IMG/VR virus record: IMGVR_UViG_3300020042_007840
Span: 1 to 52,467 of that record
Source of the DNA: a virus
Lineage: Duplodnaviria > Caudoviricetes
Strand: one strand, 5' to 3'
Length of the DNA: 52,467 nt
Positions 1 to 52,467 of the stretch are shown here, in pieces. Positions within the stretch are counted from its first letter, which is position 1. Each line of letters begins with the position of its first letter. The notes below the pieces were generated by a model. That model was not told where the DNA came from, made no database searches, and saw only the letters and a program-made list of their open reading frames with translations. A program made the position numbers and the translations under genes.

Positions 1-110
1 ATGTCCGACAATTTTGATCTTAACGACTACAACGTAAGTGATGCAATCACCGATTGGATGGGCGACAATTTTGCAGATAAAGTCCAAGATTTAGATTTAG
101 TTGTGCGGGC
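1..110. repeat. Exact 110-bp inverted duplicate of 988-1097
   Basis: 1-110 is the reverse complement of 988-1097 (3' end of ORF 981-1421); the junction falls in the 27-bp repeat. Confidence 0.95.
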
Positions 111-131
111 CCGCCCACCCCCGCCTCCACC
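105..131. repeat. 27-bp GC-rich dispersed repeat, copy 1
   Basis: GCGGGCCCGCCCACCCCCGCCTCCACC, one mismatch to copies 2-4. Confidence 0.95.
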
Positions 132-234
132 ATTAGGGAAGATATATGGGAAATGGGCGCGTGTCCAATGAAAAAAACCAATGGGATATTTTAAGCTGAT
201 AGTTTTTATATTAGCGGCTTAATATATCCTTATG

Positions 235-308
235 AATCAACCACTTACTGATTATCTATATATAAAATGCCTGATTGATTTTGTTGTATTTACGCTAAGC
301 TGTTGATT
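235..308. promoter_or_regulatory. Two oppositely oriented IHF consensus sites
   Basis: AATCAAccacTTA at 235-247 (+) and AATCAAcagcTTA at 296-308 (-) both match WATCAANNNNTTR, in an AT-rich tract. Confidence 0.6.
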
Positions 309-366
309 TATATAGCTTATTTGATTATATGCAATCTTGTACGATCTGGACAGGCTGCACAGGATA

Positions 367-393
367 GCGGGCCCGCCCACCCCCGCCACCACC
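367..393. repeat. 27-bp GC-rich dispersed repeat, copy 2
   Basis: GCGGGCCCGCCCACCCCCGCCACCACC. Confidence 0.95.
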
Positions 394-402
394 TGAGGGA
401 AT

Positions 403-431
403 AAAAAAAAGGGCCCGCATATGCGGGCCCT
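403..431 (-). terminator. Rho-independent terminator
   Basis: Minus strand AGGGCCCGCATATGCGGGCCC then a T-run, downstream of ORF 454-918. Confidence 0.85.
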
Positions 432-453
432 GAGAAAATGTCCGGCTGCCGGA

Positions 454-918
454 TCAGTCACACACAATCTGATACTTTGGCACCTCTTGCACTTCGATCC
501 CGGTCTGGACTCTGCGGCACGTTGGACTGTCGGACCGGACATATGCGCAGATGTTCACAATCACATCATCCAGTTCAAAGCTGTAGTCCCGGTTGACTGA
601 GTGGTGTGTCCAGTCTTTGGTTGAGACCTTGTCGGTCTTAGATGTGAAGAACTCTAACAGGTCCACCAGTTGTTGATCCTTGAAGCTCTCCAGACCATTA
701 AGATTCACTTCAATGTAGGGCTTATAAAAACTGGTCCGGATGTACAGGTTGTGCACTTCCAAGTTCAGGCCCTTGAATGCCTCAGAGTAGTTGACACGGA
801 TTTTCATCCGTTGGCCTTCCAAGGCCTTGGCCCGGGTAATCAGTTCGTGGCCTTCTTTGCGGGCCTTGCTGGTTGACTCATTGATCGCTAGGATCAGGGG
901 GTTGGTCTTGCGTTGCAT
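454..918 (-). CDS. Hypothetical early protein, 154 aa
   Basis: ORF with conserved leader AGAAAGGATAGCGAA-ATG, a leader hairpin at 939-962 and TGtTATACT extended -10. Confidence 0.8.
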   Translation of the reverse strand: MQRKTNPLILAINESTSKARKEGHELITRAKALEGQRMKIRVNYSEAFKGLNLEVHNLYIRTSFYKPYIEVNLNGLESFKDQQLVDLLEFFTSKTDKVSTKDWTHHSVNRDYSFELDDVIVNICAYVRSDSPTCRRVQTGIEVQEVPKYQIVCD

Positions 919-980
919 TTCGCTATCCTTTCTAGGTTGTACTGAATCGGCTGATTCAGTACGTAGAGTATAACACTAAA

Positions 981-1421
981 TTAACGTGCCCGCACAACTA
1001 AATCTAAATCTTGGACTTTATCTGCAAAATTGTCGCCCATCCAATCGGTGATTGCATCACTTACGTTGTAGTCGTTAAGATCAAAATTGTCGGACATCCA
1101 AGAACTGATCGAATCATCAAGACTAACATTGGCATCAAACCAGTCGCTGATCTTTTGATCCATATCGCCCTCGCGGAGCAAATGCTCATTGATCCGGGAA
1201 TCGATCAACTCAATAATTGCCAACTTCTCAGGGCTCGGGCCCCGGGCCTGATCAAAAGCATTTGCAGCAGTATTGACCACCACCATGAGCGCGGTCATAG
1301 CTGCTGCCTTGTCGCTGCTGAGTGCGAACAAAACTTCGGTTGCATAGTTCATGGCTGCATCAATGTCACACCCTCTGGATGCGAAAACATTATTGGCGTG
1401 TTTACGTAATGGGTTGCTCAT
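981..1421 (-). CDS. Hypothetical early protein with acidic I-x-D/S-W-x-x-x-N repeats
   Basis: ORF with leader AGAGAGGATAGAGAA-ATG; three C-terminal repeats. Confidence 0.8.
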   Translation of the reverse strand: MSNPLRKHANNVFASRGCDIDAAMNYATEVLFALSSDKAAAMTALMVVVNTAANAFDQARGPSPEKLAIIELIDSRINEHLLREGDMDQKISDWFDANVSLDDSISSWMSDNFDLNDYNVSDAITDWMGDNFADKVQDLDLVVRAR

Positions 1422-1474
1422 TTCTCTATCCTCTCTGGTTGAACCCCGGGCACCGCGCCTAAGGCATGGGGGTG

Positions 1475-1537
1475 ATTCTACGTTAGTGGTTTACATTGTC
1501 TAATTGTATTTCGCTATCGGTTCAGGGCAGATAATAG
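1475..1537 (-). promoter_or_regulatory. Repeated early sigma70-like promoter P1 with upstream operator
   Basis: TAGACA-16-TAGAAT preceded by CTAT-N16-ATAG-cgaaatacaat. Confidence 0.8.
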
Positions 1538-1539
1538 CT

Positions 1540-1566
1540 GCGGGCCCGCCCACCCCCGCCACCACC
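1540..1566. repeat. 27-bp GC-rich dispersed repeat, copy 3
   Basis: Identical to copy 2. Confidence 0.95.
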
Positions 1567-1584
1567 GATCAGGGAAAAAATAAG

Positions 1585-1613
1585 AAATAAACCCCCGCGC
1601 ATGCGCGGGGGCC
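1585..1613 (-). terminator. Rho-independent terminator
   Basis: Minus strand CCCCCGCGCATGCGCGGGGG followed by TTTATTT. Confidence 0.8.
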
Positions 1614-1625
1614 AAGGGCAAAAAA

Positions 1626-1868
1626 TCAGCCCGCCTGAAGCTGGACCCCGCCCCGGGGGCCAAGGCAAAGCACAAAGTCCGGGTACTCTTCCACGGCTTG
1701 CTTGCTGCTGGCGCGGTGAAGCGAAGCCTCGATATCTTGGTCAAAGCGGCCAAGCTCTTCGGCGACTTCGCGGTAATGGTCCACGGCTGCTGCCTTGGTG
1801 CGAAACCTTAAAACGTCATCCAAGGTATCGGAGCCAAGGCGAAGAAACCAAAACGATTTTGTGATCAT
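1626..1868 (-). CDS. Hypothetical early protein, 80 aa (MITKSFWF...)
   Basis: Start reassigned to ATG 1868 behind the conserved leader AGAAAGGATAGCGTT. Confidence 0.75.
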   Translation of the reverse strand: MITKSFWFLRLGSDTLDDVLRFRTKAAAVDHYREVAEELGRFDQDIEASLHRASSKQAVEEYPDFVLCLGPRGGVQLQAG

Positions 1869-1897
1869 AACGCTATCCTTTCTGTTGTTGCGCCCCC

Positions 1898-1961
1898 ATT
1901 GTGGCAAAGCCCGCGCCCCTTGTCTAATTGTATTTCACTATTAAAGCGAGAAAATCGATAG
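1898..1961 (-). promoter_or_regulatory. Repeated early promoter P2 with upstream operator
   Basis: TAGACA-17-CACAAT preceded by CTAT-N16-ATAG-tgaaatacaat. Confidence 0.75.
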
Positions 1962-1963
1962 CT

Positions 1964-1990
1964 GCGGGCCCGCCCACCCCCGCCACCACC
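1964..1990. repeat. 27-bp GC-rich dispersed repeat, copy 4
   Basis: Identical to copies 2 and 3; similarity to copy 1 extends through ATTAGGGAA. Confidence 0.95.
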
Positions 1991-2008
1991 ATTAGGGAAA
2001 ATATAACC

Positions 2009-2036
2009 AAAAACCGCGCCCCAAGGGGCGCGGGGC
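2009..2036 (-). terminator. Rho-independent terminator
   Basis: Minus strand CCGCGCCCC-TT-GGGGCGCGG followed by TTTTT. Confidence 0.75.
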
Positions 2037-2168
2037 AAGGCGAAAGCATTAAGAACCAAGGCCCGCGCCCCATGGGCCACGGGCCTTGCACCACGTTTCA
2101 GGCGGCAAGATGCAGGGACCAAGGGCCGGGTTTAACCCTTGCGGAATTAACCCGGCGTGGGCACCAGT

Positions 2169-2217
2169 TGAGAATCATTCTCATTGGGAAATCGCCCGCA
2201 ATTGAGAATGATTCTCA
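2169..2217. promoter_or_regulatory. Two Fur-box-like 7-1-7 palindromes
   Basis: TGAGAAT-C-ATTCTCA (2169-2183) and TGAGAAT-G-ATTCTCA (2203-2217). Confidence 0.65.
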
Positions 2218-2222
2218 GTTAG

Positions 2223-3173
2223 TTAAGCGGCGAGCAGCTCCAATGCCCTATTTTTGAGGGCTGCACCCGTACCGAACCAAGCCGACTCAAGGCGCGTATT
2301 GTCGCTGCGCCCCCTTTCATGGTCCACCATTTCGGTGACTGCGTTGAGCATTGCCCACCGGGTAGAACCCACCATCTCCGCACCCATGGCCGCCCCATCG
2401 AACAGGGCCCGAATGCGTTTGTATGCGCGACTGTCTGACACTTCGATACGCCCGTTATGGTATGGCTTGAGCAGCTCGGCCACGAATGAATCCGCCTCAG
2501 TAGCTGCCATGGGCACCCCTGCCAATTGGCGCGACTGCACCAAAAAGCGCTCCCAACTATTGGCAACAATGCCCAATTGAAGGCGGACCGCTTCAGGATC
2601 GAAGCGCTCCGAATGCAGCACCCGCACCGCCGAATCGTTGGCACCTAGTGCAGCAGTTATGGTGTTGTTACACACAACGCGAATCGTTGTGAATTTCGCT
2701 ACTGTCGCCATTGAAGTATCGTAGCTTGTGCCGAGCAGTAAATAAGGCTTGACTGTGTCGCCCTGAACCACGTCCGCGCCTTCGCCCACCGATGCCAAGG
2801 CCCAAACCCTGCGGCCATAACTGAGCGCTCCGGCCGTTTCCATTTGAAACCCGCCGAGCCCTACTAAACGCTCAAAAAACCCCATCACTTCCGAGGGCTG
2901 CACCACCCGGTAGCCGTCCGACACTACGGCCAAGGGTGCCCCGTTGTCGCTGCGGTGTAAAACCTTCCGGCCTTTGAACACTTCCGGTGCGGTGGCCGAA
3001 GGGTGCCGAAATAAAACCGGACTTTCGAGCACGGTGTAAGCCAAACCCGCTTCACGGGTCCATTCGTCAATTGCTGCCCCGGCAGTCAAAGACTGCCCCA
3101 AGCCATGCCAAGGGGTGCGGCCAACAAATGCAATTGCGGCCGTGCCTGTTGTGGTGTCGATCATGTGAGCCAT
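2223..3173 (-). CDS. DUF932 / TIGR03299 phage-plasmid family protein
   Basis: MAH..., PWHGLG, ETAGAL..GRRVWALA, IRVVCNNT and WAMLNAVTEMVDH motifs. Confidence 0.9.
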   Translation of the reverse strand: MAHMIDTTTGTAAIAFVGRTPWHGLGQSLTAGAAIDEWTREAGLAYTVLESPVLFRHPSATAPEVFKGRKVLHRSDNGAPLAVVSDGYRVVQPSEVMGFFERLVGLGGFQMETAGALSYGRRVWALASVGEGADVVQGDTVKPYLLLGTSYDTSMATVAKFTTIRVVCNNTITAALGANDSAVRVLHSERFDPEAVRLQLGIVANSWERFLVQSRQLAGVPMAATEADSFVAELLKPYHNGRIEVSDSRAYKRIRALFDGAAMGAEMVGSTRWAMLNAVTEMVDHERGRSDNTRLESAWFGTGAALKNRALELLAA

Positions 3174-3227
3174 TTCGCTATCCTCTCTGAGTTAAACCCG
3201 GCAGTCGCCCGACTGCTGGTGTTATGA

Positions 3228-3290
3228 ATTCTATGCCCTTGTGCGGCATTGTCTAATTGTATTTCACTATCGTGGTTTCAATCCCCATAG
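3228..3290 (-). promoter_or_regulatory. Repeated early promoter P3 with upstream operator
   Basis: TAGACA-16-TAGAAT with CTAT-N16-ATAG; leader hairpin at about 3198-3219. Confidence 0.8.
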
Positions 3291-3345
3291 TTATCAAAAA
3301 ACCAATGTAGAAGAAGAAATATTCCCACCGCCACGAATACCAATA

Positions 3346-4044
3346 TCATGCCGCCCCCTCTCGGCCAATATCCCCGGCCACATGATGGCGCAGCATCGAG
3401 CCCGAAGGCAGCGAGCGAGCAAAAGACACAAGGGCGGCCGCATCATTAGGCGAGCCCACTTTTTTTGTGCCATGCCAAGCGATGGCGGCAGGCCCCCCGG
3501 CAGCATAGCACCCGCCCTTACCGGTGCCCACTTTTTTGGCCCCGCTCCCATGGGCCACAAAAACGACAACATCGGTGCGGTCGGGGCGTGCGCAAATGGG
3601 CGAACCATTGCCACATTGTGAACACGTGAAATTCTCGGCCAGCTCGGCAGGGCAGCGATGAAACCGCACACCTTCAACGACTCGGGGCCAAGTTTCGGCC
3701 GTGTCAGCAGCGGCAGCCAATACGGCAGGGCGGCCAATTTTTACGGCGGCGATAGCCTCAGCCACATTATCCGCGCTCGCATTAATGACAGTTTGCCCGG
3801 GTTTCGCAATTGGCAGCATAGCGGCCGCAAAGTGCGAATAAGTCCAAGCAAGCCCACGGCGTGGCACCGCATCGAGCAAGGCATTTAAATAATCGAAGTC
3901 CACCGCAGCCGAACCGGTCTCACTTTTTGGGTGTAGTCCGCACGTTTTGGGGCAGGTGCCGTAGGTCTCATGGGTGCCGCTCCGATAAGTGGCAGCAATT
4001 GGGCCCAGTTTACGATTCGATGAGATTGCAATAGTGCGCAACAT
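3346..4044 (-). CDS. Cys-rich phage protein (Gp88/DUF7227-like, possibly Fe-S or Zn binding)
   Basis: SNxKxG, TCPxxC, WTYSH, CPAE..TCxxC...C, GCYA and RHHVAGD motifs; conserved leader. Confidence 0.65.
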   Translation of the reverse strand: MLRTIAISSNRKLGPIAATYRSGTHETYGTCPKTCGLHPKSETGSAAVDFDYLNALLDAVPRRGLAWTYSHFAAAMLPIAKPGQTVINASADNVAEAIAAVKIGRPAVLAAAADTAETWPRVVEGVRFHRCPAELAENFTCSQCGNGSPICARPDRTDVVVFVAHGSGAKKVGTGKGGCYAAGGPAAIAWHGTKKVGSPNDAAALVSFARSLPSGSMLRHHVAGDIGREGAA

Positions 4045-4072
4045 AACTCTATCCTCTCTGTTGTTGAAGCCG

Positions 4073-4285
4073 TTATTTTATGGACATCATGGGGACCATG
4101 TCGAATTGATTTTTTATATAGTCGAGCCGTTCCGATAGTTTAGCCTTATTAATCGGTTCAACAATAAAAAGCCCGTCAAATTTAAACCTGCCCCATTCGA
4201 TGGCATCGCGTTTGCGTTTGAAGATGTGCGAGGGGTCCCCATTGCGTGCATGGGCCCAATATACAAAGCGAGGGCGCAAACTCAT
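4073..4285 (-). CDS. Hypothetical protein, 70 aa
   Basis: ATG at 4285 overlaps the upstream stop (ATGA coupling). Confidence 0.65.
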   Translation of the reverse strand: MSLRPRFVYWAHARNGDPSHIFKRKRDAIEWGRFKFDGLFIVEPINKAKLSERLDYIKNQFDMVPMMSIK

Positions 4286-4518
4286 TTTTTTGCCCCCACT
4301 AAAACGCGAAGCTCCGAAGCGCAAACAAGGCAAGCATTCGCAAAAATAGGGCTCTCAATTTCGCAAGGTTCGCAATGATGCCAGCCATCACAGGGCAATT
4401 CTCCGCGCCCCACGGCATCGTGAACGGCAAACTGGCCGCTGCGCTCATAAATGTCATATGCTTTGGCAAATATTTGTTCCGCATCGGGAACCAAAACGGG
4501 CTGTTGAGGTGTTGTCAT
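4282..4518 (-). CDS. Small zinc-finger-like protein
   Basis: CEPC...CLVC pairs; conserved leader AGAAAGGATAGAGTT-ATG. Confidence 0.75.
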   Translation of the reverse strand: MTTPQQPVLVPDAEQIFAKAYDIYERSGQFAVHDAVGRGELPCDGWHHCEPCEIESPIFANACLVCASELRVLVGAKK

Positions 4519-4547
4519 AACTCTATCCTTTCTGTTGTTGAGCCCAC

Positions 4548-4611
4548 ATGATAGGACAACGTGAGACCCTTGTCTAATTGTATTTCACTATCGGGTTCAC
4601 GTTTCCGATAG
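4548..4611 (-). promoter_or_regulatory. Repeated early promoter P4 with upstream operator
   Basis: TAGACA-17-TATCAT with CTAT-N16-ATAG; overlaps the 3' end of the nuclease gene. Confidence 0.8.
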
Positions 4612-5007
4612 TACGGCGGCAAGCTCCGGCCAGGGCATGCCACGCGAAGGCCAGTCCCGCAAGGCAGGCAGCCGAAGCCCCTGTTCGGCAAGGGCAATCG
4701 CATCGCGCCCATGGTACAAATAAACCCGGCCCGGTTTGGCAATCGTGCCCTTGTAACTGACAAGCACAAAGCAAGGCCGCCCCTGCGCAGCATGCCGCGC
4801 CATGAAAGCGATTTGATGGGGGCGAAGCGCCACCTTCAAGCCGCGCTCCACCACCTTGAGCTCAACGCACACCCAACGCGAGCCCACGCCGACAAGGCAA
4901 TCAGCGATGCCCAAATTGACGCGATTTTCGATCCGCTCGATGTCCGCCCCCGAAGCCTTCAAGCCATCGCGAACGCGAGCCGCAAAGGCTGCCTCAGGTT
5001 TCATCAT
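4597..5007 (-). CDS. VRR-NUC / Holliday junction resolvase-like PD-(D/E)XK nuclease
   Basis: KPE..F, RIEN....GIAD, VELK and LRPHQ motifs; likely start at MMKPE. Confidence 0.8.
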   Translation of the reverse strand: MMKPEAAFAARVRDGLKASGADIERIENRVNLGIADCLVGVGSRWVCVELKVVERGLKVALRPHQIAFMARHAAQGRPCFVLVSYKGTIAKPGRVYLYHGRDAIALAEQGLRLPALRDWPSRGMPWPELAAVLSET

Positions 5008-5668
5008 CGGGTCCCAAATCGTTATCCCGTTCAAAGATATCAGGGGGAGGTTCTGCCACGGGCATGACAAATATCGGGTCTTTTTCTCGTTCGACACTTT
5101 CGATCACTTTCCCGCTCTCGGCATCGATCAAAACAGTCGGGGGAGGCCCCCCGTAAAGTTGGCGCAGTTCATCGAGCTTTTTCTGCACTTCCTCTTTGCT
5201 CATGCTGTCGATCGTGCCATGGCGTATTTCTTTACGGTCAACATAGATGGTCCCCAGGGCCTGCCCTCGCCGATACTCGGCCTGCACAGCAGCCGCGAAA
5301 GCTCCCGCCTCCAGGGCTTTGTCGCGGATGAGTTGCAAGTCGCGCATGTGCCGCTCGTAGGAGGTGTTGTATTTCGAATTGAGCTCTGCCCGGTATGCCT
5401 GAATCGCGGCCACCACGTGGGGGTTGATCGAGGGGTTTGTGAGCTTCCAGGCCATCACCGAGGCCGAGCCCTCTTTGTACCCGGCACGCATGGCCGCCTC
5501 TTTCATGGTCACCCGGCCGTCCCCACTCACGAGCTCGGTCACAAACTTCCATTCCTTGGCGTTCAGGACCCTGCGCTGCTGCCGCAAAGGGACCACCTCT
5601 GTGCTCATGCGCTTGCGGGCCTTGTCCCCCATCACAGGGGGCACGTTCCAGACATCCTTGCGGGTCAT
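4994..5668 (-). CDS. terS: Terminase small subunit-like protein
   Basis: LxxKExKFV...EAAMRAGY..SA..AWKL..PHVxAAI HTH pattern; start at MTRKD coupled to the upstream stop. Confidence 0.7.
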   Translation of the reverse strand: MTRKDVWNVPPVMGDKARKRMSTEVVPLRQQRRVLNAKEWKFVTELVSGDGRVTMKEAAMRAGYKEGSASVMAWKLTNPSINPHVVAAIQAYRAELNSKYNTSYERHMRDLQLIRDKALEAGAFAAAVQAEYRRGQALGTIYVDRKEIRHGTIDSMSKEEVQKKLDELRQLYGGPPPTVLIDAESGKVIESVEREKDPIFVMPVAEPPPDIFERDNDLGPDDET

Positions 5669-5883
5669 CAGCGCGTTCTCCACAGCCGCCAGCCATCGGA
5701 CACCCTGCGCAAGGAAAACTGCCACTTGGGGGCGTGCATGCGCACAAAGCGAAGCGAAGCCACCCGAGCGCTCTCCGCCTGCTTCTTGTCCGTGAACAGA
5801 ATGCTGTCGCCGTCTTGCATGTCCCTAAACGGGTACTTGGTCCGATCTTCAGGCATAACGATTCCCGTATCAATCTGTATCAT
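5668..5883 (-). CDS. Small conserved phage protein (KYPFxxMxxGDS type)
   Basis: KYPFRDMQDGDSILF...RLWR; RBS GAGGG before ATG 5883. Confidence 0.75.
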   Translation of the reverse strand: MIQIDTGIVMPEDRTKYPFRDMQDGDSILFTDKKQAESARVASLRFVRMHAPKWQFSLRRVSDGWRLWRTR

Positions 5884-5909
5884 GATTACCCTCTGTAACT
5901 TATGCTCCA

Positions 5910-5939
5910 AGTGTAAAAGCCGGGTATCATTCGTGTCAA
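5910..5939 (-). promoter_or_regulatory. Leftward sigma70 promoter
   Basis: TTGACA-18-TACACT. Confidence 0.7.
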
Positions 5940-5989
5940 TGGGAAACGGGCAATCAGGGGCACCAATCCCAACTCACTACCAGATGCGT

Positions 5990-6206
5990 TTCCTATAGAG
6001 CCTAGGGAGGAAGAGGTGAAAAATAAATTCATCCACAAATTTTCGTAGGGACATCCCAGAGATTACGCCTCTTTTTTAAGCAGTAATGTAGTGTAATGCC
6101 TTGAAACCCGCATGTAGACTCACTTATTACGGCATTACGTCTATTACGCCTATCCCCACGAAATAAATTAAAAAAACACCTCTTCCTCCCCAGAGTCTAT
6201 AGGGAA
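5990..6206. other. Putative replication origin: nested inverted repeats with ATTAC/GTAAT iterons
   Basis: About 29-bp imperfect inverted repeat at 5990-6018 and 6177-6206, an inner inverted repeat, and six ATTAC/GTAAT pentamers; noncoding, between divergent promoters. Confidence 0.6.
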
Positions 6207-6315
6207 CCCAAAAATAGCATAACAAACCCCTGCTTACCCCCTAGTTTGGTTATATAGACCCTACAAGCATAGGGAAACTACCTATGTTTTTCTACACTTT
6301 TAGCACTTCAAAGTA

Positions 6316-6344
6316 TTGACACGTACGCCGTAGTGTCTTAAACT
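6316..6344 (+). promoter_or_regulatory. Rightward sigma70 promoter
   Basis: TTGACA-17-TAAACT. Confidence 0.8.
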
Positions 6345-6361
6345 AACCCCCGGAACAACAG

Positions 6362-6370
6362 TTATCCACA
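6362..6370 (+). promoter_or_regulatory. Perfect DnaA box
   Basis: TTATCCACA between the promoter and the RBS. Confidence 0.5.
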
Positions 6371-6387
6371 GAAAGGAGAGTTATTTT

Positions 6388-6633
6388 ATGCGTAAAGTCA
6401 CCAAACAAGAGGCCGCAGATCAGGCACGAATCGTGGCCGGGGCCAAGTACCTTGCCACTTGTTGCCAGGAGGATTTTGACCACCCGATCGATGCCTTGCT
6501 GTCCATGGTCCTGACCATTTCAGGCTTTGCCCATGCCATTGGCATGCCTCTGGCCGAGCTCCAAGAGGGGATTGCCCTGTCGTACGCAGACATGGAAAAT
6601 GCTTCTTCGGAGGTAAAAAAGCATGCACATTGA
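6388..6633 (+). CDS. Hypothetical protein
   Basis: RBS AAAGGAG; first gene of the rightward operon. Confidence 0.8.
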   Translation: MRKVTKQEAADQARIVAGAKYLATCCQEDFDHPIDALLSMVLTISGFAHAIGMPLAELQEGIALSYADMENASSEVKKHAH

Positions 6634-6835
6634 CAGCCCCTCGGTCCGTGATCCACGGCCCATCCCTTACGACACAGGCAAGGTGAAGATCGGCCTGTTG
6701 TACCAGCCCCCGATGCGGGACTACCTAACCCATGATGCAGAGCTCCTGCAAGAGGCCCTGTTGGCGCACCGCTACCCCTTGGCCGCCAAATCGATGTGGG
6801 ACCACATCCTGGACATTTTTTGGAGATCAAGATGA
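6623..6835 (+). CDS. Hypothetical protein (PYDTGKVKIG type)
   Basis: RBS GGAGG; overlapping operon structure. Confidence 0.75.
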   Translation: MHIDSPSVRDPRPIPYDTGKVKIGLLYQPPMRDYLTHDAELLQEALLAHRYPLAAKSMWDHILDIFWRSR

Positions 6836-7173
6836 CTATCAAACCTGTGACCCCTGGGGACCACCCTGACCTTGAGCATTTTGACTACGAATGTGATGAG
6901 CTTGGCGTGACCTTGTCGTGCTTCTTTGAATACGAGCCCTCGGAGGTAGGGGCCGTGGAGCGCGGTACGGGGTTGAAGTTGGAGCCTGACTATCCGGAGC
7001 AGTGGACCTTGGTCCACGTTTACCTCCCCTGTGGCCGCGAGATATCTGCCGTGATGCGTCAAGACATCCTGGACGAAATTCAGCAGCAGGGCGAGGACAT
7101 GTTTTCTTTAAAGCAGGCCGATGAGGCAGGCGAGGCAGCAATTGACCGTTGGATGGAGAGCAGAAATGACTGA
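6832..7173 (+). CDS. Hypothetical protein
   Basis: ATGA-coupled start at 6832; RBS GGAG. Confidence 0.75.
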   Translation: MTIKPVTPGDHPDLEHFDYECDELGVTLSCFFEYEPSEVGAVERGTGLKLEPDYPEQWTLVHVYLPCGREISAVMRQDILDEIQQQGEDMFSLKQADEAGEAAIDRWMESRND

Positions 7174-7492
7174 TCAAGAATTGATTGACCGCATGGCGAT
7201 GGCCGTGGCCCCGGCTTTGGTGGCTAATTTTTTGGCGAAAGGCCTGGATGAGGAAGACCCCTTTGATTGGATGGAAGGGCTGTCTATGGATGCTTATCGG
7301 ATGGCTTACTGCATGTACGAGGCCCGCGAGGCGGGGCCGGGTATGCGCAAGGGGTCTGATGAGCGCCAGGAGCTGATCCGGCTGCGCAGGCAGGTGGCGG
7401 AGTTCCGGGCCATTTACCGTGAAGCGGTGATGGATGGCATGGAGGCGGACCAATTGATGATTCGTGTAAGCAAAGTGGAGGACTTGAAATGA
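7166..7492 (+). CDS. Hypothetical protein
   Basis: Start MTDQE behind GGAG. Confidence 0.75.
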   Translation: MTDQELIDRMAMAVAPALVANFLAKGLDEEDPFDWMEGLSMDAYRMAYCMYEAREAGPGMRKGSDERQELIRLRRQVAEFRAIYREAVMDGMEADQLMIRVSKVEDLK

Positions 7493-7731
7493 TGGATGGT
7501 GCAGATGTGAAATTTTCGATTGAGCAAGATGGTTGCTTGGCCGAGGTGGTGATTCCTGTGGAGATCATGCGTGAGTTGGGTGACACCCGCCGGGAGTACA
7601 TGGGCAACACGGCCAACGATTTGTATGACCGGGTGCGGTTCATGGTCCGCCGGGTGGAGGCCGAGCGTGAGCAGGCCTTGACCCCTGAGCAGCGGGCCTT
7701 GCTGGATCAATTCCGGCCCAGGAGTCTTTAA
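7489..7731 (+). CDS. Hypothetical protein
   Basis: RBS GGAGG; ATGA coupling. Confidence 0.75.
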   Translation: MMDGADVKFSIEQDGCLAEVVIPVEIMRELGDTRREYMGNTANDLYDRVRFMVRRVEAEREQALTPEQRALLDQFRPRSL

Positions 7732-7913
7732 TGGATGAGGACACCAAGCTGCTGCTGAGTGCTTGGCGTGCCTTGGTAGTGGAAAACCAACGATTGAAGG
7801 AGTTACTTGATGAACAAGACAGAGAAGGACCCGGAGGACGAGGCGTTCGAGCAACTGGCCTTGAAGCAGGGGCAATGGCACCACATCAGCGGCTGGAGAA
7901 AGCGCCAGATTGA
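7731..7913 (+). CDS. Hypothetical protein, short coiled coil
   Basis: RBS AGGAG; TAATG coupling; tail overlaps the next gene. Confidence 0.55.
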   Translation: MDEDTKLLLSAWRALVVENQRLKELLDEQDREGPGGRGVRATGLEAGAMAPHQRLEKAPD

Positions 7914-8076
7914 GCAGGTTGCACACATGGATGTGCATAGCCACCCCGCCGAGTTTGCACACTTGACCCGCAACGACACGATCGAAGAGGTGGCAAAGGT
8001 TGTGGAAAAGGTGATGATAAAGCGGGGCGACACAGGGCACGATATTGCACGGCTTGTCAGGAGTATGAAGCGATGA
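7810..8076 (+). CDS. Hypothetical protein
   Basis: RBS AAGGAG; DPEDEAF and RNDTIEEVA motifs. Confidence 0.7.
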   Translation: MNKTEKDPEDEAFEQLALKQGQWHHISGWRKRQIEQVAHMDVHSHPAEFAHLTRNDTIEEVAKVVEKVMIKRGDTGHDIARLVRSMKR

Positions 8077-8399
8077 ATACCTTTATGGACGCACTCAAAG
8101 TCACTGGGACTACGCTACTGCTTGTCTTAATCGCCTGTCTTTTCATCCTGGTAGGGGTTGTATTTCTGCAAGCCACATTTGGCCCAAGCGAGGAACAACG
8201 GGCCAAGGATCGCATCCCCGCCGCTGTATCAAGCGCAGACGGATGCACGGTCTACAAGTTCTACGACAACTCAGCTTGGCACTACTTCACCAAGTGCGGC
8301 GGCACGGTGACCACGACAAAGAACTACACGGAGAGCTGCGGCAAGGGTTGTAGCCGCCCCCGCACAGAGGCTATGACAACGGAGGGGAATCAACCATGA
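8073..8399 (+). CDS. Membrane-anchored exported protein with cysteine pairs
   Basis: N-terminal TM helix; DGCTVYKFYD...YFTKC motif. Confidence 0.75.
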   Translation: MNTFMDALKVTGTTLLLVLIACLFILVGVVFLQATFGPSEEQRAKDRIPAAVSSADGCTVYKFYDNSAWHYFTKCGGTVTTTKNYTESCGKGCSRPRTEAMTTEGNQP

Positions 8400-8617
8400 A
8401 ACAAAATGAAATTATTGAAATGGCAAGACAGGCGGGGCTTCATGTGGCAACCGATGTGAACTGGATGCCAATCATTGGGCTTGAGTACGCAGAGAAGTTG
8501 ATTGCGCTTGCCCGTGCTAACGAACGTGAAGCGTGTGCCAGGGTTTGTGATGGATGGCCTGATTACGATGTGCAGGGCTTGGCTGAAGCCATCAGAGCCA
8601 GAGGAGAACAGGCATGA
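8396..8617 (+). CDS. Hypothetical protein (EREACA...AIRARG type)
   Basis: ORF with coupled start and stop. Confidence 0.75.
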   Translation: MKQNEIIEMARQAGLHVATDVNWMPIIGLEYAEKLIALARANEREACARVCDGWPDYDVQGLAEAIRARGEQA

Positions 8618-8748
8618 TTTACCACAGGGCTGGAATTTGGACGCAACAAGACATTAACGATTTTGAAGATTGCGTTGATATGCAACGGTTTGAAAAAAAA
8701 GGCAACAGAATTTTTGTTAAATATCCCCGCAAGGAGAAGAACACATGA
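8614..8748 (+). CDS. Small hypothetical protein, 44 aa, ending KEKNT
   Basis: Translated by hand; ATGA-coupled at both ends; RBS GAGGAG. Confidence 0.55.
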   Translation: MIYHRAGIWTQQDINDFEDCVDMQRFEKKGNRIFVKYPRKEKNT

Positions 8749-8882
8749 AAATTATTAAATATTTTATTGATTTATTGGACACGCTTAAAAAAATTGAGGC
8801 ACATCTCAATAAGCTCTCAAGCTGTGTGGGGAAACAACATAATGGATACGACCCAGCAGTGCGTATAAATCCATATAGCTGA
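8745..8882 (+). CDS. Small hypothetical protein, 45 aa
   Basis: Translated by hand; RBS AAGGAG. Confidence 0.55.
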   Translation: MKIIKYFIDLLDTLKKIEAHLNKLSSCVGKQHNGYDPAVRINPYS

Positions 8883-8896
8883 TCTAAGGAGAACAC

Positions 8897-9103
8897 ATGA
8901 AAGTACACCACCTTAAAGATTGGGATGCTACTGCCATGCTCACCCATGCAATAGAACGCATACAGCCAGAGCAGTCTTGCATTGTGTTGTTTTATGAAGA
9001 TGATGAACTAAAAACACTTTCCTCAAATGTAGACAACCAACACGCTGTATGGATGTATGAACTAGCAAAGCTAGTCGTACTGCATCAATGTGTTGACCAT
9101 TGA
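8897..9103 (+). CDS. Hypothetical protein
   Basis: RBS AAGGAG. Confidence 0.7.
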   Translation: MKVHHLKDWDATAMLTHAIERIQPEQSCIVLFYEDDELKTLSSNVDNQHAVWMYELAKLVVLHQCVDH

Positions 9104-9126
9104 AGCCAAACTCAAGGAGAAGAACG

Positions 9127-9378
9127 GTGGATAAACCAACAGCATGGTACGACCCAAGCAACGGCGTGGTCAGTACAGACAGAGACTGTCCTCTGTTCAC
9201 GCCGCTGGGTCAGGTGTGGCCGTTGTATCCAAAGGATGAGTGGGTTGATCTGACCGACACCCAAATTGAACAGGTCTACTTTGATGTGGTACAGGTACAC
9301 CGGGGCGCACCCATGCCTTGGGGCCAAGTGCAGTTTGGCAGAGCATTGCTGAAAAAATTTAAAGAGGTGAACACATGA
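9127..9378 (+). CDS. Hypothetical protein (EWVxLTDxxI type)
   Basis: GTG start behind AAGGAG. Confidence 0.7.
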   Translation: MDKPTAWYDPSNGVVSTDRDCPLFTPLGQVWPLYPKDEWVDLTDTQIEQVYFDVVQVHRGAPMPWGQVQFGRALLKKFKEVNT

Positions 9379-9545
9379 CACTACAAGAACATGTTCTTGC
9401 ACTGCCTGAAGCGGAGAGGGTGAAGTTTCTAAGAGCAATGGTGGCCGTGGCAGACGCAGGACGCACGGCGGGTGTGCCGCCAGAGCAGTGGGCAAAGGCA
9501 TATGCCGACACATACAAAGAAGTGGAGAAACAAAATGAACAGTGA
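9375..9545 (+). CDS. Small hypothetical protein, 56 aa
   Basis: Translated by hand; GAGGTG RBS; ATGA coupling. Confidence 0.6.
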   Translation: MTLQEHVLALPEAERVKFLRAMVAVADAGRTAGVPPEQWAKAYADTYKEVEKQNEQ

Positions 9546-9759
9546 TCAGAAATTTTGGCTTGGTATTTGGAGCATGGTATTGGCGTTCCTCGTAGCGCTG
9601 ATGGTGTGCATCACCATCAATGCTTATGGCAAGCGGGACAAATGGGAGAAGGCCGTGAGCAATGGCGCAGACCCAATGGTAACTACCTGTGCTTTGTATA
9701 GCGCGGACACGAGTGGCGATATTGCCATCTGCACAATCTTGGCACAGGGGCGCAAATGA
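9535..9759 (+). CDS. Small membrane protein
   Basis: Start MNSDQ behind GGAG; TM helix. Confidence 0.7.
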   Translation: MNSDQKFWLGIWSMVLAFLVALMVCITINAYGKRDKWEKAVSNGADPMVTTCALYSADTSGDIAICTILAQGRK

Positions 9760-9950
9760 GTTGGCTGCCCTGGAACGACAGCACCTGGGTCCTTGAAGCG
9801 CGGGACGGGGAGATTGTTGATGAGATACACAAATCCCTGTCCGGCTTCTACCACCTAGAAAGCACAAAGAAGAAGTACACCTCCTTGGAAGCGGCCCAAA
9901 GGGCGCGGACCAAGGAAGACGCAAAGAAAACCAAGGAGAAAAAGACGTGA
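9756..9950 (+). CDS. Hypothetical protein
   Basis: ATGA coupling. Confidence 0.65.
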   Translation: MSWLPWNDSTWVLEARDGEIVDEIHKSLSGFYHLESTKKKYTSLEAAQRARTKEDAKKTKEKKT

Positions 9951-9975
9951 TCAACACACAACCAGGAGAACACAA

Positions 9976-10149
9976 GTGCCCAGACCAAGATCAGAAATAA
10001 CCGACAGCGGGGTGGCTACCAGCATCCGAATGACAAAGTCCCAGCACACCGAGTACATACGCCTGGGTGGGTCTTCATGGCTGCGCAGGGTATTGGCCCT
10101 GAGCATCGAAGAACGTAGGAGGCAAGAACAGCAGGACAAACCATTATGA
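9976..10149 (+). CDS. Small putative ribbon-helix-helix-like DNA-binding protein, 57 aa
   Basis: Translated by hand: MPRPRSEIT...SIRMT...LGGSSWLRR; RBS AGGAG. Confidence 0.6.
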   Translation: MPRPRSEITDSGVATSIRMTKSQHTEYIRLGGSSWLRRVLALSIEERRRQEQQDKPL

Positions 10150-10260
10150 GCCGTGGGCCACGCAGAACGGTCCTTGTTTTGGGAAGACAAGGAACGGAGC
10201 TGGCAAGTTCATCTGCGTGCGCCCGGGCTCACCCATTTTATCAACCAAAGGAGTAATCAA

Positions 10261-10734
10261 ATGACAAAAAGTGACAAAATTCGCGAGTATTTTCGCAAAC
10301 ACCCCGACATGACTGCAACCCGGGTGGCTGCAAAGTTTCAGGCATCCAAGCCCATGACTTACAAGCTGCGCAAGGAAGTCCAGGAAGAGTGGAAGCCCCC
10401 TGAGATGCTGCCTATGCCTCCTCTCAGTTCCTGGTCAAAGATTTTGGAGGAAGTTGAGACCACTGACGTGGACGCAACCCTTGACGCTCGGGCCTTGGAC
10501 TACGGCGCATTCAAAGACGGCGCGGCCCTGATGCAGGGTATCAAGCGGCAGATGGCGGAGCATGCTCAAAAGCACGGCAAGACCTTTGCTGATGATCAGT
10601 GGGAAGCGCTGGAGATGATCGTGCACAAGATCGGCCGCATTGTGAACGGCAACCCCGACAAGGTGGATCACTGGACCGACATTGCTGGTTACGCCAAGTT
10701 GGTGGCTGACCGTCTGGAAGGGGTGGTGCGGTAA
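10261..10734 (+). CDS. N-terminal HTH-like domain plus DUF6378-like domain
   Basis: TLDAR..DYG.F...HKIGRIVNG.P...DHWxDIAGYAxL; RBS AAGGAG. Confidence 0.75.
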   Translation: MTKSDKIREYFRKHPDMTATRVAAKFQASKPMTYKLRKEVQEEWKPPEMLPMPPLSSWSKILEEVETTDVDATLDARALDYGAFKDGAALMQGIKRQMAEHAQKHGKTFADDQWEALEMIVHKIGRIVNGNPDKVDHWTDIAGYAKLVADRLEGVVR

Positions 10735-11027
10735 TGCCCGCCCTCACTGTAGAGCCCAAGGCAGCGCAGGCAATGGTCATGGCGTTCCTGCGCTCTTGCA
10801 ACTACACGCCAATGCGCACCAGCGAGCTCTCTAAGGCTTTGGGGGTGCATTCATCCTGCATCCGCAGGGCAGGGCTTTCCCTGGCCGCAAAGGGCCGCCT
10901 ACGGGCCGAACTGGTCCCTGGGCGGGGCAAGGGGGAATACCTGTTCACCCTACAGCAGTTGGACCTGTTTGAGGACCACAAGGAACCGCCCAACCTCTGG
11001 CAACGGATCAAGGGCTTTTTCAAGTGA
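10734..11027 (+). CDS. Winged-HTH DNA-binding protein
   Basis: MRTSELSKALGVHSSCIRR...L...G.L pattern. Confidence 0.65.
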   Translation: MPALTVEPKAAQAMVMAFLRSCNYTPMRTSELSKALGVHSSCIRRAGLSLAAKGRLRAELVPGRGKGEYLFTLQQLDLFEDHKEPPNLWQRIKGFFK

Positions 11028-11116
11028 GCCGATATAATCGGTGTTGTTGGATGGTTCATGTGGCTGCCGCACTCTTTTGAGTGTTTGCGCCATCTCTGGT
11101 AATTCCTTCCCAACAA

Positions 11117-11308
11117 CTAACACGCATGGGGATTGAACACTGTACAACCCAGCGATAAACTGTTTGGGCCGGGGCCACCGGATACAGTCCCCAGCCGTGT
11201 TGGTGTAAACGGATTGGCCCCGTGGGAGCTTTAGATTCAGTTGCGCCCCACCCTGCCGCATGGGAGACACCAACAACCTACATCTATCGGCGAAACAGCC
11301 AATCCCGT
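11117..11308. ncRNA. Candidate structured RNA with two stem-closed domains
   Basis: Stems 11117-11135/11185-11203 and 11209-11218/11298-11308 in the convergent intergenic gap. Confidence 0.4.
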
Positions 11309-11390
11309 ATTGCTAAGGTCAGGTCTAACCAGTGCAGAACTTCGCCATCCTCCAGGATGATTTCAAAGCGATTTTTGCAGGTCACAATCT

Positions 11391-13256
11391 TCATTTGGCT
11401 TCTCCCCAGCTCGGTCCAATTTCCACATCACAGCGGCTGGGAACTTCCAGCCGCGCCGCTTCGGCCATTATCCTGGCTGCTTCAACCGCCTCTTCGCGGT
11501 TCTTGACACTCAACGCAAGCTCATCATGCACTTGCAAGATGGGCGTAAAGCCCGCCTTGGCAAGCGCCACCATGGCAGCTTTGGTCTGGTCAGCGGCAGA
11601 CCCCTGGATCAACCGGTTCAACCCCTTGTAGGTGCCCGCCCGCTTGATCCGTTGGCCGTACTCCATGACTGCTTGCTCCCGGGGCAAGGCCTTGTTCACG
11701 CCCCACTCCATCGGCTCCCACAGCGGAAAGCGGCACTTGCGGCCAAGCAAGGTACGTATTGCGCCCCCCGCTGCCGGGTGATCAATGCGCTTCATCACAG
11801 CAGTGACCGTGCCCTTGAGGAACGGCACGTTGGTGTGGAACCGATCGATCAGGTCAGACGCATCAGTAAGGCTCAAATCAAGCTGCGCAGCGAGCTTATT
11901 CTTGCCCATGCCATACATCAGGCCCAGGCCGATCGTCTTGGCCGCCTTGCGCTTAATTTCAGCCATGTCCGCCACCATCTGGTGAAAGTCCGTGTCCGGG
12001 TTGGTGTGGTACGCCTTGACCATGGTCTCGGCCCCGGGTAAACCCAGGAGGTTTGCATAGTGCACGAGCAAACGAGGCTCCTGTGAGCTGAAGTCGTTGG
12101 ATGCCCAAAGCTCCCCTTCCTCCGGCAGGAACAGCGATCGCACCATGGGGCCGATGATCTCGTGGCGGGCAGGGACCTGCTGCAAGTTGGGGTTCGCCAT
12201 GGACAGTCGCCCGGTGACCGTGCCGCCATCATCAGACCGCATCTGGTTGACGTGGGGATGAATGCGGCCCGTCTTGGAACTGAAGTCTAGGTAAGGTTGC
12301 AGAAAGGTTCCGTGGGTCTTGTTGGTTTCGCGAGCCTCCACGATCAACTTAGCCACAGGATGTTCACAGCTATCCAAAAATCCCTTGGTGAAGCTGGGCG
12401 CACCGTGCTCAGTCTTGCTATAGGGCAGACTCAACTTGTCAAAGGCGTGGGCAATGGACTGCGCTGCCCAGATATCCACAGAGTTTCCACAGATTCTTTT
12501 GAGCTCGGCGTAGATTTCTTTCTCGCGCTTTTGAAGCTGCTCAATCAAGCGTCCAGCCTTTTCCCGGTCAAAGCGGATGCCTCGGCGGGTCATTTCAAAG
12601 AGCACCGGGAACACCTCGGTCTCCAAGTCAAAGATCGACTCAACTTCATCCTGGCGCATCTTAATTTTGAAGTGCTGCCACAGCTTCAGGGTCAGCGCAG
12701 CATCTTGCTCGGCGTACTCCCCGACATACATCGCTGGGAGCTTCCAGAGCTCCTTTTTAGGATGGACACCGAAATCGGCGGCGGCCTGCTTGAGGCCCTG
12801 CTCGCTCTTGACTTCTTGAAGGTAGTCGAAACCAAGGGAGTTGAGGCTGAAGCTGAATCGGTTTTCATCAAGTAATGGGGCCGCGAGCATAGTGTCGAGT
12901 ACTCTACCTCGTACCACGAACCCGGAGGCCGTGAGCCATCCAAGATCGTAGGCGGCGTTATGCATGATTTTGTCGGCTGGGGTGGAAAGTACATCCCGTA
13001 TCCAACGTTCAACAAGCCGTTTGTCAAGGTTGCCACCACCGCCATGAGCCACAGGGTAATACCCAGACCAACCGTCAACGGCGACAGCGTAACCAACAAT
13101 AAACCCATCGTTGCGAGGCCAACCGGGACCAAAAGACTCCATGTGAGGGTCACAGGTTTCGAGGTCAATTGCAATCTCCTTAGCGTTGGATAAATTGGGA
13201 AAGGTATCTGGGGGCACCCACTCGGTGGGGGCGGGAAACATTGGGATGGTTCTCAT
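11391..13256 (-). CDS. polA: Family A DNA polymerase with 3'-5' exonuclease
   Basis: DLET exonuclease motif, TGRLS..PNLQQ, DFSSQEPR, KTIGLGLMYG and QVHDEL; likely start at MRTIPMF. Confidence 0.97.
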   Translation of the reverse strand: MRTIPMFPAPTEWVPPDTFPNLSNAKEIAIDLETCDPHMESFGPGWPRNDGFIVGYAVAVDGWSGYYPVAHGGGGNLDKRLVERWIRDVLSTPADKIMHNAAYDLGWLTASGFVVRGRVLDTMLAAPLLDENRFSFSLNSLGFDYLQEVKSEQGLKQAAADFGVHPKKELWKLPAMYVGEYAEQDAALTLKLWQHFKIKMRQDEVESIFDLETEVFPVLFEMTRRGIRFDREKAGRLIEQLQKREKEIYAELKRICGNSVDIWAAQSIAHAFDKLSLPYSKTEHGAPSFTKGFLDSCEHPVAKLIVEARETNKTHGTFLQPYLDFSSKTGRIHPHVNQMRSDDGGTVTGRLSMANPNLQQVPARHEIIGPMVRSLFLPEEGELWASNDFSSQEPRLLVHYANLLGLPGAETMVKAYHTNPDTDFHQMVADMAEIKRKAAKTIGLGLMYGMGKNKLAAQLDLSLTDASDLIDRFHTNVPFLKGTVTAVMKRIDHPAAGGAIRTLLGRKCRFPLWEPMEWGVNKALPREQAVMEYGQRIKRAGTYKGLNRLIQGSAADQTKAAMVALAKAGFTPILQVHDELALSVKNREEAVEAARIMAEAARLEVPSRCDVEIGPSWGEAK

Positions 13257-14755
13257 AGCCGGAATCCTTTTTCTGCATGCTTGGGCAGCACCAAGTGCAA
13301 TGCTTGCTTGGCGCGAGTAATGCCTACGTAAAAGAGGCGGTGAACGTTGTCGCCGTTCTTGGCGTATTCCTGGGCAAACTTTGGTGAGAGGTCCATCATC
13401 AAAAGGACGTTGTCCGCTTCGCCGCCCTTGGCTCCGTGGATCGTGGACAGTTTGATGCGGCTCGCGCTCGACAACTTGGTTTTCCTGCGCAGCACGGCCC
13501 TCAAGTAATCGAGCTTGTCTTCGCTGATCCGGCTGAGCCCCTCGTACCAAGGAGGGCTGCCCAGCAGTCCGTGGTCCTTGGTCAGCGCAGCGAGGGCATA
13601 CATCGCTTGCGGATCGGCCCCTTTGAGCGTCCTGTGGCCCCTTGCAACCAGTGAGGCATCCAAGTACCTGTACAGCTCCGCTACGGCCGCTCCATTGGCT
13701 TGCTCGCCCCTGCGCAGGCGCTCCCAGGAGATGACCGAGGAGATGATCTTGGGGCTCAGGCTTGGGATTCCGCCGCGCTCAAACAGCACGCCCCCGGCCC
13801 TGAGCCATTCATGGATGGGGTTGAGCATGTAATTGGTAGCGGCAAGAATTAGCCACTGCCCATCATCCACCGGCACGTCTTCAAAACGGTGGTAGGTCTT
13901 GACCATGCCTTCAAAGTCCCGGGCCTTCCACAGCTTGGGTTGGCGCTCGTTGATGCGGTGCACGATCCGGTTTGCCAGGGCGTGGACGGTGCTGGGGACC
14001 CGGTAGGACTGATCAAGGACTTTGATCTGGCCCTGGAATGACAAGAAGCTCTTGACATCGGCCCCAGCCCAAGTGAACACCGCCTGATCGTCATCCCCGG
14101 CAAGAAATACCCGTTTGGCTTTTCCAGCCAAGATTTCTACCATTTGCCACTGCAAACGGCTTAAATCCTGGGCCTCATCGATGATCAGCACCTCCAGGCT
14201 TGGCAGGCAGGAATGTTCGGTGACCACCATCTCCAACAGATCGGTGAAATCCAGCAGGTCCTTGCTACGTTTGTAGTGCCTGTAGCTACGTTCGACAAAC
14301 TCAAAGTGATGCCACTCGATGTCCAAGCCGCACTGGTTGTAATGCGTGCGCAAATCAGACCCACGGATGCGGGCCAGATTGATCTCGTTAAGGATGGGGT
14401 TGTCCGCCTTGGCAACGTCCGTATCTTCTTCGCTGCCGACTTTGAGCTCGATGCCCACCTCGGCTGCAAACTCGCGGTAATTCTCTGGCTGCATCATCAT
14501 GTCGGCCTTGACCGCTAAGCATTGGAAGGCGAGGCTGTGCAGGGTGCGGAAAAAGGGGAAGCTGGTCTTGGCGTTAAGTTGCGGGAACTTGTCAATGGCA
14601 CGGTCCCGCGCTTCATTGGCGGCTTTCCTGGTGAAGGAGAAGTAGCCCATTCTTTCTGAGGCAACGTGCGCTTCAAGCTCGCGGTCAACCACGTTGAGCA
14701 GGTAGGTTGTTTTGCCGGACCCTGGGGGCCCAAACACTTTGGTGATATCAGGCAT
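13253..14755 (-). CDS. UvrD/Rep-like SF1 helicase
   Basis: GPPGSGKT, DEAQD, GDDDQ, QSYR, STIHGAKGGE and YVGITRA. Confidence 0.95.
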   Translation of the reverse strand: MPDITKVFGPPGSGKTTYLLNVVDRELEAHVASERMGYFSFTRKAANEARDRAIDKFPQLNAKTSFPFFRTLHSLAFQCLAVKADMMMQPENYREFAAEVGIELKVGSEEDTDVAKADNPILNEINLARIRGSDLRTHYNQCGLDIEWHHFEFVERSYRHYKRSKDLLDFTDLLEMVVTEHSCLPSLEVLIIDEAQDLSRLQWQMVEILAGKAKRVFLAGDDDQAVFTWAGADVKSFLSFQGQIKVLDQSYRVPSTVHALANRIVHRINERQPKLWKARDFEGMVKTYHRFEDVPVDDGQWLILAATNYMLNPIHEWLRAGGVLFERGGIPSLSPKIISSVISWERLRRGEQANGAAVAELYRYLDASLVARGHRTLKGADPQAMYALAALTKDHGLLGSPPWYEGLSRISEDKLDYLRAVLRRKTKLSSASRIKLSTIHGAKGGEADNVLLMMDLSPKFAQEYAKNGDNVHRLFYVGITRAKQALHLVLPKHAEKGFRL

Positions 14756-14990
14756 CAATGTCCCACATGTCGTTGGGCCACACGAGCACCGGGGTGTGCT
14801 CGCCCACATAAGCACCCTCGATGTTGTATTCGATGTACTCCCGCGCCATCTCAGAATCCATCCCGTCCCGGATCATCAAGATGTCGCGAATCTTCTCTGC
14901 GTCATACACCAGCACACCGACCACCTGGGGTCCCCTCCAAATCTCGGCAGGGCCAATGATCGCTTCATCAAAACCATCAATTCGTAGCAT
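14748..14990 (-). CDS. Conserved phage hypothetical protein
   Basis: DGFDEAIIG...EY.EYNI.GAYVGE.TP. Confidence 0.8.
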   Translation of the reverse strand: MLRIDGFDEAIIGPAEIWRGPQVVGVLVYDAEKIRDILMIRDGMDSEMAREYIEYNIEGAYVGEHTPVLVWPNDMWDIDA

Positions 14991-16522
14991 CAGAATGGAC
15001 TCCCTTCAGTGCGTTGTGTTTGCGTGTCAAACGGTGCGTCTTGCTTTTCAAACTTGGGGATACGCCAGCACCGAGCGGTGCGGTTCTTGAGAAACAGGGG
15101 GATGGGCTCGCCTCCCATGTCCCGCAAGCGCTGAGCTATCTTGGGAGCGCTCAGGCCGATGAAGTTGTTGCGCTTGAGGTGGTTCTCCAAGTCTTTCATC
15201 CTGAAGTAGGTTCGGGCTTCGTCCTCATCGGTCCATGGTCGGCCCATCAGGATTTCATCGCGCACCATTGCTTGCTGCATGTGTGCGGTGAACTCCTCCA
15301 GCAGGTCCATGAAGCGCCCGGTCACACTGGTGTCCTCGGATGCCTCAGTAATTTGCTCAGTCTCCACCATCTCTTTGAGCAGGGCATTGAGCAGGTTTTC
15401 CCAATCCTGTTTGCGCAGGGCCGGGGGCAGGACGTTCAACTTTTCCACGCAGGACTTTTGAAATGCTGCTTGGGTAAAGAGTGACTCGGTGTCGAGCTCA
15501 ATGCGGCGGCCGTTGACATCCAAAAACCACAGCGGCGGCTCGCTTGCATACTTTGACAAGGAGGCTATCTGAGGTGCATCGGGGGAGTGTGCGCCAATGC
15601 CAAACTTGCGTGTGCGGCACAGGCCGGAGTTGCAAAAGCCATTGAGCGGCGCGTCCTTGCACTTGTAGTTGTAGTCCTTCTTGTTGGCCTGTTTAAGAAC
15701 CACCTGCACTTCGTTGTTGGGCAGTGGCGGCGACACATACTTGAAGTTGTACTCAACTAGCTTGTCCTCCCACGCACCCGGGTGTGCGCGTTTAAGATAG
15801 ACTGATATGTTAAATAATCCATTATTGCGGGTGCCTTCTGGAAACCCTTGCGCACATAGAGCTTGTAGACAAGGCGGGCCGTCTTTGATGGGACTCTCCG
15901 CTTGCTTTGGCGGCTCAGGGAAAGCAAGAGGCAACTGTTGAACGTTGGCCTCGTAGAGTTCGTAAAACTCTTCAAGCGATGCCGCTGAGCCGTCCCCATT
16001 GAATGCATACCGGGTACCGCTGTCCCCGCCAAAGTACGGCAGATTAAGGAAGTTTCCGGTGTCTCCTCGGTCAACGAGGATTTCGGCTTGCTTTGGGAAT
16101 ATCTCACGCCCAGCTTCCCCAAGAAGCGCCGCAGCATTCTTGAGGTACGTTTGGAAGTCCCGAGCCGGGGTCGGCTCTGCGGTGAAGAGGAATACATGTG
16201 CGCCTCCAGATTTGCTGCGGCAGACAACCAGCGGCAGCTTTAATTGATGGACTTTTTCAACGAGTCCTTTGTGGTCCAGTGGATACTGGTCAATGTCAAT
16301 ACAGCCCCAGATACAGGAGTTATCTGCCCGGATCGGAATAATTCCCAGACTCGGTTCAACGCCTTCCAGGTGCTTTTCCCAGAGGTCATCAGTCGGTGGC
16401 TTGCGCACCACTGTGGCCTGCCCTGCTTGCTTTCCATCTCCACGCTCAGACTTTATTTTGTAGGTGCCGTAGGCAATATCCAGACCGCTGAATATTGCCT
16501 TGAATTTTGTGATCTCGGTCAT
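14990..16522 (-). CDS. AEP-superfamily primase with PriCT-like C-terminal domain
   Basis: CIDID, SKSGGAH, GNFLNLPY and PPCL...EGTRNNGLF. Confidence 0.85.
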   Translation of the reverse strand: MTEITKFKAIFSGLDIAYGTYKIKSERGDGKQAGQATVVRKPPTDDLWEKHLEGVEPSLGIIPIRADNSCIWGCIDIDQYPLDHKGLVEKVHQLKLPLVVCRSKSGGAHVFLFTAEPTPARDFQTYLKNAAALLGEAGREIFPKQAEILVDRGDTGNFLNLPYFGGDSGTRYAFNGDGSAASLEEFYELYEANVQQLPLAFPEPPKQAESPIKDGPPCLQALCAQGFPEGTRNNGLFNISVYLKRAHPGAWEDKLVEYNFKYVSPPLPNNEVQVVLKQANKKDYNYKCKDAPLNGFCNSGLCRTRKFGIGAHSPDAPQIASLSKYASEPPLWFLDVNGRRIELDTESLFTQAAFQKSCVEKLNVLPPALRKQDWENLLNALLKEMVETEQITEASEDTSVTGRFMDLLEEFTAHMQQAMVRDEILMGRPWTDEDEARTYFRMKDLENHLKRNNFIGLSAPKIAQRLRDMGGEPIPLFLKNRTARCWRIPKFEKQDAPFDTQTQRTEGSPF

Positions 16523-16545
16523 GCTGTCTCTCTATAGGAAATGAA

Positions 16546-16567
16546 GGGGAGGGGAGCTCCCTCCCCC
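16546..16567 (-). terminator. Hairpin or terminator after the SSB-like gene
   Basis: GGGGAGGG...CCCTCCCC stem with a weak T tail. Confidence 0.5.
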
Positions 16568-16572
16568 GAAAA

Positions 16573-17349
16573 TCAAAACGGTTGTGCACGTGCGCTTGTC
16601 TCAGCGCCTTCAGCTTCATGTTTGACTTTCACTTCCCCCGCACCGACTTGTGCAGCGAAGGCCTTCGCAGCAGCATACTGAATCATGTCCTCAATAGGGC
16701 CGACTTTCTCAATCTCCCAGCCATACCACTTACCCTTGTCGTTGGACTCGGCCTGCGAGGACAAACGATACACATGTGAGTACATGGGAGGGGTGTATGG
16801 ACCGCTCTTGCCCATCAGCTTGGTGGACATCATCATGCTGTTCCACTTGCGGCTCTTCTTGAGCTGGGTGGATTTCATGACGATCAAGGCAGGCATAGGG
16901 ATGCCATCATCGTTGATCACCATCACATAGTGATTGGCGGTGTTCTCGATGTAGTTCCCGTTGTCCAGGTAGTCCTTATGGTCGCCCGGTTCACGGTGCG
17001 TGCGTGTCAGGATGTCTGACGTGGCCGAATAGATTGCCTGGGGTGCGCCGCTGCCGGAGCCGCGAGGTGCCCATTCAATGTATTGGCGGACATACGCCAC
17101 GGGAATGACCGTGATGCCCTTTTTGCCGTCATGCAACTCGCCTGTCACGGTGTTCATGATGAACCCGGGCATCGCGCCTTCAACTTCACCAACCTCGGGG
17201 CTGGTGCTGGTCAACAGCTTCAGGAACGGAAGCGCAAAGTCTTCCTGGCCCATGCTGTCAAAGCCGCTGTTGGCATCTTGCTCGAAGTCACTTGAAAGGG
17301 CGACTGCATATTCTTTGGTCTCGTTGACCGTCACTTGGTTCTTGCTCAT
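16573..17349 (-). CDS. Putative ssDNA-binding or annealing protein
   Basis: LPFLKLL..SP, MKSTQLKKSRKWN, GKWYGW, C-terminal PF; position in the replication module. Confidence 0.6.
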   Translation of the reverse strand: MSKNQVTVNETKEYAVALSSDFEQDANSGFDSMGQEDFALPFLKLLTSTSPEVGEVEGAMPGFIMNTVTGELHDGKKGITVIPVAYVRQYIEWAPRGSGSGAPQAIYSATSDILTRTHREPGDHKDYLDNGNYIENTANHYVMVINDDGIPMPALIVMKSTQLKKSRKWNSMMMSTKLMGKSGPYTPPMYSHVYRLSSQAESNDKGKWYGWEIEKVGPIEDMIQYAAAKAFAAQVGAGEVKVKHEAEGAETSARAQPF

Positions 17350-17365
17350 GTTGATTTCCTTTGTT

Positions 17366-17923
17366 TCATGCGGATTTGATGGAAGCCTTTTGGCCCACAT
17401 AGACACCAAAAAGTTCGGTGGGAAACGTGCTGCCACGCTCCACCTGTTCGCGAACCCAAGCCTTTAGGGTTTGGGATTCGATCTTCTGCGCCTGCTCCAC
17501 AGGGTAGTTTTGCTCACGCAGTTGATTCAGTAGTGTGTCGCACAGGCCGTCTTCGCCACGGCCGAAACGCACGGACACAGTGTTTTTGATGATGTCATCA
17601 AAGCCGTGTTCACGCAGCCACTCATAGGCTTGTGCACGGCTTTCTTCTTTGATCGAAGCGTTGTAGAACGGCTTGACCACGATCTCGCTGCCATCGGTCA
17701 TGCTGAACTTGGACAGGCCAAGCTCTTGCAGCATCGCAGGGATTGTGTCCTCCAACAACTTGCGCTGTTGCTGCTTGCGCTCATCAACGATGCTTTCCAG
17801 CTCCTCGATCTCTTTTTCCAGTTCTTTGGCACGTTTCGCCAAAGCACCAACAGAGGACAGGTCCTCGTTCTTAACTTGCAAGGCTCCAGCGTCTTGCTCA
17901 AACATGTCGGCGATATTACTCAT
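17366..17923 (-). CDS. Conserved replication-module coiled-coil protein
   Basis: WLREHG..DIIKN and TLKAWVRE motifs; RBS AAGGAG. Confidence 0.75.
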   Translation of the reverse strand: MSNIADMFEQDAGALQVKNEDLSSVGALAKRAKELEKEIEELESIVDERKQQQRKLLEDTIPAMLQELGLSKFSMTDGSEIVVKPFYNASIKEESRAQAYEWLREHGFDDIIKNTVSVRFGRGEDGLCDTLLNQLREQNYPVEQAQKIESQTLKAWVREQVERGSTFPTELFGVYVGQKASIKSA

Positions 17924-18245
17924 CGCTTTCTCCTTTCTCAGTGATGTCAATTTTAACAGGGATGTACAGCTTCTCGCGGCGGTCCCACTTCAAAGCTGTG
18001 TATCGGCCAGCGTTATAGAAAGCAGCTATCGAGCAGGCCAAGCCGATAGCCACAGGGTCACCTGTCAACAACAGGTAGTCCCCATCCTTGTATTCCCGCA
18101 GCTTGCGCCGCAGGAGTCGCACCGTAGGTACTGTGCTGAATGCGATCTGGGTATTGGCAGGCAGTAACACCTTCATATCCCCAAACTTCATTGCAGGCGC
18201 AATGTCATGGTTTGACATCTCTTGAACAATGTAGACTGTAGTCAC
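17916..18245 (-). CDS. Conserved phage hypothetical protein
   Basis: GTG start behind AAAGGAG; DYLLLTGDP..I and LKWDR motifs. Confidence 0.75.
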   Translation of the reverse strand: MTTVYIVQEMSNHDIAPAMKFGDMKVLLPANTQIAFSTVPTVRLLRRKLREYKDGDYLLLTGDPVAIGLACSIAAFYNAGRYTALKWDRREKLYIPVKIDITEKGESDE

Positions 18246-18277
18246 GTTTACGCTCTCCTTTCTTGAAACGTACTCAT

Positions 18278-18305
18278 AGTGTACACTACATCCCGGGGTT
18301 GTCAA
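18278..18305 (-). promoter_or_regulatory. Sigma70 promoter for the replication operon
   Basis: TTGACA-16-TACACT; the -10 lies within palindrome TAGTGTACACTA (18277-18288). Confidence 0.7.
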
Positions 18306-18334
18306 TACCCCTTTTCAAAGAAAGGAAGAGTGTG

Positions 18335-19786
18335 ATGAATTATTTTTTAGACCGGTACCCGTTCAAGAACAAGCCATACCTGCATCAGGCGGCGTTCCTA
18401 CAACGCTTTTGGGAGGACCCAGAAGTGGCGCTGTTTGCTGACATGGGCACGGGCAAGAGCTTCATGCTCATCAACAATGCGGCCATGCTGTACGACAAAG
18501 GCAAGGTCAATTCAATGCTCATCGTAGCGCCAAAAGGGGTGTACCGCAACTGGTATACATCCGAGGTGCCCAAGCACATGCCAGAGCATGTTCAGTACAC
18601 CATGGCAGCATGGTCCCCCTCTCCACGCAAGGCGGAAAAAGCTCAGATGGAGTTGATGCTCAATGCCGTGGACACGCTGCGGATTTTGGTCATGAACATC
18701 GAAGCATTCAGCACGCCAAAGGGCTTGAACTTTGCATCGGTCTTTTTGCGGGTGACCACTTCGTTCATGGCGGTTGATGAGAGCACCACCATCAAGACCC
18801 CGGGGGCCAAGCGCACCAAGGGCATCATCAAGGTGGGCCGTGAAGCGCGGTACAGGCGCATCGCAACGGGCTCCCCCGTCACCAAGTCACCGCTGGACCT
18901 CTTCAGTCAATGCGAATTCCTGGGGCCAAACAATCTCAATTACTCCAGTTACTATGCCTTCCAAAACAGGTACGCAGTGCTGGTTGAGCGCAAGTTGCCC
19001 ACCCACACCTTCAAGCAAATCGTGGGGTATCGGCACTTGGAAGAGTTGCAAAAGAAGCTCAATGATTTCTCGTTTCGCGTGACCAAAGAGGAGTGCTTGG
19101 ACCTGCCCGACAAGGTGTTTGTGCGCAGGGATATCGAGCTCACCGATGAGCAGCGCAAGGCCTATGACCAGATGAAACTCATGGCTCTGACCTTGATCGG
19201 TGGCGACATGATGTCTACCAACAATGCCCTGACCCAGATCATGCGGCTGCACCAGATTTGCTGTGGTCACGTGAAGTTTGATGATGGCAGGCAAGTGGAC
19301 ATCCCCAACAACCGGGTCAACGAGCTCTTGGCAACCACGCAGGAGGTGACGGGCAAGATCATCATCTGGGCCAATTACCGCAGAGATATCGAGAACATCA
19401 AGGCAGCGCTGCAAAAGGAGTACGGCATGACGGCCGTGGCAACATACTACGGCGACACAGAGACCGAAGAGCGCCAAGAGATCGTCACCAAATTCCAAGA
19501 CGCTGACAGCGATTTGCGCTTCTTCGTTGGCAACCCCCGCACCGGTGGGTATGGCTTGACGCTCACCGCTGCCCACACTGTGATCTACTACAGCAACAGC
19601 TTTGACCTGGAAGTGCGCTTGCAAAGCGAGGACCGGGCCCACCGCATTGGGCAGACAAACAAGGTGACCTACATCGACTTCATCAGCCCGGGCACCGTGG
19701 ACGAACACATCGTCAAAGCCCTCAGAAACAAAATCAACATCGCAAGCGCCGTGCTTGGCGAAAACCTCAAAGACTGGATCAAATAA
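18335..19786 (+). CDS. SNF2-family SF2 helicase
   Basis: DMGTGKS, VDES, TGSP, GLTLTAA and QSEDRAHRIGQ. Confidence 0.95.
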   Translation: MNYFLDRYPFKNKPYLHQAAFLQRFWEDPEVALFADMGTGKSFMLINNAAMLYDKGKVNSMLIVAPKGVYRNWYTSEVPKHMPEHVQYTMAAWSPSPRKAEKAQMELMLNAVDTLRILVMNIEAFSTPKGLNFASVFLRVTTSFMAVDESTTIKTPGAKRTKGIIKVGREARYRRIATGSPVTKSPLDLFSQCEFLGPNNLNYSSYYAFQNRYAVLVERKLPTHTFKQIVGYRHLEELQKKLNDFSFRVTKEECLDLPDKVFVRRDIELTDEQRKAYDQMKLMALTLIGGDMMSTNNALTQIMRLHQICCGHVKFDDGRQVDIPNNRVNELLATTQEVTGKIIIWANYRRDIENIKAALQKEYGMTAVATYYGDTETEERQEIVTKFQDADSDLRFFVGNPRTGGYGLTLTAAHTVIYYSNSFDLEVRLQSEDRAHRIGQTNKVTYIDFISPGTVDEHIVKALRNKINIASAVLGENLKDWIK

Positions 19787-20520
19787 TGCAGCTCGTTCCC
19801 ATCCGCAGGAAGTACGTGTATCAGCGCCTGGAGCGTGTGGACAGGGCCTCGGGCCGTGTTTATAAGCACTTGGACTTTGAGCTACCGATGCCCAGCGTGA
19901 CCGCCGTGCTCAGTGCCACCAAGGACAAGGCGCATCTGGAGGCGTGGGCCAACCGGGTGGGCAAGGACGAAGCGGAGCGCATCAAAAACGAGTCAGCAAC
20001 CATTGGGACGCACATGCACTCAGTGGTGGAAAGGCTCCTGCTCAACAGGCCCCTGGACGTGCCACGAACATGGCTGCAAATCAAAGGGTATCGCATGGGA
20101 TACGCCCTGCTGGAGCACTTCTTTCCTCACGTGGATGAGGTCTGGGGCACAGAAATCCCCCTGTACTACCCGGCAACCTATGCGGGCACTTCTGACTGCA
20201 TTGGTGTCTATAAGGGGAAACCCTGCATCATCGACTTTAAGCAGACCAACAAGCCCAAAAAGCGTGAGTGGATTGAGGACTACTTCATCCAGTTGGCCGC
20301 CTATGCCGAAGCGCACAACAAGGTGCACGGGACCGATCTCAACCAAGGGGTCATCATGATGATGGCCCATGACGGAACGCCGCAGGAGTTTGTGTCCGTG
20401 GGCCGTGAGTTTGACGGCTACAAGGACAAGTGGTGGCGCAAGGTGGAGGAATTTAAAAAGGGCCCGGGCCTTGTGAGCCCGGGCCAAAGTGCCATCGAGG
20501 GAGGAGTAATCCCCGACTGA
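19786..20520 (+). CDS. PD-(D/E)XK exonuclease
   Basis: PSVT.VL, GT.MH, YAGT.D, IIDFK and QLAAY. Confidence 0.9.
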   Translation: MQLVPIRRKYVYQRLERVDRASGRVYKHLDFELPMPSVTAVLSATKDKAHLEAWANRVGKDEAERIKNESATIGTHMHSVVERLLLNRPLDVPRTWLQIKGYRMGYALLEHFFPHVDEVWGTEIPLYYPATYAGTSDCIGVYKGKPCIIDFKQTNKPKKREWIEDYFIQLAAYAEAHNKVHGTDLNQGVIMMMAHDGTPQEFVSVGREFDGYKDKWWRKVEEFKKGPGLVSPGQSAIEGGVIPD

Positions 20521-20534
20521 GGTGATGGCAACTG

Positions 20535-20696
20535 CTACTTCTTGGCGGCCCGCATATTGTCAACCAAGTTGGGGTAGGGCCTACCCGCTTTCTTGGCCGC
20601 AGCCTTGGCAGACGACTTTGCAGCAGGGCTGAGCTTCTTTGGTTTTCCCAGGGAAGCAGGGCGCTTCTTTTCCCAGACTGGTGTTTTCTTTTGCAT
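20535..20696 (-). CDS. Small basic protein, 53 aa
   Basis: Translated by hand: MQKKTPVWEKKRP...AGRPYPNLVDNMRAAKK; RBS AAGGAG. Confidence 0.7.
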   Translation of the reverse strand: MQKKTPVWEKKRPASLGKPKKLSPAAKSSAKAAAKKAGRPYPNLVDNMRAAKK

Positions 20697-20705
20697 GGTG
20701 GCTCC

Positions 20706-21074
20706 TTATTTAAGGTTGCGCAGCTTGTACAGCGTGCTCAGGTACGTGGCGACAGACTCATCGATCAAATTCTGTATGGCTGTGTCTTCTTTGGGGCAGC
20801 ACTTGTAGCGCATTTTCTCCACGCTATCAAGCTGGGATTGCAGGCAATCAGCAATATCCTTCTCTGGCTTGTACCCCAGCATAGGGATTTCCCCTAGTAC
20901 GCCATGGCGGCCCATGTAGGCTTCGGCAATGCTGTCAGCGTTCTCACCAATTTCCAAGTAAAACGAGCCAAGGGCCATGTGCTTGGAAAAGCTCCCTGTG
21001 CCGGTCACGGTCAGGTGGGCCCGGTGGGCCACCTCACGGCTTAAAAACAGGGTTGCAATCAGGTCTTCAATCAT
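20706..21074 (-). CDS. Ferritin/Dps-like four-helix protein (DUF5856-like)
   Basis: HxxH...HxALxxFY...DxxAExYxG...QNLIDE...TLYKL. Confidence 0.7.
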   Translation of the reverse strand: MIEDLIATLFLSREVAHRAHLTVTGTGSFSKHMALGSFYLEIGENADSIAEAYMGRHGVLGEIPMLGYKPEKDIADCLQSQLDSVEKMRYKCCPKEDTAIQNLIDESVATYLSTLYKLRNLK

Positions 21075-21082
21075 GGCCTACC

Positions 21083-24000
21083 TCATTGCCCGGGCGCGGG
21101 CGGTTGTTGCTGTAATTGTCGGGCCTGGAGCATCTGGCTCAGGGGGTCCCGTGGGAACAAGGCCTGATACATCTGTTGGGCGCTTGGACTGCCGCCCGCA
21201 CCACCTGCCCCGCCCCCTGGCGGGGCCGTGGGCACCGAACGAACAGACGGGGGCATCCCAGGTACGGCCTGACCAAATTTAGGCGGCGTAGGCACCAAAT
21301 ACTGCGTTCCACGGACCGGCACTGCCGGGGGCAGCGCACGCTGAAGCATGGCTCTGGCCGTTGTTCCACGTGGAGCCTCGGGCAACGGTCCACGGCCCTT
21401 TTCAGACTGCTCTGTGACTTCTGAACGGGCAATCCGGCCAATGTTGGAAGTTGAGCCAAAGACGTTCTTCAAGATGTCCTTGACCCCGATGCCAATCCCG
21501 CTCAACTGCTGGGCAGCACGAGTGGCTTGCTCGGGGTTGCCCACATGGGTGATGGCGTGGGCAAACTGCTTGTCTTCCATTGCCTTGGTGAACATCCGTT
21601 CGTACAAGGTATTTTCTGCCGAACCAACGATGCGCAGCATCAGGGCCAAAGCGCCGGTGCTGGGGTTGATGCGGCCTACCGCAGCCTCGCGGAAGGTGGT
21701 CGTCATGTACTGGACCCCGAAGCCAAACAAGCTCTTGAGCTGGTTGTCCATAGAGTCAAAGCTGGGGATTTGTCCCGTCACATCGGCAAAAGCGTACACC
21801 CGGCGTTGCAAGTCGGCCAAGGTCTTCAAGTCGCTCAAGTGCTGGCTGTCCTTGAACAAGACTTGCAGGGCTTTTTCGTTCTTGTTGATAAATGAAGACA
21901 GGGCCCCGCCCTGGGTTCCGCCTTCCACCGCAATGTCGTACACCGCACGGCGCATCGCTGCCAGACGGTCAGGGTCATTGCCCACTTTGTCCACCAGCAT
22001 GCGCATGGTGGCAGGGTTGTTCAAGGCCCCGGCCAAGAACTGCTTGGGATCGGAATCTGGTGCAATAGCTTGGGCCAAGAACCCATCGAGCTTGGCATCT
22101 TTGAGGGCCGTTTCCCGCTTGTCCAACTCAGCCATGCGGGCTTGGTAGTCCTTGGACAACTGAAGCTCATCGGTGAGCTTTTGGCGCACATTGGCGGGGA
22201 GCTCACTGATGATGCCTTGGTTCTGGTCCAAGACCTTTTGAACCTTGGCAGGGTCCAGCGTGCCATCGCGAGCGATGACCTGGGGTTTGCTGCGCAACCA
22301 GTCGATTGCGCCTTTCATGATGAATTCTTCGGCCTCAGGGGCCTGCAAGATCGCTGCACGCAAGGTGCGCATATTGTCAGGAGAGCTGAACGCCTTGCTC
22401 ATCAACTCTTCATTGTCGGTGATGACCATCTCCCGGCCGCCTTTTTTCTTGGCGGAGAACAGGAGCGGGTACGTCTTAGCAAAGACATCTTGATAGTCAT
22501 CGATGATGCTCTTGAGCGCGGGGTATTCTTTTTGGAATTTGGGAATGCTGTTGGTGAGCATGCTCACCACATCATTGAATACGGCCTCGCCCTTGTCCAG
22601 TCGGCGCTGTGCATCGGTCACACGAACAGCGCCCTGACCCATCGCTGCGTTGTATCCGGAAATCTGGCTGTTTCGATACTTGATTGCACCGTTCAGTATC
22701 TGCATTGCCTCAGGCATGTTGAGATCAATTTTGCTGTTGGCATCGGCCACCTGACGGGCATCTTCCATGATGCTTTTGGTGTTAAAGGACAGCATGTCGT
22801 CCTTTGTGTTGCCCAGCCGCAATATGGCATTACCTTTGTCATCGGTTTTCATTGTCCCAAGCAGGGTCTGCAAATCCTGGCGGTTTAAGAACTTCTGTTC
22901 GTCCTTGGTCAGTTTGATGCCGGAGTTCTTGCGCAGCTCCAACGTCAACATGTGCACGATCTCATCAGCAGGGTCGGTCAGATTTAGCTCGCGTTTCACC
23001 CCTGCAACCTTCTCCCGATACGCCTGAGTGACGTTCTCCACACCTGCAACAGGGCTTACTTCCTTGCTGGCGGAGAAACGCAGCCCCCGGATTTTTTCAG
23101 CAGTGGGCGACTTGCGAATCTGCTCCATCACGGATTTTTGGATATTCTGCTCCAACGTGTCGTTGTACAGCTCTTCCCTGCGCTCTTGCTGGGTCTTGAC
23201 AAAGTCCGCCAACTTGCGAATAGGCTCAGGGACCCCAGTATCTCCAAACGGCATTTCTTTGCGAGGAATGAGATACTTGTTGACAAGGTCCAACACGGGC
23301 TTTTCCACGTCCCAAGTAGGCAACGCAGAAGTTCCCTCGGGCCGAGTGCGGCCAATCAAGCCCTCATCACTCACGCCCTCCATGAAGCCCATTCTTTGAA
23401 GCTGGTTCTCGCGGGCAAGATTGCTCATCTCCATCTGCGCCATCAAAACATTGCGCAACTCTCTGTTGACGTTCTCCATGTTCTGGGGGCCAAGGCGGGC
23501 AGAGATGTCTGCCAATTCCGTATCAGTCAGGTCCTGCTTCTGGCGCAGCAAGGACTCAAACAGGCTTTGACGCTGCTGCTGCAATGCTCCGAGGGCCTCG
23601 GACACCGGTTGTTGAGACTGCGGTGCAAACAGGTCCATCAGGCTGCGGTAGCCTTTGATGTTGGTTCCCACATGCTTGCGCAACTCATCAATCTGGGAAG
23701 GGCTCATCTTGCCGTACTGTTGTGCAGCGGCACCCAACAGCGGGCCGTACATTGTCTGCTCAGCAATGTTGAAAGTGGACCCGCCATCAGACGTAACAAG
23801 CCCTGCTTGGGCAAGTCGAGGGTCGTTAAGCATGCCCTTGAGCATGTTTAAAGATTCCTGCGCATCCACGTTATTGGTGATCGGACCAAAGACGTTTTCC
23901 AAGCGCTTCTCAGCACGGCCCATCAGCATTTTGGGGATCATGCGGATGACGGGCATCTGATAGAACCCTGGCATCTGGGCCATTATTTCTTTGTCCGCAC

Positions 24001-24718
24001 CCTCGCCCAAACGAGCGTTGATCTTTGCTTCTCCAACAGTGGCTGCACCAGCCGCCTTCTTTGCAGCATTGAACATCGGGGAGATATTCAAGGCCATCGG
24101 CAGGCCCATGAAGGCCGCCATGGGAATGACTTCCTTGTAAATGTTCTTGTACGGATTCTCTGGATCGACTTCCTCTTCTACCGTCTGCCTCACTGCGTCA
24201 TAGGCCGCACCAAAAGCAATGTCCGTTGCAGCGGCCAAGCCGGGGCGCTGTTGGGCGAACCTAATTGCATCGTTGGCAAGACCCTTGATGACCCCTGCCC
24301 CGGGCTGGATCAGTTGGGTCATGGGCTTCATGGAAGCCACACCGGCCAATATTCCTGTGAAAGGAAGTTGGCTCCCAACGCCGCTGGCAACCGCACGAGA
24401 GTAGCGCTCTTCGGTGTTGCGGGGGGCATTTTCACCCCTGTTGAACAGCTTCGTAAACTGGAAGACCTCATCATCTTTCATGCCAATGGCTTTGCCAATC
24501 ACGCGCTGAGCCGTGTCCGGCAGAGAAAAAAGTGCAGAGTTAAACCCCCATGAGAACTGGTTGGTCAGGCCTTTGAGCCTGTCCATCCCCTCCGTGGGAA
24601 CGTCCTGTGCAGGGGCCGTGGCCCGTGGGTCAAGCGACTGGGCAGGCGCTTGTTCGCCAATGACTTGCCCCGTAAGGAAGTCAACCTGTTCTCCACGAGA
24701 GTTGGTGTATGTAGCCAT
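21083..24718 (-). CDS. Large internal virion / DNA ejection protein
   Basis: 1211-aa helical protein, last of four large genes after the tail genes; inferred from synteny. Confidence 0.65.
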   Translation of the reverse strand: MATYTNSRGEQVDFLTGQVIGEQAPAQSLDPRATAPAQDVPTEGMDRLKGLTNQFSWGFNSALFSLPDTAQRVIGKAIGMKDDEVFQFTKLFNRGENAPRNTEERYSRAVASGVGSQLPFTGILAGVASMKPMTQLIQPGAGVIKGLANDAIRFAQQRPGLAAATDIAFGAAYDAVRQTVEEEVDPENPYKNIYKEVIPMAAFMGLPMALNISPMFNAAKKAAGAATVGEAKINARLGEGADKEIMAQMPGFYQMPVIRMIPKMLMGRAEKRLENVFGPITNNVDAQESLNMLKGMLNDPRLAQAGLVTSDGGSTFNIAEQTMYGPLLGAAAQQYGKMSPSQIDELRKHVGTNIKGYRSLMDLFAPQSQQPVSEALGALQQQRQSLFESLLRQKQDLTDTELADISARLGPQNMENVNRELRNVLMAQMEMSNLARENQLQRMGFMEGVSDEGLIGRTRPEGTSALPTWDVEKPVLDLVNKYLIPRKEMPFGDTGVPEPIRKLADFVKTQQERREELYNDTLEQNIQKSVMEQIRKSPTAEKIRGLRFSASKEVSPVAGVENVTQAYREKVAGVKRELNLTDPADEIVHMLTLELRKNSGIKLTKDEQKFLNRQDLQTLLGTMKTDDKGNAILRLGNTKDDMLSFNTKSIMEDARQVADANSKIDLNMPEAMQILNGAIKYRNSQISGYNAAMGQGAVRVTDAQRRLDKGEAVFNDVVSMLTNSIPKFQKEYPALKSIIDDYQDVFAKTYPLLFSAKKKGGREMVITDNEELMSKAFSSPDNMRTLRAAILQAPEAEEFIMKGAIDWLRSKPQVIARDGTLDPAKVQKVLDQNQGIISELPANVRQKLTDELQLSKDYQARMAELDKRETALKDAKLDGFLAQAIAPDSDPKQFLAGALNNPATMRMLVDKVGNDPDRLAAMRRAVYDIAVEGGTQGGALSSFINKNEKALQVLFKDSQHLSDLKTLADLQRRVYAFADVTGQIPSFDSMDNQLKSLFGFGVQYMTTTFREAAVGRINPSTGALALMLRIVGSAENTLYERMFTKAMEDKQFAHAITHVGNPEQATRAAQQLSGIGIGVKDILKNVFGSTSNIGRIARSEVTEQSEKGRGPLPEAPRGTTARAMLQRALPPAVPVRGTQYLVPTPPKFGQAVPGMPPSVRSVPTAPPGGGAGGAGGSPSAQQMYQALFPRDPLSQMLQARQLQQQPPAPGQ

Positions 24719-24720
24719 GG

Positions 24721-27162
24721 TTATTTGAGGCTCATCAATTCAGCAGCGGTCATGTAACGCAATCCACCTCGACTCAAGACTCGACCATTGTCATCCAACT
24801 GATCGGGGGCCCGAACAGTGATTTTGCCATTGGGGTCCATGGTCCGTGCAAAGCTGCCCCTTAGAAAATTAAACATGGCCTGTTGGCCCTGTGAATCAGC
24901 AGGGATCACAAACGGATCGTTGTCCGTGCCCAAGGGCATGGGACGGGCAATCAAACGGGAAGTGGTTCCGCCAAGCTGCTCCACAACGCCTTGGCGTGAG
25001 TTCAGCAAACCTGCACGGGCCTGATTTAGGCGGGCAGCGGCCAACTGGGGATCAGTGAAAAATGCGGCAGGAGCTATGTCCAACGCCTCGCGGGCCCACT
25101 TCTCTTGCTGAACGGTCAACCGGCCAGAGCGGTCTGCCATAGCCAATGATTTGCCCAAAGATTCCTGGGCCTGCTTAAACTCTTCCACCGATCTTTGGCG
25201 ATCCGTCCACTGTATATTGCCGCCCGGGACAAAGGGCAAAATATAGTTGTTGTACTTGTCAACACCAAAGGCCCTGCCGCCAAAAGCCTTGTTGATGTTC
25301 TTTTGCAAGATGTCAATCTTGTTGATTGAATCATCAAAGTGGCCCACGGTCTCAACCAACTCGCCTCGGCGCTTGGGGTCCTTGACAATCAATGCTTGCG
25401 CAACAGGGCCCGCATCCGTCACAAACGGGTTGTCCGTCTGACGCAACGTGTTGGGGCTGTTCACGATCGACACAAACTCAGGGCTGTTGGCATTGATCAC
25501 AGGCTCATACTCGTTGCCTTGTGCATCTTTGTAATTGATCAAGCCTGCTGGGCCCAAAGTCTGGATCAGGTTGCCTTTGCTCATCTGCTTAATCAATTCA
25601 ACTCTGGCACGGGTGTCCCCGCGCAGAATTTCAAGATTGTACTGAGCAGCCATCTTGTCTTGTAAGTCGATGTCGGTAATAGCACGCTCCAGCGCACCCA
25701 TGTCCACCTTGAGCTGACGATCTCTTGCCTGCGCAACCAAGCCCATAAAGCCTTTTGCCATTGGAGCAAAAGCCTCTGCGACTTGAGAGACAGGAGTGGA
25801 ACCTGGACGGTTGGGAGATGATGCCAAACGCAAGCCTGCATCGGCCAACATCAGGTAGGCATTCATGCGCATGTCTTCGGACGTGTCGCCCAGCAACTCT
25901 TTGAACATCGGGCCGTACTCACCCTGTGCTTCCTTGATTCGCTCAATCTTGGACTTGGCTACTTCCTTGACAAACTGAGGCGCTTTGGGGGCGGCTGCTT
26001 CCCGGCCTTGTTGGGCCTTGAGCTTCTCAGCAATAAAGTCTCCCAACGGGTCATCCGAAGTCGTGGAAACAGGGAAAGCGGAAGCGGCATCCAAAGGGCC
26101 GCTAGAAGGCGCGGCCGGAGGCGGCACTGCTGGTGCTGCTCCCGGTCCGGGGGTGGCGGTCATCTTCCCCGGCATGGGCGAAGAGCCCGGACTCCATGTG
26201 GCTGCCGGGGCAGGAGGATTCCCCTCCGTGGGGATCAGATTGACCAGGGCCTCGCGCCGTGCATCGTCAGCCTTCTCATCTTCGCTCTTTTCCCCGCTAA
26301 ACAGGCGGCCCAGGTATGCACCGGCCGTTCCGCCCAACAGCGCGGGTGCGCCCGGAGTAGGGATTTTCCCTGCTATCGCGGTAGTACGGGGCAGCACATT
26401 GCCCAAATGCTCGGTCAGCGTTGGGTACTTCAAGGTTTGCTCGGCCGTAAAGCGGCCACCGGCACCACGCACGTTTTCAAAGATTGGGCGAAATGTCTGG
26501 GGAAAGCCCTGAGACATGAGCCTGCCGCCAACAGCATTTGCCTGAGTGCCAAGGGTTCCCAGCTTGTCGGCACTGAATTGCGCCAACCGCTGCATGGGGG
26601 TAACAAACGCTCCCAAGGCAGCCGTCATTGGAGGCATGCCATCAGGGGTCGGCGGAGCTTCAGAAGCCCCGCCCTGGGGTAAAGGGCCAGCACCCTCCAT
26701 ACCGGCGGGCATGGCTCCTGGTTGGGGTTGAGGAGGCATTCCGGGCGTTCCGGGCATACCTTCTGGGGCAGCGCCGGGAGGCGGGGGCATCCCCGGCATT
26801 CCTTGTGCCTCAGGCAAACCGCCAATGCCGCCTTGCTGCATCATCGCCATGTGCTCTTGGAGCAGGGCTAACACCTCAGGGGGAGTTTCCTGCGCTGCTT
26901 GCTCACCCACCATCTGGGCAAGTTCCTGATACCGAGCGTCCACGGAGCGTACATCGCCGCGCAGATTGTTCATCAAGATTTCAGGGTTCTGGGGCGTGCG
27001 CTCCATCTGGGACATGCCTTCATCAGGCTCTTCCATGCTCTCCATCCCACTCACTTCGTCCATGTCCTCCATGTCAAAGCCTGCCATGATTCCCGAGTTG
27101 CGGGAATCTTTCGACAGGGGCATTGCGAACATGGCCCGTTTCAGGATTTCTTCTTTCATCAT
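24721..27162 (-). CDS. Internal virion / ejection protein
   Basis: 813 aa, Pro/Met/Gly-rich linkers; synteny. Confidence 0.6.
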   Translation of the reverse strand: MMKEEILKRAMFAMPLSKDSRNSGIMAGFDMEDMDEVSGMESMEEPDEGMSQMERTPQNPEILMNNLRGDVRSVDARYQELAQMVGEQAAQETPPEVLALLQEHMAMMQQGGIGGLPEAQGMPGMPPPPGAAPEGMPGTPGMPPQPQPGAMPAGMEGAGPLPQGGASEAPPTPDGMPPMTAALGAFVTPMQRLAQFSADKLGTLGTQANAVGGRLMSQGFPQTFRPIFENVRGAGGRFTAEQTLKYPTLTEHLGNVLPRTTAIAGKIPTPGAPALLGGTAGAYLGRLFSGEKSEDEKADDARREALVNLIPTEGNPPAPAATWSPGSSPMPGKMTATPGPGAAPAVPPPAAPSSGPLDAASAFPVSTTSDDPLGDFIAEKLKAQQGREAAAPKAPQFVKEVAKSKIERIKEAQGEYGPMFKELLGDTSEDMRMNAYLMLADAGLRLASSPNRPGSTPVSQVAEAFAPMAKGFMGLVAQARDRQLKVDMGALERAITDIDLQDKMAAQYNLEILRGDTRARVELIKQMSKGNLIQTLGPAGLINYKDAQGNEYEPVINANSPEFVSIVNSPNTLRQTDNPFVTDAGPVAQALIVKDPKRRGELVETVGHFDDSINKIDILQKNINKAFGGRAFGVDKYNNYILPFVPGGNIQWTDRQRSVEEFKQAQESLGKSLAMADRSGRLTVQQEKWAREALDIAPAAFFTDPQLAAARLNQARAGLLNSRQGVVEQLGGTTSRLIARPMPLGTDNDPFVIPADSQGQQAMFNFLRGSFARTMDPNGKITVRAPDQLDDNGRVLSRGGLRYMTAAELMSLK

Positions 27163-27168
27163 GATTCC

Positions 27169-28584
27169 TTAGAAGAGCTTTTGAGCAGCGCTGGCCGCGC
27201 CTGCAATACCCAAAGCGGCAGTGCCTGCCCCAGCGATCTGCTGGAACGGGCTGGGAGCCGCTTGGTTTTGCGTGGTAATTGCCATCTGCGTGGACGGTGC
27301 GCCTTTGTAGATGTCGGACTGGAAGGCCAACTGCTGGTAAGGCTGCATGGTCTCTTGCATCTTGGTTGCCCGCAATGCATCGAGTTCGGCTTGGCTTTGA
27401 CGCTGCTGCTGTGCCCCGATGTTGTACAGGAAGTTGACATCGCCTTGGCCCAACTGCTGTGCCGTCTGACCCAAAGCAGCTTGCTGGACACCCAGATTGC
27501 CGCCTTGCGTAGCCAACGAACCGAGGCCCTGGGCCATCTGTTGACCAACCCCAAATTGCTGGCCTGCCAAACTGCCAAGACCTTGTCCCAATTGCTGCTG
27601 CAATTGGGATTGTTGGCCGTAAATGTTGGCCTGTTGGCCGCCAAGCTGACCCATTTGCCCTGCCAATCCGGCCTGCTGACTGGACAAGTTGCCGTACAGG
27701 TTGGCAGCACCTTGGCCCAGTTGAGCTTGTTGCAGGTTCTGCGCGGCCAAGTTCTGGCCCACGTTTGCGATGCCTTGGCCTTGGGCCATTTGGCGTTGTT
27801 GTTGCTGCTCAAAGGCCTGCTGAGCCTGCCCGGAAGCCTGACCATAGCCCTGCTGCAACAGGCTTGCCATGGCTTGGTTCTTGGTCTGTGCCAGACCCCG
27901 CTCCAACTCGGCTCGCTGAACGCCTTCGCGGGAGCCGCCAAAAGCGCCTGCTTTGGTGGCCTGCGCTTGAAGATTTTGACGGGAGATGTCGCCTTGGCGA
28001 TTGATCTCCTCGTTTGCCAACCGCATCACGCTCTCGTTGTACGGATTCATGAAAGCGCTGGCATTTTGCGGGTTGTAGCCCTGAGCAGCACCGGCCAAAG
28101 AACCGATGCCTGCTCCCATCAACTGCTGGCCGGGGGCCACGTTCCCTTGCGCATACTGCGCGGCCATGTCCTGAGCGGTACCCAGCCCTTCCCCAGCACC
28201 TTTGATGTAATTAAAGCCGCTTTGGAGGTTTCCGGCGATCGTGCCCAACTGACCGGCGGGGACCGCTGCCTTGTTGTACATTTCCTGCGCTGCATCAAAC
28301 TGCTTGCGGGTATCGGCTCCGCGCAGTACATCTGCCGCCTCGCCAATGGTTCCACGGCCTGCTTCAAGCGCGTTGTAGCCAGACTCAAGGTACGGGGCAA
28401 ACGCGCCAATGCCTTCCCGGCCTGCTGCAATAGCTTCTTGCTGGTCTTGGGTCATTCCCGAGACTTGATACGGAGCGAGCGTGGGCGGTTTCATGGCCGC
28501 CGCAGCGGCCATTAGGTTCTTTTTGTACGCTTCAATGTCCGGGGCTTCCCGGACATATTGGGTCGTTTCGCTTATATCAGCCAT
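27169..28584 (-). CDS. Gln/Gly/Ala-rich pilot or ejection protein
   Basis: AGAFGGSR motif, Q-rich repeats, C-terminal glycine-zipper-like hydrophobic segment. Confidence 0.65.
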   Translation of the reverse strand: MADISETTQYVREAPDIEAYKKNLMAAAAAMKPPTLAPYQVSGMTQDQQEAIAAGREGIGAFAPYLESGYNALEAGRGTIGEAADVLRGADTRKQFDAAQEMYNKAAVPAGQLGTIAGNLQSGFNYIKGAGEGLGTAQDMAAQYAQGNVAPGQQLMGAGIGSLAGAAQGYNPQNASAFMNPYNESVMRLANEEINRQGDISRQNLQAQATKAGAFGGSREGVQRAELERGLAQTKNQAMASLLQQGYGQASGQAQQAFEQQQQRQMAQGQGIANVGQNLAAQNLQQAQLGQGAANLYGNLSSQQAGLAGQMGQLGGQQANIYGQQSQLQQQLGQGLGSLAGQQFGVGQQMAQGLGSLATQGGNLGVQQAALGQTAQQLGQGDVNFLYNIGAQQQRQSQAELDALRATKMQETMQPYQQLAFQSDIYKGAPSTQMAITTQNQAAPSPFQQIAGAGTAALGIAGAASAAQKLF

Positions 28585-28587
28585 GTT

Positions 28588-31182
28588 TTATCCCCGTGAC
28601 GCATTGCGTTCAAGTTGATGCATAAGGGCGTACATCTTTTTCGCCCCCGCTCTGCGGTTACCTTTGCCCAAAGCCTTTACAGCCTTGGCGGTCATGACAA
28701 ATTCGCCGTCAGAAAGCATTGCAGGGATGGAATCGGAGGTCTCCGTTCCAGGGCCGCTGATATGACCTGTCTTACGGGGATAGTACTTGGATTCGGTCAA
28801 ATTGGCAATCCCGCCCTCGGCTCTTTGCATGGACTTTGCAATGCCAATACGGGGGTCAAAGAACATGCGTTTGCCTCTGGCGGTACCCACCCTTGATGCT
28901 GCCCCTGCCGCCTCTTCCCTGGCACGGGACCGGGCATCGTAGTCCCTTTGAGCACTTGCTACGCGATCTGCACGATCCGCATAAACCCGATTGGCATTTT
29001 CAGCAAAATCCCCAGGCAGCAGCCTTGAGGAAAAAGGATTGCTTGCAAAGGTTTGTGACATTGATACTGGGGCGGGGTTGTTTGCCCCGCTTGAAAATGG
29101 CCCCGTTACTGGTTGGGGAGAAACAACGTTATTGATGGCGTTATTTGCTGATTTAAATTGTTCCACAACAGGCTGCGAAACCGACCTTACCTGATTGAAA
29201 AAATCCGTAAGTCCGCCACCAAACGCATGGATAGGGGGCTGCGTTGCGTAGCCTCCGTCAGCATAGGCGACAGGCGGCATGATGTTGCTGTACATGCTGG
29301 ATGTGTTGTACGGCTGGTAGATTGACTGCCCACCGGTGCGAGAGGTGAAGGTGTTCTGCGGCAACTGGTAGTTGGAGCCGACAACATTGGTTGGGCGCGG
29401 CACATACTCAGGCGTAGGCACCCGAATATCGTCCATGGTGGCCTTGCTGCTAAAGGGCTCGGAGCCGGTAATCTCGCCCCTGTTGTTGTAGATCAAACCA
29501 GGAATGCCCTGAGGTACGTATTTGCCCGGGTTGGCGGCCACTTCGGCACGCTCTTTTGCCAAGCGGTCTTCTATGTCTAACCGAGCAGCGCTGGGAGTGG
29601 TAGGCTGGGCATCAAAGCCGCCCATTACCTTTGTCGCAGCAAGACCGGCAGCGATGCCAGGACCGTAGGTGCGCATGATGCCCGGGGACATCACTTTTGC
29701 AGCGTCCGTAACTGACATGTTGTTTGCAGAAGCGTATTTAGCCACTTCATCCCCAGTAGGACCTGGAGAAAATACTTGGCCTGCGCCCTTCATAAACTGG
29801 TCGTAACCGCCACCTTCGCCGCTAAAACTTCCTTCAGTTCCAGGGAGCATCTGCATGATGCCCTTGCCCATGTTGGCAGCGCCTTCGCCAAGGCCGGGGA
29901 CTTGATACCCGGGAGTGGCCCCACCACTTGTGCCACTTGTAGCACTGGCGCGAACAGGCGGGGTGTACTCGGCAGCGGCTGTCGATAGCTGGGTTTGCTG
30001 CGCCGTCTGCTGAGCTTGTCGTTGAATATCTGCTTGGACCTGCTCCGGGGTCACCGATTGAGGCTGCTGGTTCTGGCTAGGTGCAGGCTCCCCACCAAGC
30101 ACGCCAGTCTTGGCCGCCGTCATGTCGGTGGTAAACCCTTTTTGCGCACCGGTCACAAGACCCGAAACAGCGCCCGCCGTCAAACCACTCTGGATCGACT
30201 CTTGCAGGCTTTGCCCTGTTGCAAGGCCCACGCCTGTGCCAACAATACCTGCGCTGATGGCTGCATTGGCAGCAGCATTGGTCACTGCGCCGCCCACAAA
30301 GTTGGATACCACACCGCCAGGAGCGCCAAAGAAGGCCGTGGCCCCGCCAATGGCAGCACTCTTCAAGATGTCGGAGATGTTGCCGCCGCCAATGGCAGTG
30401 ACCGCACCAGAAGCAACAGCCATGGAGGCTGCCGTACCCAACGCACCGCTCAAGCCAAACGCTGCTGGGCCGATGAGCATTGCCAAGCCCACAGTGGCCG
30501 CAATTCTGCCAATAGGGCTTGCAACCACCTGTTTGGCGACATCGATCACGGCCCGGGCTGGAGCGGTAATTGTGTCGCGGATACTGGACCAAAGGTCATA
30601 TTCTGGCAAACCCGTGTTAGGGTTGATGATGCCCGCACCGCCTTTGGAGCGCAGCATCTTCGCCTCTTTTGGCGTGATGTGGGCCAACATGGTGTCATTA
30701 CCACGGCCCTTGGACATTGTCATCCGGGCAGCTTCTGCAATACCGCCCCGGGCCATCCCCGGGGGAGGGGCCATTGCTTGCTCAGGGGCCTGACTTTGCC
30801 CACGGCGGCGTACATCCACGATTGCCAAAAGCACAACGGACAGGAACTCTGGGTCGTATTCATCAGGGAAGTCCCCCTGCTCAAACTTGCCGTTTGCAAC
30901 AAGGTCAGCAACTTTCTCTTGGTACTCTTCCGGATGATCGTAGAGGTACTGAAAAACCCGCATCAATGCATCGAGCTGATCCGGGGGCAGCGCTTCTAAC
31001 TGAGGGGCTATTTGCGCAAGCGCCTGCTTGTTTGCCAAGGCGGCCTCGGGACTAGCGTTTTCCAGACCCTGAGTGACTACGTCATAGGAATCATCAAGCG
31101 TCATCTGGGGCATTTCGGCCTGAGGACTGGTCATCTGATCGTTCTCAGGCAGCGCCATGATGCCTTGTGGGTTAGTTGCCAT
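28588..31182 (-). CDS. Internal virion protein with membrane-like Gly/Ala segments
   Basis: GRGNDTMLAHI...NPNTGLPE and GPGTETSDSIPAMLSDGEFV motifs. Confidence 0.65.
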   Translation of the reverse strand: MATNPQGIMALPENDQMTSPQAEMPQMTLDDSYDVVTQGLENASPEAALANKQALAQIAPQLEALPPDQLDALMRVFQYLYDHPEEYQEKVADLVANGKFEQGDFPDEYDPEFLSVVLLAIVDVRRRGQSQAPEQAMAPPPGMARGGIAEAARMTMSKGRGNDTMLAHITPKEAKMLRSKGGAGIINPNTGLPEYDLWSSIRDTITAPARAVIDVAKQVVASPIGRIAATVGLAMLIGPAAFGLSGALGTAASMAVASGAVTAIGGGNISDILKSAAIGGATAFFGAPGGVVSNFVGGAVTNAAANAAISAGIVGTGVGLATGQSLQESIQSGLTAGAVSGLVTGAQKGFTTDMTAAKTGVLGGEPAPSQNQQPQSVTPEQVQADIQRQAQQTAQQTQLSTAAAEYTPPVRASATSGTSGGATPGYQVPGLGEGAANMGKGIMQMLPGTEGSFSGEGGGYDQFMKGAGQVFSPGPTGDEVAKYASANNMSVTDAAKVMSPGIMRTYGPGIAAGLAATKVMGGFDAQPTTPSAARLDIEDRLAKERAEVAANPGKYVPQGIPGLIYNNRGEITGSEPFSSKATMDDIRVPTPEYVPRPTNVVGSNYQLPQNTFTSRTGGQSIYQPYNTSSMYSNIMPPVAYADGGYATQPPIHAFGGGLTDFFNQVRSVSQPVVEQFKSANNAINNVVSPQPVTGPFSSGANNPAPVSMSQTFASNPFSSRLLPGDFAENANRVYADRADRVASAQRDYDARSRAREEAAGAASRVGTARGKRMFFDPRIGIAKSMQRAEGGIANLTESKYYPRKTGHISGPGTETSDSIPAMLSDGEFVMTAKAVKALGKGNRRAGAKKMYALMHQLERNASRG

Positions 31183-31220
31183 GGTAATTCCTTGCGCAAA
31201 AGGGGTGGGGGAATCGTATC

Positions 31221-31249
31221 ATTTTAAGACGTGGGAAGGGCGGACACAA
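31221..31249 (-). promoter_or_regulatory. Candidate late promoter
   Basis: TTGTGT-17-TAAAAT; shares TTGTGTCCG with 47181-47209. Confidence 0.45.
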
Positions 31250-31874
31250 ACGAGAGAGTCGCCACAACCGATTGGGTTGATGGCTTTGTGGGTGTGCCAG
31301 ATGCGGCGAGGTGCTGAATACTTACGGCAGTGTTGGGTATGGACCAGTAAATCTCAATGTGATCATCCTCTGCCATGCTCAAAAAATAGTTCCAACCAAC
31401 AATTGTGTGCCCATCTGTTCCAGCGTGTCTGTTGGGGATGGATACAAAGCCCGTTGAACCCGGTATATCTACCCCGTTTTGACGCAGCCAAATGTAGACA
31501 TCCTGAAAGGCGGTGTCGGTGTTTTGGAACTGCGCTGAAAACTGGAGGTTGTATATACCAGCGTTCTCCACCGTGATTTCGGATGAACTGATGCTGACCC
31601 CGTTGGCAAAGTCTGTTGTGTTCAACGTCATCAAAGTAGCTGTGTTGGCCGTGGCGGTTTGATCTACGCCAGATGAAAACGCCCCATAAGGGAAGTTGAT
31701 GAACTTGCCCCCGGTCGGGTCCAATAGGTTCCCAAACGTGCTGTCGATCTGATTGAAGTACAGACGCAAAACGTTGCGGAACTTGTCCTCATCCGACTTC
31801 AGGTATTGGTTGGCGGAGACAGGAAGTGCAGGCGCTCTGAACTTGCGCAGGAACCGGGTAATGATGGATGCCAT
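31224..31874 (-). CDS. Tail-associated protein with beta-sandwich domain
   Basis: AP.LP....Y...LRLYFNQID N-terminus; GIYNLQFSAQ. Confidence 0.65.
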   Translation of the reverse strand: MASIITRFLRKFRAPALPVSANQYLKSDEDKFRNVLRLYFNQIDSTFGNLLDPTGGKFINFPYGAFSSGVDQTATANTATLMTLNTTDFANGVSISSSEITVENAGIYNLQFSAQFQNTDTAFQDVYIWLRQNGVDIPGSTGFVSIPNRHAGTDGHTIVGWNYFLSMAEDDHIEIYWSIPNTAVSIQHLAASGTPTKPSTQSVVATLSFVSALPTS

Positions 31875-33991
31875 CAGCGTCTGCCGTCTATCCGAATGTC
31901 AAGGCGAGGCGAGCCTGCTTGCCATTGAACGCCCAGAGCAGTGGAACGGTACTCCATTGCCATCTGACGACCGCGCACTCGAATGTACACCTGACCCGTA
32001 AATTCCTCAATTGGGACGGATGCCGTACTGACAATGGAGGAGTTGTCGGACCCACCTATTGATGCAGGGACGTTGTACCCAGAGCCAGAGTTCTGCATGG
32101 GCTTCAGATACATCGTGATCTGAGGGCTCACGGCTGTTGAACCAAAGAATTTAATGTCTGGCAATACCCGCCAGACAAAGCCAAAACGGTCTCCATCGTC
32201 CACATCAAACTCGGCAGACGTAATGTAAGACTCAATTGCCACAGCCGTGCTCGTGGTGTTGTCGTCAACCCCGACTTCGTGGTCCACAATGTTTTGGGAA
32301 TAGGTGGCAGCCATTGGATAGTCACTCAAGCCAGAGTCCAGCCACGCTGTACGGGCCAAAGAGCCGTAGTACCAGCACCCTTGGCCCTGGTTTTCCATAT
32401 AATTAAAGATTACATAGCTGTCCACCGTGGTGCTTGTGCCAGAGCAATAGAACCACCAGACTTCGTTGAAGCCTTCGTTTGTTCCCGCAAACACTTGGTC
32501 AAACTGCGACTTGTTGATGTTCTCAAAAACGTACTGCCGCAAATCGCAATTGAGCGTCTTGACCGTGCCGTCATACATGTAGAACTTGTCCACGCCCATC
32601 CAGAAAGTCACGCCCGAAGCTAAAGCTGCTGCGTTTTGGCTGGCGATCGAGATGTTGTCCCCCAGCAGTTGAGAGCCCCAGACATAGGGCGGGCCCAGGT
32701 ACTGAAGCGAATACAGGGAGGAGTCTGTCCACGTCAATATCTCTTGGCGAGTCTGTAAGGCCGTGATGATCTCGGACCCATGGGACAAACGGATGCTACC
32801 TGCTTGGTTGGTTGCGGCGGGGGTCCATTGGGCCACAGATTCCTGATCGGACCAGCGCACCAGCATTGGGTCCTGCGCGGTAGAACCAATGTCATTGGCC
32901 CCAAAGGCAAAGACAAAGCGGCTTGTGTCCGACACCAAAATGAAGTTTTGAATGGTTGGGCAATCTGAGGCCCCGGCCAAGCTGGCAATGTTTATGCCTC
33001 TGACGGATACGGAGTGCACCCCTGACTGAGACACGGTCGTGATAATGTTTGCCCCGCCAAAGGTGGCGGTCAGGTTGCAAGTAGCGCCAGAGGAATTGGC
33101 AACGTAATAGACGGTACCCACAGCCAAGCCCGTGGGCAGCGCACCGGTGGTAGTGAGCTGAATTGCTGTGCCGTTGGGGATGCTGCTCAACGATGCAAAC
33201 GTGACGACCGCAGGGTTTGCAATGGTCACAGTGAAGGTGGAAGAGGCCACACCCAGGTTGGCGTTCCAATAATAGATGGCCCCGACTCGTGGACCATAAA
33301 TCAGGTCCTGCCCAAAGTTGTTCTGGCTCCACAGCCGCAAGGCATCGGATTGGCCCTGGCCGTTGCCCCAGGTACCATATCCCCAAGGACCGGTGCCCCA
33401 GCCCGTCAAAGGAACAGTGAACGATGGACCTGTTGTGAGCTGGTACTGGGCGATGACTGTTCCGCCGTTTCCTGTGTCAGAGGCGTTGGCAGTGGCCGAT
33501 ACCGTGATGGTGTAGGTGTCCACAGTGAGAACGGTGACCTGAAACTCGCCCGTCAAGACGGCTGCCGTGATGTTTCCGCCAAGACTGGTTATACCCGCGC
33601 CACTGAAAGTGACGAAGTCGCCCGTGATGCACCCATGGGCCACGTCTGTGACGGTGATAGTGGTCGAACCGGTGGAGGCAGCAAAGGGGTTCGTGAGCGT
33701 AACTGTCTCACGGATGGGGGTGATGTCGTTGTACACGCCGCCCCGCTCAATGTAGAACTTCAAGTTTGTGCCAACCCCCAGCAGATTCAAACTGCCTAGC
33801 GTTACCCAGTTCCACAGGGAACGGGCGTAGCCCAGGAAGGTAGAGGTGGAGATTTGTTTCCAGCCACCAATCTTCTCTGGCGTGCCCATGCGGAAGCGAA
33901 CCTTGTCGCAGTCATACCACCCGTTCTCATTGGTGTAGCGGGTGTTCTCCTTGTTTACACCGGGCCTGAGTTGAAGTTTTTTGAGTGGCAT
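31874..33991 (-). CDS. Tail nozzle / stabilization protein (tubular protein B-like)
   Basis: 705 aa, beta-rich; VRWSDQE and EVWWFY motifs; synteny. Confidence 0.7.
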   Translation of the reverse strand: MPLKKLQLRPGVNKENTRYTNENGWYDCDKVRFRMGTPEKIGGWKQISTSTFLGYARSLWNWVTLGSLNLLGVGTNLKFYIERGGVYNDITPIRETVTLTNPFAASTGSTTITVTDVAHGCITGDFVTFSGAGITSLGGNITAAVLTGEFQVTVLTVDTYTITVSATANASDTGNGGTVIAQYQLTTGPSFTVPLTGWGTGPWGYGTWGNGQGQSDALRLWSQNNFGQDLIYGPRVGAIYYWNANLGVASSTFTVTIANPAVVTFASLSSIPNGTAIQLTTTGALPTGLAVGTVYYVANSSGATCNLTATFGGANIITTVSQSGVHSVSVRGINIASLAGASDCPTIQNFILVSDTSRFVFAFGANDIGSTAQDPMLVRWSDQESVAQWTPAATNQAGSIRLSHGSEIITALQTRQEILTWTDSSLYSLQYLGPPYVWGSQLLGDNISIASQNAAALASGVTFWMGVDKFYMYDGTVKTLNCDLRQYVFENINKSQFDQVFAGTNEGFNEVWWFYCSGTSTTVDSYVIFNYMENQGQGCWYYGSLARTAWLDSGLSDYPMAATYSQNIVDHEVGVDDNTTSTAVAIESYITSAEFDVDDGDRFGFVWRVLPDIKFFGSTAVSPQITMYLKPMQNSGSGYNVPASIGGSDNSSIVSTASVPIEEFTGQVYIRVRGRQMAMEYRSTALGVQWQAGSPRLDIRIDGRR

Positions 33992-33999
33992 GGTCTACC

Positions 34000-34476
34000 T
34001 TATGACAAGAACATGGCTCGTTCATCGATACGCCGATTTTGCAGCCCTTTGAGTATTTTCCCACCAGCCATGCAATACTTCAATAGTTCTTCCGCAGCAC
34101 CCGCTTTATCGCCCCGAAGCAGCTTTTGACGAAGCGTTGAACGCTGGAGTGTTCCAAGACCGACATTAAAACTAAAGCTAACAAGGCTATCATACATACC
34201 TTGTGTAAGGGGAACGGGGCAGAACTGAGCCACTCCACGCTCAAACCTTGCAAGATCGTTTCTGAGAATCCCATCTACTTCGTCCTTTGAAAACGTGCGG
34301 CTATCTTCTGGGCGAAGCGGATAAGCGCCTCTTTGATCCATTGGTATCTTAGCTTGGTCTGGGTAAAGTACATGTCCAACTCCTATTGTCCAAAGTAGGG
34401 CTGGGCAGCGGTATGGTTTAAACCGAATGCCCTCATGGTGACAGATGACCTTGATGGCCTCTGGGCTAAGATTCAT
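34000..34476 (-). CDS. Endolysin, GH24 lysozyme
   Basis: HEG....PYRCPA..WTIGVGH, FNVG.G and GL.NRR..E. Confidence 0.93.
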   Translation of the reverse strand: MNLSPEAIKVICHHEGIRFKPYRCPALLWTIGVGHVLYPDQAKIPMDQRGAYPLRPEDSRTFSKDEVDGILRNDLARFERGVAQFCPVPLTQGMYDSLVSFSFNVGLGTLQRSTLRQKLLRGDKAGAAEELLKYCMAGGKILKGLQNRRIDERAMFLS

Positions 34477-35194
34477 ATTAACCGAACCCTGCCGCCAGCA
34501 CGATAATCTGTTGGTAATTCAACTGGGGCATCTTGCGCTATTTTTACGTCAGGCTCTTTATACCCCATTGTTTGCTTAATGTACTCTCTTAACGCCTGAT
34601 TTCTTGGGTCTTCAACTGCATACCGCTGTTGCTCAATCCGCTCTGCATACGATTTACCGGCGGGGCTAACCCCATTCCAAGCTTGGTAAAAAGGAACCCC
34701 AAGCCTTTCGGCCAGTTGCTGTTTATCGGCAATGGCGGCGGGGAAGCCTGCCGCATACGGGTCATGCCCCGCTTTAATTAAATTTTTTGCAATTCTCTGA
34801 GCGTCTTTGTTATTTTGGTTATATGCGTTATAACCAAAATTTGAACGGCCCTCAACCAGCGCCATGTTTGCCAAGTCATCAGGATGAAGCGGAGCAATGC
34901 CGTGTTTTGCTATTGCATCTTTATAGGCTTTCAGCAAGTTACCCATTGTTTCTTTGTCATACCCATATTCCTGGGTCTCCATCCGGTCTTTTGCGCCATA
35001 TTTATTCTGCGGGTTGGCCCTTCGTGCGCCCAGATACTGGTCTGGGTTAATTTCTTTTTCGGCAGGCAAATGCACGTTATGAACGCCAAACGGCTTTAGC
35101 CCCCTCTTTTCTGGATCAAGAAGCTTTATAAACTGCTCATACTCAGAAGAATCTGGCCTGTAGTAACCGCCTTGAATTTTGCGTTTGTCTGCCA
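34473..35194 (-). CDS. Hypothetical protein with C-terminal YRAGG motif
   Basis: ORF between the holin-like gene and the endolysin; ALVEG...WNG may be a lysozyme-like fold (uncertain). Confidence 0.7.
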
Positions 35195-35202
35195 TCTTGG
35201 TC

Positions 35203-35709
35203 TCACTTAGATTTAAACGCCTGACCGCCAAACCAGAAGCTCACGATACAGGCCCAGATGATCTGGGTTTCGTCATCCCACAGGTTGTCCAGCGCCACGG
35301 TGAATTCCACGTTTGTGTGCCATGCGTAGTAGAAGCCAAAGATTTCCACAAACATAAACATGGCAAACATGCCGTAGGTGATGACGCTTCTGGTGGCCGC
35401 ACGCATGTTGATGACCCAGGTGCTGGCCCCTTGGCCCAGAGCTATGTCGTGTGCATACAGGGCTTGGCGCTCCTGCATGGCCGTCTGGGCATTGGTGACT
35501 TCTGCGTTGATCTGAATCTGCTCGGTCTGGATGTGTTCAATGCGTTCCTGCGCTTCCAGACCAGCTTTCTTCAAGGTCAGTTCCCGCTCGGTCTGCATTG
35601 CGGCAAAGGCAATCTCATGTTTCTTGTCGGCCCGGTCTTGGAAGAATTCAAGGATTTTGGGCAGGCCCCCCATGAGGAAGCTGATTAGGGATGAGAATAG
35701 GGTTAACAT
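35203..35709 (-). CDS. Holin-like membrane protein
   Basis: TM segments, coiled coil, WV..MRAxxR and FWFG motifs. Confidence 0.65.
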   Translation of the reverse strand: MLTLFSSLISFLMGGLPKILEFFQDRADKKHEIAFAAMQTERELTLKKAGLEAQERIEHIQTEQIQINAEVTNAQTAMQERQALYAHDIALGQGASTWVINMRAATRSVITYGMFAMFMFVEIFGFYYAWHTNVEFTVALDNLWDDETQIIWACIVSFWFGGQAFKSK

Positions 35710-35997
35710 CTTTTTTTCTTTCCTCTTCAATTGATTTACGCAACTTCTCGACTTTTTCCATTTGCTGTCTGGCCTCTCGCCTCACCACCATCGTGTCCAT
35801 GTACATCATCCCCACAAGGGGAGCACCAGCACAAAGACCAGCGCAAACAGGACTAAGACCAGAAGGTATCCAAAAGACCCCGATGCTGAAGACTGATTAT
35901 CCACATTAGGCATATCAGGTATCCGATTACGAAAACCACCAGCAACGTTTCCAGCACCCTGTCCAGAATCTGATTTTTTAACCTTTGTCGCCGCCAT
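35648..35997 (-). pseudogene. Single-TM coiled-coil protein split by a 1-nt frameshift near 35820
   Basis: TM helix ...VLVLP continues as LVGMMYMDTMVVRREARQQMEKVEKLRK in the -1 frame. Confidence 0.5.
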
Positions 35998-36422
35998 GCT
36001 TTCACCCGCTTTTGGTACAGTTCCAGGGCCGCCTGTTCCGATTTCTGGTCTAAGAGCCGCTGGTACTCTTCTACGATGTCACGCCACATATCAGGCATTC
36101 CCATCTCCCAGCGCACCATTTTCTCAAGATCGGCGTAAAACTGCTTGGTCTGCCGCAGATACATCACATTGTCTATGGCTTGTGTGGCAAGGTCGTCTTT
36201 GATCCCCTTCTTTTGGTTGTCTTCCCGCTGGGCTTCGGCCTTCTCATGGCTGGCCTCCAACTCTGCGTGGCCCTTGAAGAAACTCGAAAGGGCTGTACCA
36301 ACCTCACCTGTGATCTTTGTCAGATCAGACCCGGTTTTCTTCAGGTCTTGGTAAACGCTGATGCAGCCCTTTATGCCCTCATATGCCCCTTTGCACAGGG
36401 CAAATGCCGTTATTGGATCAAT
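35853..36422 (-). CDS. Coiled-coil protein with C-terminal TM, probable ATT start
   Basis: Frame is open upstream to (I)DPITAFALCKGAYEGIK; GGAG lies 5 nt before ATT. Confidence 0.65.
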   Translation of the reverse strand: MDPITAFALCKGAYEGIKGCISVYQDLKKTGSDLTKITGEVGTALSSFFKGHAELEASHEKAEAQREDNQKKGIKDDLATQAIDNVMYLRQTKQFYADLEKMVRWEMGMPDMWRDIVEEYQRLLDQKSEQAALELYQKRVKAWRRQRLKNQILDRVLETLLVVFVIGYLICLMWIISLQHRGLLDTFWS

Positions 36423-36619
36423 GGCTGCTCCGCAGGCTTGGCTTCTTCAGGCATGGGAATCTGGGGGATGGCCTGTTCACGAATGGCCTGCACCAAGTCA
36501 GCGACTTGCTCATAAGGTGCTTTTGCCAGTGCAGCCAATACCATATTCACTGCGCCCAAGGGCAGTTCCAGTTTGATAGGGGTTGCCAGAGTTTCTTGTT
36601 CAGTCATGCGTTTCTCCAA
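36410..36619 (-). CDS. Small tail-fiber-associated protein
   Basis: L.L..VN.VLAAL...PY.QVA.L...I..QA.PQ. Confidence 0.7.
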   Translation of the reverse strand: MEKRMTEQETLATPIKLELPLGAVNMVLAALAKAPYEQVADLVQAIREQAIPQIPMPEEAKPAEQPLIQ

Positions 36620-36625
36620 AAAATA

Positions 36626-36838
36626 TCAAACCGAAGCCGCTTGCAAGGGAGCCAAGTCTTCAGTTGTCCAGAAATCCTTGGCGACCATGATCTTCAAATG
36701 CTCTTTGTTGCGGGACAGGCAGTCTGCCCACTCAGCATCGCTCATCATCTCTGGCTTGCCGCCATTGATGAGGTTCACGCTGTCCATTGCGGCACTGTAG
36801 TGCTGGGCGATTTGTTCTGCGGTGATTTCAATTTCCAT
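36626..36838 (-). CDS. Small tail-fiber-associated protein
   Basis: RBS AGGAG; directly after the fiber gene. Confidence 0.75.
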   Translation of the reverse strand: MEIEITAEQIAQHYSAAMDSVNLINGGKPEMMSDAEWADCLSRNKEHLKIMVAKDFWTTEDLAPLQAASV

Positions 36839-36840
36839 TT

Positions 36841-39207
36841 TTAAGCTCCTTGGTTAAGTTGAGATTTCAGGTTGTCAATTTCAGCCTTGAGTTCTTTGAT
36901 GGCGTTGACCAAATACCAAGTCAAGTTGTCTGCATTGACAGCCATCACCCCTGTGGTTTCGGTCTTGACGCAATCTGGCAATACTTCGTTGAGTTCTTGA
37001 GCAATCACACCAAGCTGAACACCAGACTTTTGAATGGCATCAGTTGGCTTGAGTTCTGCGTCAACTTCTTCTGGCAGACGATACTCAAAGTTCCGCACTT
37101 GGATGGCGGCGATCTTCTCAAGACCAATGTTGTTGTCAACAATGTTTTTCTTTATACGGCGGTCAGAGGTGGTTGACCAAGTAGATGCGTTGTTGCCTTG
37201 GTAAACAGCGCCAGCATTAGGGCTGATAAAGCCAGTATTAGCGCCTTTGCCCACTTGGTCTGTGCCCGTGCTAACAACCATCTCACTAGTAACGCCAGCC
37301 GCCGATGCCGTAGCAACTGCCCCAATATAAGTTCCATTCCCAGTTGTTATAACTTTTCCTGCTTCACGACCAATATATATTCCGTATGTGCCAGTTGTGT
37401 GGCTTTGACCAGCCAAATATCCAATGGCAACATTGCTCTGCCCCGTGCTGAGATTTTGCAAGGCATAGTCGCCAACCGCCGTGTTTAAATAAGATGCGCC
37501 GCCGCCAGCATATCCAAGGTTTCTATAACCCACGGCAACGTTTGAATATCCACCAGTCTGGCCTTTACCTGCACCAGCACCAACATATGTATTTGGGCCA
37601 ACAGTTGTGTCGTATCCAGCTTGATAACCAATTCCAGTAAGTCCAGAGCCTGTGAGGTTGACTATTAACGCTCTTCCGCCAAACGCTGTGTTGGTGGAGC
37701 CAGTGGTATTCCCACTCATCGTTTGTTCGCCAAATGAACAATTATCAGTGCCAGTTGAATTTGAATACAAGGACTGATAGCCTACGACAACATTCCTAGT
37801 GCCAGTTGTATTTGAATAAGATGCTTGATAACCCACAGAAGTGTTGTTTGAGGCTGTAGTGTTTAATCGCAACGAATCAACACCCACCGCAGTGTTGTAT
37901 AAACCCGTTGTATTTGTATATAAAGCTGTAGCGCCGACAGCCGTAATATTTGTTGCTGTTGTAGTTCCATATCCCGCCGCATAACCAATAAATGTGTTTT
38001 GAGTCCCAGAGGTATTTCCATAGCCAGCCCTCCAACCAAATGCGCTGTTGTAGTTTCCAGTGTTGGCTGTTAATGAAGAAACGCCAAAAGCCGAATTACC
38101 ATCGCCTGTCACATTCGAATACAAAGAACCCTGACCAAACGCTGTGACACTGCCCGTTGTATTGCTATACCCCGCCTGATAACCTACAGCAGTGTTGTTT
38201 GAGGCTGTGGTGTTTCCAGTTAGTGCGTAATCCCCCACGGCAGTGTTGTAGTTGCCAGATGTATTTCCAGAAAGCGCAAAGAATCCAAGTGCGCTGTTGT
38301 TGCTTCCACTTGTATTTGCAAACAATGTTTTATGTCCAAGGCCTGTCAGCGTGTTTGATCCAGAGCTGTTGTACCCAGACTGATAGCCCACCAATGTTAA
38401 AGAGGCGGAACTTGTGGTCTGTGTATATCCAGCTTGGTATCCAACAACAGTACTATTGGCTCCTGTCGTGTTAGCCTGTAAAGCACTAGCACCCACCGCA
38501 GTGTTGGTGGCTACAGCACCTGCACCACGGCCTACGGTGAGGCCTTGGATTACTGCACCAGCAGTTAGCGTAGAGACACCCGTAACACCCAAAGTTGTAG
38601 ATGCTGTGATGGAGGTGAATGCGCCTGTAGAAGCTGTAGATGCACCAACAGTGCCGTTAATGTTGATAGAAGCTGTGCCTGTTAAGTTAGTAACAGTACC
38701 GCTTGCTGGTGTGCCAAGAATAGCACCGTTACCCAATGTAGCTACGCCAGTAACACCCAATGTGCCAGTAACCGTCAAGTTTGTAAATGTTCCCACACCA
38801 GCGGTATTGCTTATCTTGATGAAGTCAGAGCCGTTCCACGCACAAACAGCAGACTCACCAGCAACAATCGTCACACCTGTTGTTGGGCCAACACCAACCA
38901 ACTTAACAGAAAAACCACCTGTCGTAGCGTTAATGATGGTGTAAATCTTTGACTGAGCAGGGGCCGTGATTGTGCGTAAAACCGTTCTTGCCCCCGAACA
39001 CAACAAAATAGCTTGTCGTGCCTGATTGGAAGCAAGAGTTGTAGTGGTGAGTGTTACGTCAGCATCTGACGAAAGCGTGGTTGTTCCTGCAATAGCCGTG
39101 TCCAGCAATGATGTGATGCTGTTGTTGACCGTGTCGCCCCATGTACCACTTAGCTCTCCCGTGACCGGAAGGCCCAAACCCAATAGTGATGTTGCTGCTG
39201 TTGCCAT
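36841..39207 (-). CDS. Tail fiber/spike with beta-helix repeats and C-terminal intramolecular chaperone (peptidase S74)
   Basis: About 14-aa NTAVG..AL repeats; SDRRIKKNI...GVIAQE...LVNAIKEL. Confidence 0.9.
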   Translation of the reverse strand: MATAATSLLGLGLPVTGELSGTWGDTVNNSITSLLDTAIAGTTTLSSDADVTLTTTTLASNQARQAILLCSGARTVLRTITAPAQSKIYTIINATTGGFSVKLVGVGPTTGVTIVAGESAVCAWNGSDFIKISNTAGVGTFTNLTVTGTLGVTGVATLGNGAILGTPASGTVTNLTGTASININGTVGASTASTGAFTSITASTTLGVTGVSTLTAGAVIQGLTVGRGAGAVATNTAVGASALQANTTGANSTVVGYQAGYTQTTSSASLTLVGYQSGYNSSGSNTLTGLGHKTLFANTSGSNNSALGFFALSGNTSGNYNTAVGDYALTGNTTASNNTAVGYQAGYSNTTGSVTAFGQGSLYSNVTGDGNSAFGVSSLTANTGNYNSAFGWRAGYGNTSGTQNTFIGYAAGYGTTTATNITAVGATALYTNTTGLYNTAVGVDSLRLNTTASNNTSVGYQASYSNTTGTRNVVVGYQSLYSNSTGTDNCSFGEQTMSGNTTGSTNTAFGGRALIVNLTGSGLTGIGYQAGYDTTVGPNTYVGAGAGKGQTGGYSNVAVGYRNLGYAGGGASYLNTAVGDYALQNLSTGQSNVAIGYLAGQSHTTGTYGIYIGREAGKVITTGNGTYIGAVATASAAGVTSEMVVSTGTDQVGKGANTGFISPNAGAVYQGNNASTWSTTSDRRIKKNIVDNNIGLEKIAAIQVRNFEYRLPEEVDAELKPTDAIQKSGVQLGVIAQELNEVLPDCVKTETTGVMAVNADNLTWYLVNAIKELKAEIDNLKSQLNQGA

Positions 39208-39216
39208 GTTTAAACC

Positions 39217-39873
39217 TCAAGTTACGACTTCTGCCCAAGCAGGGGTCTGTGCGTCTGAAACATCTCCCCAGCCGGGAGTCTGCGGATTGCTGATATTTTG
39301 CCATGAAGGTGTCTGCGTGTCATCTATGATTTTCCAATAGACAGCAATCACATCACCCACTGATCCTGTTGCGTTTACACCTGTCAGGGCAACCAACTGG
39401 TTAAGCCCAACTGCCTCAACATTGCCGGTTGCCGCACTGCCCGTTATCTCAATCACCGCCCCGCCGTGGGTAACGGTACCAACCGCTCCAGCCGCAGAAA
39501 CGCCCGTCAGGGCAACTGATAGGGCTACCCCTACACTGCCAACCTCACCAAACGCAATGTCGCCATCCTCACCCTCTGAGGTGCTGGGAGCCATCGCCCC
39601 AACTGCACCCGAGGCTGATACCCCGGTAAGGGCCAATGACCTCTCTGCAATCGTTATTGTGCCAACTGATCCAGCAGCCGATACGCCCGTCAGGGCAATC
39701 GTTATGGCTGGGGTGGCCGTCCCTACGGCCCCAGAAGTGTTTACACCGGATAGGGCAACGCTTCTACTAGGCGTGACTGAGCCGGGGGTTCCGGTTGCCG
39801 CAACACCCGTAAGGGTGATTTCACCAATGCCCCAAGTGCCGCTGCCCCAAGTGCCGCTGCCCCACCCAGCCAT
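39217..39873 (-). CDS. Virion protein with LTGVxAxGxVG repeats
   Basis: WG repeats, about 22-aa repeats and QTPxW repeats. Confidence 0.75.
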   Translation of the reverse strand: MAGWGSGTWGSGTWGIGEITLTGVAATGTPGSVTPSRSVALSGVNTSGAVGTATPAITIALTGVSAAGSVGTITIAERSLALTGVSASGAVGAMAPSTSEGEDGDIAFGEVGSVGVALSVALTGVSAAGAVGTVTHGGAVIEITGSAATGNVEAVGLNQLVALTGVNATGSVGDVIAVYWKIIDDTQTPSWQNISNPQTPGWGDVSDAQTPAWAEVVT

Positions 39874-39884
39874 GATCTACCCCT

Positions 39885-40376
39885 TTAGGTGGTAGCCAAA
39901 CGCAACAGAGCAGTCGAAGTCGTGTTGGAGGGCATCGTCAAGGTGAAGGTTCCAGCCGTGATCGTCTGGGAGCCAAAGGTGTGGACACTGATTGCCTTGA
40001 GAGACTGCGTAAAGTTGTAAATCAACACACAGTCAAACGCAGTGGTCAAAGTCACCGTGGTATAGGTGATTGATGCCGAAGGTGTGAAGAAGGCCACACC
40101 TGCGGTTGCCGAACTGTTGGTTGAAGTTGGGGCCGTGGCGTTTGTTACCGTTACGCCGCCAGCCGTATAACCTGTTCCAGACACTTCACCTGTAGCCGCA
40201 TATACTGTCGTGGCCGCATTAATAGTTGCTGATGTCAAAAACAGCGCCGCTTTGAGCGTATCTGTAGTTGGCGCAGTCAAGCTGGTGCGTGAGACAAGCG
40301 TTGCAGTGCCAAGTTGATGTTCGCCAAGCATAAGCTGGCTCATAAACGAAGTACACATTGATTGGGTATTTGCCAT
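39885..40376 (-). CDS. Virion structural protein
   Basis: TSF..L, EVSGTGYTAGG and LIYN motifs; paralog of 40571-40990. Confidence 0.75.
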   Translation of the reverse strand: MANTQSMCTSFMSQLMLGEHQLGTATLVSRTSLTAPTTDTLKAALFLTSATINAATTVYAATGEVSGTGYTAGGVTVTNATAPTSTNSSATAGVAFFTPSASITYTTVTLTTAFDCVLIYNFTQSLKAISVHTFGSQTITAGTFTLTMPSNTTSTALLRLATT

Positions 40377-40385
40377 GATAGTTCC

Positions 40386-40574
40386 TTAAAAAGATGCCAC
40401 TGCGCTAGTGAGCGTTACAGTTTTCTTCAACTGGACATGGGCAGAACGATGTACAAGTTCGCCCTCCAACCAATACTCAACCCAAGTAGTCAGTTCATTG
40501 TCATTGTCCACGGTTCCTTCCCGCTTCTCAAGCAAGGAATCGTCCATTTCGCCTTTGGTGGTTGTGACTATCAA
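40386..40574 (-). CDS. Small hypothetical protein
   Basis: ORF in the late operon; WVEYWL.GELVHRS. Confidence 0.7.
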   Translation of the reverse strand: MIVTTTKGEMDDSLLEKREGTVDNDNELTTWVEYWLEGELVHRSAHVQLKKTVTLTSAVASF

Positions 40575-40990
40575 TTTGAACTCCTGATCAATGCTGTGGT
40601 TGATGTGTTGGCTGGCATCGTGATTAAAAACGTGGTGACCGATGTTTTGTCAGACCCAAAGTCCAGAACGGCCACCGATTTGTTACCCTGGGTTGAGTTG
40701 TAGATCAAGGCACACCGGGCCGTGATTACACCCGTCCAAGATACATTGTCAAAGCCTACATAGGCCGTGTAGTCGGATGTGCTGACGGTGATGCCGGTCA
40801 TTGTTGCCCCACCAGCCACATAAGTGCCTGTGGCTGCTACCTCATTGGTTGCCGAATACACCGTTGTGCCTTCGTTTAAACTTGCATTAGCTGTATACAG
40901 GGCGATCTTGATCACATCCGTGGTCAAGTCATGGATGCCCTGATAAAGCTCCGCTTTGAAGCTAGTGGTTTGGGTTTGGACAATTGACAT
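40571..40990 (-). CDS. Virion structural protein
   Basis: TSFKAEL..G.HD, ALIYN and VLDFG motifs. Confidence 0.75.
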   Translation of the reverse strand: MSIVQTQTTSFKAELYQGIHDLTTDVIKIALYTANASLNEGTTVYSATNEVAATGTYVAGGATMTGITVSTSDYTAYVGFDNVSWTGVITARCALIYNSTQGNKSVAVLDFGSDKTSVTTFLITMPANTSTTALIRSSN

Positions 40991-41835
40991 TAACTTACCT
41001 GAACCCTAACCTGACCATCACGATAAGCATCTTGGCGCTGTTTGCCATCACCCAAGTTCTTGAGCAGGGCAATTGACTGAACGTACCGTTGATTGATCAA
41101 GGCAACCATATCAGGCTCGCCCTTCATGTAGGTAACGGCCTCACACAAAGTTCCGTACAACAGCGCAGAATCAAAGTTGTCGCCCAACCATGTGGTTGAC
41201 GCAGTCACGATGGACTCTGGGTAGTAGTAATAATGCAACTCAGCACTGTATGCGCTGTTTGGGGTTGGGCCAACAATGAACGTCAACTCATTTTCATTTA
41301 TGGACTGAGGGCCAAATATGGCGTAATGTTTTGGCTCAGATGATACGGCTGACAAAGGATAAGCCTCACGGATGAAGTTAACATCCTTGTTCAGCAGGTA
41401 CAGGTAGTCGCCTTGAAACAGAACCGCACCCGACACCGTCCCGCTGTTCACCACGGACAAGGTAATTGTTGTACTGGAGATTCCCCGAACTGTGGCATTT
41501 GTTCCAATATTAGAACCCGTGACCTGTTGACCAACAGCGATACCAGTGGTCGAGGCAACAACAATGGTCTTTGCCCCGGATGTGCCGGTGGCGGTTGTGC
41601 TGTTGGACGGAAACACGGCAAGGCTGTACACAGACAAGAAATCATCAGGACATGCCAAATACTTATTTCCAGACGTAAGCGTACCCGTCACGTTTGCACG
41701 CAAGTTTGCAATCTGGACAGTGTTGTATATACGCTGTTCGGCCTGCTTGATCATTGTGTTCATGTCCGTTGTGTCGAACGTGTTTTCACAATAATCGCTG
41801 ACAGCGACTACAAGCTGGGCATAAGTCAGTGCCAT
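40990..41835 (-). CDS. Head-tail adaptor (tubular protein A-like)
   Basis: TYAQL...I.QAE.RI, GPTP..Y..EL.Y and LLYG.L.EA..YMK. Confidence 0.75.
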   Translation of the reverse strand: MALTYAQLVVAVSDYCENTFDTTDMNTMIKQAEQRIYNTVQIANLRANVTGTLTSGNKYLACPDDFLSVYSLAVFPSNSTTATGTSGAKTIVVASTTGIAVGQQVTGSNIGTNATVRGISSTTITLSVVNSGTVSGAVLFQGDYLYLLNKDVNFIREAYPLSAVSSEPKHYAIFGPQSINENELTFIVGPTPNSAYSAELHYYYYPESIVTASTTWLGDNFDSALLYGTLCEAVTYMKGEPDMVALINQRYVQSIALLKNLGDGKQRQDAYRDGQVRVQVS

Positions 41836-41842
41836 ATAGACC

Positions 41843-42106
41843 TCAGGCCATTGGCCCTCTAGCCATCACACCTTTGGTGGCGGCTCCCGTCCCACGAATC
41901 TTGATACCGCTGGACTTAGGCTCAGAATATCCACTGCGGTTGATGTTCCCAACCGACATGTTTACATTCACAGCCTCGCTTCCGCTTGGCCCTTTGCCAG
42001 GGTTGCTAGAAATACCGGCCTTCTTGCCATCCATGGTGTGGGGTTCTGCATAGACGCTGGCATCACCAACCTCTTTGCCCATTACCTTTTTGCTGTATTT
42101 ACCCAT
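41843..42106 (-). CDS. Small basic protein ending RGTGAATKG...RGPMA
   Basis: ORF; Gly/Lys-rich C-terminus. Confidence 0.75.
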   Translation of the reverse strand: MGKYSKKVMGKEVGDASVYAEPHTMDGKKAGISSNPGKGPSGSEAVNVNMSVGNINRSGYSEPKSSGIKIRGTGAATKGVMARGPMA

Positions 42107-42282
42107 TATTTGCTCCCAGATTTCTGGTTCATTGCACGGGAAAGGTTCTTCCCATACGTCTTGCGATCCAAGCTGGTAGGGCCACCGGCCTTCATGCCTT
42201 TGGCATGCATGCGGGATTCATGGCCTTTGACCATTTTCTTGGCCTCTGTGTCGGCAATTGACTTAACCTGTTTCTTGTCCAT
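42106..42282 (-). CDS. Small basic protein, 58 aa, with MKAGG motif
   Basis: Translated by hand: MDKKQVK...MKAGGPTS...; RBS AGGAG. Confidence 0.7.
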   Translation of the reverse strand: MDKKQVKSIADTEAKKMVKGHESRMHAKGMKAGGPTSLDRKTYGKNLSRAMNQKSGSK

Positions 42283-42290
42283 ATCTACTC

Positions 42291-42680
42291 CTAAGTTACG
42301 CTGATTGATACTGTACCAACACTTGTCGTTCCAACCAAGTAGTTTGGCGTGAGTTCTACGTCAAAGAAACTGGAACCCCCTACAGGACTCCAACCCCACT
42401 GAATGTCTCGGGAACCACCAGATGGATTACCACTCACGTTTACACCTGATGTTACATACGTTGTGTCTGGGCGGGGCTGCATCACGGCCTGCGGATCATC
42501 AACCGGGTACATACCCAATTGAAGCTGCGGCTGATCTGGATCCCAGCACTCTGGACACACCTTGATCTGATACAGCTTGGTCTTGATAACTTCGTTTTTA
42601 AGCTGTTTGAGTTTAAACCTTTGACCACACCGGTCACACTCGGCAATTGAGTATTTACCTGATGCAAACCTGTTGCCCAT
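42291..42680 (-). CDS. Conserved phage protein with CxxC..CxxC zinc motif
   Basis: CDRCG...VCPECWD..QPQL. Confidence 0.75.
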   Translation of the reverse strand: MGNRFASGKYSIAECDRCGQRFKLKQLKNEVIKTKLYQIKVCPECWDPDQPQLQLGMYPVDDPQAVMQPRPDTTYVTSGVNVSGNPSGGSRDIQWGWSPVGGSSFFDVELTPNYLVGTTSVGTVSISVT

Positions 42681-42682
42681 TA

Positions 42683-43612
42683 TTAGCCACCAGATCCAAT
42701 GAATGACTGCCGGGGAACCAACCGCAAAGCGGCCTTCTCATGGTCTTCCCCTGCCGCCAGATTGAATTGCTCATCGTAGGTTGCCTTCAGCATATCCATG
42801 CGTCCCTGCAATTCAGGAACCTTCATGGCAATGTAGTAGGCCAGCCCCGCCACCACACATGGCAGGAAGCGAAAATTCATGTCAGCAGTCTCTACACCAG
42901 CCCCAGCATCTTGCACCCTACGCATGCGCCAGTACACAAACGTGTAAGTGGTGGTGTCATCAGGGGTGGGCCACACCGTCACGGCGGGAAGCTGGGGGAC
43001 ATATACAAGTGTCCCATCCACATGGCTGGCCGCAGTGGTGTTGGCCTGTGCCCGAAAGCAGTTACCCAAGACGTTGCCAGAGATGTAGTTGTAGTAGATG
43101 ACTTCGCTGTCCAGCTTGATGAACCCAGCCGCTGCCAAGCCCAGGACTGAATCCAGGGTGATGCTGGTGGCCGTGGCGGTAAGCGCACCGTTTAAAGCCA
43201 ATGCAGTCGCCCCAGTTTGACCTGAGTTGCGCTGAATCAGAACCTGGATAGGTCTGGCCTGGGTAAGCTTGTTGGGGATCGTGGCATAGGTGCTAACGCT
43301 TATGCGGGTGATAGTTAGGTCAGCCTGATTGGTCGTGGAGTTCTGACCCGTGCGGATCACATGCTCCAAGAGATCAATGGTGTCGTCTGGTAGGGCATAT
43401 GTGTTTAAACCAGCAGTAAGCTCAAAAGAACCTTGCTCGATTGTCCACATGTTTAAACCACGGTTTTGCCATTCAATGGTCATCAAATTCATGGAACGGC
43501 GTGCCGTCCTGAGATCATAGCCAGACCTCATTTCCCGACCCGCACGCTCCCAAGACTCCTCGGCTATCTCCGTGAAGTCCATGTCGAATATTGATGTCCC
43601 GGTGGTTGTCAT
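42683..43612 (-). CDS. Neck / head-completion protein
   Basis: GYDLRTARRSMNL..EWQNRGLN.W, WPTPD and RFLP..AGLAYY. Confidence 0.7.
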   Translation of the reverse strand: MTTTGTSIFDMDFTEIAEESWERAGREMRSGYDLRTARRSMNLMTIEWQNRGLNMWTIEQGSFELTAGLNTYALPDDTIDLLEHVIRTGQNSTTNQADLTITRISVSTYATIPNKLTQARPIQVLIQRNSGQTGATALALNGALTATATSITLDSVLGLAAAGFIKLDSEVIYYNYISGNVLGNCFRAQANTTAASHVDGTLVYVPQLPAVTVWPTPDDTTTYTFVYWRMRRVQDAGAGVETADMNFRFLPCVVAGLAYYIAMKVPELQGRMDMLKATYDEQFNLAAGEDHEKAALRLVPRQSFIGSGG

Positions 43613-43842
43613 CTAAATCCTGCCGTTTTCTTTGCTATTGCTTTGGGCTGGGCCACAAACTGCTTACCGCCTGCCTTGCCAGCACGCTTGGCTTTGGTGG
43701 TGGCCGCATACTCAGCAGAAGACAAAGACTTGATTGCCGCCTCGGGAAGATACCTCTCGCCTGTTTTTGACGAAGGCTTCCCCGACTTGGTGCGCCACTT
43801 CTGGTCACCCCAATTTTTTAAGGAAGTCTGTGGCGCTTTCAA
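43609..43842 (-). CDS. Small basic protein (DUF5872-like)
   Basis: QxSLKxW..QKWRTKSG...ERYLP. Confidence 0.7.
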   Translation of the reverse strand: MKAPQTSLKNWGDQKWRTKSGKPSSKTGERYLPEAAIKSLSSAEYAATTKAKRAGKAGGKQFVAQPKAIAKKTAGFR

Positions 43843-44120
43843 TCTTTGTACCCCCCGCCTGCGGCTTTGTACTTCTTGGCGACAAGTTGTGCTTTACGGG
43901 CTGACCATTGGCCTGCGCCCGTGCCTTGGGTTGCTGCCGCCTTTACACTGGACACGATCTTCTTGCGAAGGCCGGGTTTGGTGTAATTGCCTGCGGCATT
44001 AACCGTTCCACCGTCTTTATATTGAGTAAAGTCGGTATCGTCCCGGCGCTTCTTGCGCTTGCCACCGGGCATCTTGGAGGGGTTAATGTCCCCCATTCCA
44101 CGGCTGGGCAACATCAGCAC
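43839..44120 (-). CDS. Small basic protein
   Basis: SRGMG N-terminus, YKDGG and GQWSARKAQL..KYK..GGGY. Confidence 0.75.
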   Translation of the reverse strand: MLMLPSRGMGDINPSKMPGGKRKKRRDDTDFTQYKDGGTVNAAGNYTKPGLRKKIVSSVKAAATQGTGAGQWSARKAQLVAKKYKAAGGGYKD

Positions 44121-44536
44121 ATCTTCCCACGGGTCTTACCCCGTTGAGCAACGCCATCGGCACGGCTGGATGCAGTACCACCAGAGGCCATCTTCTTACC
44201 CATAGGGTTACGGTACATCAGAGCCGCACCACCTTTGGTTTCAGCGCTGGTAAATCCTGCCTTACGGGCTTTTTCAGAGAAAGAAGAATCGGCCTTTTTC
44301 TTGGCCTTGGGTTTGGGCTTAGGCTTAGTCCTCTCAGTCTCTGGGTTGTACAACTCACCTGTCTCAGGGTTTCGTTTGTAGTTCGATTTAATGCCAGTTT
44401 CTTCATCGATCACATCCTCACCCATGCCCATGTCTGCACGGGTTTCGGCTATTGCACCCATGCCGGTAGGTGCGGGACGCTCATCTTCGCCTACCAAGCT
44501 TTCGTCATCACCAGCGTAACGCTTCATTTTGTTCAT
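44114..44536 (-). CDS. Hypothetical protein with C-terminal ASSRADG..RGKTRG tag
   Basis: ORF; RBS AAGGAG. Confidence 0.75.
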   Translation of the reverse strand: MNKMKRYAGDDESLVGEDERPAPTGMGAIAETRADMGMGEDVIDEETGIKSNYKRNPETGELYNPETERTKPKPKPKAKKKADSSFSEKARKAGFTSAETKGGAALMYRNPMGKKMASGGTASSRADGVAQRGKTRGKMC

Positions 44537-44546
44537 TTTGAACTCC

Positions 44547-45122
44547 TTAACAGGCCATGCCGCCCTTTTTCAACATCTTTCCTTTGGTCTTGCCTTTGAC
44601 AGCAATACCATCAGCCCTTGAGGATGCGGAGCCGCCCTTGGAGTAGGCCATGCCGCCACCCATCATTTTTTTAGCACTGCCGCCGTGTTTCATGGCAGAG
44701 TCTTTCATCATCTTGCCGTCAGGCATCTTGTGCATGCCTGCCATGCCACCCTTTTTCATCTTGCCTTCGCCATCAGCAGCAAAAGCTGGCATTTTCTTGC
44801 CATCTTTCATAACCATGGGCATACCACCTGATGCCATTTTGGCAGTGCCACCCTTTTTCATCCCAGGCATAGGAGGACGAGCGCCCATTGGGGGGCGAGC
44901 GCCCGGACGAGCACCCATGGAACGGCCTTTGAGTTTCTCGGCCATCATTGCAAGCATTTTTGGATCCATTGGCATAGCACCACCTCTGTTGAATTTTTTG
45001 CCTTTATCGGCATTACTGAAATCTTGCCCCACGGACTGCGGGACACCGGCCTTCTTCGCAAAAGCCGGGTTATGAGCCACAGCTTCCATGAACTTGTGTT
45101 GTTTCTTTGTTGAGGATGGCAT
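44547..45122 (-). CDS. Met/Lys/Gly-rich protein with eight hydrophobic-x-x-GG motifs and the C-terminal tag
   Basis: ORF translation. Confidence 0.8.
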   Translation of the reverse strand: MPSSTKKQHKFMEAVAHNPAFAKKAGVPQSVGQDFSNADKGKKFNRGGAMPMDPKMLAMMAEKLKGRSMGARPGARPPMGARPPMPGMKKGGTAKMASGGMPMVMKDGKKMPAFAADGEGKMKKGGMAGMHKMPDGKMMKDSAMKHGGSAKKMMGGGMAYSKGGSASSRADGIAVKGKTKGKMLKKGGMAC

Positions 45123-45799
45123 CAGATATACCTCCCCCGTGTTTTGCCCCTTTGGGCAATCCCATCACCCCGTTTAGACGCAGATGACTGAGTTGACATT
45201 GTCGTGCGTTTTGCAGGCTTGCGGGCCTTTACCCGGCCACCTTTTTTAAAGTCCGTGGAGCCAATGCTGTCCATGTCGTAATTTGCCATATCTGCGTTCT
45301 CAGGCATATCCGACACTGCGCTTTCGTTGTAATCAAATCCAGGCATCGTTGGGGTTTCATCAAAGTAACCCTGGTCGCCTGACATAGATCCAAAGTCTAT
45401 TGGGGCCTGCGCCTGGGGTCTAATCAGATCACTGATCCCACCCGGCAGAGCATTGGCGGCTTTATTCTCATAAGCCTCACGGACACCACGTTGCTGGGCG
45501 CTATTCATGGCCGTCTGCCTATCCATGACTTCGTTTAAATCTGGGTCAATTTGGCTGTTGATGGCTCTGCCACCGGCCTTGATAGCCGAACCCACGGGGT
45601 CAGTAACAGCGTCCATTACTTTGCGAGCATTCTCCCTGGAATACTCTGGCAATTGATCAATGACTCTGTTTCGCATGTATCGACCAGGGTTCAAGACTGC
45701 ATCCGCACCGGGGATTTTCTCAGCGGCCTTCTGCGCCAAATATCCTTTGATGCCGGTTATGGCATAAGGTATCAATGGTGTAAGTGGGCCTGCCATCAC
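45122..45799 (-). CDS. Hypothetical protein with C-terminal ASKRGDG..RGKTRG tag
   Basis: ORF translation. Confidence 0.75.
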   Translation of the reverse strand: MMAGPLTPLIPYAITGIKGYLAQKAAEKIPGADAVLNPGRYMRNRVIDQLPEYSRENARKVMDAVTDPVGSAIKAGGRAINSQIDPDLNEVMDRQTAMNSAQQRGVREAYENKAANALPGGISDLIRPQAQAPIDFGSMSGDQGYFDETPTMPGFDYNESAVSDMPENADMANYDMDSIGSTDFKKGGRVKARKPAKRTTMSTQSSASKRGDGIAQRGKTRGRYI

Positions 45800-46039
45800 T
45801 CACCCTTTTTGACGAATAAGTTCGTCAATCTTTGCTTCAAGGCGGTTAAACCGTTGGTCAATGTGGTCAGTAATTCTTTGCACTTCTGCTTGAGTAACGT
45901 AATCACGGGCAACTTCCTCCCTTGTCTTGTTTATCAGAATGCTCAAACGGGAAATTTCTTCAAACTTCTCCCGCATCACAAAAACCAACAGCCCTATAAA
46001 CAGGGTTAAAACTGTTGACCAGATTGATTGCATGTCCAT
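45800..46039 (-). CDS. Small TM plus coiled-coil protein
   Basis: N-terminal TM; LINKTREEVA.DYVT. Confidence 0.75.
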   Translation of the reverse strand: MDMQSIWSTVLTLFIGLLVFVMREKFEEISRLSILINKTREEVARDYVTQAEVQRITDHIDQRFNRLEAKIDELIRQKG

Positions 46040-46040
46040 C

Positions 46041-46283
46041 TCAGCATGCCCATGCCCGGAGGGCTTTGTTAATCCGTGAGTTTGGATCTTTTGCAGTCTT
46101 CTCTGAAGTCAACTTTTCCTTCATCCCACTCATCCTTGCACAGAAAGAGTCTCGCCTGCTGCCGCCCTCTGGTTGCGGAGGCTTCAGGTTCATGCCTTGT
46201 TTTTTCGCAGAGGCCCGTCCCTTGGCGTTTAAACCGCCCTTGGGGTTCTTGCCTTCCTTGCGTGTCCATGCGGGACTAGCCAT
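46041..46283 (-). CDS. Small basic protein (DUF6321-like)
   Basis: GGLNAKGR, RR.SFCARM and SR..KALR.W.C. Confidence 0.75.
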   Translation of the reverse strand: MASPAWTRKEGKNPKGGLNAKGRASAKKQGMNLKPPQPEGGSRRDSFCARMSGMKEKLTSEKTAKDPNSRINKALRAWAC

Positions 46284-46557
46284 AGAACACTACTGCGGTG
46301 GTAGTTGCAGATACTACGGCAGATATATTGGTATCACATCTAATTCCCTCACCGGGCATCAGAATATAAATAGCCCCTGCCGCCGCTGGCGCAGTGAAAG
46401 AAAATCTAGCAGTGCCGCCTGTTCCATCATTTAATACAACCGTTGCTCCCGTTGAGTAACTGATTGATATACCTTTGATGCGGGCAGGGCCAGCAAAAAT
46501 AGTAGTGGTTGCATTAGCAGCCGCAGCCGCTGATTTAACGTCTGTTTGCATTGCCAT
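46276..46557 (-). CDS. Small beta-rich virion protein
   Basis: MQTDVKS...PGEGI..; RBS AGGAG. Confidence 0.7.
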   Translation of the reverse strand: MAMQTDVKSAAAAANATTTIFAGPARIKGISISYSTGATVVLNDGTGGTARFSFTAPAAAGAIYILMPGEGIRCDTNISAVVSATTTAVVFYG

Positions 46558-46569
46558 AATCAATCTCCT

Positions 46570-46594
46570 AAAAAGCGGGGGCCGAAGCCCCCTA
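46570..46594 (-). terminator. Rho-independent terminator
   Basis: GGGGGC-TTCG-GCCCCC followed by GCTTTTT. Confidence 0.85.
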
Positions 46595-46600
46595 GATCAA

Positions 46601-47092
46601 TTACTGTTGAGTGGCAGTTGGGTTGGCAGAGCCATCACTGTCTTTCACAACATACGTCAAAGTCAATGTGCCAGCACCAGAGGTGGCGGTGACGTTGGCC
46701 TGTGTAAACGTGATGATTGCGTCTGTCGTACCTACGTTGTTGCACAACACAGCAGCGGCGGCACTGTTGTTGCCAAGCAAAATATTGACGATGCCCGTGT
46801 TTGTGAACACACTTCCGTTTGCCGCTGTATTGATTGCAACAGCATTAGCGAAAAGTGCGTATGTAGGGGTGGTCGTTGCGTAGGCAACGGTGGTGTTGAA
46901 CTGAGCGGTCAGAATCTGTGAGCCTGCGGGGATCGTAAAGGCAACCGTAGCCGCCGTTATGTCCGTGTACAAAATGGCTTTAGACTGCGAAACAACTGTT
47001 GCGCCCAGGTTGCGAATTGTGCCTGACGTAGCGCCAGTGGTGTTTTTAACAGTGCCCAACAACCAAGGGCCAAGGTGAGTTGCGAATCCCAT
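46601..47092 (-). CDS. Capsid decoration / cement-like protein
   Basis: Follows the major capsid gene; beta-rich; IPAGSQI. Confidence 0.65.
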   Translation of the reverse strand: MGFATHLGPWLLGTVKNTTGATSGTIRNLGATVVSQSKAILYTDITAATVAFTIPAGSQILTAQFNTTVAYATTTPTYALFANAVAINTAANGSVFTNTGIVNILLGNNSAAAAVLCNNVGTTDAIITFTQANVTATSGAGTLTLTYVVKDSDGSANPTATQQ

Positions 47093-47113
47093 AAGAATAG
47101 CTCCATGCGTTAA

Positions 47114-47172
47114 GGCGTATCAATCTTGCATGACAGTCAGCCGGGACTGTTTGATACACCGGTTTTCCCGGA
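47114..47172 (-). ncRNA. Structured RNA downstream of the capsid gene (candidate Mu-gpT-DE motif)
   Basis: Stem GGUGUAUCAA/UUGAUACGCC, inner ACAGUC/GACUGU, possible CCGGGA/UCCCGG pairing; genomic position fits. Confidence 0.55.
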
Positions 47173-47180
47173 ATGCCTCA

Positions 47181-47209
47181 TTTATACCATGTAGTTTAAA
47201 CGGACACAA
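47181..47209 (-). promoter_or_regulatory. Candidate late promoter
   Basis: TTGTGT-17-TATAAA with a TG extension. Confidence 0.5.
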
Positions 47210-47210
47210 G

Positions 47211-47239
47211 AAAAAAGGGGGCTTGTGGCCCCCTTTTTT
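47211..47239 (-). terminator. Rho-independent terminator after the major capsid gene (bidirectional form)
   Basis: A6-GGGGGC-ttgtg-GCCCCC-T6. Confidence 0.9.
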
Positions 47240-47248
47240 ACTTACCTA

Positions 47249-48160
47249 TCAAGAAGATCCGGGTGAACCGAAAATTCCCAAAGGATCCGAAACGCCGAAG
47301 CTGTAACGCTCACGGGCCTTGTAACGCACGTTACCGGTATCAAAGTCACCGTCCATGCCCGTAGCCATGGGGGTGCGAACGAAATGCTTCAAGCCGTTAG
47401 GAACGTCAGTGGTCAGGAACCATGCGTTCGTATCGGTCAGGTAGTGGTTAACGCAGTAACCCTCTGCAATCGAACCATTGTTCTTCAGAGCGTTGATGTC
47501 GTTGTCGGTTGTGCCAACACGCAACTCAGTCTCTAAGAGGCGAGTTGAAACGAACATCAGGCTAGGAGGAACAACCAGCTTTTTAGGCTTGGCTGCGATC
47601 AACAAACCGCGCTCATCCGTCCAGCCAGCGATCTGAATAACTGCGTTTTCCAACGAAGTTTCATTCAGGTCAGCGCCAGTGGTTGGGCGATTGCTGTTAG
47701 TGCCACCAGAGATCAGGGGGTGGGCAGTGTTACACAAGGAAACACCGTCACCGTAGGTCACCGTGGTGTTGAACGCTTGGTTCAGCACAAAAGCGGCCTT
47801 AACCTGCTTGGTATACGCCATTGCACGGGCCAAAGCTTTGGTGTAACGGGCAGACAAAGAGTCATAGAGGTTGTCCTCAATGGCTTCTTCAGTGACCGAG
47901 AAACCCATAGCGATGGTTTCGTGGTTGTAGCGGGCAGTCCAAGCCTCTTGACCATTGTCATAAGCAATAGCGGAGCCTTCATTCTTCACCGGAGCGGCAG
48001 AGAATCCAGACAGCTTGGTTTCTTCTTCAAAAGAACGCTCTGAGGTTTCGGTCTCATAGATCTCTTTATGCTCTTCCTGGTAGGTAGCATAAGACAAACC
48101 GAACAGGGCGTTCAAGCCGGGGAGCAACTCTTTGAGTAGCTGTGCGCGTGAAATTGCCAT
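47249..48160 (-). CDS. Major capsid protein (Mu gpT-like family)
   Basis: MAISRAQLLKELLPGLNALFG...DFDTGN.RYKARERYSFG; followed by a strong terminator. Confidence 0.9.
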   Translation of the reverse strand: MAISRAQLLKELLPGLNALFGLSYATYQEEHKEIYETETSERSFEEETKLSGFSAAPVKNEGSAIAYDNGQEAWTARYNHETIAMGFSVTEEAIEDNLYDSLSARYTKALARAMAYTKQVKAAFVLNQAFNTTVTYGDGVSLCNTAHPLISGGTNSNRPTTGADLNETSLENAVIQIAGWTDERGLLIAAKPKKLVVPPSLMFVSTRLLETELRVGTTDNDINALKNNGSIAEGYCVNHYLTDTNAWFLTTDVPNGLKHFVRTPMATGMDGDFDTGNVRYKARERYSFGVSDPLGIFGSPGSS

Positions 48161-48170
48161 TTCTTACTCC

Positions 48171-48767
48171 TTAAACACCAGTGGTGTTGTTATATTGGTG
48201 AGTGTTGATTTTCACCAACAGTTCGGTGTAAGTGTCGGCTGCGGTAGCAGTCTCAGGCACAACATCGATCACACGGATTGGGATAGTGGCGGTAGTGCCT
48301 GCACCGGTCAAGGTCACAGCAAAAGCAGAGTTACCAGTGGTAGTGCTGCCAGCGTTGAGAACCAAAGCCAAGTTAGTGCCGACAACGGTACGACCTGCGG
48401 AACTCATGGTAGTGCCAGAAGACACAACAGCCACTTTGAAAAGTGCTTGTTGGTCATCAACCACATACGCATAAGCAAGGTTGGTAGCAGTGCTAACGGA
48501 AGCGGGCACATACTGACCTTCAACGGTTTGACCGCTAGAGTTCACATATGAACCGCCAACGCACACGCCAACAATAGTGCCAGAGTTGGTGGTAGTTGAG
48601 AGAATCAGATAGCCGGTGCTGTCGATCTGAACCGTATCTCCAGAGAAGATAGCAGTGCCAAAAGAAGCGGCAACGGGAATCTGTCGGAAAGCACCAGCAT
48701 AGGGCTTGCCATCAATAGAATTGATAGGCTTTAGACCGTAGGGTGCTGAGACAGTGGGGTAAGCCAT
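48171..48767 (-). CDS. Capsid-associated protein
   Basis: APYGLKP..IFSGD.V; immediately upstream of the capsid gene. Confidence 0.7.
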   Translation of the reverse strand: MAYPTVSAPYGLKPINSIDGKPYAGAFRQIPVAASFGTAIFSGDTVQIDSTGYLILSTTTNSGTIVGVCVGGSYVNSSGQTVEGQYVPASVSTATNLAYAYVVDDQQALFKVAVVSSGTTMSSAGRTVVGTNLALVLNAGSTTTGNSAFAVTLTGAGTTATIPIRVIDVVPETATAADTYTELLVKINTHQYNNTTGV

Positions 48768-48789
48768 GTTTTAAGCTCCAAAAAGTTTG

Positions 48790-49245
48790 TTAACGTCTAC
48801 CGAGACTGACCTTGGTGCTACGCTCTTTGAACATAGGCATCCGAGGATCACTCTCTCGCATGAAGTTGTTATCCACCGAGTTCATCTGCGACTCTGCCTG
48901 ATTCAGGTAGTAAGCATCACGATCTCTGACGAATTCAACCGGGGTTTTGCAAAGTAACAGGCCACCAATTTCAATACCATCAGGAAATCGCCCGTTAGGG
49001 TTATTCAGTAGGCTCAACTTTGGTTGCGATGCTGCTTTTACAGGTTCCCATCCCTCGCGGAGTTTGGAAGTAATGTTAACGGGATCGGGTTTATCAAGAG
49101 TGCTGAGCCGAATCCAACGGAAAGCCCATCCATCTTCTGCTTCAGGTTCAGGCAGAAGTTGGGGTGGCATCCATTTAGCGGGACGCTGAAATTCATTTCG
49201 TGACTCTTTGCTCCGTGGCGTTCTAACCTGCTCATCCATTTTCAT
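48790..49245 (-). CDS. Conserved head-module protein
   Basis: W.PP..LP, FRWIR, REGWEPV and GGLLLCK.P. Confidence 0.75.
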   Translation of the reverse strand: MKMDEQVRTPRSKESRNEFQRPAKWMPPQLLPEPEAEDGWAFRWIRLSTLDKPDPVNITSKLREGWEPVKAASQPKLSLLNNPNGRFPDGIEIGGLLLCKTPVEFVRDRDAYYLNQAESQMNSVDNNFMRESDPRMPMFKERSTKVSLGRR

Positions 49246-50191
49246 TTCTCCTTAATACCGCAACCTGACGGGCGTATTCCTTGAGAGGAATATTCAACCG
49301 CTTGGCGATGTTGACTTCCGATGCTGACAATGTGATCTTTTTAGGGGCCACACTGCGAGAAGCAGAAGCAACTACATTTGCTTTTGGGCGCTGAGACGTT
49401 TCAGCGGGTTTCTCAGAGGCAAACTTCTCTGGAAACACTTGGCGCAACCTACCATTGATGCGTTGGTAGTATTCTTCGCTTTGAGGGCTTATGCCATCCT
49501 CCAAGACCAGCTTCTCATGCAGTGCAAGAGCGTAACCGGTCATTTCCCGATCCTGCCCAAACCATTGATTGGCGCGTTTCCAATCTTCTGCTTTGTGATC
49601 GACAGGCGCGTTTAAACTGGTTTGTACAGGATTTTCATCCACCTGTAAAGGCTTGGGTACAAAATTGTTTACACGTTCGGCCTTCATCTTGGCGGTGGTC
49701 AATTCATCCTGGGCGTTGACCAAAGCGTCAGAGTCACCACTTTCGTAGGCGGCTTTGTACTTGATCTTGGCCTGTTCCACCTCATTGGCAACAACCTTTT
49801 TGGCTTGTTCCAATAAAGCGTTTTGACCCACATTGAGGTTGCCTTTAAGCTTTTGGTTCTCATTGTGCAGGGCTTGAGCAAGCTTAATAGCCTCCTCACG
49901 CTCCCGCAGGGATGATTCCTTGGCGCGGCGCTCATCGTGATATGCCTTGTGGAACTCACGAATCTTGTTGCGGTCACGCTTGCTATAAGAGGCTAACTCC
50001 TCATCGGTAGGATCTTCCGGGGGTGTGTCCATGGGTTTTCTGCCACGGTCTTCTTCCGGGGTATCGTCAACGACTTCAATCTCATCATCGTTTTCCTCTG
50101 GAGTTGAATCTTCCACAGGCACAACTTTGCTCCCAAGGCGGGATTTTTTCTCCTCAGCCTCATCGGGAAACTCAAACTCAACTTTTTCCAT
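49232..50191 (-). CDS. Scaffolding protein
   Basis: Acidic N-terminus, coiled coil, W...NQWFG.D, C-terminal IAKRL.IP..EYA; synteny. Confidence 0.75.
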   Translation of the reverse strand: MEKVEFEFPDEAEEKKSRLGSKVVPVEDSTPEENDDEIEVVDDTPEEDRGRKPMDTPPEDPTDEELASYSKRDRNKIREFHKAYHDERRAKESSLREREEAIKLAQALHNENQKLKGNLNVGQNALLEQAKKVVANEVEQAKIKYKAAYESGDSDALVNAQDELTTAKMKAERVNNFVPKPLQVDENPVQTSLNAPVDHKAEDWKRANQWFGQDREMTGYALALHEKLVLEDGISPQSEEYYQRINGRLRQVFPEKFASEKPAETSQRPKANVVASASRSVAPKKITLSASEVNIAKRLNIPLKEYARQVAVLRRNENG

Positions 50192-50202
50192 GATTCATTT
50201 CC

Positions 50203-50613
50203 TCATGCGCGAGTTATTCCGCGAGGATCTTGGACAACACCTTCGACAGAGTCATCATTGATCATTCGGAATTCTTTTCCATGAATCTTGATCCGGGTTC
50301 CTGTGTTGGGACGGACAAGGACAAAATCACCAACCTTGCATGAAGGGCCAGATGGGAATCGCTTCTCATCCTTGTAGGCATCAGGGCCAAGCTTCACGAC
50401 AAAAAGCACTGGGGACAGCACCTCTTCGTAATGCACGGTCTGATTGGCCTTTACAAGGCCACTTTCATACTCTTCGTTGATGTCGGGCAACACACACAAG
50501 ATGTGAAATGTTGCTGGTTCAGGCAGTTGCTTTGCCTTCTCCTCTGCCGTTTCAGGCAGAACTGATACTGGCCCTTGCGGATCAAGCGTCTGTCCTATAA
50601 GGATTTCAGTCAT
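50203..50613 (-). CDS. groES: GroES-like co-chaperonin
   Basis: P....IL, ESGL, V..LGPDAY, KVGD.V and FRMINDD.V. Confidence 0.85.
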   Translation of the reverse strand: MTEILIGQTLDPQGPVSVLPETAEEKAKQLPEPATFHILCVLPDINEEYESGLVKANQTVHYEEVLSPVLFVVKLGPDAYKDEKRFPSGPSCKVGDFVLVRPNTGTRIKIHGKEFRMINDDSVEGVVQDPRGITRA

Positions 50614-50809
50614 CTATGAATTTCTCCAAGCGTTGTTCAAGGTCGTTGATGATGGATTGTGCGAACAGTAGACCCCGAATGTGGCCGCACACTTCTCGGT
50701 ATGCCGGGTAATCTTGCGCAGACCCGGAACCCAGACTCTCTGAAAGACCTGTTTTTCTCTCCTCAAGCTGTTGAGTGAGATATGACAGGATCTTGTACTC
50801 TTCATTCAT
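50606..50809 (-). CDS. Small conserved protein between portal and GroES
   Basis: G.A.DY..YR..CG.IRGL. Confidence 0.75.
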   Translation of the reverse strand: MNEEYKILSYLTQQLEERKTGLSESLGSGSAQDYPAYREVCGHIRGLLFAQSIINDLEQRLEKFIDD

Positions 50810-52467
50810 TTTGTGCCTCGTTTAAACAGATCAACCTGAACCTTTTGGTTGTTTTGGCGGGTCTGTTCTTGGATCCGCGCCATTTCAATCTGCGCCTGTG
50901 AAGCTGCCTTTTCTTTGTCTAAGGCCAGCTTTTCTTGGGCAATTTGAATATCTGATTGCATCTTCTGCGCCTTCGCTTGGACTTCTGTACCGCGCAGTTG
51001 AAGCTCTTTCTGTTGCATCTGAATGAGTGGGTCTTGGGCCTGTTGCTGAGCTTGTTGTTGCTGGGCTTTGGACTTGTTGAGTTGGAGAACCTGGGCAGAG
51101 CCTTGCGCGACCAGCCTGGAGATTTGGACTTCGACATCCTCGGGGAGTTGTGCATCCGGGGCGGGCAGGGCCACGCCAATTTGTTCCTCTACCTGACGGC
51201 GGTATTGGAATGCCAGATGCTCGGCAATATGCGCCATTGCTTGTGCTTGCATCTTCTGAGCCATGGGGTTCTGTCCAATCTGAGCGGCGATGGATGGATC
51301 CTGCATGAACGCAGTGTGAGATCCGATGTGGGCTTCGTGATCTTGATAGATAAAGGCTTTGGTTGGCTTTCCGTTGAGGAATGCCATGTTCTCGCTGATT
51401 GGATCCTTCGGCGTTTGATCGTCTTCCGTTGGAACCAGCTTATCTGCGTTGTTGACACCCAACACCTCAATCATTTGGCGGTGGAGTTGGGGCAGGTTAT
51501 AGATCTGCGGGGCTTGAGCGGCCAACTGCATCACAGCTTGATACTGCATGATCCGCTGCGCCATTGTGCTGGAGTTGGGATCAGAGACCGGGATCACCTC
51601 GACCATGTCGTAATCCGACTGCTTGGCCTTGCGGTCACCTTCAATCGGATCGTAGTCGTATTGCTGGGGGGTGTAGTCGCGGATGATTTCTTTGAGCAGT
51701 TTAAACTCCTGCTTCATTGAATAATGCACCCGCGCCTGCACGGCGCTCATGGTCTTGAGGGTTCTTTCCAGCAGTGCCAGCGTGGTTCCAACTGGGGCAT
51801 TGGAACTCATGTCGGAGATGTTCATGTCCGATATGGCCCCAAGCCTGCGGCCCTCTTCAGTGATCTTGTCCAGCAATGTTGCCAAAACCTGCGAAGGCTC
51901 CTTGTAGGGGAGCGTCATCACGTTATCTTTGATGGCCCCGCTGGGGACATCCACATCCCTGAACTCACCGGGCTGGATCGGGGTGTCATCTCCTTTGATC
52001 CGCATGCCACGGGCTTTTAAGCCTCCGGGCAAGTTTGACAGGGTTCCTGCGTCCACCAATTGGCGAATGATTGAGGTTCCTGCGCGGGCGTATCCACCAA
52101 TGATGTGGATCAGGCCAAGGCCATAAAAACCAAAGCCGGGGATGTAGCAGTAGTCAACAAAGTGTTGTCTGCGGATTTTAAGAGGATCTTCAGGATTCCA
52201 ATTGCGGCGAATTGCCAGCACCTCATTGGTTCCGCGCTCGACTGTGATGACATATGGAAGGGCAATTCCGGTCTCTTCACCATCCTCATCTTTGTCTTCA
52301 TAGCCCTCAATCTCCATGTCCACATGGACTTCTAGGAGTTGATAGCGGTCATCATCTGAGGCTTTGTAGCCTTGCTGATCTGCTTTTTTCTTTTCAATGT
52401 CGGTCAAGACATTGATGGGGTCACCCAACTCAATATCCCGGTAGAAGCAACTGACCTGAAATTTACG
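50806..52467 (-). CDS. Portal protein, 5'-truncated by the window end
   Basis: PGFGFYGLGLIH, RQLVDAGTLSNLP, APVGTTLALLE, Q-rich barrel; frame open to the window edge. Confidence 0.88.
   Translation of the reverse strand, partial: RKFQVSCFYRDIELGDPINVLTDIEKKKADQQGYKASDDDRYQLLEVHVDMEIEGYEDKDEDGEETGIALPYVITVERGTNEVLAIRRNWNPEDPLKIRRQHFVDYCYIPGFGFYGLGLIHIIGGYARAGTSIIRQLVDAGTLSNLPGGLKARGMRIKGDDTPIQPGEFRDVDVPSGAIKDNVMTLPYKEPSQVLATLLDKITEEGRRLGAISDMNISDMSSNAPVGTTLALLERTLKTMSAVQARVHYSMKQEFKLLKEIIRDYTPQQYDYDPIEGDRKAKQSDYDMVEVIPVSDPNSSTMAQRIMQYQAVMQLAAQAPQIYNLPQLHRQMIEVLGVNNADKLVPTEDDQTPKDPISENMAFLNGKPTKAFIYQDHEAHIGSHTAFMQDPSIAAQIGQNPMAQKMQAQAMAHIAEHLAFQYRRQVEEQIGVALPAPDAQLPEDVEVQISRLVAQGSAQVLQLNKSKAQQQQAQQQAQDPLIQMQQKELQLRGTEVQAKAQKMQSDIQIAQEKLALDKEKAASQAQIEMARIQEQTRQNNQKVQVDLFKRGTK

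Follow-up and report, generated by a model that had tools for sequence, protein, structure and literature searches.

Positions 105–4611 of the window (the whole 52,467-nucleotide stretch analyzed here) are where an uncultured freshwater tailed phage carries a variable set of accessory genes, in a region built on the minus strand from short regulatory modules that are repeated around unrelated genes. We consider it fairly probable that these modules double as joints for gene exchange, much like the promoter-early stem-loop (PeSL) elements of T4-like phages. On one side of the region lies a TerS-like gene, on the other the gene for the large terminase (TerL). The nearest TerL is that of DSL-LC04 (63% amino acid identity), followed by HTVC027P and HTVC023P, which places the phage, with a genome of about 60 kb, among relatives of DSL-LC04 and the HTVC023P-type pelagiphages. 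The operon probably starts at a promoter at 5910–5939, divergent from a plus-strand promoter at 6316–6344, and this divergent layout alone suggests that the region may be expressed early. Of the eight genes that follow the TerS-like gene, five have no match in Pfam or PHROGs, and PADLOC returned just two marginal matches (E about 0.009). From position 104, other contigs and relatives (L263, L022) run instead into sequence upstream of TerL, and Logan contigs have loose ends at 104/105; positions 1–113 of the window are probably an assembly foldback, not phage sequence.

Regulatory modules and the genes they flank

A sequence-only reading had proposed an array of standardized expression cassettes here, and the array is real, with all of its minus-strand coordinates holding (Table 1). 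The promoter block GAAATACAATTAGACA has four exact matches (shuffled mean 0.27; no shuffle reached four), the degenerate leader pattern has six (shuffled mean 0.02), and a 27-bp G-rich repeat, REP, has four, three exact and one with a single mismatch (none in 100 shuffles). Every copy is where it had been proposed, and none of the three elements has a copy elsewhere in the 52,467-base contig. An operator of the form CTAT-N16-ATAG directly abuts all four promoter blocks, full 7-bp half-sites being present in one operator only (4588–4611). An independent consensus scan recovered all four promoters, each with TAGACA, a 16–17 nt spacer, and the second hexamer listed in Table 1. The leader is a fixed 18 nt comprising a Shine-Dalgarno AGGA, a TAG, and then the ATG. 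The P1921 and P4571 modules are paralogous (82% over 82 nt) and stand before unrelated genes, and the P1497 and P3250 leaders are 84% identical over 31 nt.

The array is also present in independent contigs: L284 matches window positions 754–2128 at 99.9% and L289 matches 1599–5050 at 92.8%, colinearly, the run data being Logan assembled contigs, some of which may stem from the window's own sample. A 13-mer of the leader occurs in six to seven copies in each of five complete relatives (61–63 kb; zero control matches), and in G009, the one genome placed against TerL, six of seven copies lie 0.8–3.9 kb upstream of that gene. This conservation, together with the matches to consensus signals, suggests that the modules are working regulatory parts under selection across the phage clade.

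The cassette anatomy as originally drawn (operator, −35/−10, leader, cargo, terminator, REP) stands as to its parts and their order, the succession of terminator, REP, and promoter being seen at 2014–1898 and 1613–1475; the units at 4571 and 3250 depart from it, with no REP or called terminator. Nor are all of the array genes swappable cargo, as had been supposed: DUF7227, DUF932, and ORF146 form a conserved core, with ORF146 present in 49 of 49 loci.

Table 1. Features of the array and its surroundings, in window coordinates and in minus-strand order
Feature	Positions	Strand	Remarks
TerS-like protein	4994–5725	−	Upstream context of array
VRR-NUC-like nuclease	4597–4995	−	Upstream context of array
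Operator 4588–4611 (CTATCGG-N10-CCGATAG) and P4571 (TAGACA, 17 nt, TATCAT)	4548–4611	−	Block at 4571; no REP, no called terminator
Leader 6	4516–4533	−	ATG at 4518; precedes ORF78
ORF78	4282–4518	−	Strain-variable cargo; missing from one Logan contig
ORF70	4073–4285	−	Start overlaps ORF78 stop (ATGA)
Leader 5	4042–4059	−	ATG at 4044; precedes DUF7227
DUF7227 protein	3346–4044	−	Conserved core gene
Operator 3267–3290 and P3250 (TAGACA, 16 nt, TAGAAT)	3228–3290	−	Block at 3250; no REP, no called terminator upstream
Leader 4	3171–3188	−	ATG at 3173; precedes DUF932
DUF932 protein	2223–3173	−	Conserved core gene
Structured non-coding stretch after DUF932	1991–2222	−	Terminator 2014–2033, further hairpins, twin 15-bp palindromes 2169–2183 and 2203–2217
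REP copy A	1964–1990	−	Homology to L011-type relatives ends at its promoter-side edge
Operator 1938–1961 and P1921 (TAGACA, 17 nt, CACAAT)	1898–1961	−	Block at 1921; directly follows REP
Leader 3	1866–1883	−	ATG at 1868; precedes ORF80
ORF80	1626–1868	−	Mobile cargo; before ORF146 in window, after ORF146 in L007
Intrinsic terminator, ORF80 cassette	1590–1613	−	Hairpin and T-run; consensus scan
REP copy B	1540–1566	−	
Operator 1514–1537 and P1497 (TAGACA, 16 nt, TAGAAT)	1475–1537	−	Block 1497–1512; directly follows REP
Leader 2	1419–1436	−	ATG at 1421; precedes ORF146; L271 diverges from window here
ORF146	981–1421	−	Acidic, pI 4.2; core gene, strain-variable C-terminal part
Leader 1 (AGAAAGGATAGCGAAATG)	916–933	−	ATG at 918; upstream 934–980 has TGnTATACT extended −10-like site and hairpin
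ORF154	454–918	−	No family match; in relatives alternates with unrelated family f9
Intrinsic terminator ending the ORF146–ORF154 unit	410–431	−	9-bp stem, T8; consensus scan
REP copy C	367–393	−	
AT-rich, ORF-less 235-nt stretch between REP 367 and REP 105	132–366	−	L263 98%, L022 85% identical
REP copy D (GGTGGAGG variant)	105–131	−	Terminal copy; counterpart in relatives about 240 nt upstream of TerL
Inverted copy of 985–1097 (3′ end of ORF146)	1–113	+	99%; joined exactly at REP 105 edge

Breakpoints and gene turnover among relatives

Conserved gene content and order among relatives, the outcome that the sequence-only reading had named as counting against it, is not what we found: from DUF932 to TerL the 49 loci show 38 distinct architectures, a figure that is in part calling noise because ORFs and families were called mechanically. 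Three strain-level events were found in all, each a whole-gene change between near-identical strains, with breakpoints in promoter blocks or leaders. In L247, an extra 248-nt ORF58 cassette lies at P1497 between perfect 21-nt direct repeats of the promoter block. The insert also brings a P1921-type promoter-leader copy, and together these features are a signature of exchange driven by homology. Over ORF154 and ORF146, L271 matches the window at 97% identity, but it is unrelated upstream of the ORF146 leader, where its ORF stops within the leader's TAG. The Logan contig that lacks ORF78 has a joint from 4271 to 4512 (side 144), one end of which falls at the leader and the other at the start codon that follows. 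Hence the proposal that synteny breaks at the conserved joints is borne out for the promoter block and the leader; none of these three events has a breakpoint inside REP.

Across 22 aligned non-identical loci, pairwise identity averages 0.79 in REP and about 0.6 in promoter and leader, drops to about 0.2 within a few bases past the ATG, and climbs again at the extended −10/hairpin/leader module of ORF146; the corresponding module of leader 1 in the window is found before ORF146 in relatives. The grammar recurs in L205, which has seven operator-promoter blocks and two REPs. The window's own promoter block, at up to two mismatches, is absent from the first 29 relatives, several of which use a different, TTGCAA-type promoter. 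Turnover without an integrase, as had been suggested, agrees with our searches: neither tyrosine recombinases (PF00589; controls positive) nor serine recombinases/resolvases (PF00239) were detected in any of five records, the window and four complete relatives, and RecT and ERF were likewise not found in these genomes.

We propose that three kinds of module are at work: a palindromic operator with a σ70-type promoter, the 18-nt leader, and an intrinsic terminator with REP. They recur before and behind unrelated genes, both within one genome and across co-infecting relatives, and because identical short sequences flank unrelated genes, they could serve as homology patches. There, units of one or two genes would be gained, lost, duplicated, or exchanged with no need for a site-specific recombinase. 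The widespread REP copy sits past the final terminator, about 240 nt before TerL, and in the window's lineage REP has spread to four places.

A possible though rather unlikely alternative is that the modules are regulatory only, with random illegitimate recombination and selection keeping the junctions that fall between genes, so that the joints mark breakpoints and do not cause them. This is the Hendrix-type mosaic model, in which random illegitimate recombination is filtered by selection. Breakpoints at gene boundaries can indeed also arise by selection on random recombinants, relatives without REP vary in cargo as much as those with it, some joints interrupt cargo genes (one gene is common to L190 and L160 in its 5′ part only), and the contig missing ORF78 does not show a simple repeat-to-repeat deletion. 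However, the perfect 21-nt repeats and the promoter-leader copy of the L247 insert, as well as the fall in identity a few bases from the ATG across 22 loci, argue for the modules as exchange joints.

The G-rich repeat

REP is a boundary element and not the general cassette border that had been envisaged: only two of four promoters adjoin it, the seven blocks of L205 are accompanied by two copies, and, with REP-less relatives equally variable, it is dispensable for cassette turnover. Three of the four window copies lie just downstream of a strong terminator (consensus scan), a T-rich run precedes 84 of 100 copies, and all copies share one orientation, pointing to TerL. Relatives identified by way of TerL carry zero to three copies (none in 13, one in 12, two in 27, and three in one of 53 loci), the window being the sole locus with four; a second copy, after DUF932, is common among them. 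At least 120 metagenome contigs carry REP, and REP-containing contigs reach a summed depth of about 1,400-fold in two lake runs, where most neighboring bins are at 30–90.

A copy lies 200–350 nt (usually about 240) upstream of TerL in 53 of 69 TerL-anchored loci. Such a position would suit part of a packaging signal (pac/cos or a TerS-binding site) whose extra copies are duplication by-products, as would a related word, GGGGGAGGGCC (“DOWN”), that follows REP in every first-set relative with a GGTGG-type repeat and also in the TerL-anchored loci inspected. We nevertheless regard a packaging role as improbable. REP is missing from 15 of the 69 loci, including L153 and L154, whose TerL proteins are 91%–92% identical to that of L022 and whose TerS-like genes are 74%–77% identical to the window's at the nucleotide level, against 66%–75% in REP-bearing relatives. 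Moreover, REP is found at arbitrary internal contig positions in three complete genomes, and four copies within 2 kb would be odd for a packaging signal. A cos or pac site would be a single fixed site beside the terminase genes that co-varies with TerS and marks where the genome ends; with these absences and no link between REP and TerS similarity, we rejected that assignment.

Conservation within REP is that of its G tracts, whose Gs are invariant in 103 of 103 copies, with variation at spacer positions only, a pattern that fits a G-quadruplex or a protein-binding site. REP has at least four G-tracts and short loops, the tracts being kept while the loops vary. Its core, GGCGGGGGTGGGYGGG, is compatible with a three-layer parallel quadruplex that has one bulge and loops of 1 nt, and all substitutions in the 103 copies fall on a loop, the bulge, or the CNCGC tail 3′ of the core. 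G4Hunter scores of 1.88–1.92 are exceeded at one single other site in the window, and the ViennaRNA gquad prediction for REP is −28.9 versus −11.6 kcal/mol. Folding of the REP region was no better than that of shuffled sequence (z +0.1 to −1.8). Our best guess is that REP may act as a G-quadruplex-forming or protein-bound insulator just past terminators. The narrower proposal, of a G-quadruplex-forming boundary element past intrinsic terminators that is kept in an abundant clade of lake phages, is put forward tentatively and as doubtful. If true, the quadruplex could stop read-through transcription and insulate each cassette, and it could stall replication or draw recombination, so that the same sequence would both isolate cassettes and make them exchangeable.

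It seems very improbable that REP instead carries a Chi-like sequence that would tame the RecBCD of the host at the free end produced when DNA is packaged. In its 5′ part, GGTGGTGG or GGTGGAGG, REP does look like the Chi octamers of Escherichia coli and Haemophilus influenzae, the copies all face TerL, and several copies would presumably raise the chance of recognition; yet conservation is lowest in this Chi-like part, where GAGGATGG stands in a second group of relatives, the 3′ 21-mer is what stays invariant, and REP is enriched in no bacterial genome. An integron-like platform with REP as the attachment site of a site-specific recombinase, which the direct repeats flanking short cassettes and the differing copy number between relatives might suggest, is scarcely credible and largely refuted by the lack of any tyrosine or serine recombinase in the window and four complete relatives, by the cassettes' own promoters, by the lack of a conserved hairpin or palindrome in REP (position 17 varies without compensation), and by breakpoints that lie in promoter blocks and leaders.

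Relation to known cassette systems

The array, read as PeSL-like exchange joints, would extend the T4 idea of a mobile regulatory cassette to an unrelated, abundant, uncultured clade of freshwater phages. Its parts are unusually standardized (the operator-promoter, an 18-nt leader that also gives a stop codon, and the terminator with its G-rich repeat) and would amount to a natural plug-and-play expression platform. With the junction types now defined, accessory-gene swapping in lytic phages becomes directly testable. REP offers a cheap marker for fishing the variable cargo genes of this clade from metagenomes, and its G-tract-only conservation is a concrete, falsifiable pointer to a boundary element of a phage genome that is made of non-B DNA or bound by protein.

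Integrons likewise hold arrays of short, repeat-separated cassettes of variable content; here, in contrast, there is no IntI and no attC-like folded site, and cassettes have their own promoters. The morons of lambdoid phages are self-contained promoter-gene-terminator units between conserved genes, with individual, non-standardized signals, and are expressed from prophages. Our array resembles them in having such units inserted among conserved genes and differs in its standardized signals and lack of an integrase.

Closer to the leader are the start-associated sequences (SAS) and extended SAS of Cluster K mycobacteriophages (PMC3203893). The leader and these sequences are both short, asymmetric, Shine-Dalgarno-containing words just before the ATG, in one orientation, restricted to the non-structural part of the genome and placed before unrelated genes, often with an inverted repeat with a variable spacer upstream. 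Sequence, host, and phage group differ, the inverted repeat here is upstream of the promoter and not directly on the leader, and the leader here is a breakpoint in strain comparisons. The leader would thus count as SAS-like by function only, its sequence being unlike Cluster K SAS.

The analogy to PeSLs, the mobile regulatory cassettes of T4-like phages (PMC2839356, PMC4122927), which the sequence-only reading had drawn, is apt. Both systems consist of composite elements, a terminator plus a strong σ70-like promoter, repeated in a variable region full of small genes whose function is unknown; in both, when close phages differ by an indel or a replacement, the crossover lies inside the elements, between −10, Shine-Dalgarno, and ATG, and neither has a dedicated recombinase. 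In our array, the terminator precedes the promoter (two of four promoters lack the terminator half), copies are clustered within 4.5 kb, and crossovers lie inside the element in three events. The array differs in adding a palindromic operator and a far more rigid 18-nt leader, and in placing a G-rich element of 27 bp, which PeSLs are not known to have, between the terminator and the promoter. The phage is also of another lineage, about 60 kb and with TerL relatives of the DSL-LC04 and HTVC023P type. The array thus works like a PeSL system yet stands outside the described PeSL set, because its carrier is not a T4-like myovirus.

Position of the array in the contig

The contig, an IMG/VR virus of the linear class with a completeness estimate of 84%, carries the majority of its genes on the minus strand. 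The minus block that contains the array opens with a protein resembling the small terminase subunit (TerS; PHROG 51, E 7e-10, with Pfam Terminase_2 reaching just E 0.006, under the cut-off), followed by a VRR-NUC-like nuclease and then the array region. The contig has no gene for the large terminase (TerL). Past the last copy of the G-rich 27-bp repeat (REP), two related metagenome loci, L022 (85% identical to the window over 104-1472) and L263 (98%), reach TerL ~230 nt on, so the array region sits between the TerS-like gene and TerL. Ranked by TerL, the closest phages with a name are Phage DSL-LC04 (63% amino acid identity), which the available part of its report presents as an uncultured lake phage genome (PMC10611076), and the Pelagibacter phages HTVC027P (54%) and HTVC023P (50%). 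Of the 24 public runs listed for window 1-6000, all but one, which is unlabelled, bear a freshwater or lake-water label.

Features of the contig outside the array
Feature	Position	Strand	Remarks
Portal, truncated	at 52,467 end of window		minus-strand group
Major head protein	47249-48160		
Tape-measure-like protein			minus-strand group
Primase, helicase, family-A DNA polymerase	11391-16522		
Small-gene block	about 6388-10734	+	diverges from minus block 5910 to 105
Consensus promoter	5910-5939	-	TTGACA, 18 nt, TACACT
Consensus promoter	6316-6344	+	TTGACA, 17 nt, TAAACT; points away from 5910-5939

The stretch 5910-6344 is probably the control region of two early-looking operons. A 34-nt inverted repeat (5985-6018 and 6177-6210) sits between its two divergent promoters. 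Elsewhere, a 51-nt periodic repeat family at 37749-38473 lies within a tail-fibre-like gene, whose 788-aa protein has a C-terminal Peptidase_S74 chaperone domain.

Window 1-113 is an inverted copy of 985-1097 (99%), and the junction has 7-8 bases of microhomology common to the 3' end of the array gene ORF146 and the edge of the REP at 105. No bridging piece at position 104 appears among the listed pieces from the Logan public assemblies; in two runs the loose ends at 104/105 run on into sequence upstream of TerL, as do L022, L263 and a third relative, L271. For this reason we read 1-113 as probably a foldback made in this assembly, or else as a rare rearrangement.

Repeated modules and turnover of gene content

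The sequence-only reading had described an array of standardised expression cassettes bounded by REP. The observation itself is confirmed and its motif counts are all correct: there are four REPs, four exact promoter blocks and six leaders (the ribosome-site word before ATG), where none is expected by chance; all four blocks have the operator CTAT-N16-ATAG and a -35/-10 pair with a 16-17-nt spacer. The proposed borders hold in part. Strong terminators lie directly upstream of three of the four REPs, and the units of promoter blocks P1921 and P1497 follow a REP, but P4571 and P3250 head units that lack both a called terminator and a REP. The last two REPs, moreover, flank 235 nt of AT-rich DNA (132-366; 98% identical in L263, 85% in L022) that holds no ORF, and in the relative L209 a related AT-rich segment likewise lies between two REPs. 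Candidate readings of this segment are an origin, a small RNA gene and an empty cassette.

The promoter-to-leader modules fall into two paralogous types, P4571/P1921 (82% identical over 82 nt) and P3250/P1497 (84% over a 31-nt leader stretch). The array recurs in other metagenome contigs, at 99.9% over 754-2128 in L284 and, colinearly, at 92.8% over 1599-5050 in L289; these two could stem from the window's own sample. A leader 13-mer has 6-7 copies per genome in five complete relatives (reversed control, 0), and in G009, the single genome placed relative to TerL, six of the seven leader copies lie 0.8-3.9 kb upstream of that gene. L205 has seven blocks of CTATCGG-N10-CCGAT, an A-rich stretch and CAATT(A/G)GAC. 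Judged from these motifs, the module grammar is common to the whole clade. An exact 16-mer search of IMG/VR with the promoter block gave at least 117 single unrelated matches, consistent with chance, and was set aside.

The leader (916-933) and the promoter-proximal operator half-site (1503-1520) have in common the 11-nt word GATAGCGAAAT, which may reflect a shared origin or one factor that binds both. At 1015-1150 of L007, operator and promoter block occur twice, inverted, each abutting and directed into a REP and with no usable -10. The non-coding DNA after DUF932 holds twin 15-bp palindromes, TGAGAAT-N-ATTCTCA, at 2169-2183 and 2203-2217, which L005 has too; they resemble an operator pair of their own.

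Gene order was counted in the 49 TerL-anchored loci with both DUF932 and TerL (31 loci missing one anchor were excluded); ORFs were called mechanically and clustered by blastp, two spurious families over REP or non-coding DNA having been dropped first. Between DUF932 and TerL these loci show 38 distinct orders, a number that is partly ORF-calling noise. All 49 carry ORF146, and the next gene is family f9 or ORF154. The DUF932-ORF146 interval holds zero to four small genes, mostly unrelated, and ORF80 precedes ORF146 in the window and follows it in L007. By these gene orders DUF7227, DUF932 and ORF146 are core genes, with variable slots between them. Searches of the cargo genes against PADLOC, Pfam and PHROGs gave nothing usable, and ORF146 matched only unnamed viral clusters in the ESM Atlas (score <0.8). 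The acidic ORF146 protein (pI 4.2) shows repeated D-W-F/M motifs. Near-identical strains differ in its C-terminal part (981-1100): Logan contigs join 1004 to 1063 and 1109 to 1191, and L271 has a replaced segment.

The positions of these changes were followed in 22 non-identical loci, of 25 meeting the criteria for a subclade with a REP after DUF932 (window excluded). Mean pairwise identity starts from 0.68 where DUF932 ends, is 0.79 in REP, ~0.6 over a TTGCAA-type promoter and the leader, and ~0.2 directly past the ATG; it is back to 0.55-0.73 from exactly the point where a module of GTGCTATAATT, hairpin and leader begins before ORF146. L247 is 96% identical to the window over 1496-2880 and has 248 extra bases, which comprise a promoter-leader of the P1921 type, an ORF of 58 codons and an operator; a direct repeat of 21 nt, taken from the promoter block, flanks this insertion. 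In L271, ORF154 and ORF146 match the window at 97%, and the sequence is unrelated from exactly the ORF146 leader, upstream of which it carries another small ORF that stops at the TAG of that leader. One Logan contig from run X18 skips 4272-4511 (ORF78), its shorter flank matching over 144 bases. These three close-strain comparisons show breaks at the joints, and the main joints are the promoter block and the leader, not REP. Between the window and relatives of the L011 type, nucleotide homology ends at the promoter-side edge of REP 1964. A Logan joint of 1517 to 1874 (one contig, 30-base side) and an 8-letter loose end at 1941 could hint at a promoter-to-promoter recombinant, but were discarded as too weak.

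Distribution and properties of the 27-bp repeat

A first set of relatives comprised 29 IMG/VR loci found by an exact match to the 21-nt core of REP. Identity to the window is 65-73% along their backbone and 82-95% over REP with its T-run, a conservation of REP that is partly built in because the core picked the set. To remove this bias, a second set was anchored on TerL (best 80 of 250 matching stretches, all at least 80% identical in amino acids). In 69 of its loci the sequence extends 400 nt or more upstream of TerL; REP lies 200-350 nt from the gene on that side in 53 of these, is missing from 15, and in 1 is present as an internal copy only. Where at least 2.8 kb was available (53 loci), two REPs are found in 27, one in 12, zero in 13 and three in 1; in a slightly different set, the 42 loci that reach 5 kb or further upstream, the window alone has four. 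In a more distant group, three complete genomes carry one REP each, at arbitrary contig positions, and DSL-LC04 has no REP. A test of co-occurrence between gene families and REP picked up only the spurious ORF over REP, a differently clustered nuclease and subclade markers, and is confounded by phylogeny.

Other elements upstream of TerL are kept in relatives without REP, namely the word GGGGGAGGGCCAT (~160-240 nt upstream) and a promoter-like site of CTTGTT (CCCCCTTGTT), a ~17-nt spacer and TATATT. A GCCC..GTTT..GCC block in the same non-coding stretch (L022 1427-1600, L263 925-1090 and other TerL-anchored loci) is conserved with or without REP. The C-rich stretch at the place of REP in relatives that lack it was considered as an inverted REP and rejected, its scores falling below the 95th percentile of shuffles in 15 of 15 loci.

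A T-rich run precedes 84 of 100 non-redundant REP copies, and in 69 of 100 the preceding 66 nt reach a folding energy of -15 kcal/mol or lower, versus 32 of 100 for the downstream control. In 103 non-redundant copies with at most four substitutions from the 21-nt core, all tract Gs and two Cs are invariant, and variation is confined to single spacer positions (T/C, C/T, C/T/A, C/G, C/A). The GCGGGCCCGC palindrome is broken with no compensating change, which argues against REP as a hairpin or symmetric dimer site. A quadruplex is predicted by G4Hunter (1.88-1.92, exceeded at just one other place in the window) and by ViennaRNA with quadruplexes allowed (-28.9 vs -11.6 kcal/mol). Terminators excepted, the four REP regions folded as RNA no better than shuffles, and Rfam (window 1-6600, E up to 1) gave three weak matches far under gathering scores; REP is not in Rfam.

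A scan of bacterial genomes gave 10 REP matches. Nine lie in named-genome contigs of 12 kb to 6.9 Mb, seven of them from actinomycetes; we take these for chance matches, and REP is not a host repeat. L232, a 2.6-kb contig of a bacterial MAG with two REPs 1641 nt apart, is probably a mis-binned phage fragment and no evidence of a host. Pfam found no RNA polymerase, as a T7-like reader of REP would be, in ten further ORFs, including proteins of 1211, 813 and 471 aa. A full-text search of articles found no phage paper on REP: the listed matches to REP 12-mers are unrelated, as are those for G-quadruplexes, bacteriophage genomes and terminators, the available part of the DSL-LC04 paper does not mention repeats, and the HTVC023P genomics paper mentions no promoter or terminal repeat. 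REP is a separate, clade-specific boundary element.

Mechanism and known systems

The interpretation of the array as a set of exchangeable cassettes is partly supported: repeated and conserved modules, variable content and breakpoints at modules are established. The modules would act as promoters, operators, ribosome sites and terminators, and cassettes may have been moved by homologous exchange at short shared sequences, either in co-infection or inside a single genome. The window and four complete relatives yielded no integrase, resolvase, RecT or ERF (control genomes were positive); recombination would therefore rely on machinery of the host, or on a phage function that was not recognised. 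As far as the available parts of the reports describe them, the closest known system is the promoter-early stem-loop (PeSL) cassette of T4-like phages (PMC2839356, PMC4122927), and the leader seen here is similar to what Cluster K mycobacteriophages have as start-associated sequences (PMC3203893).
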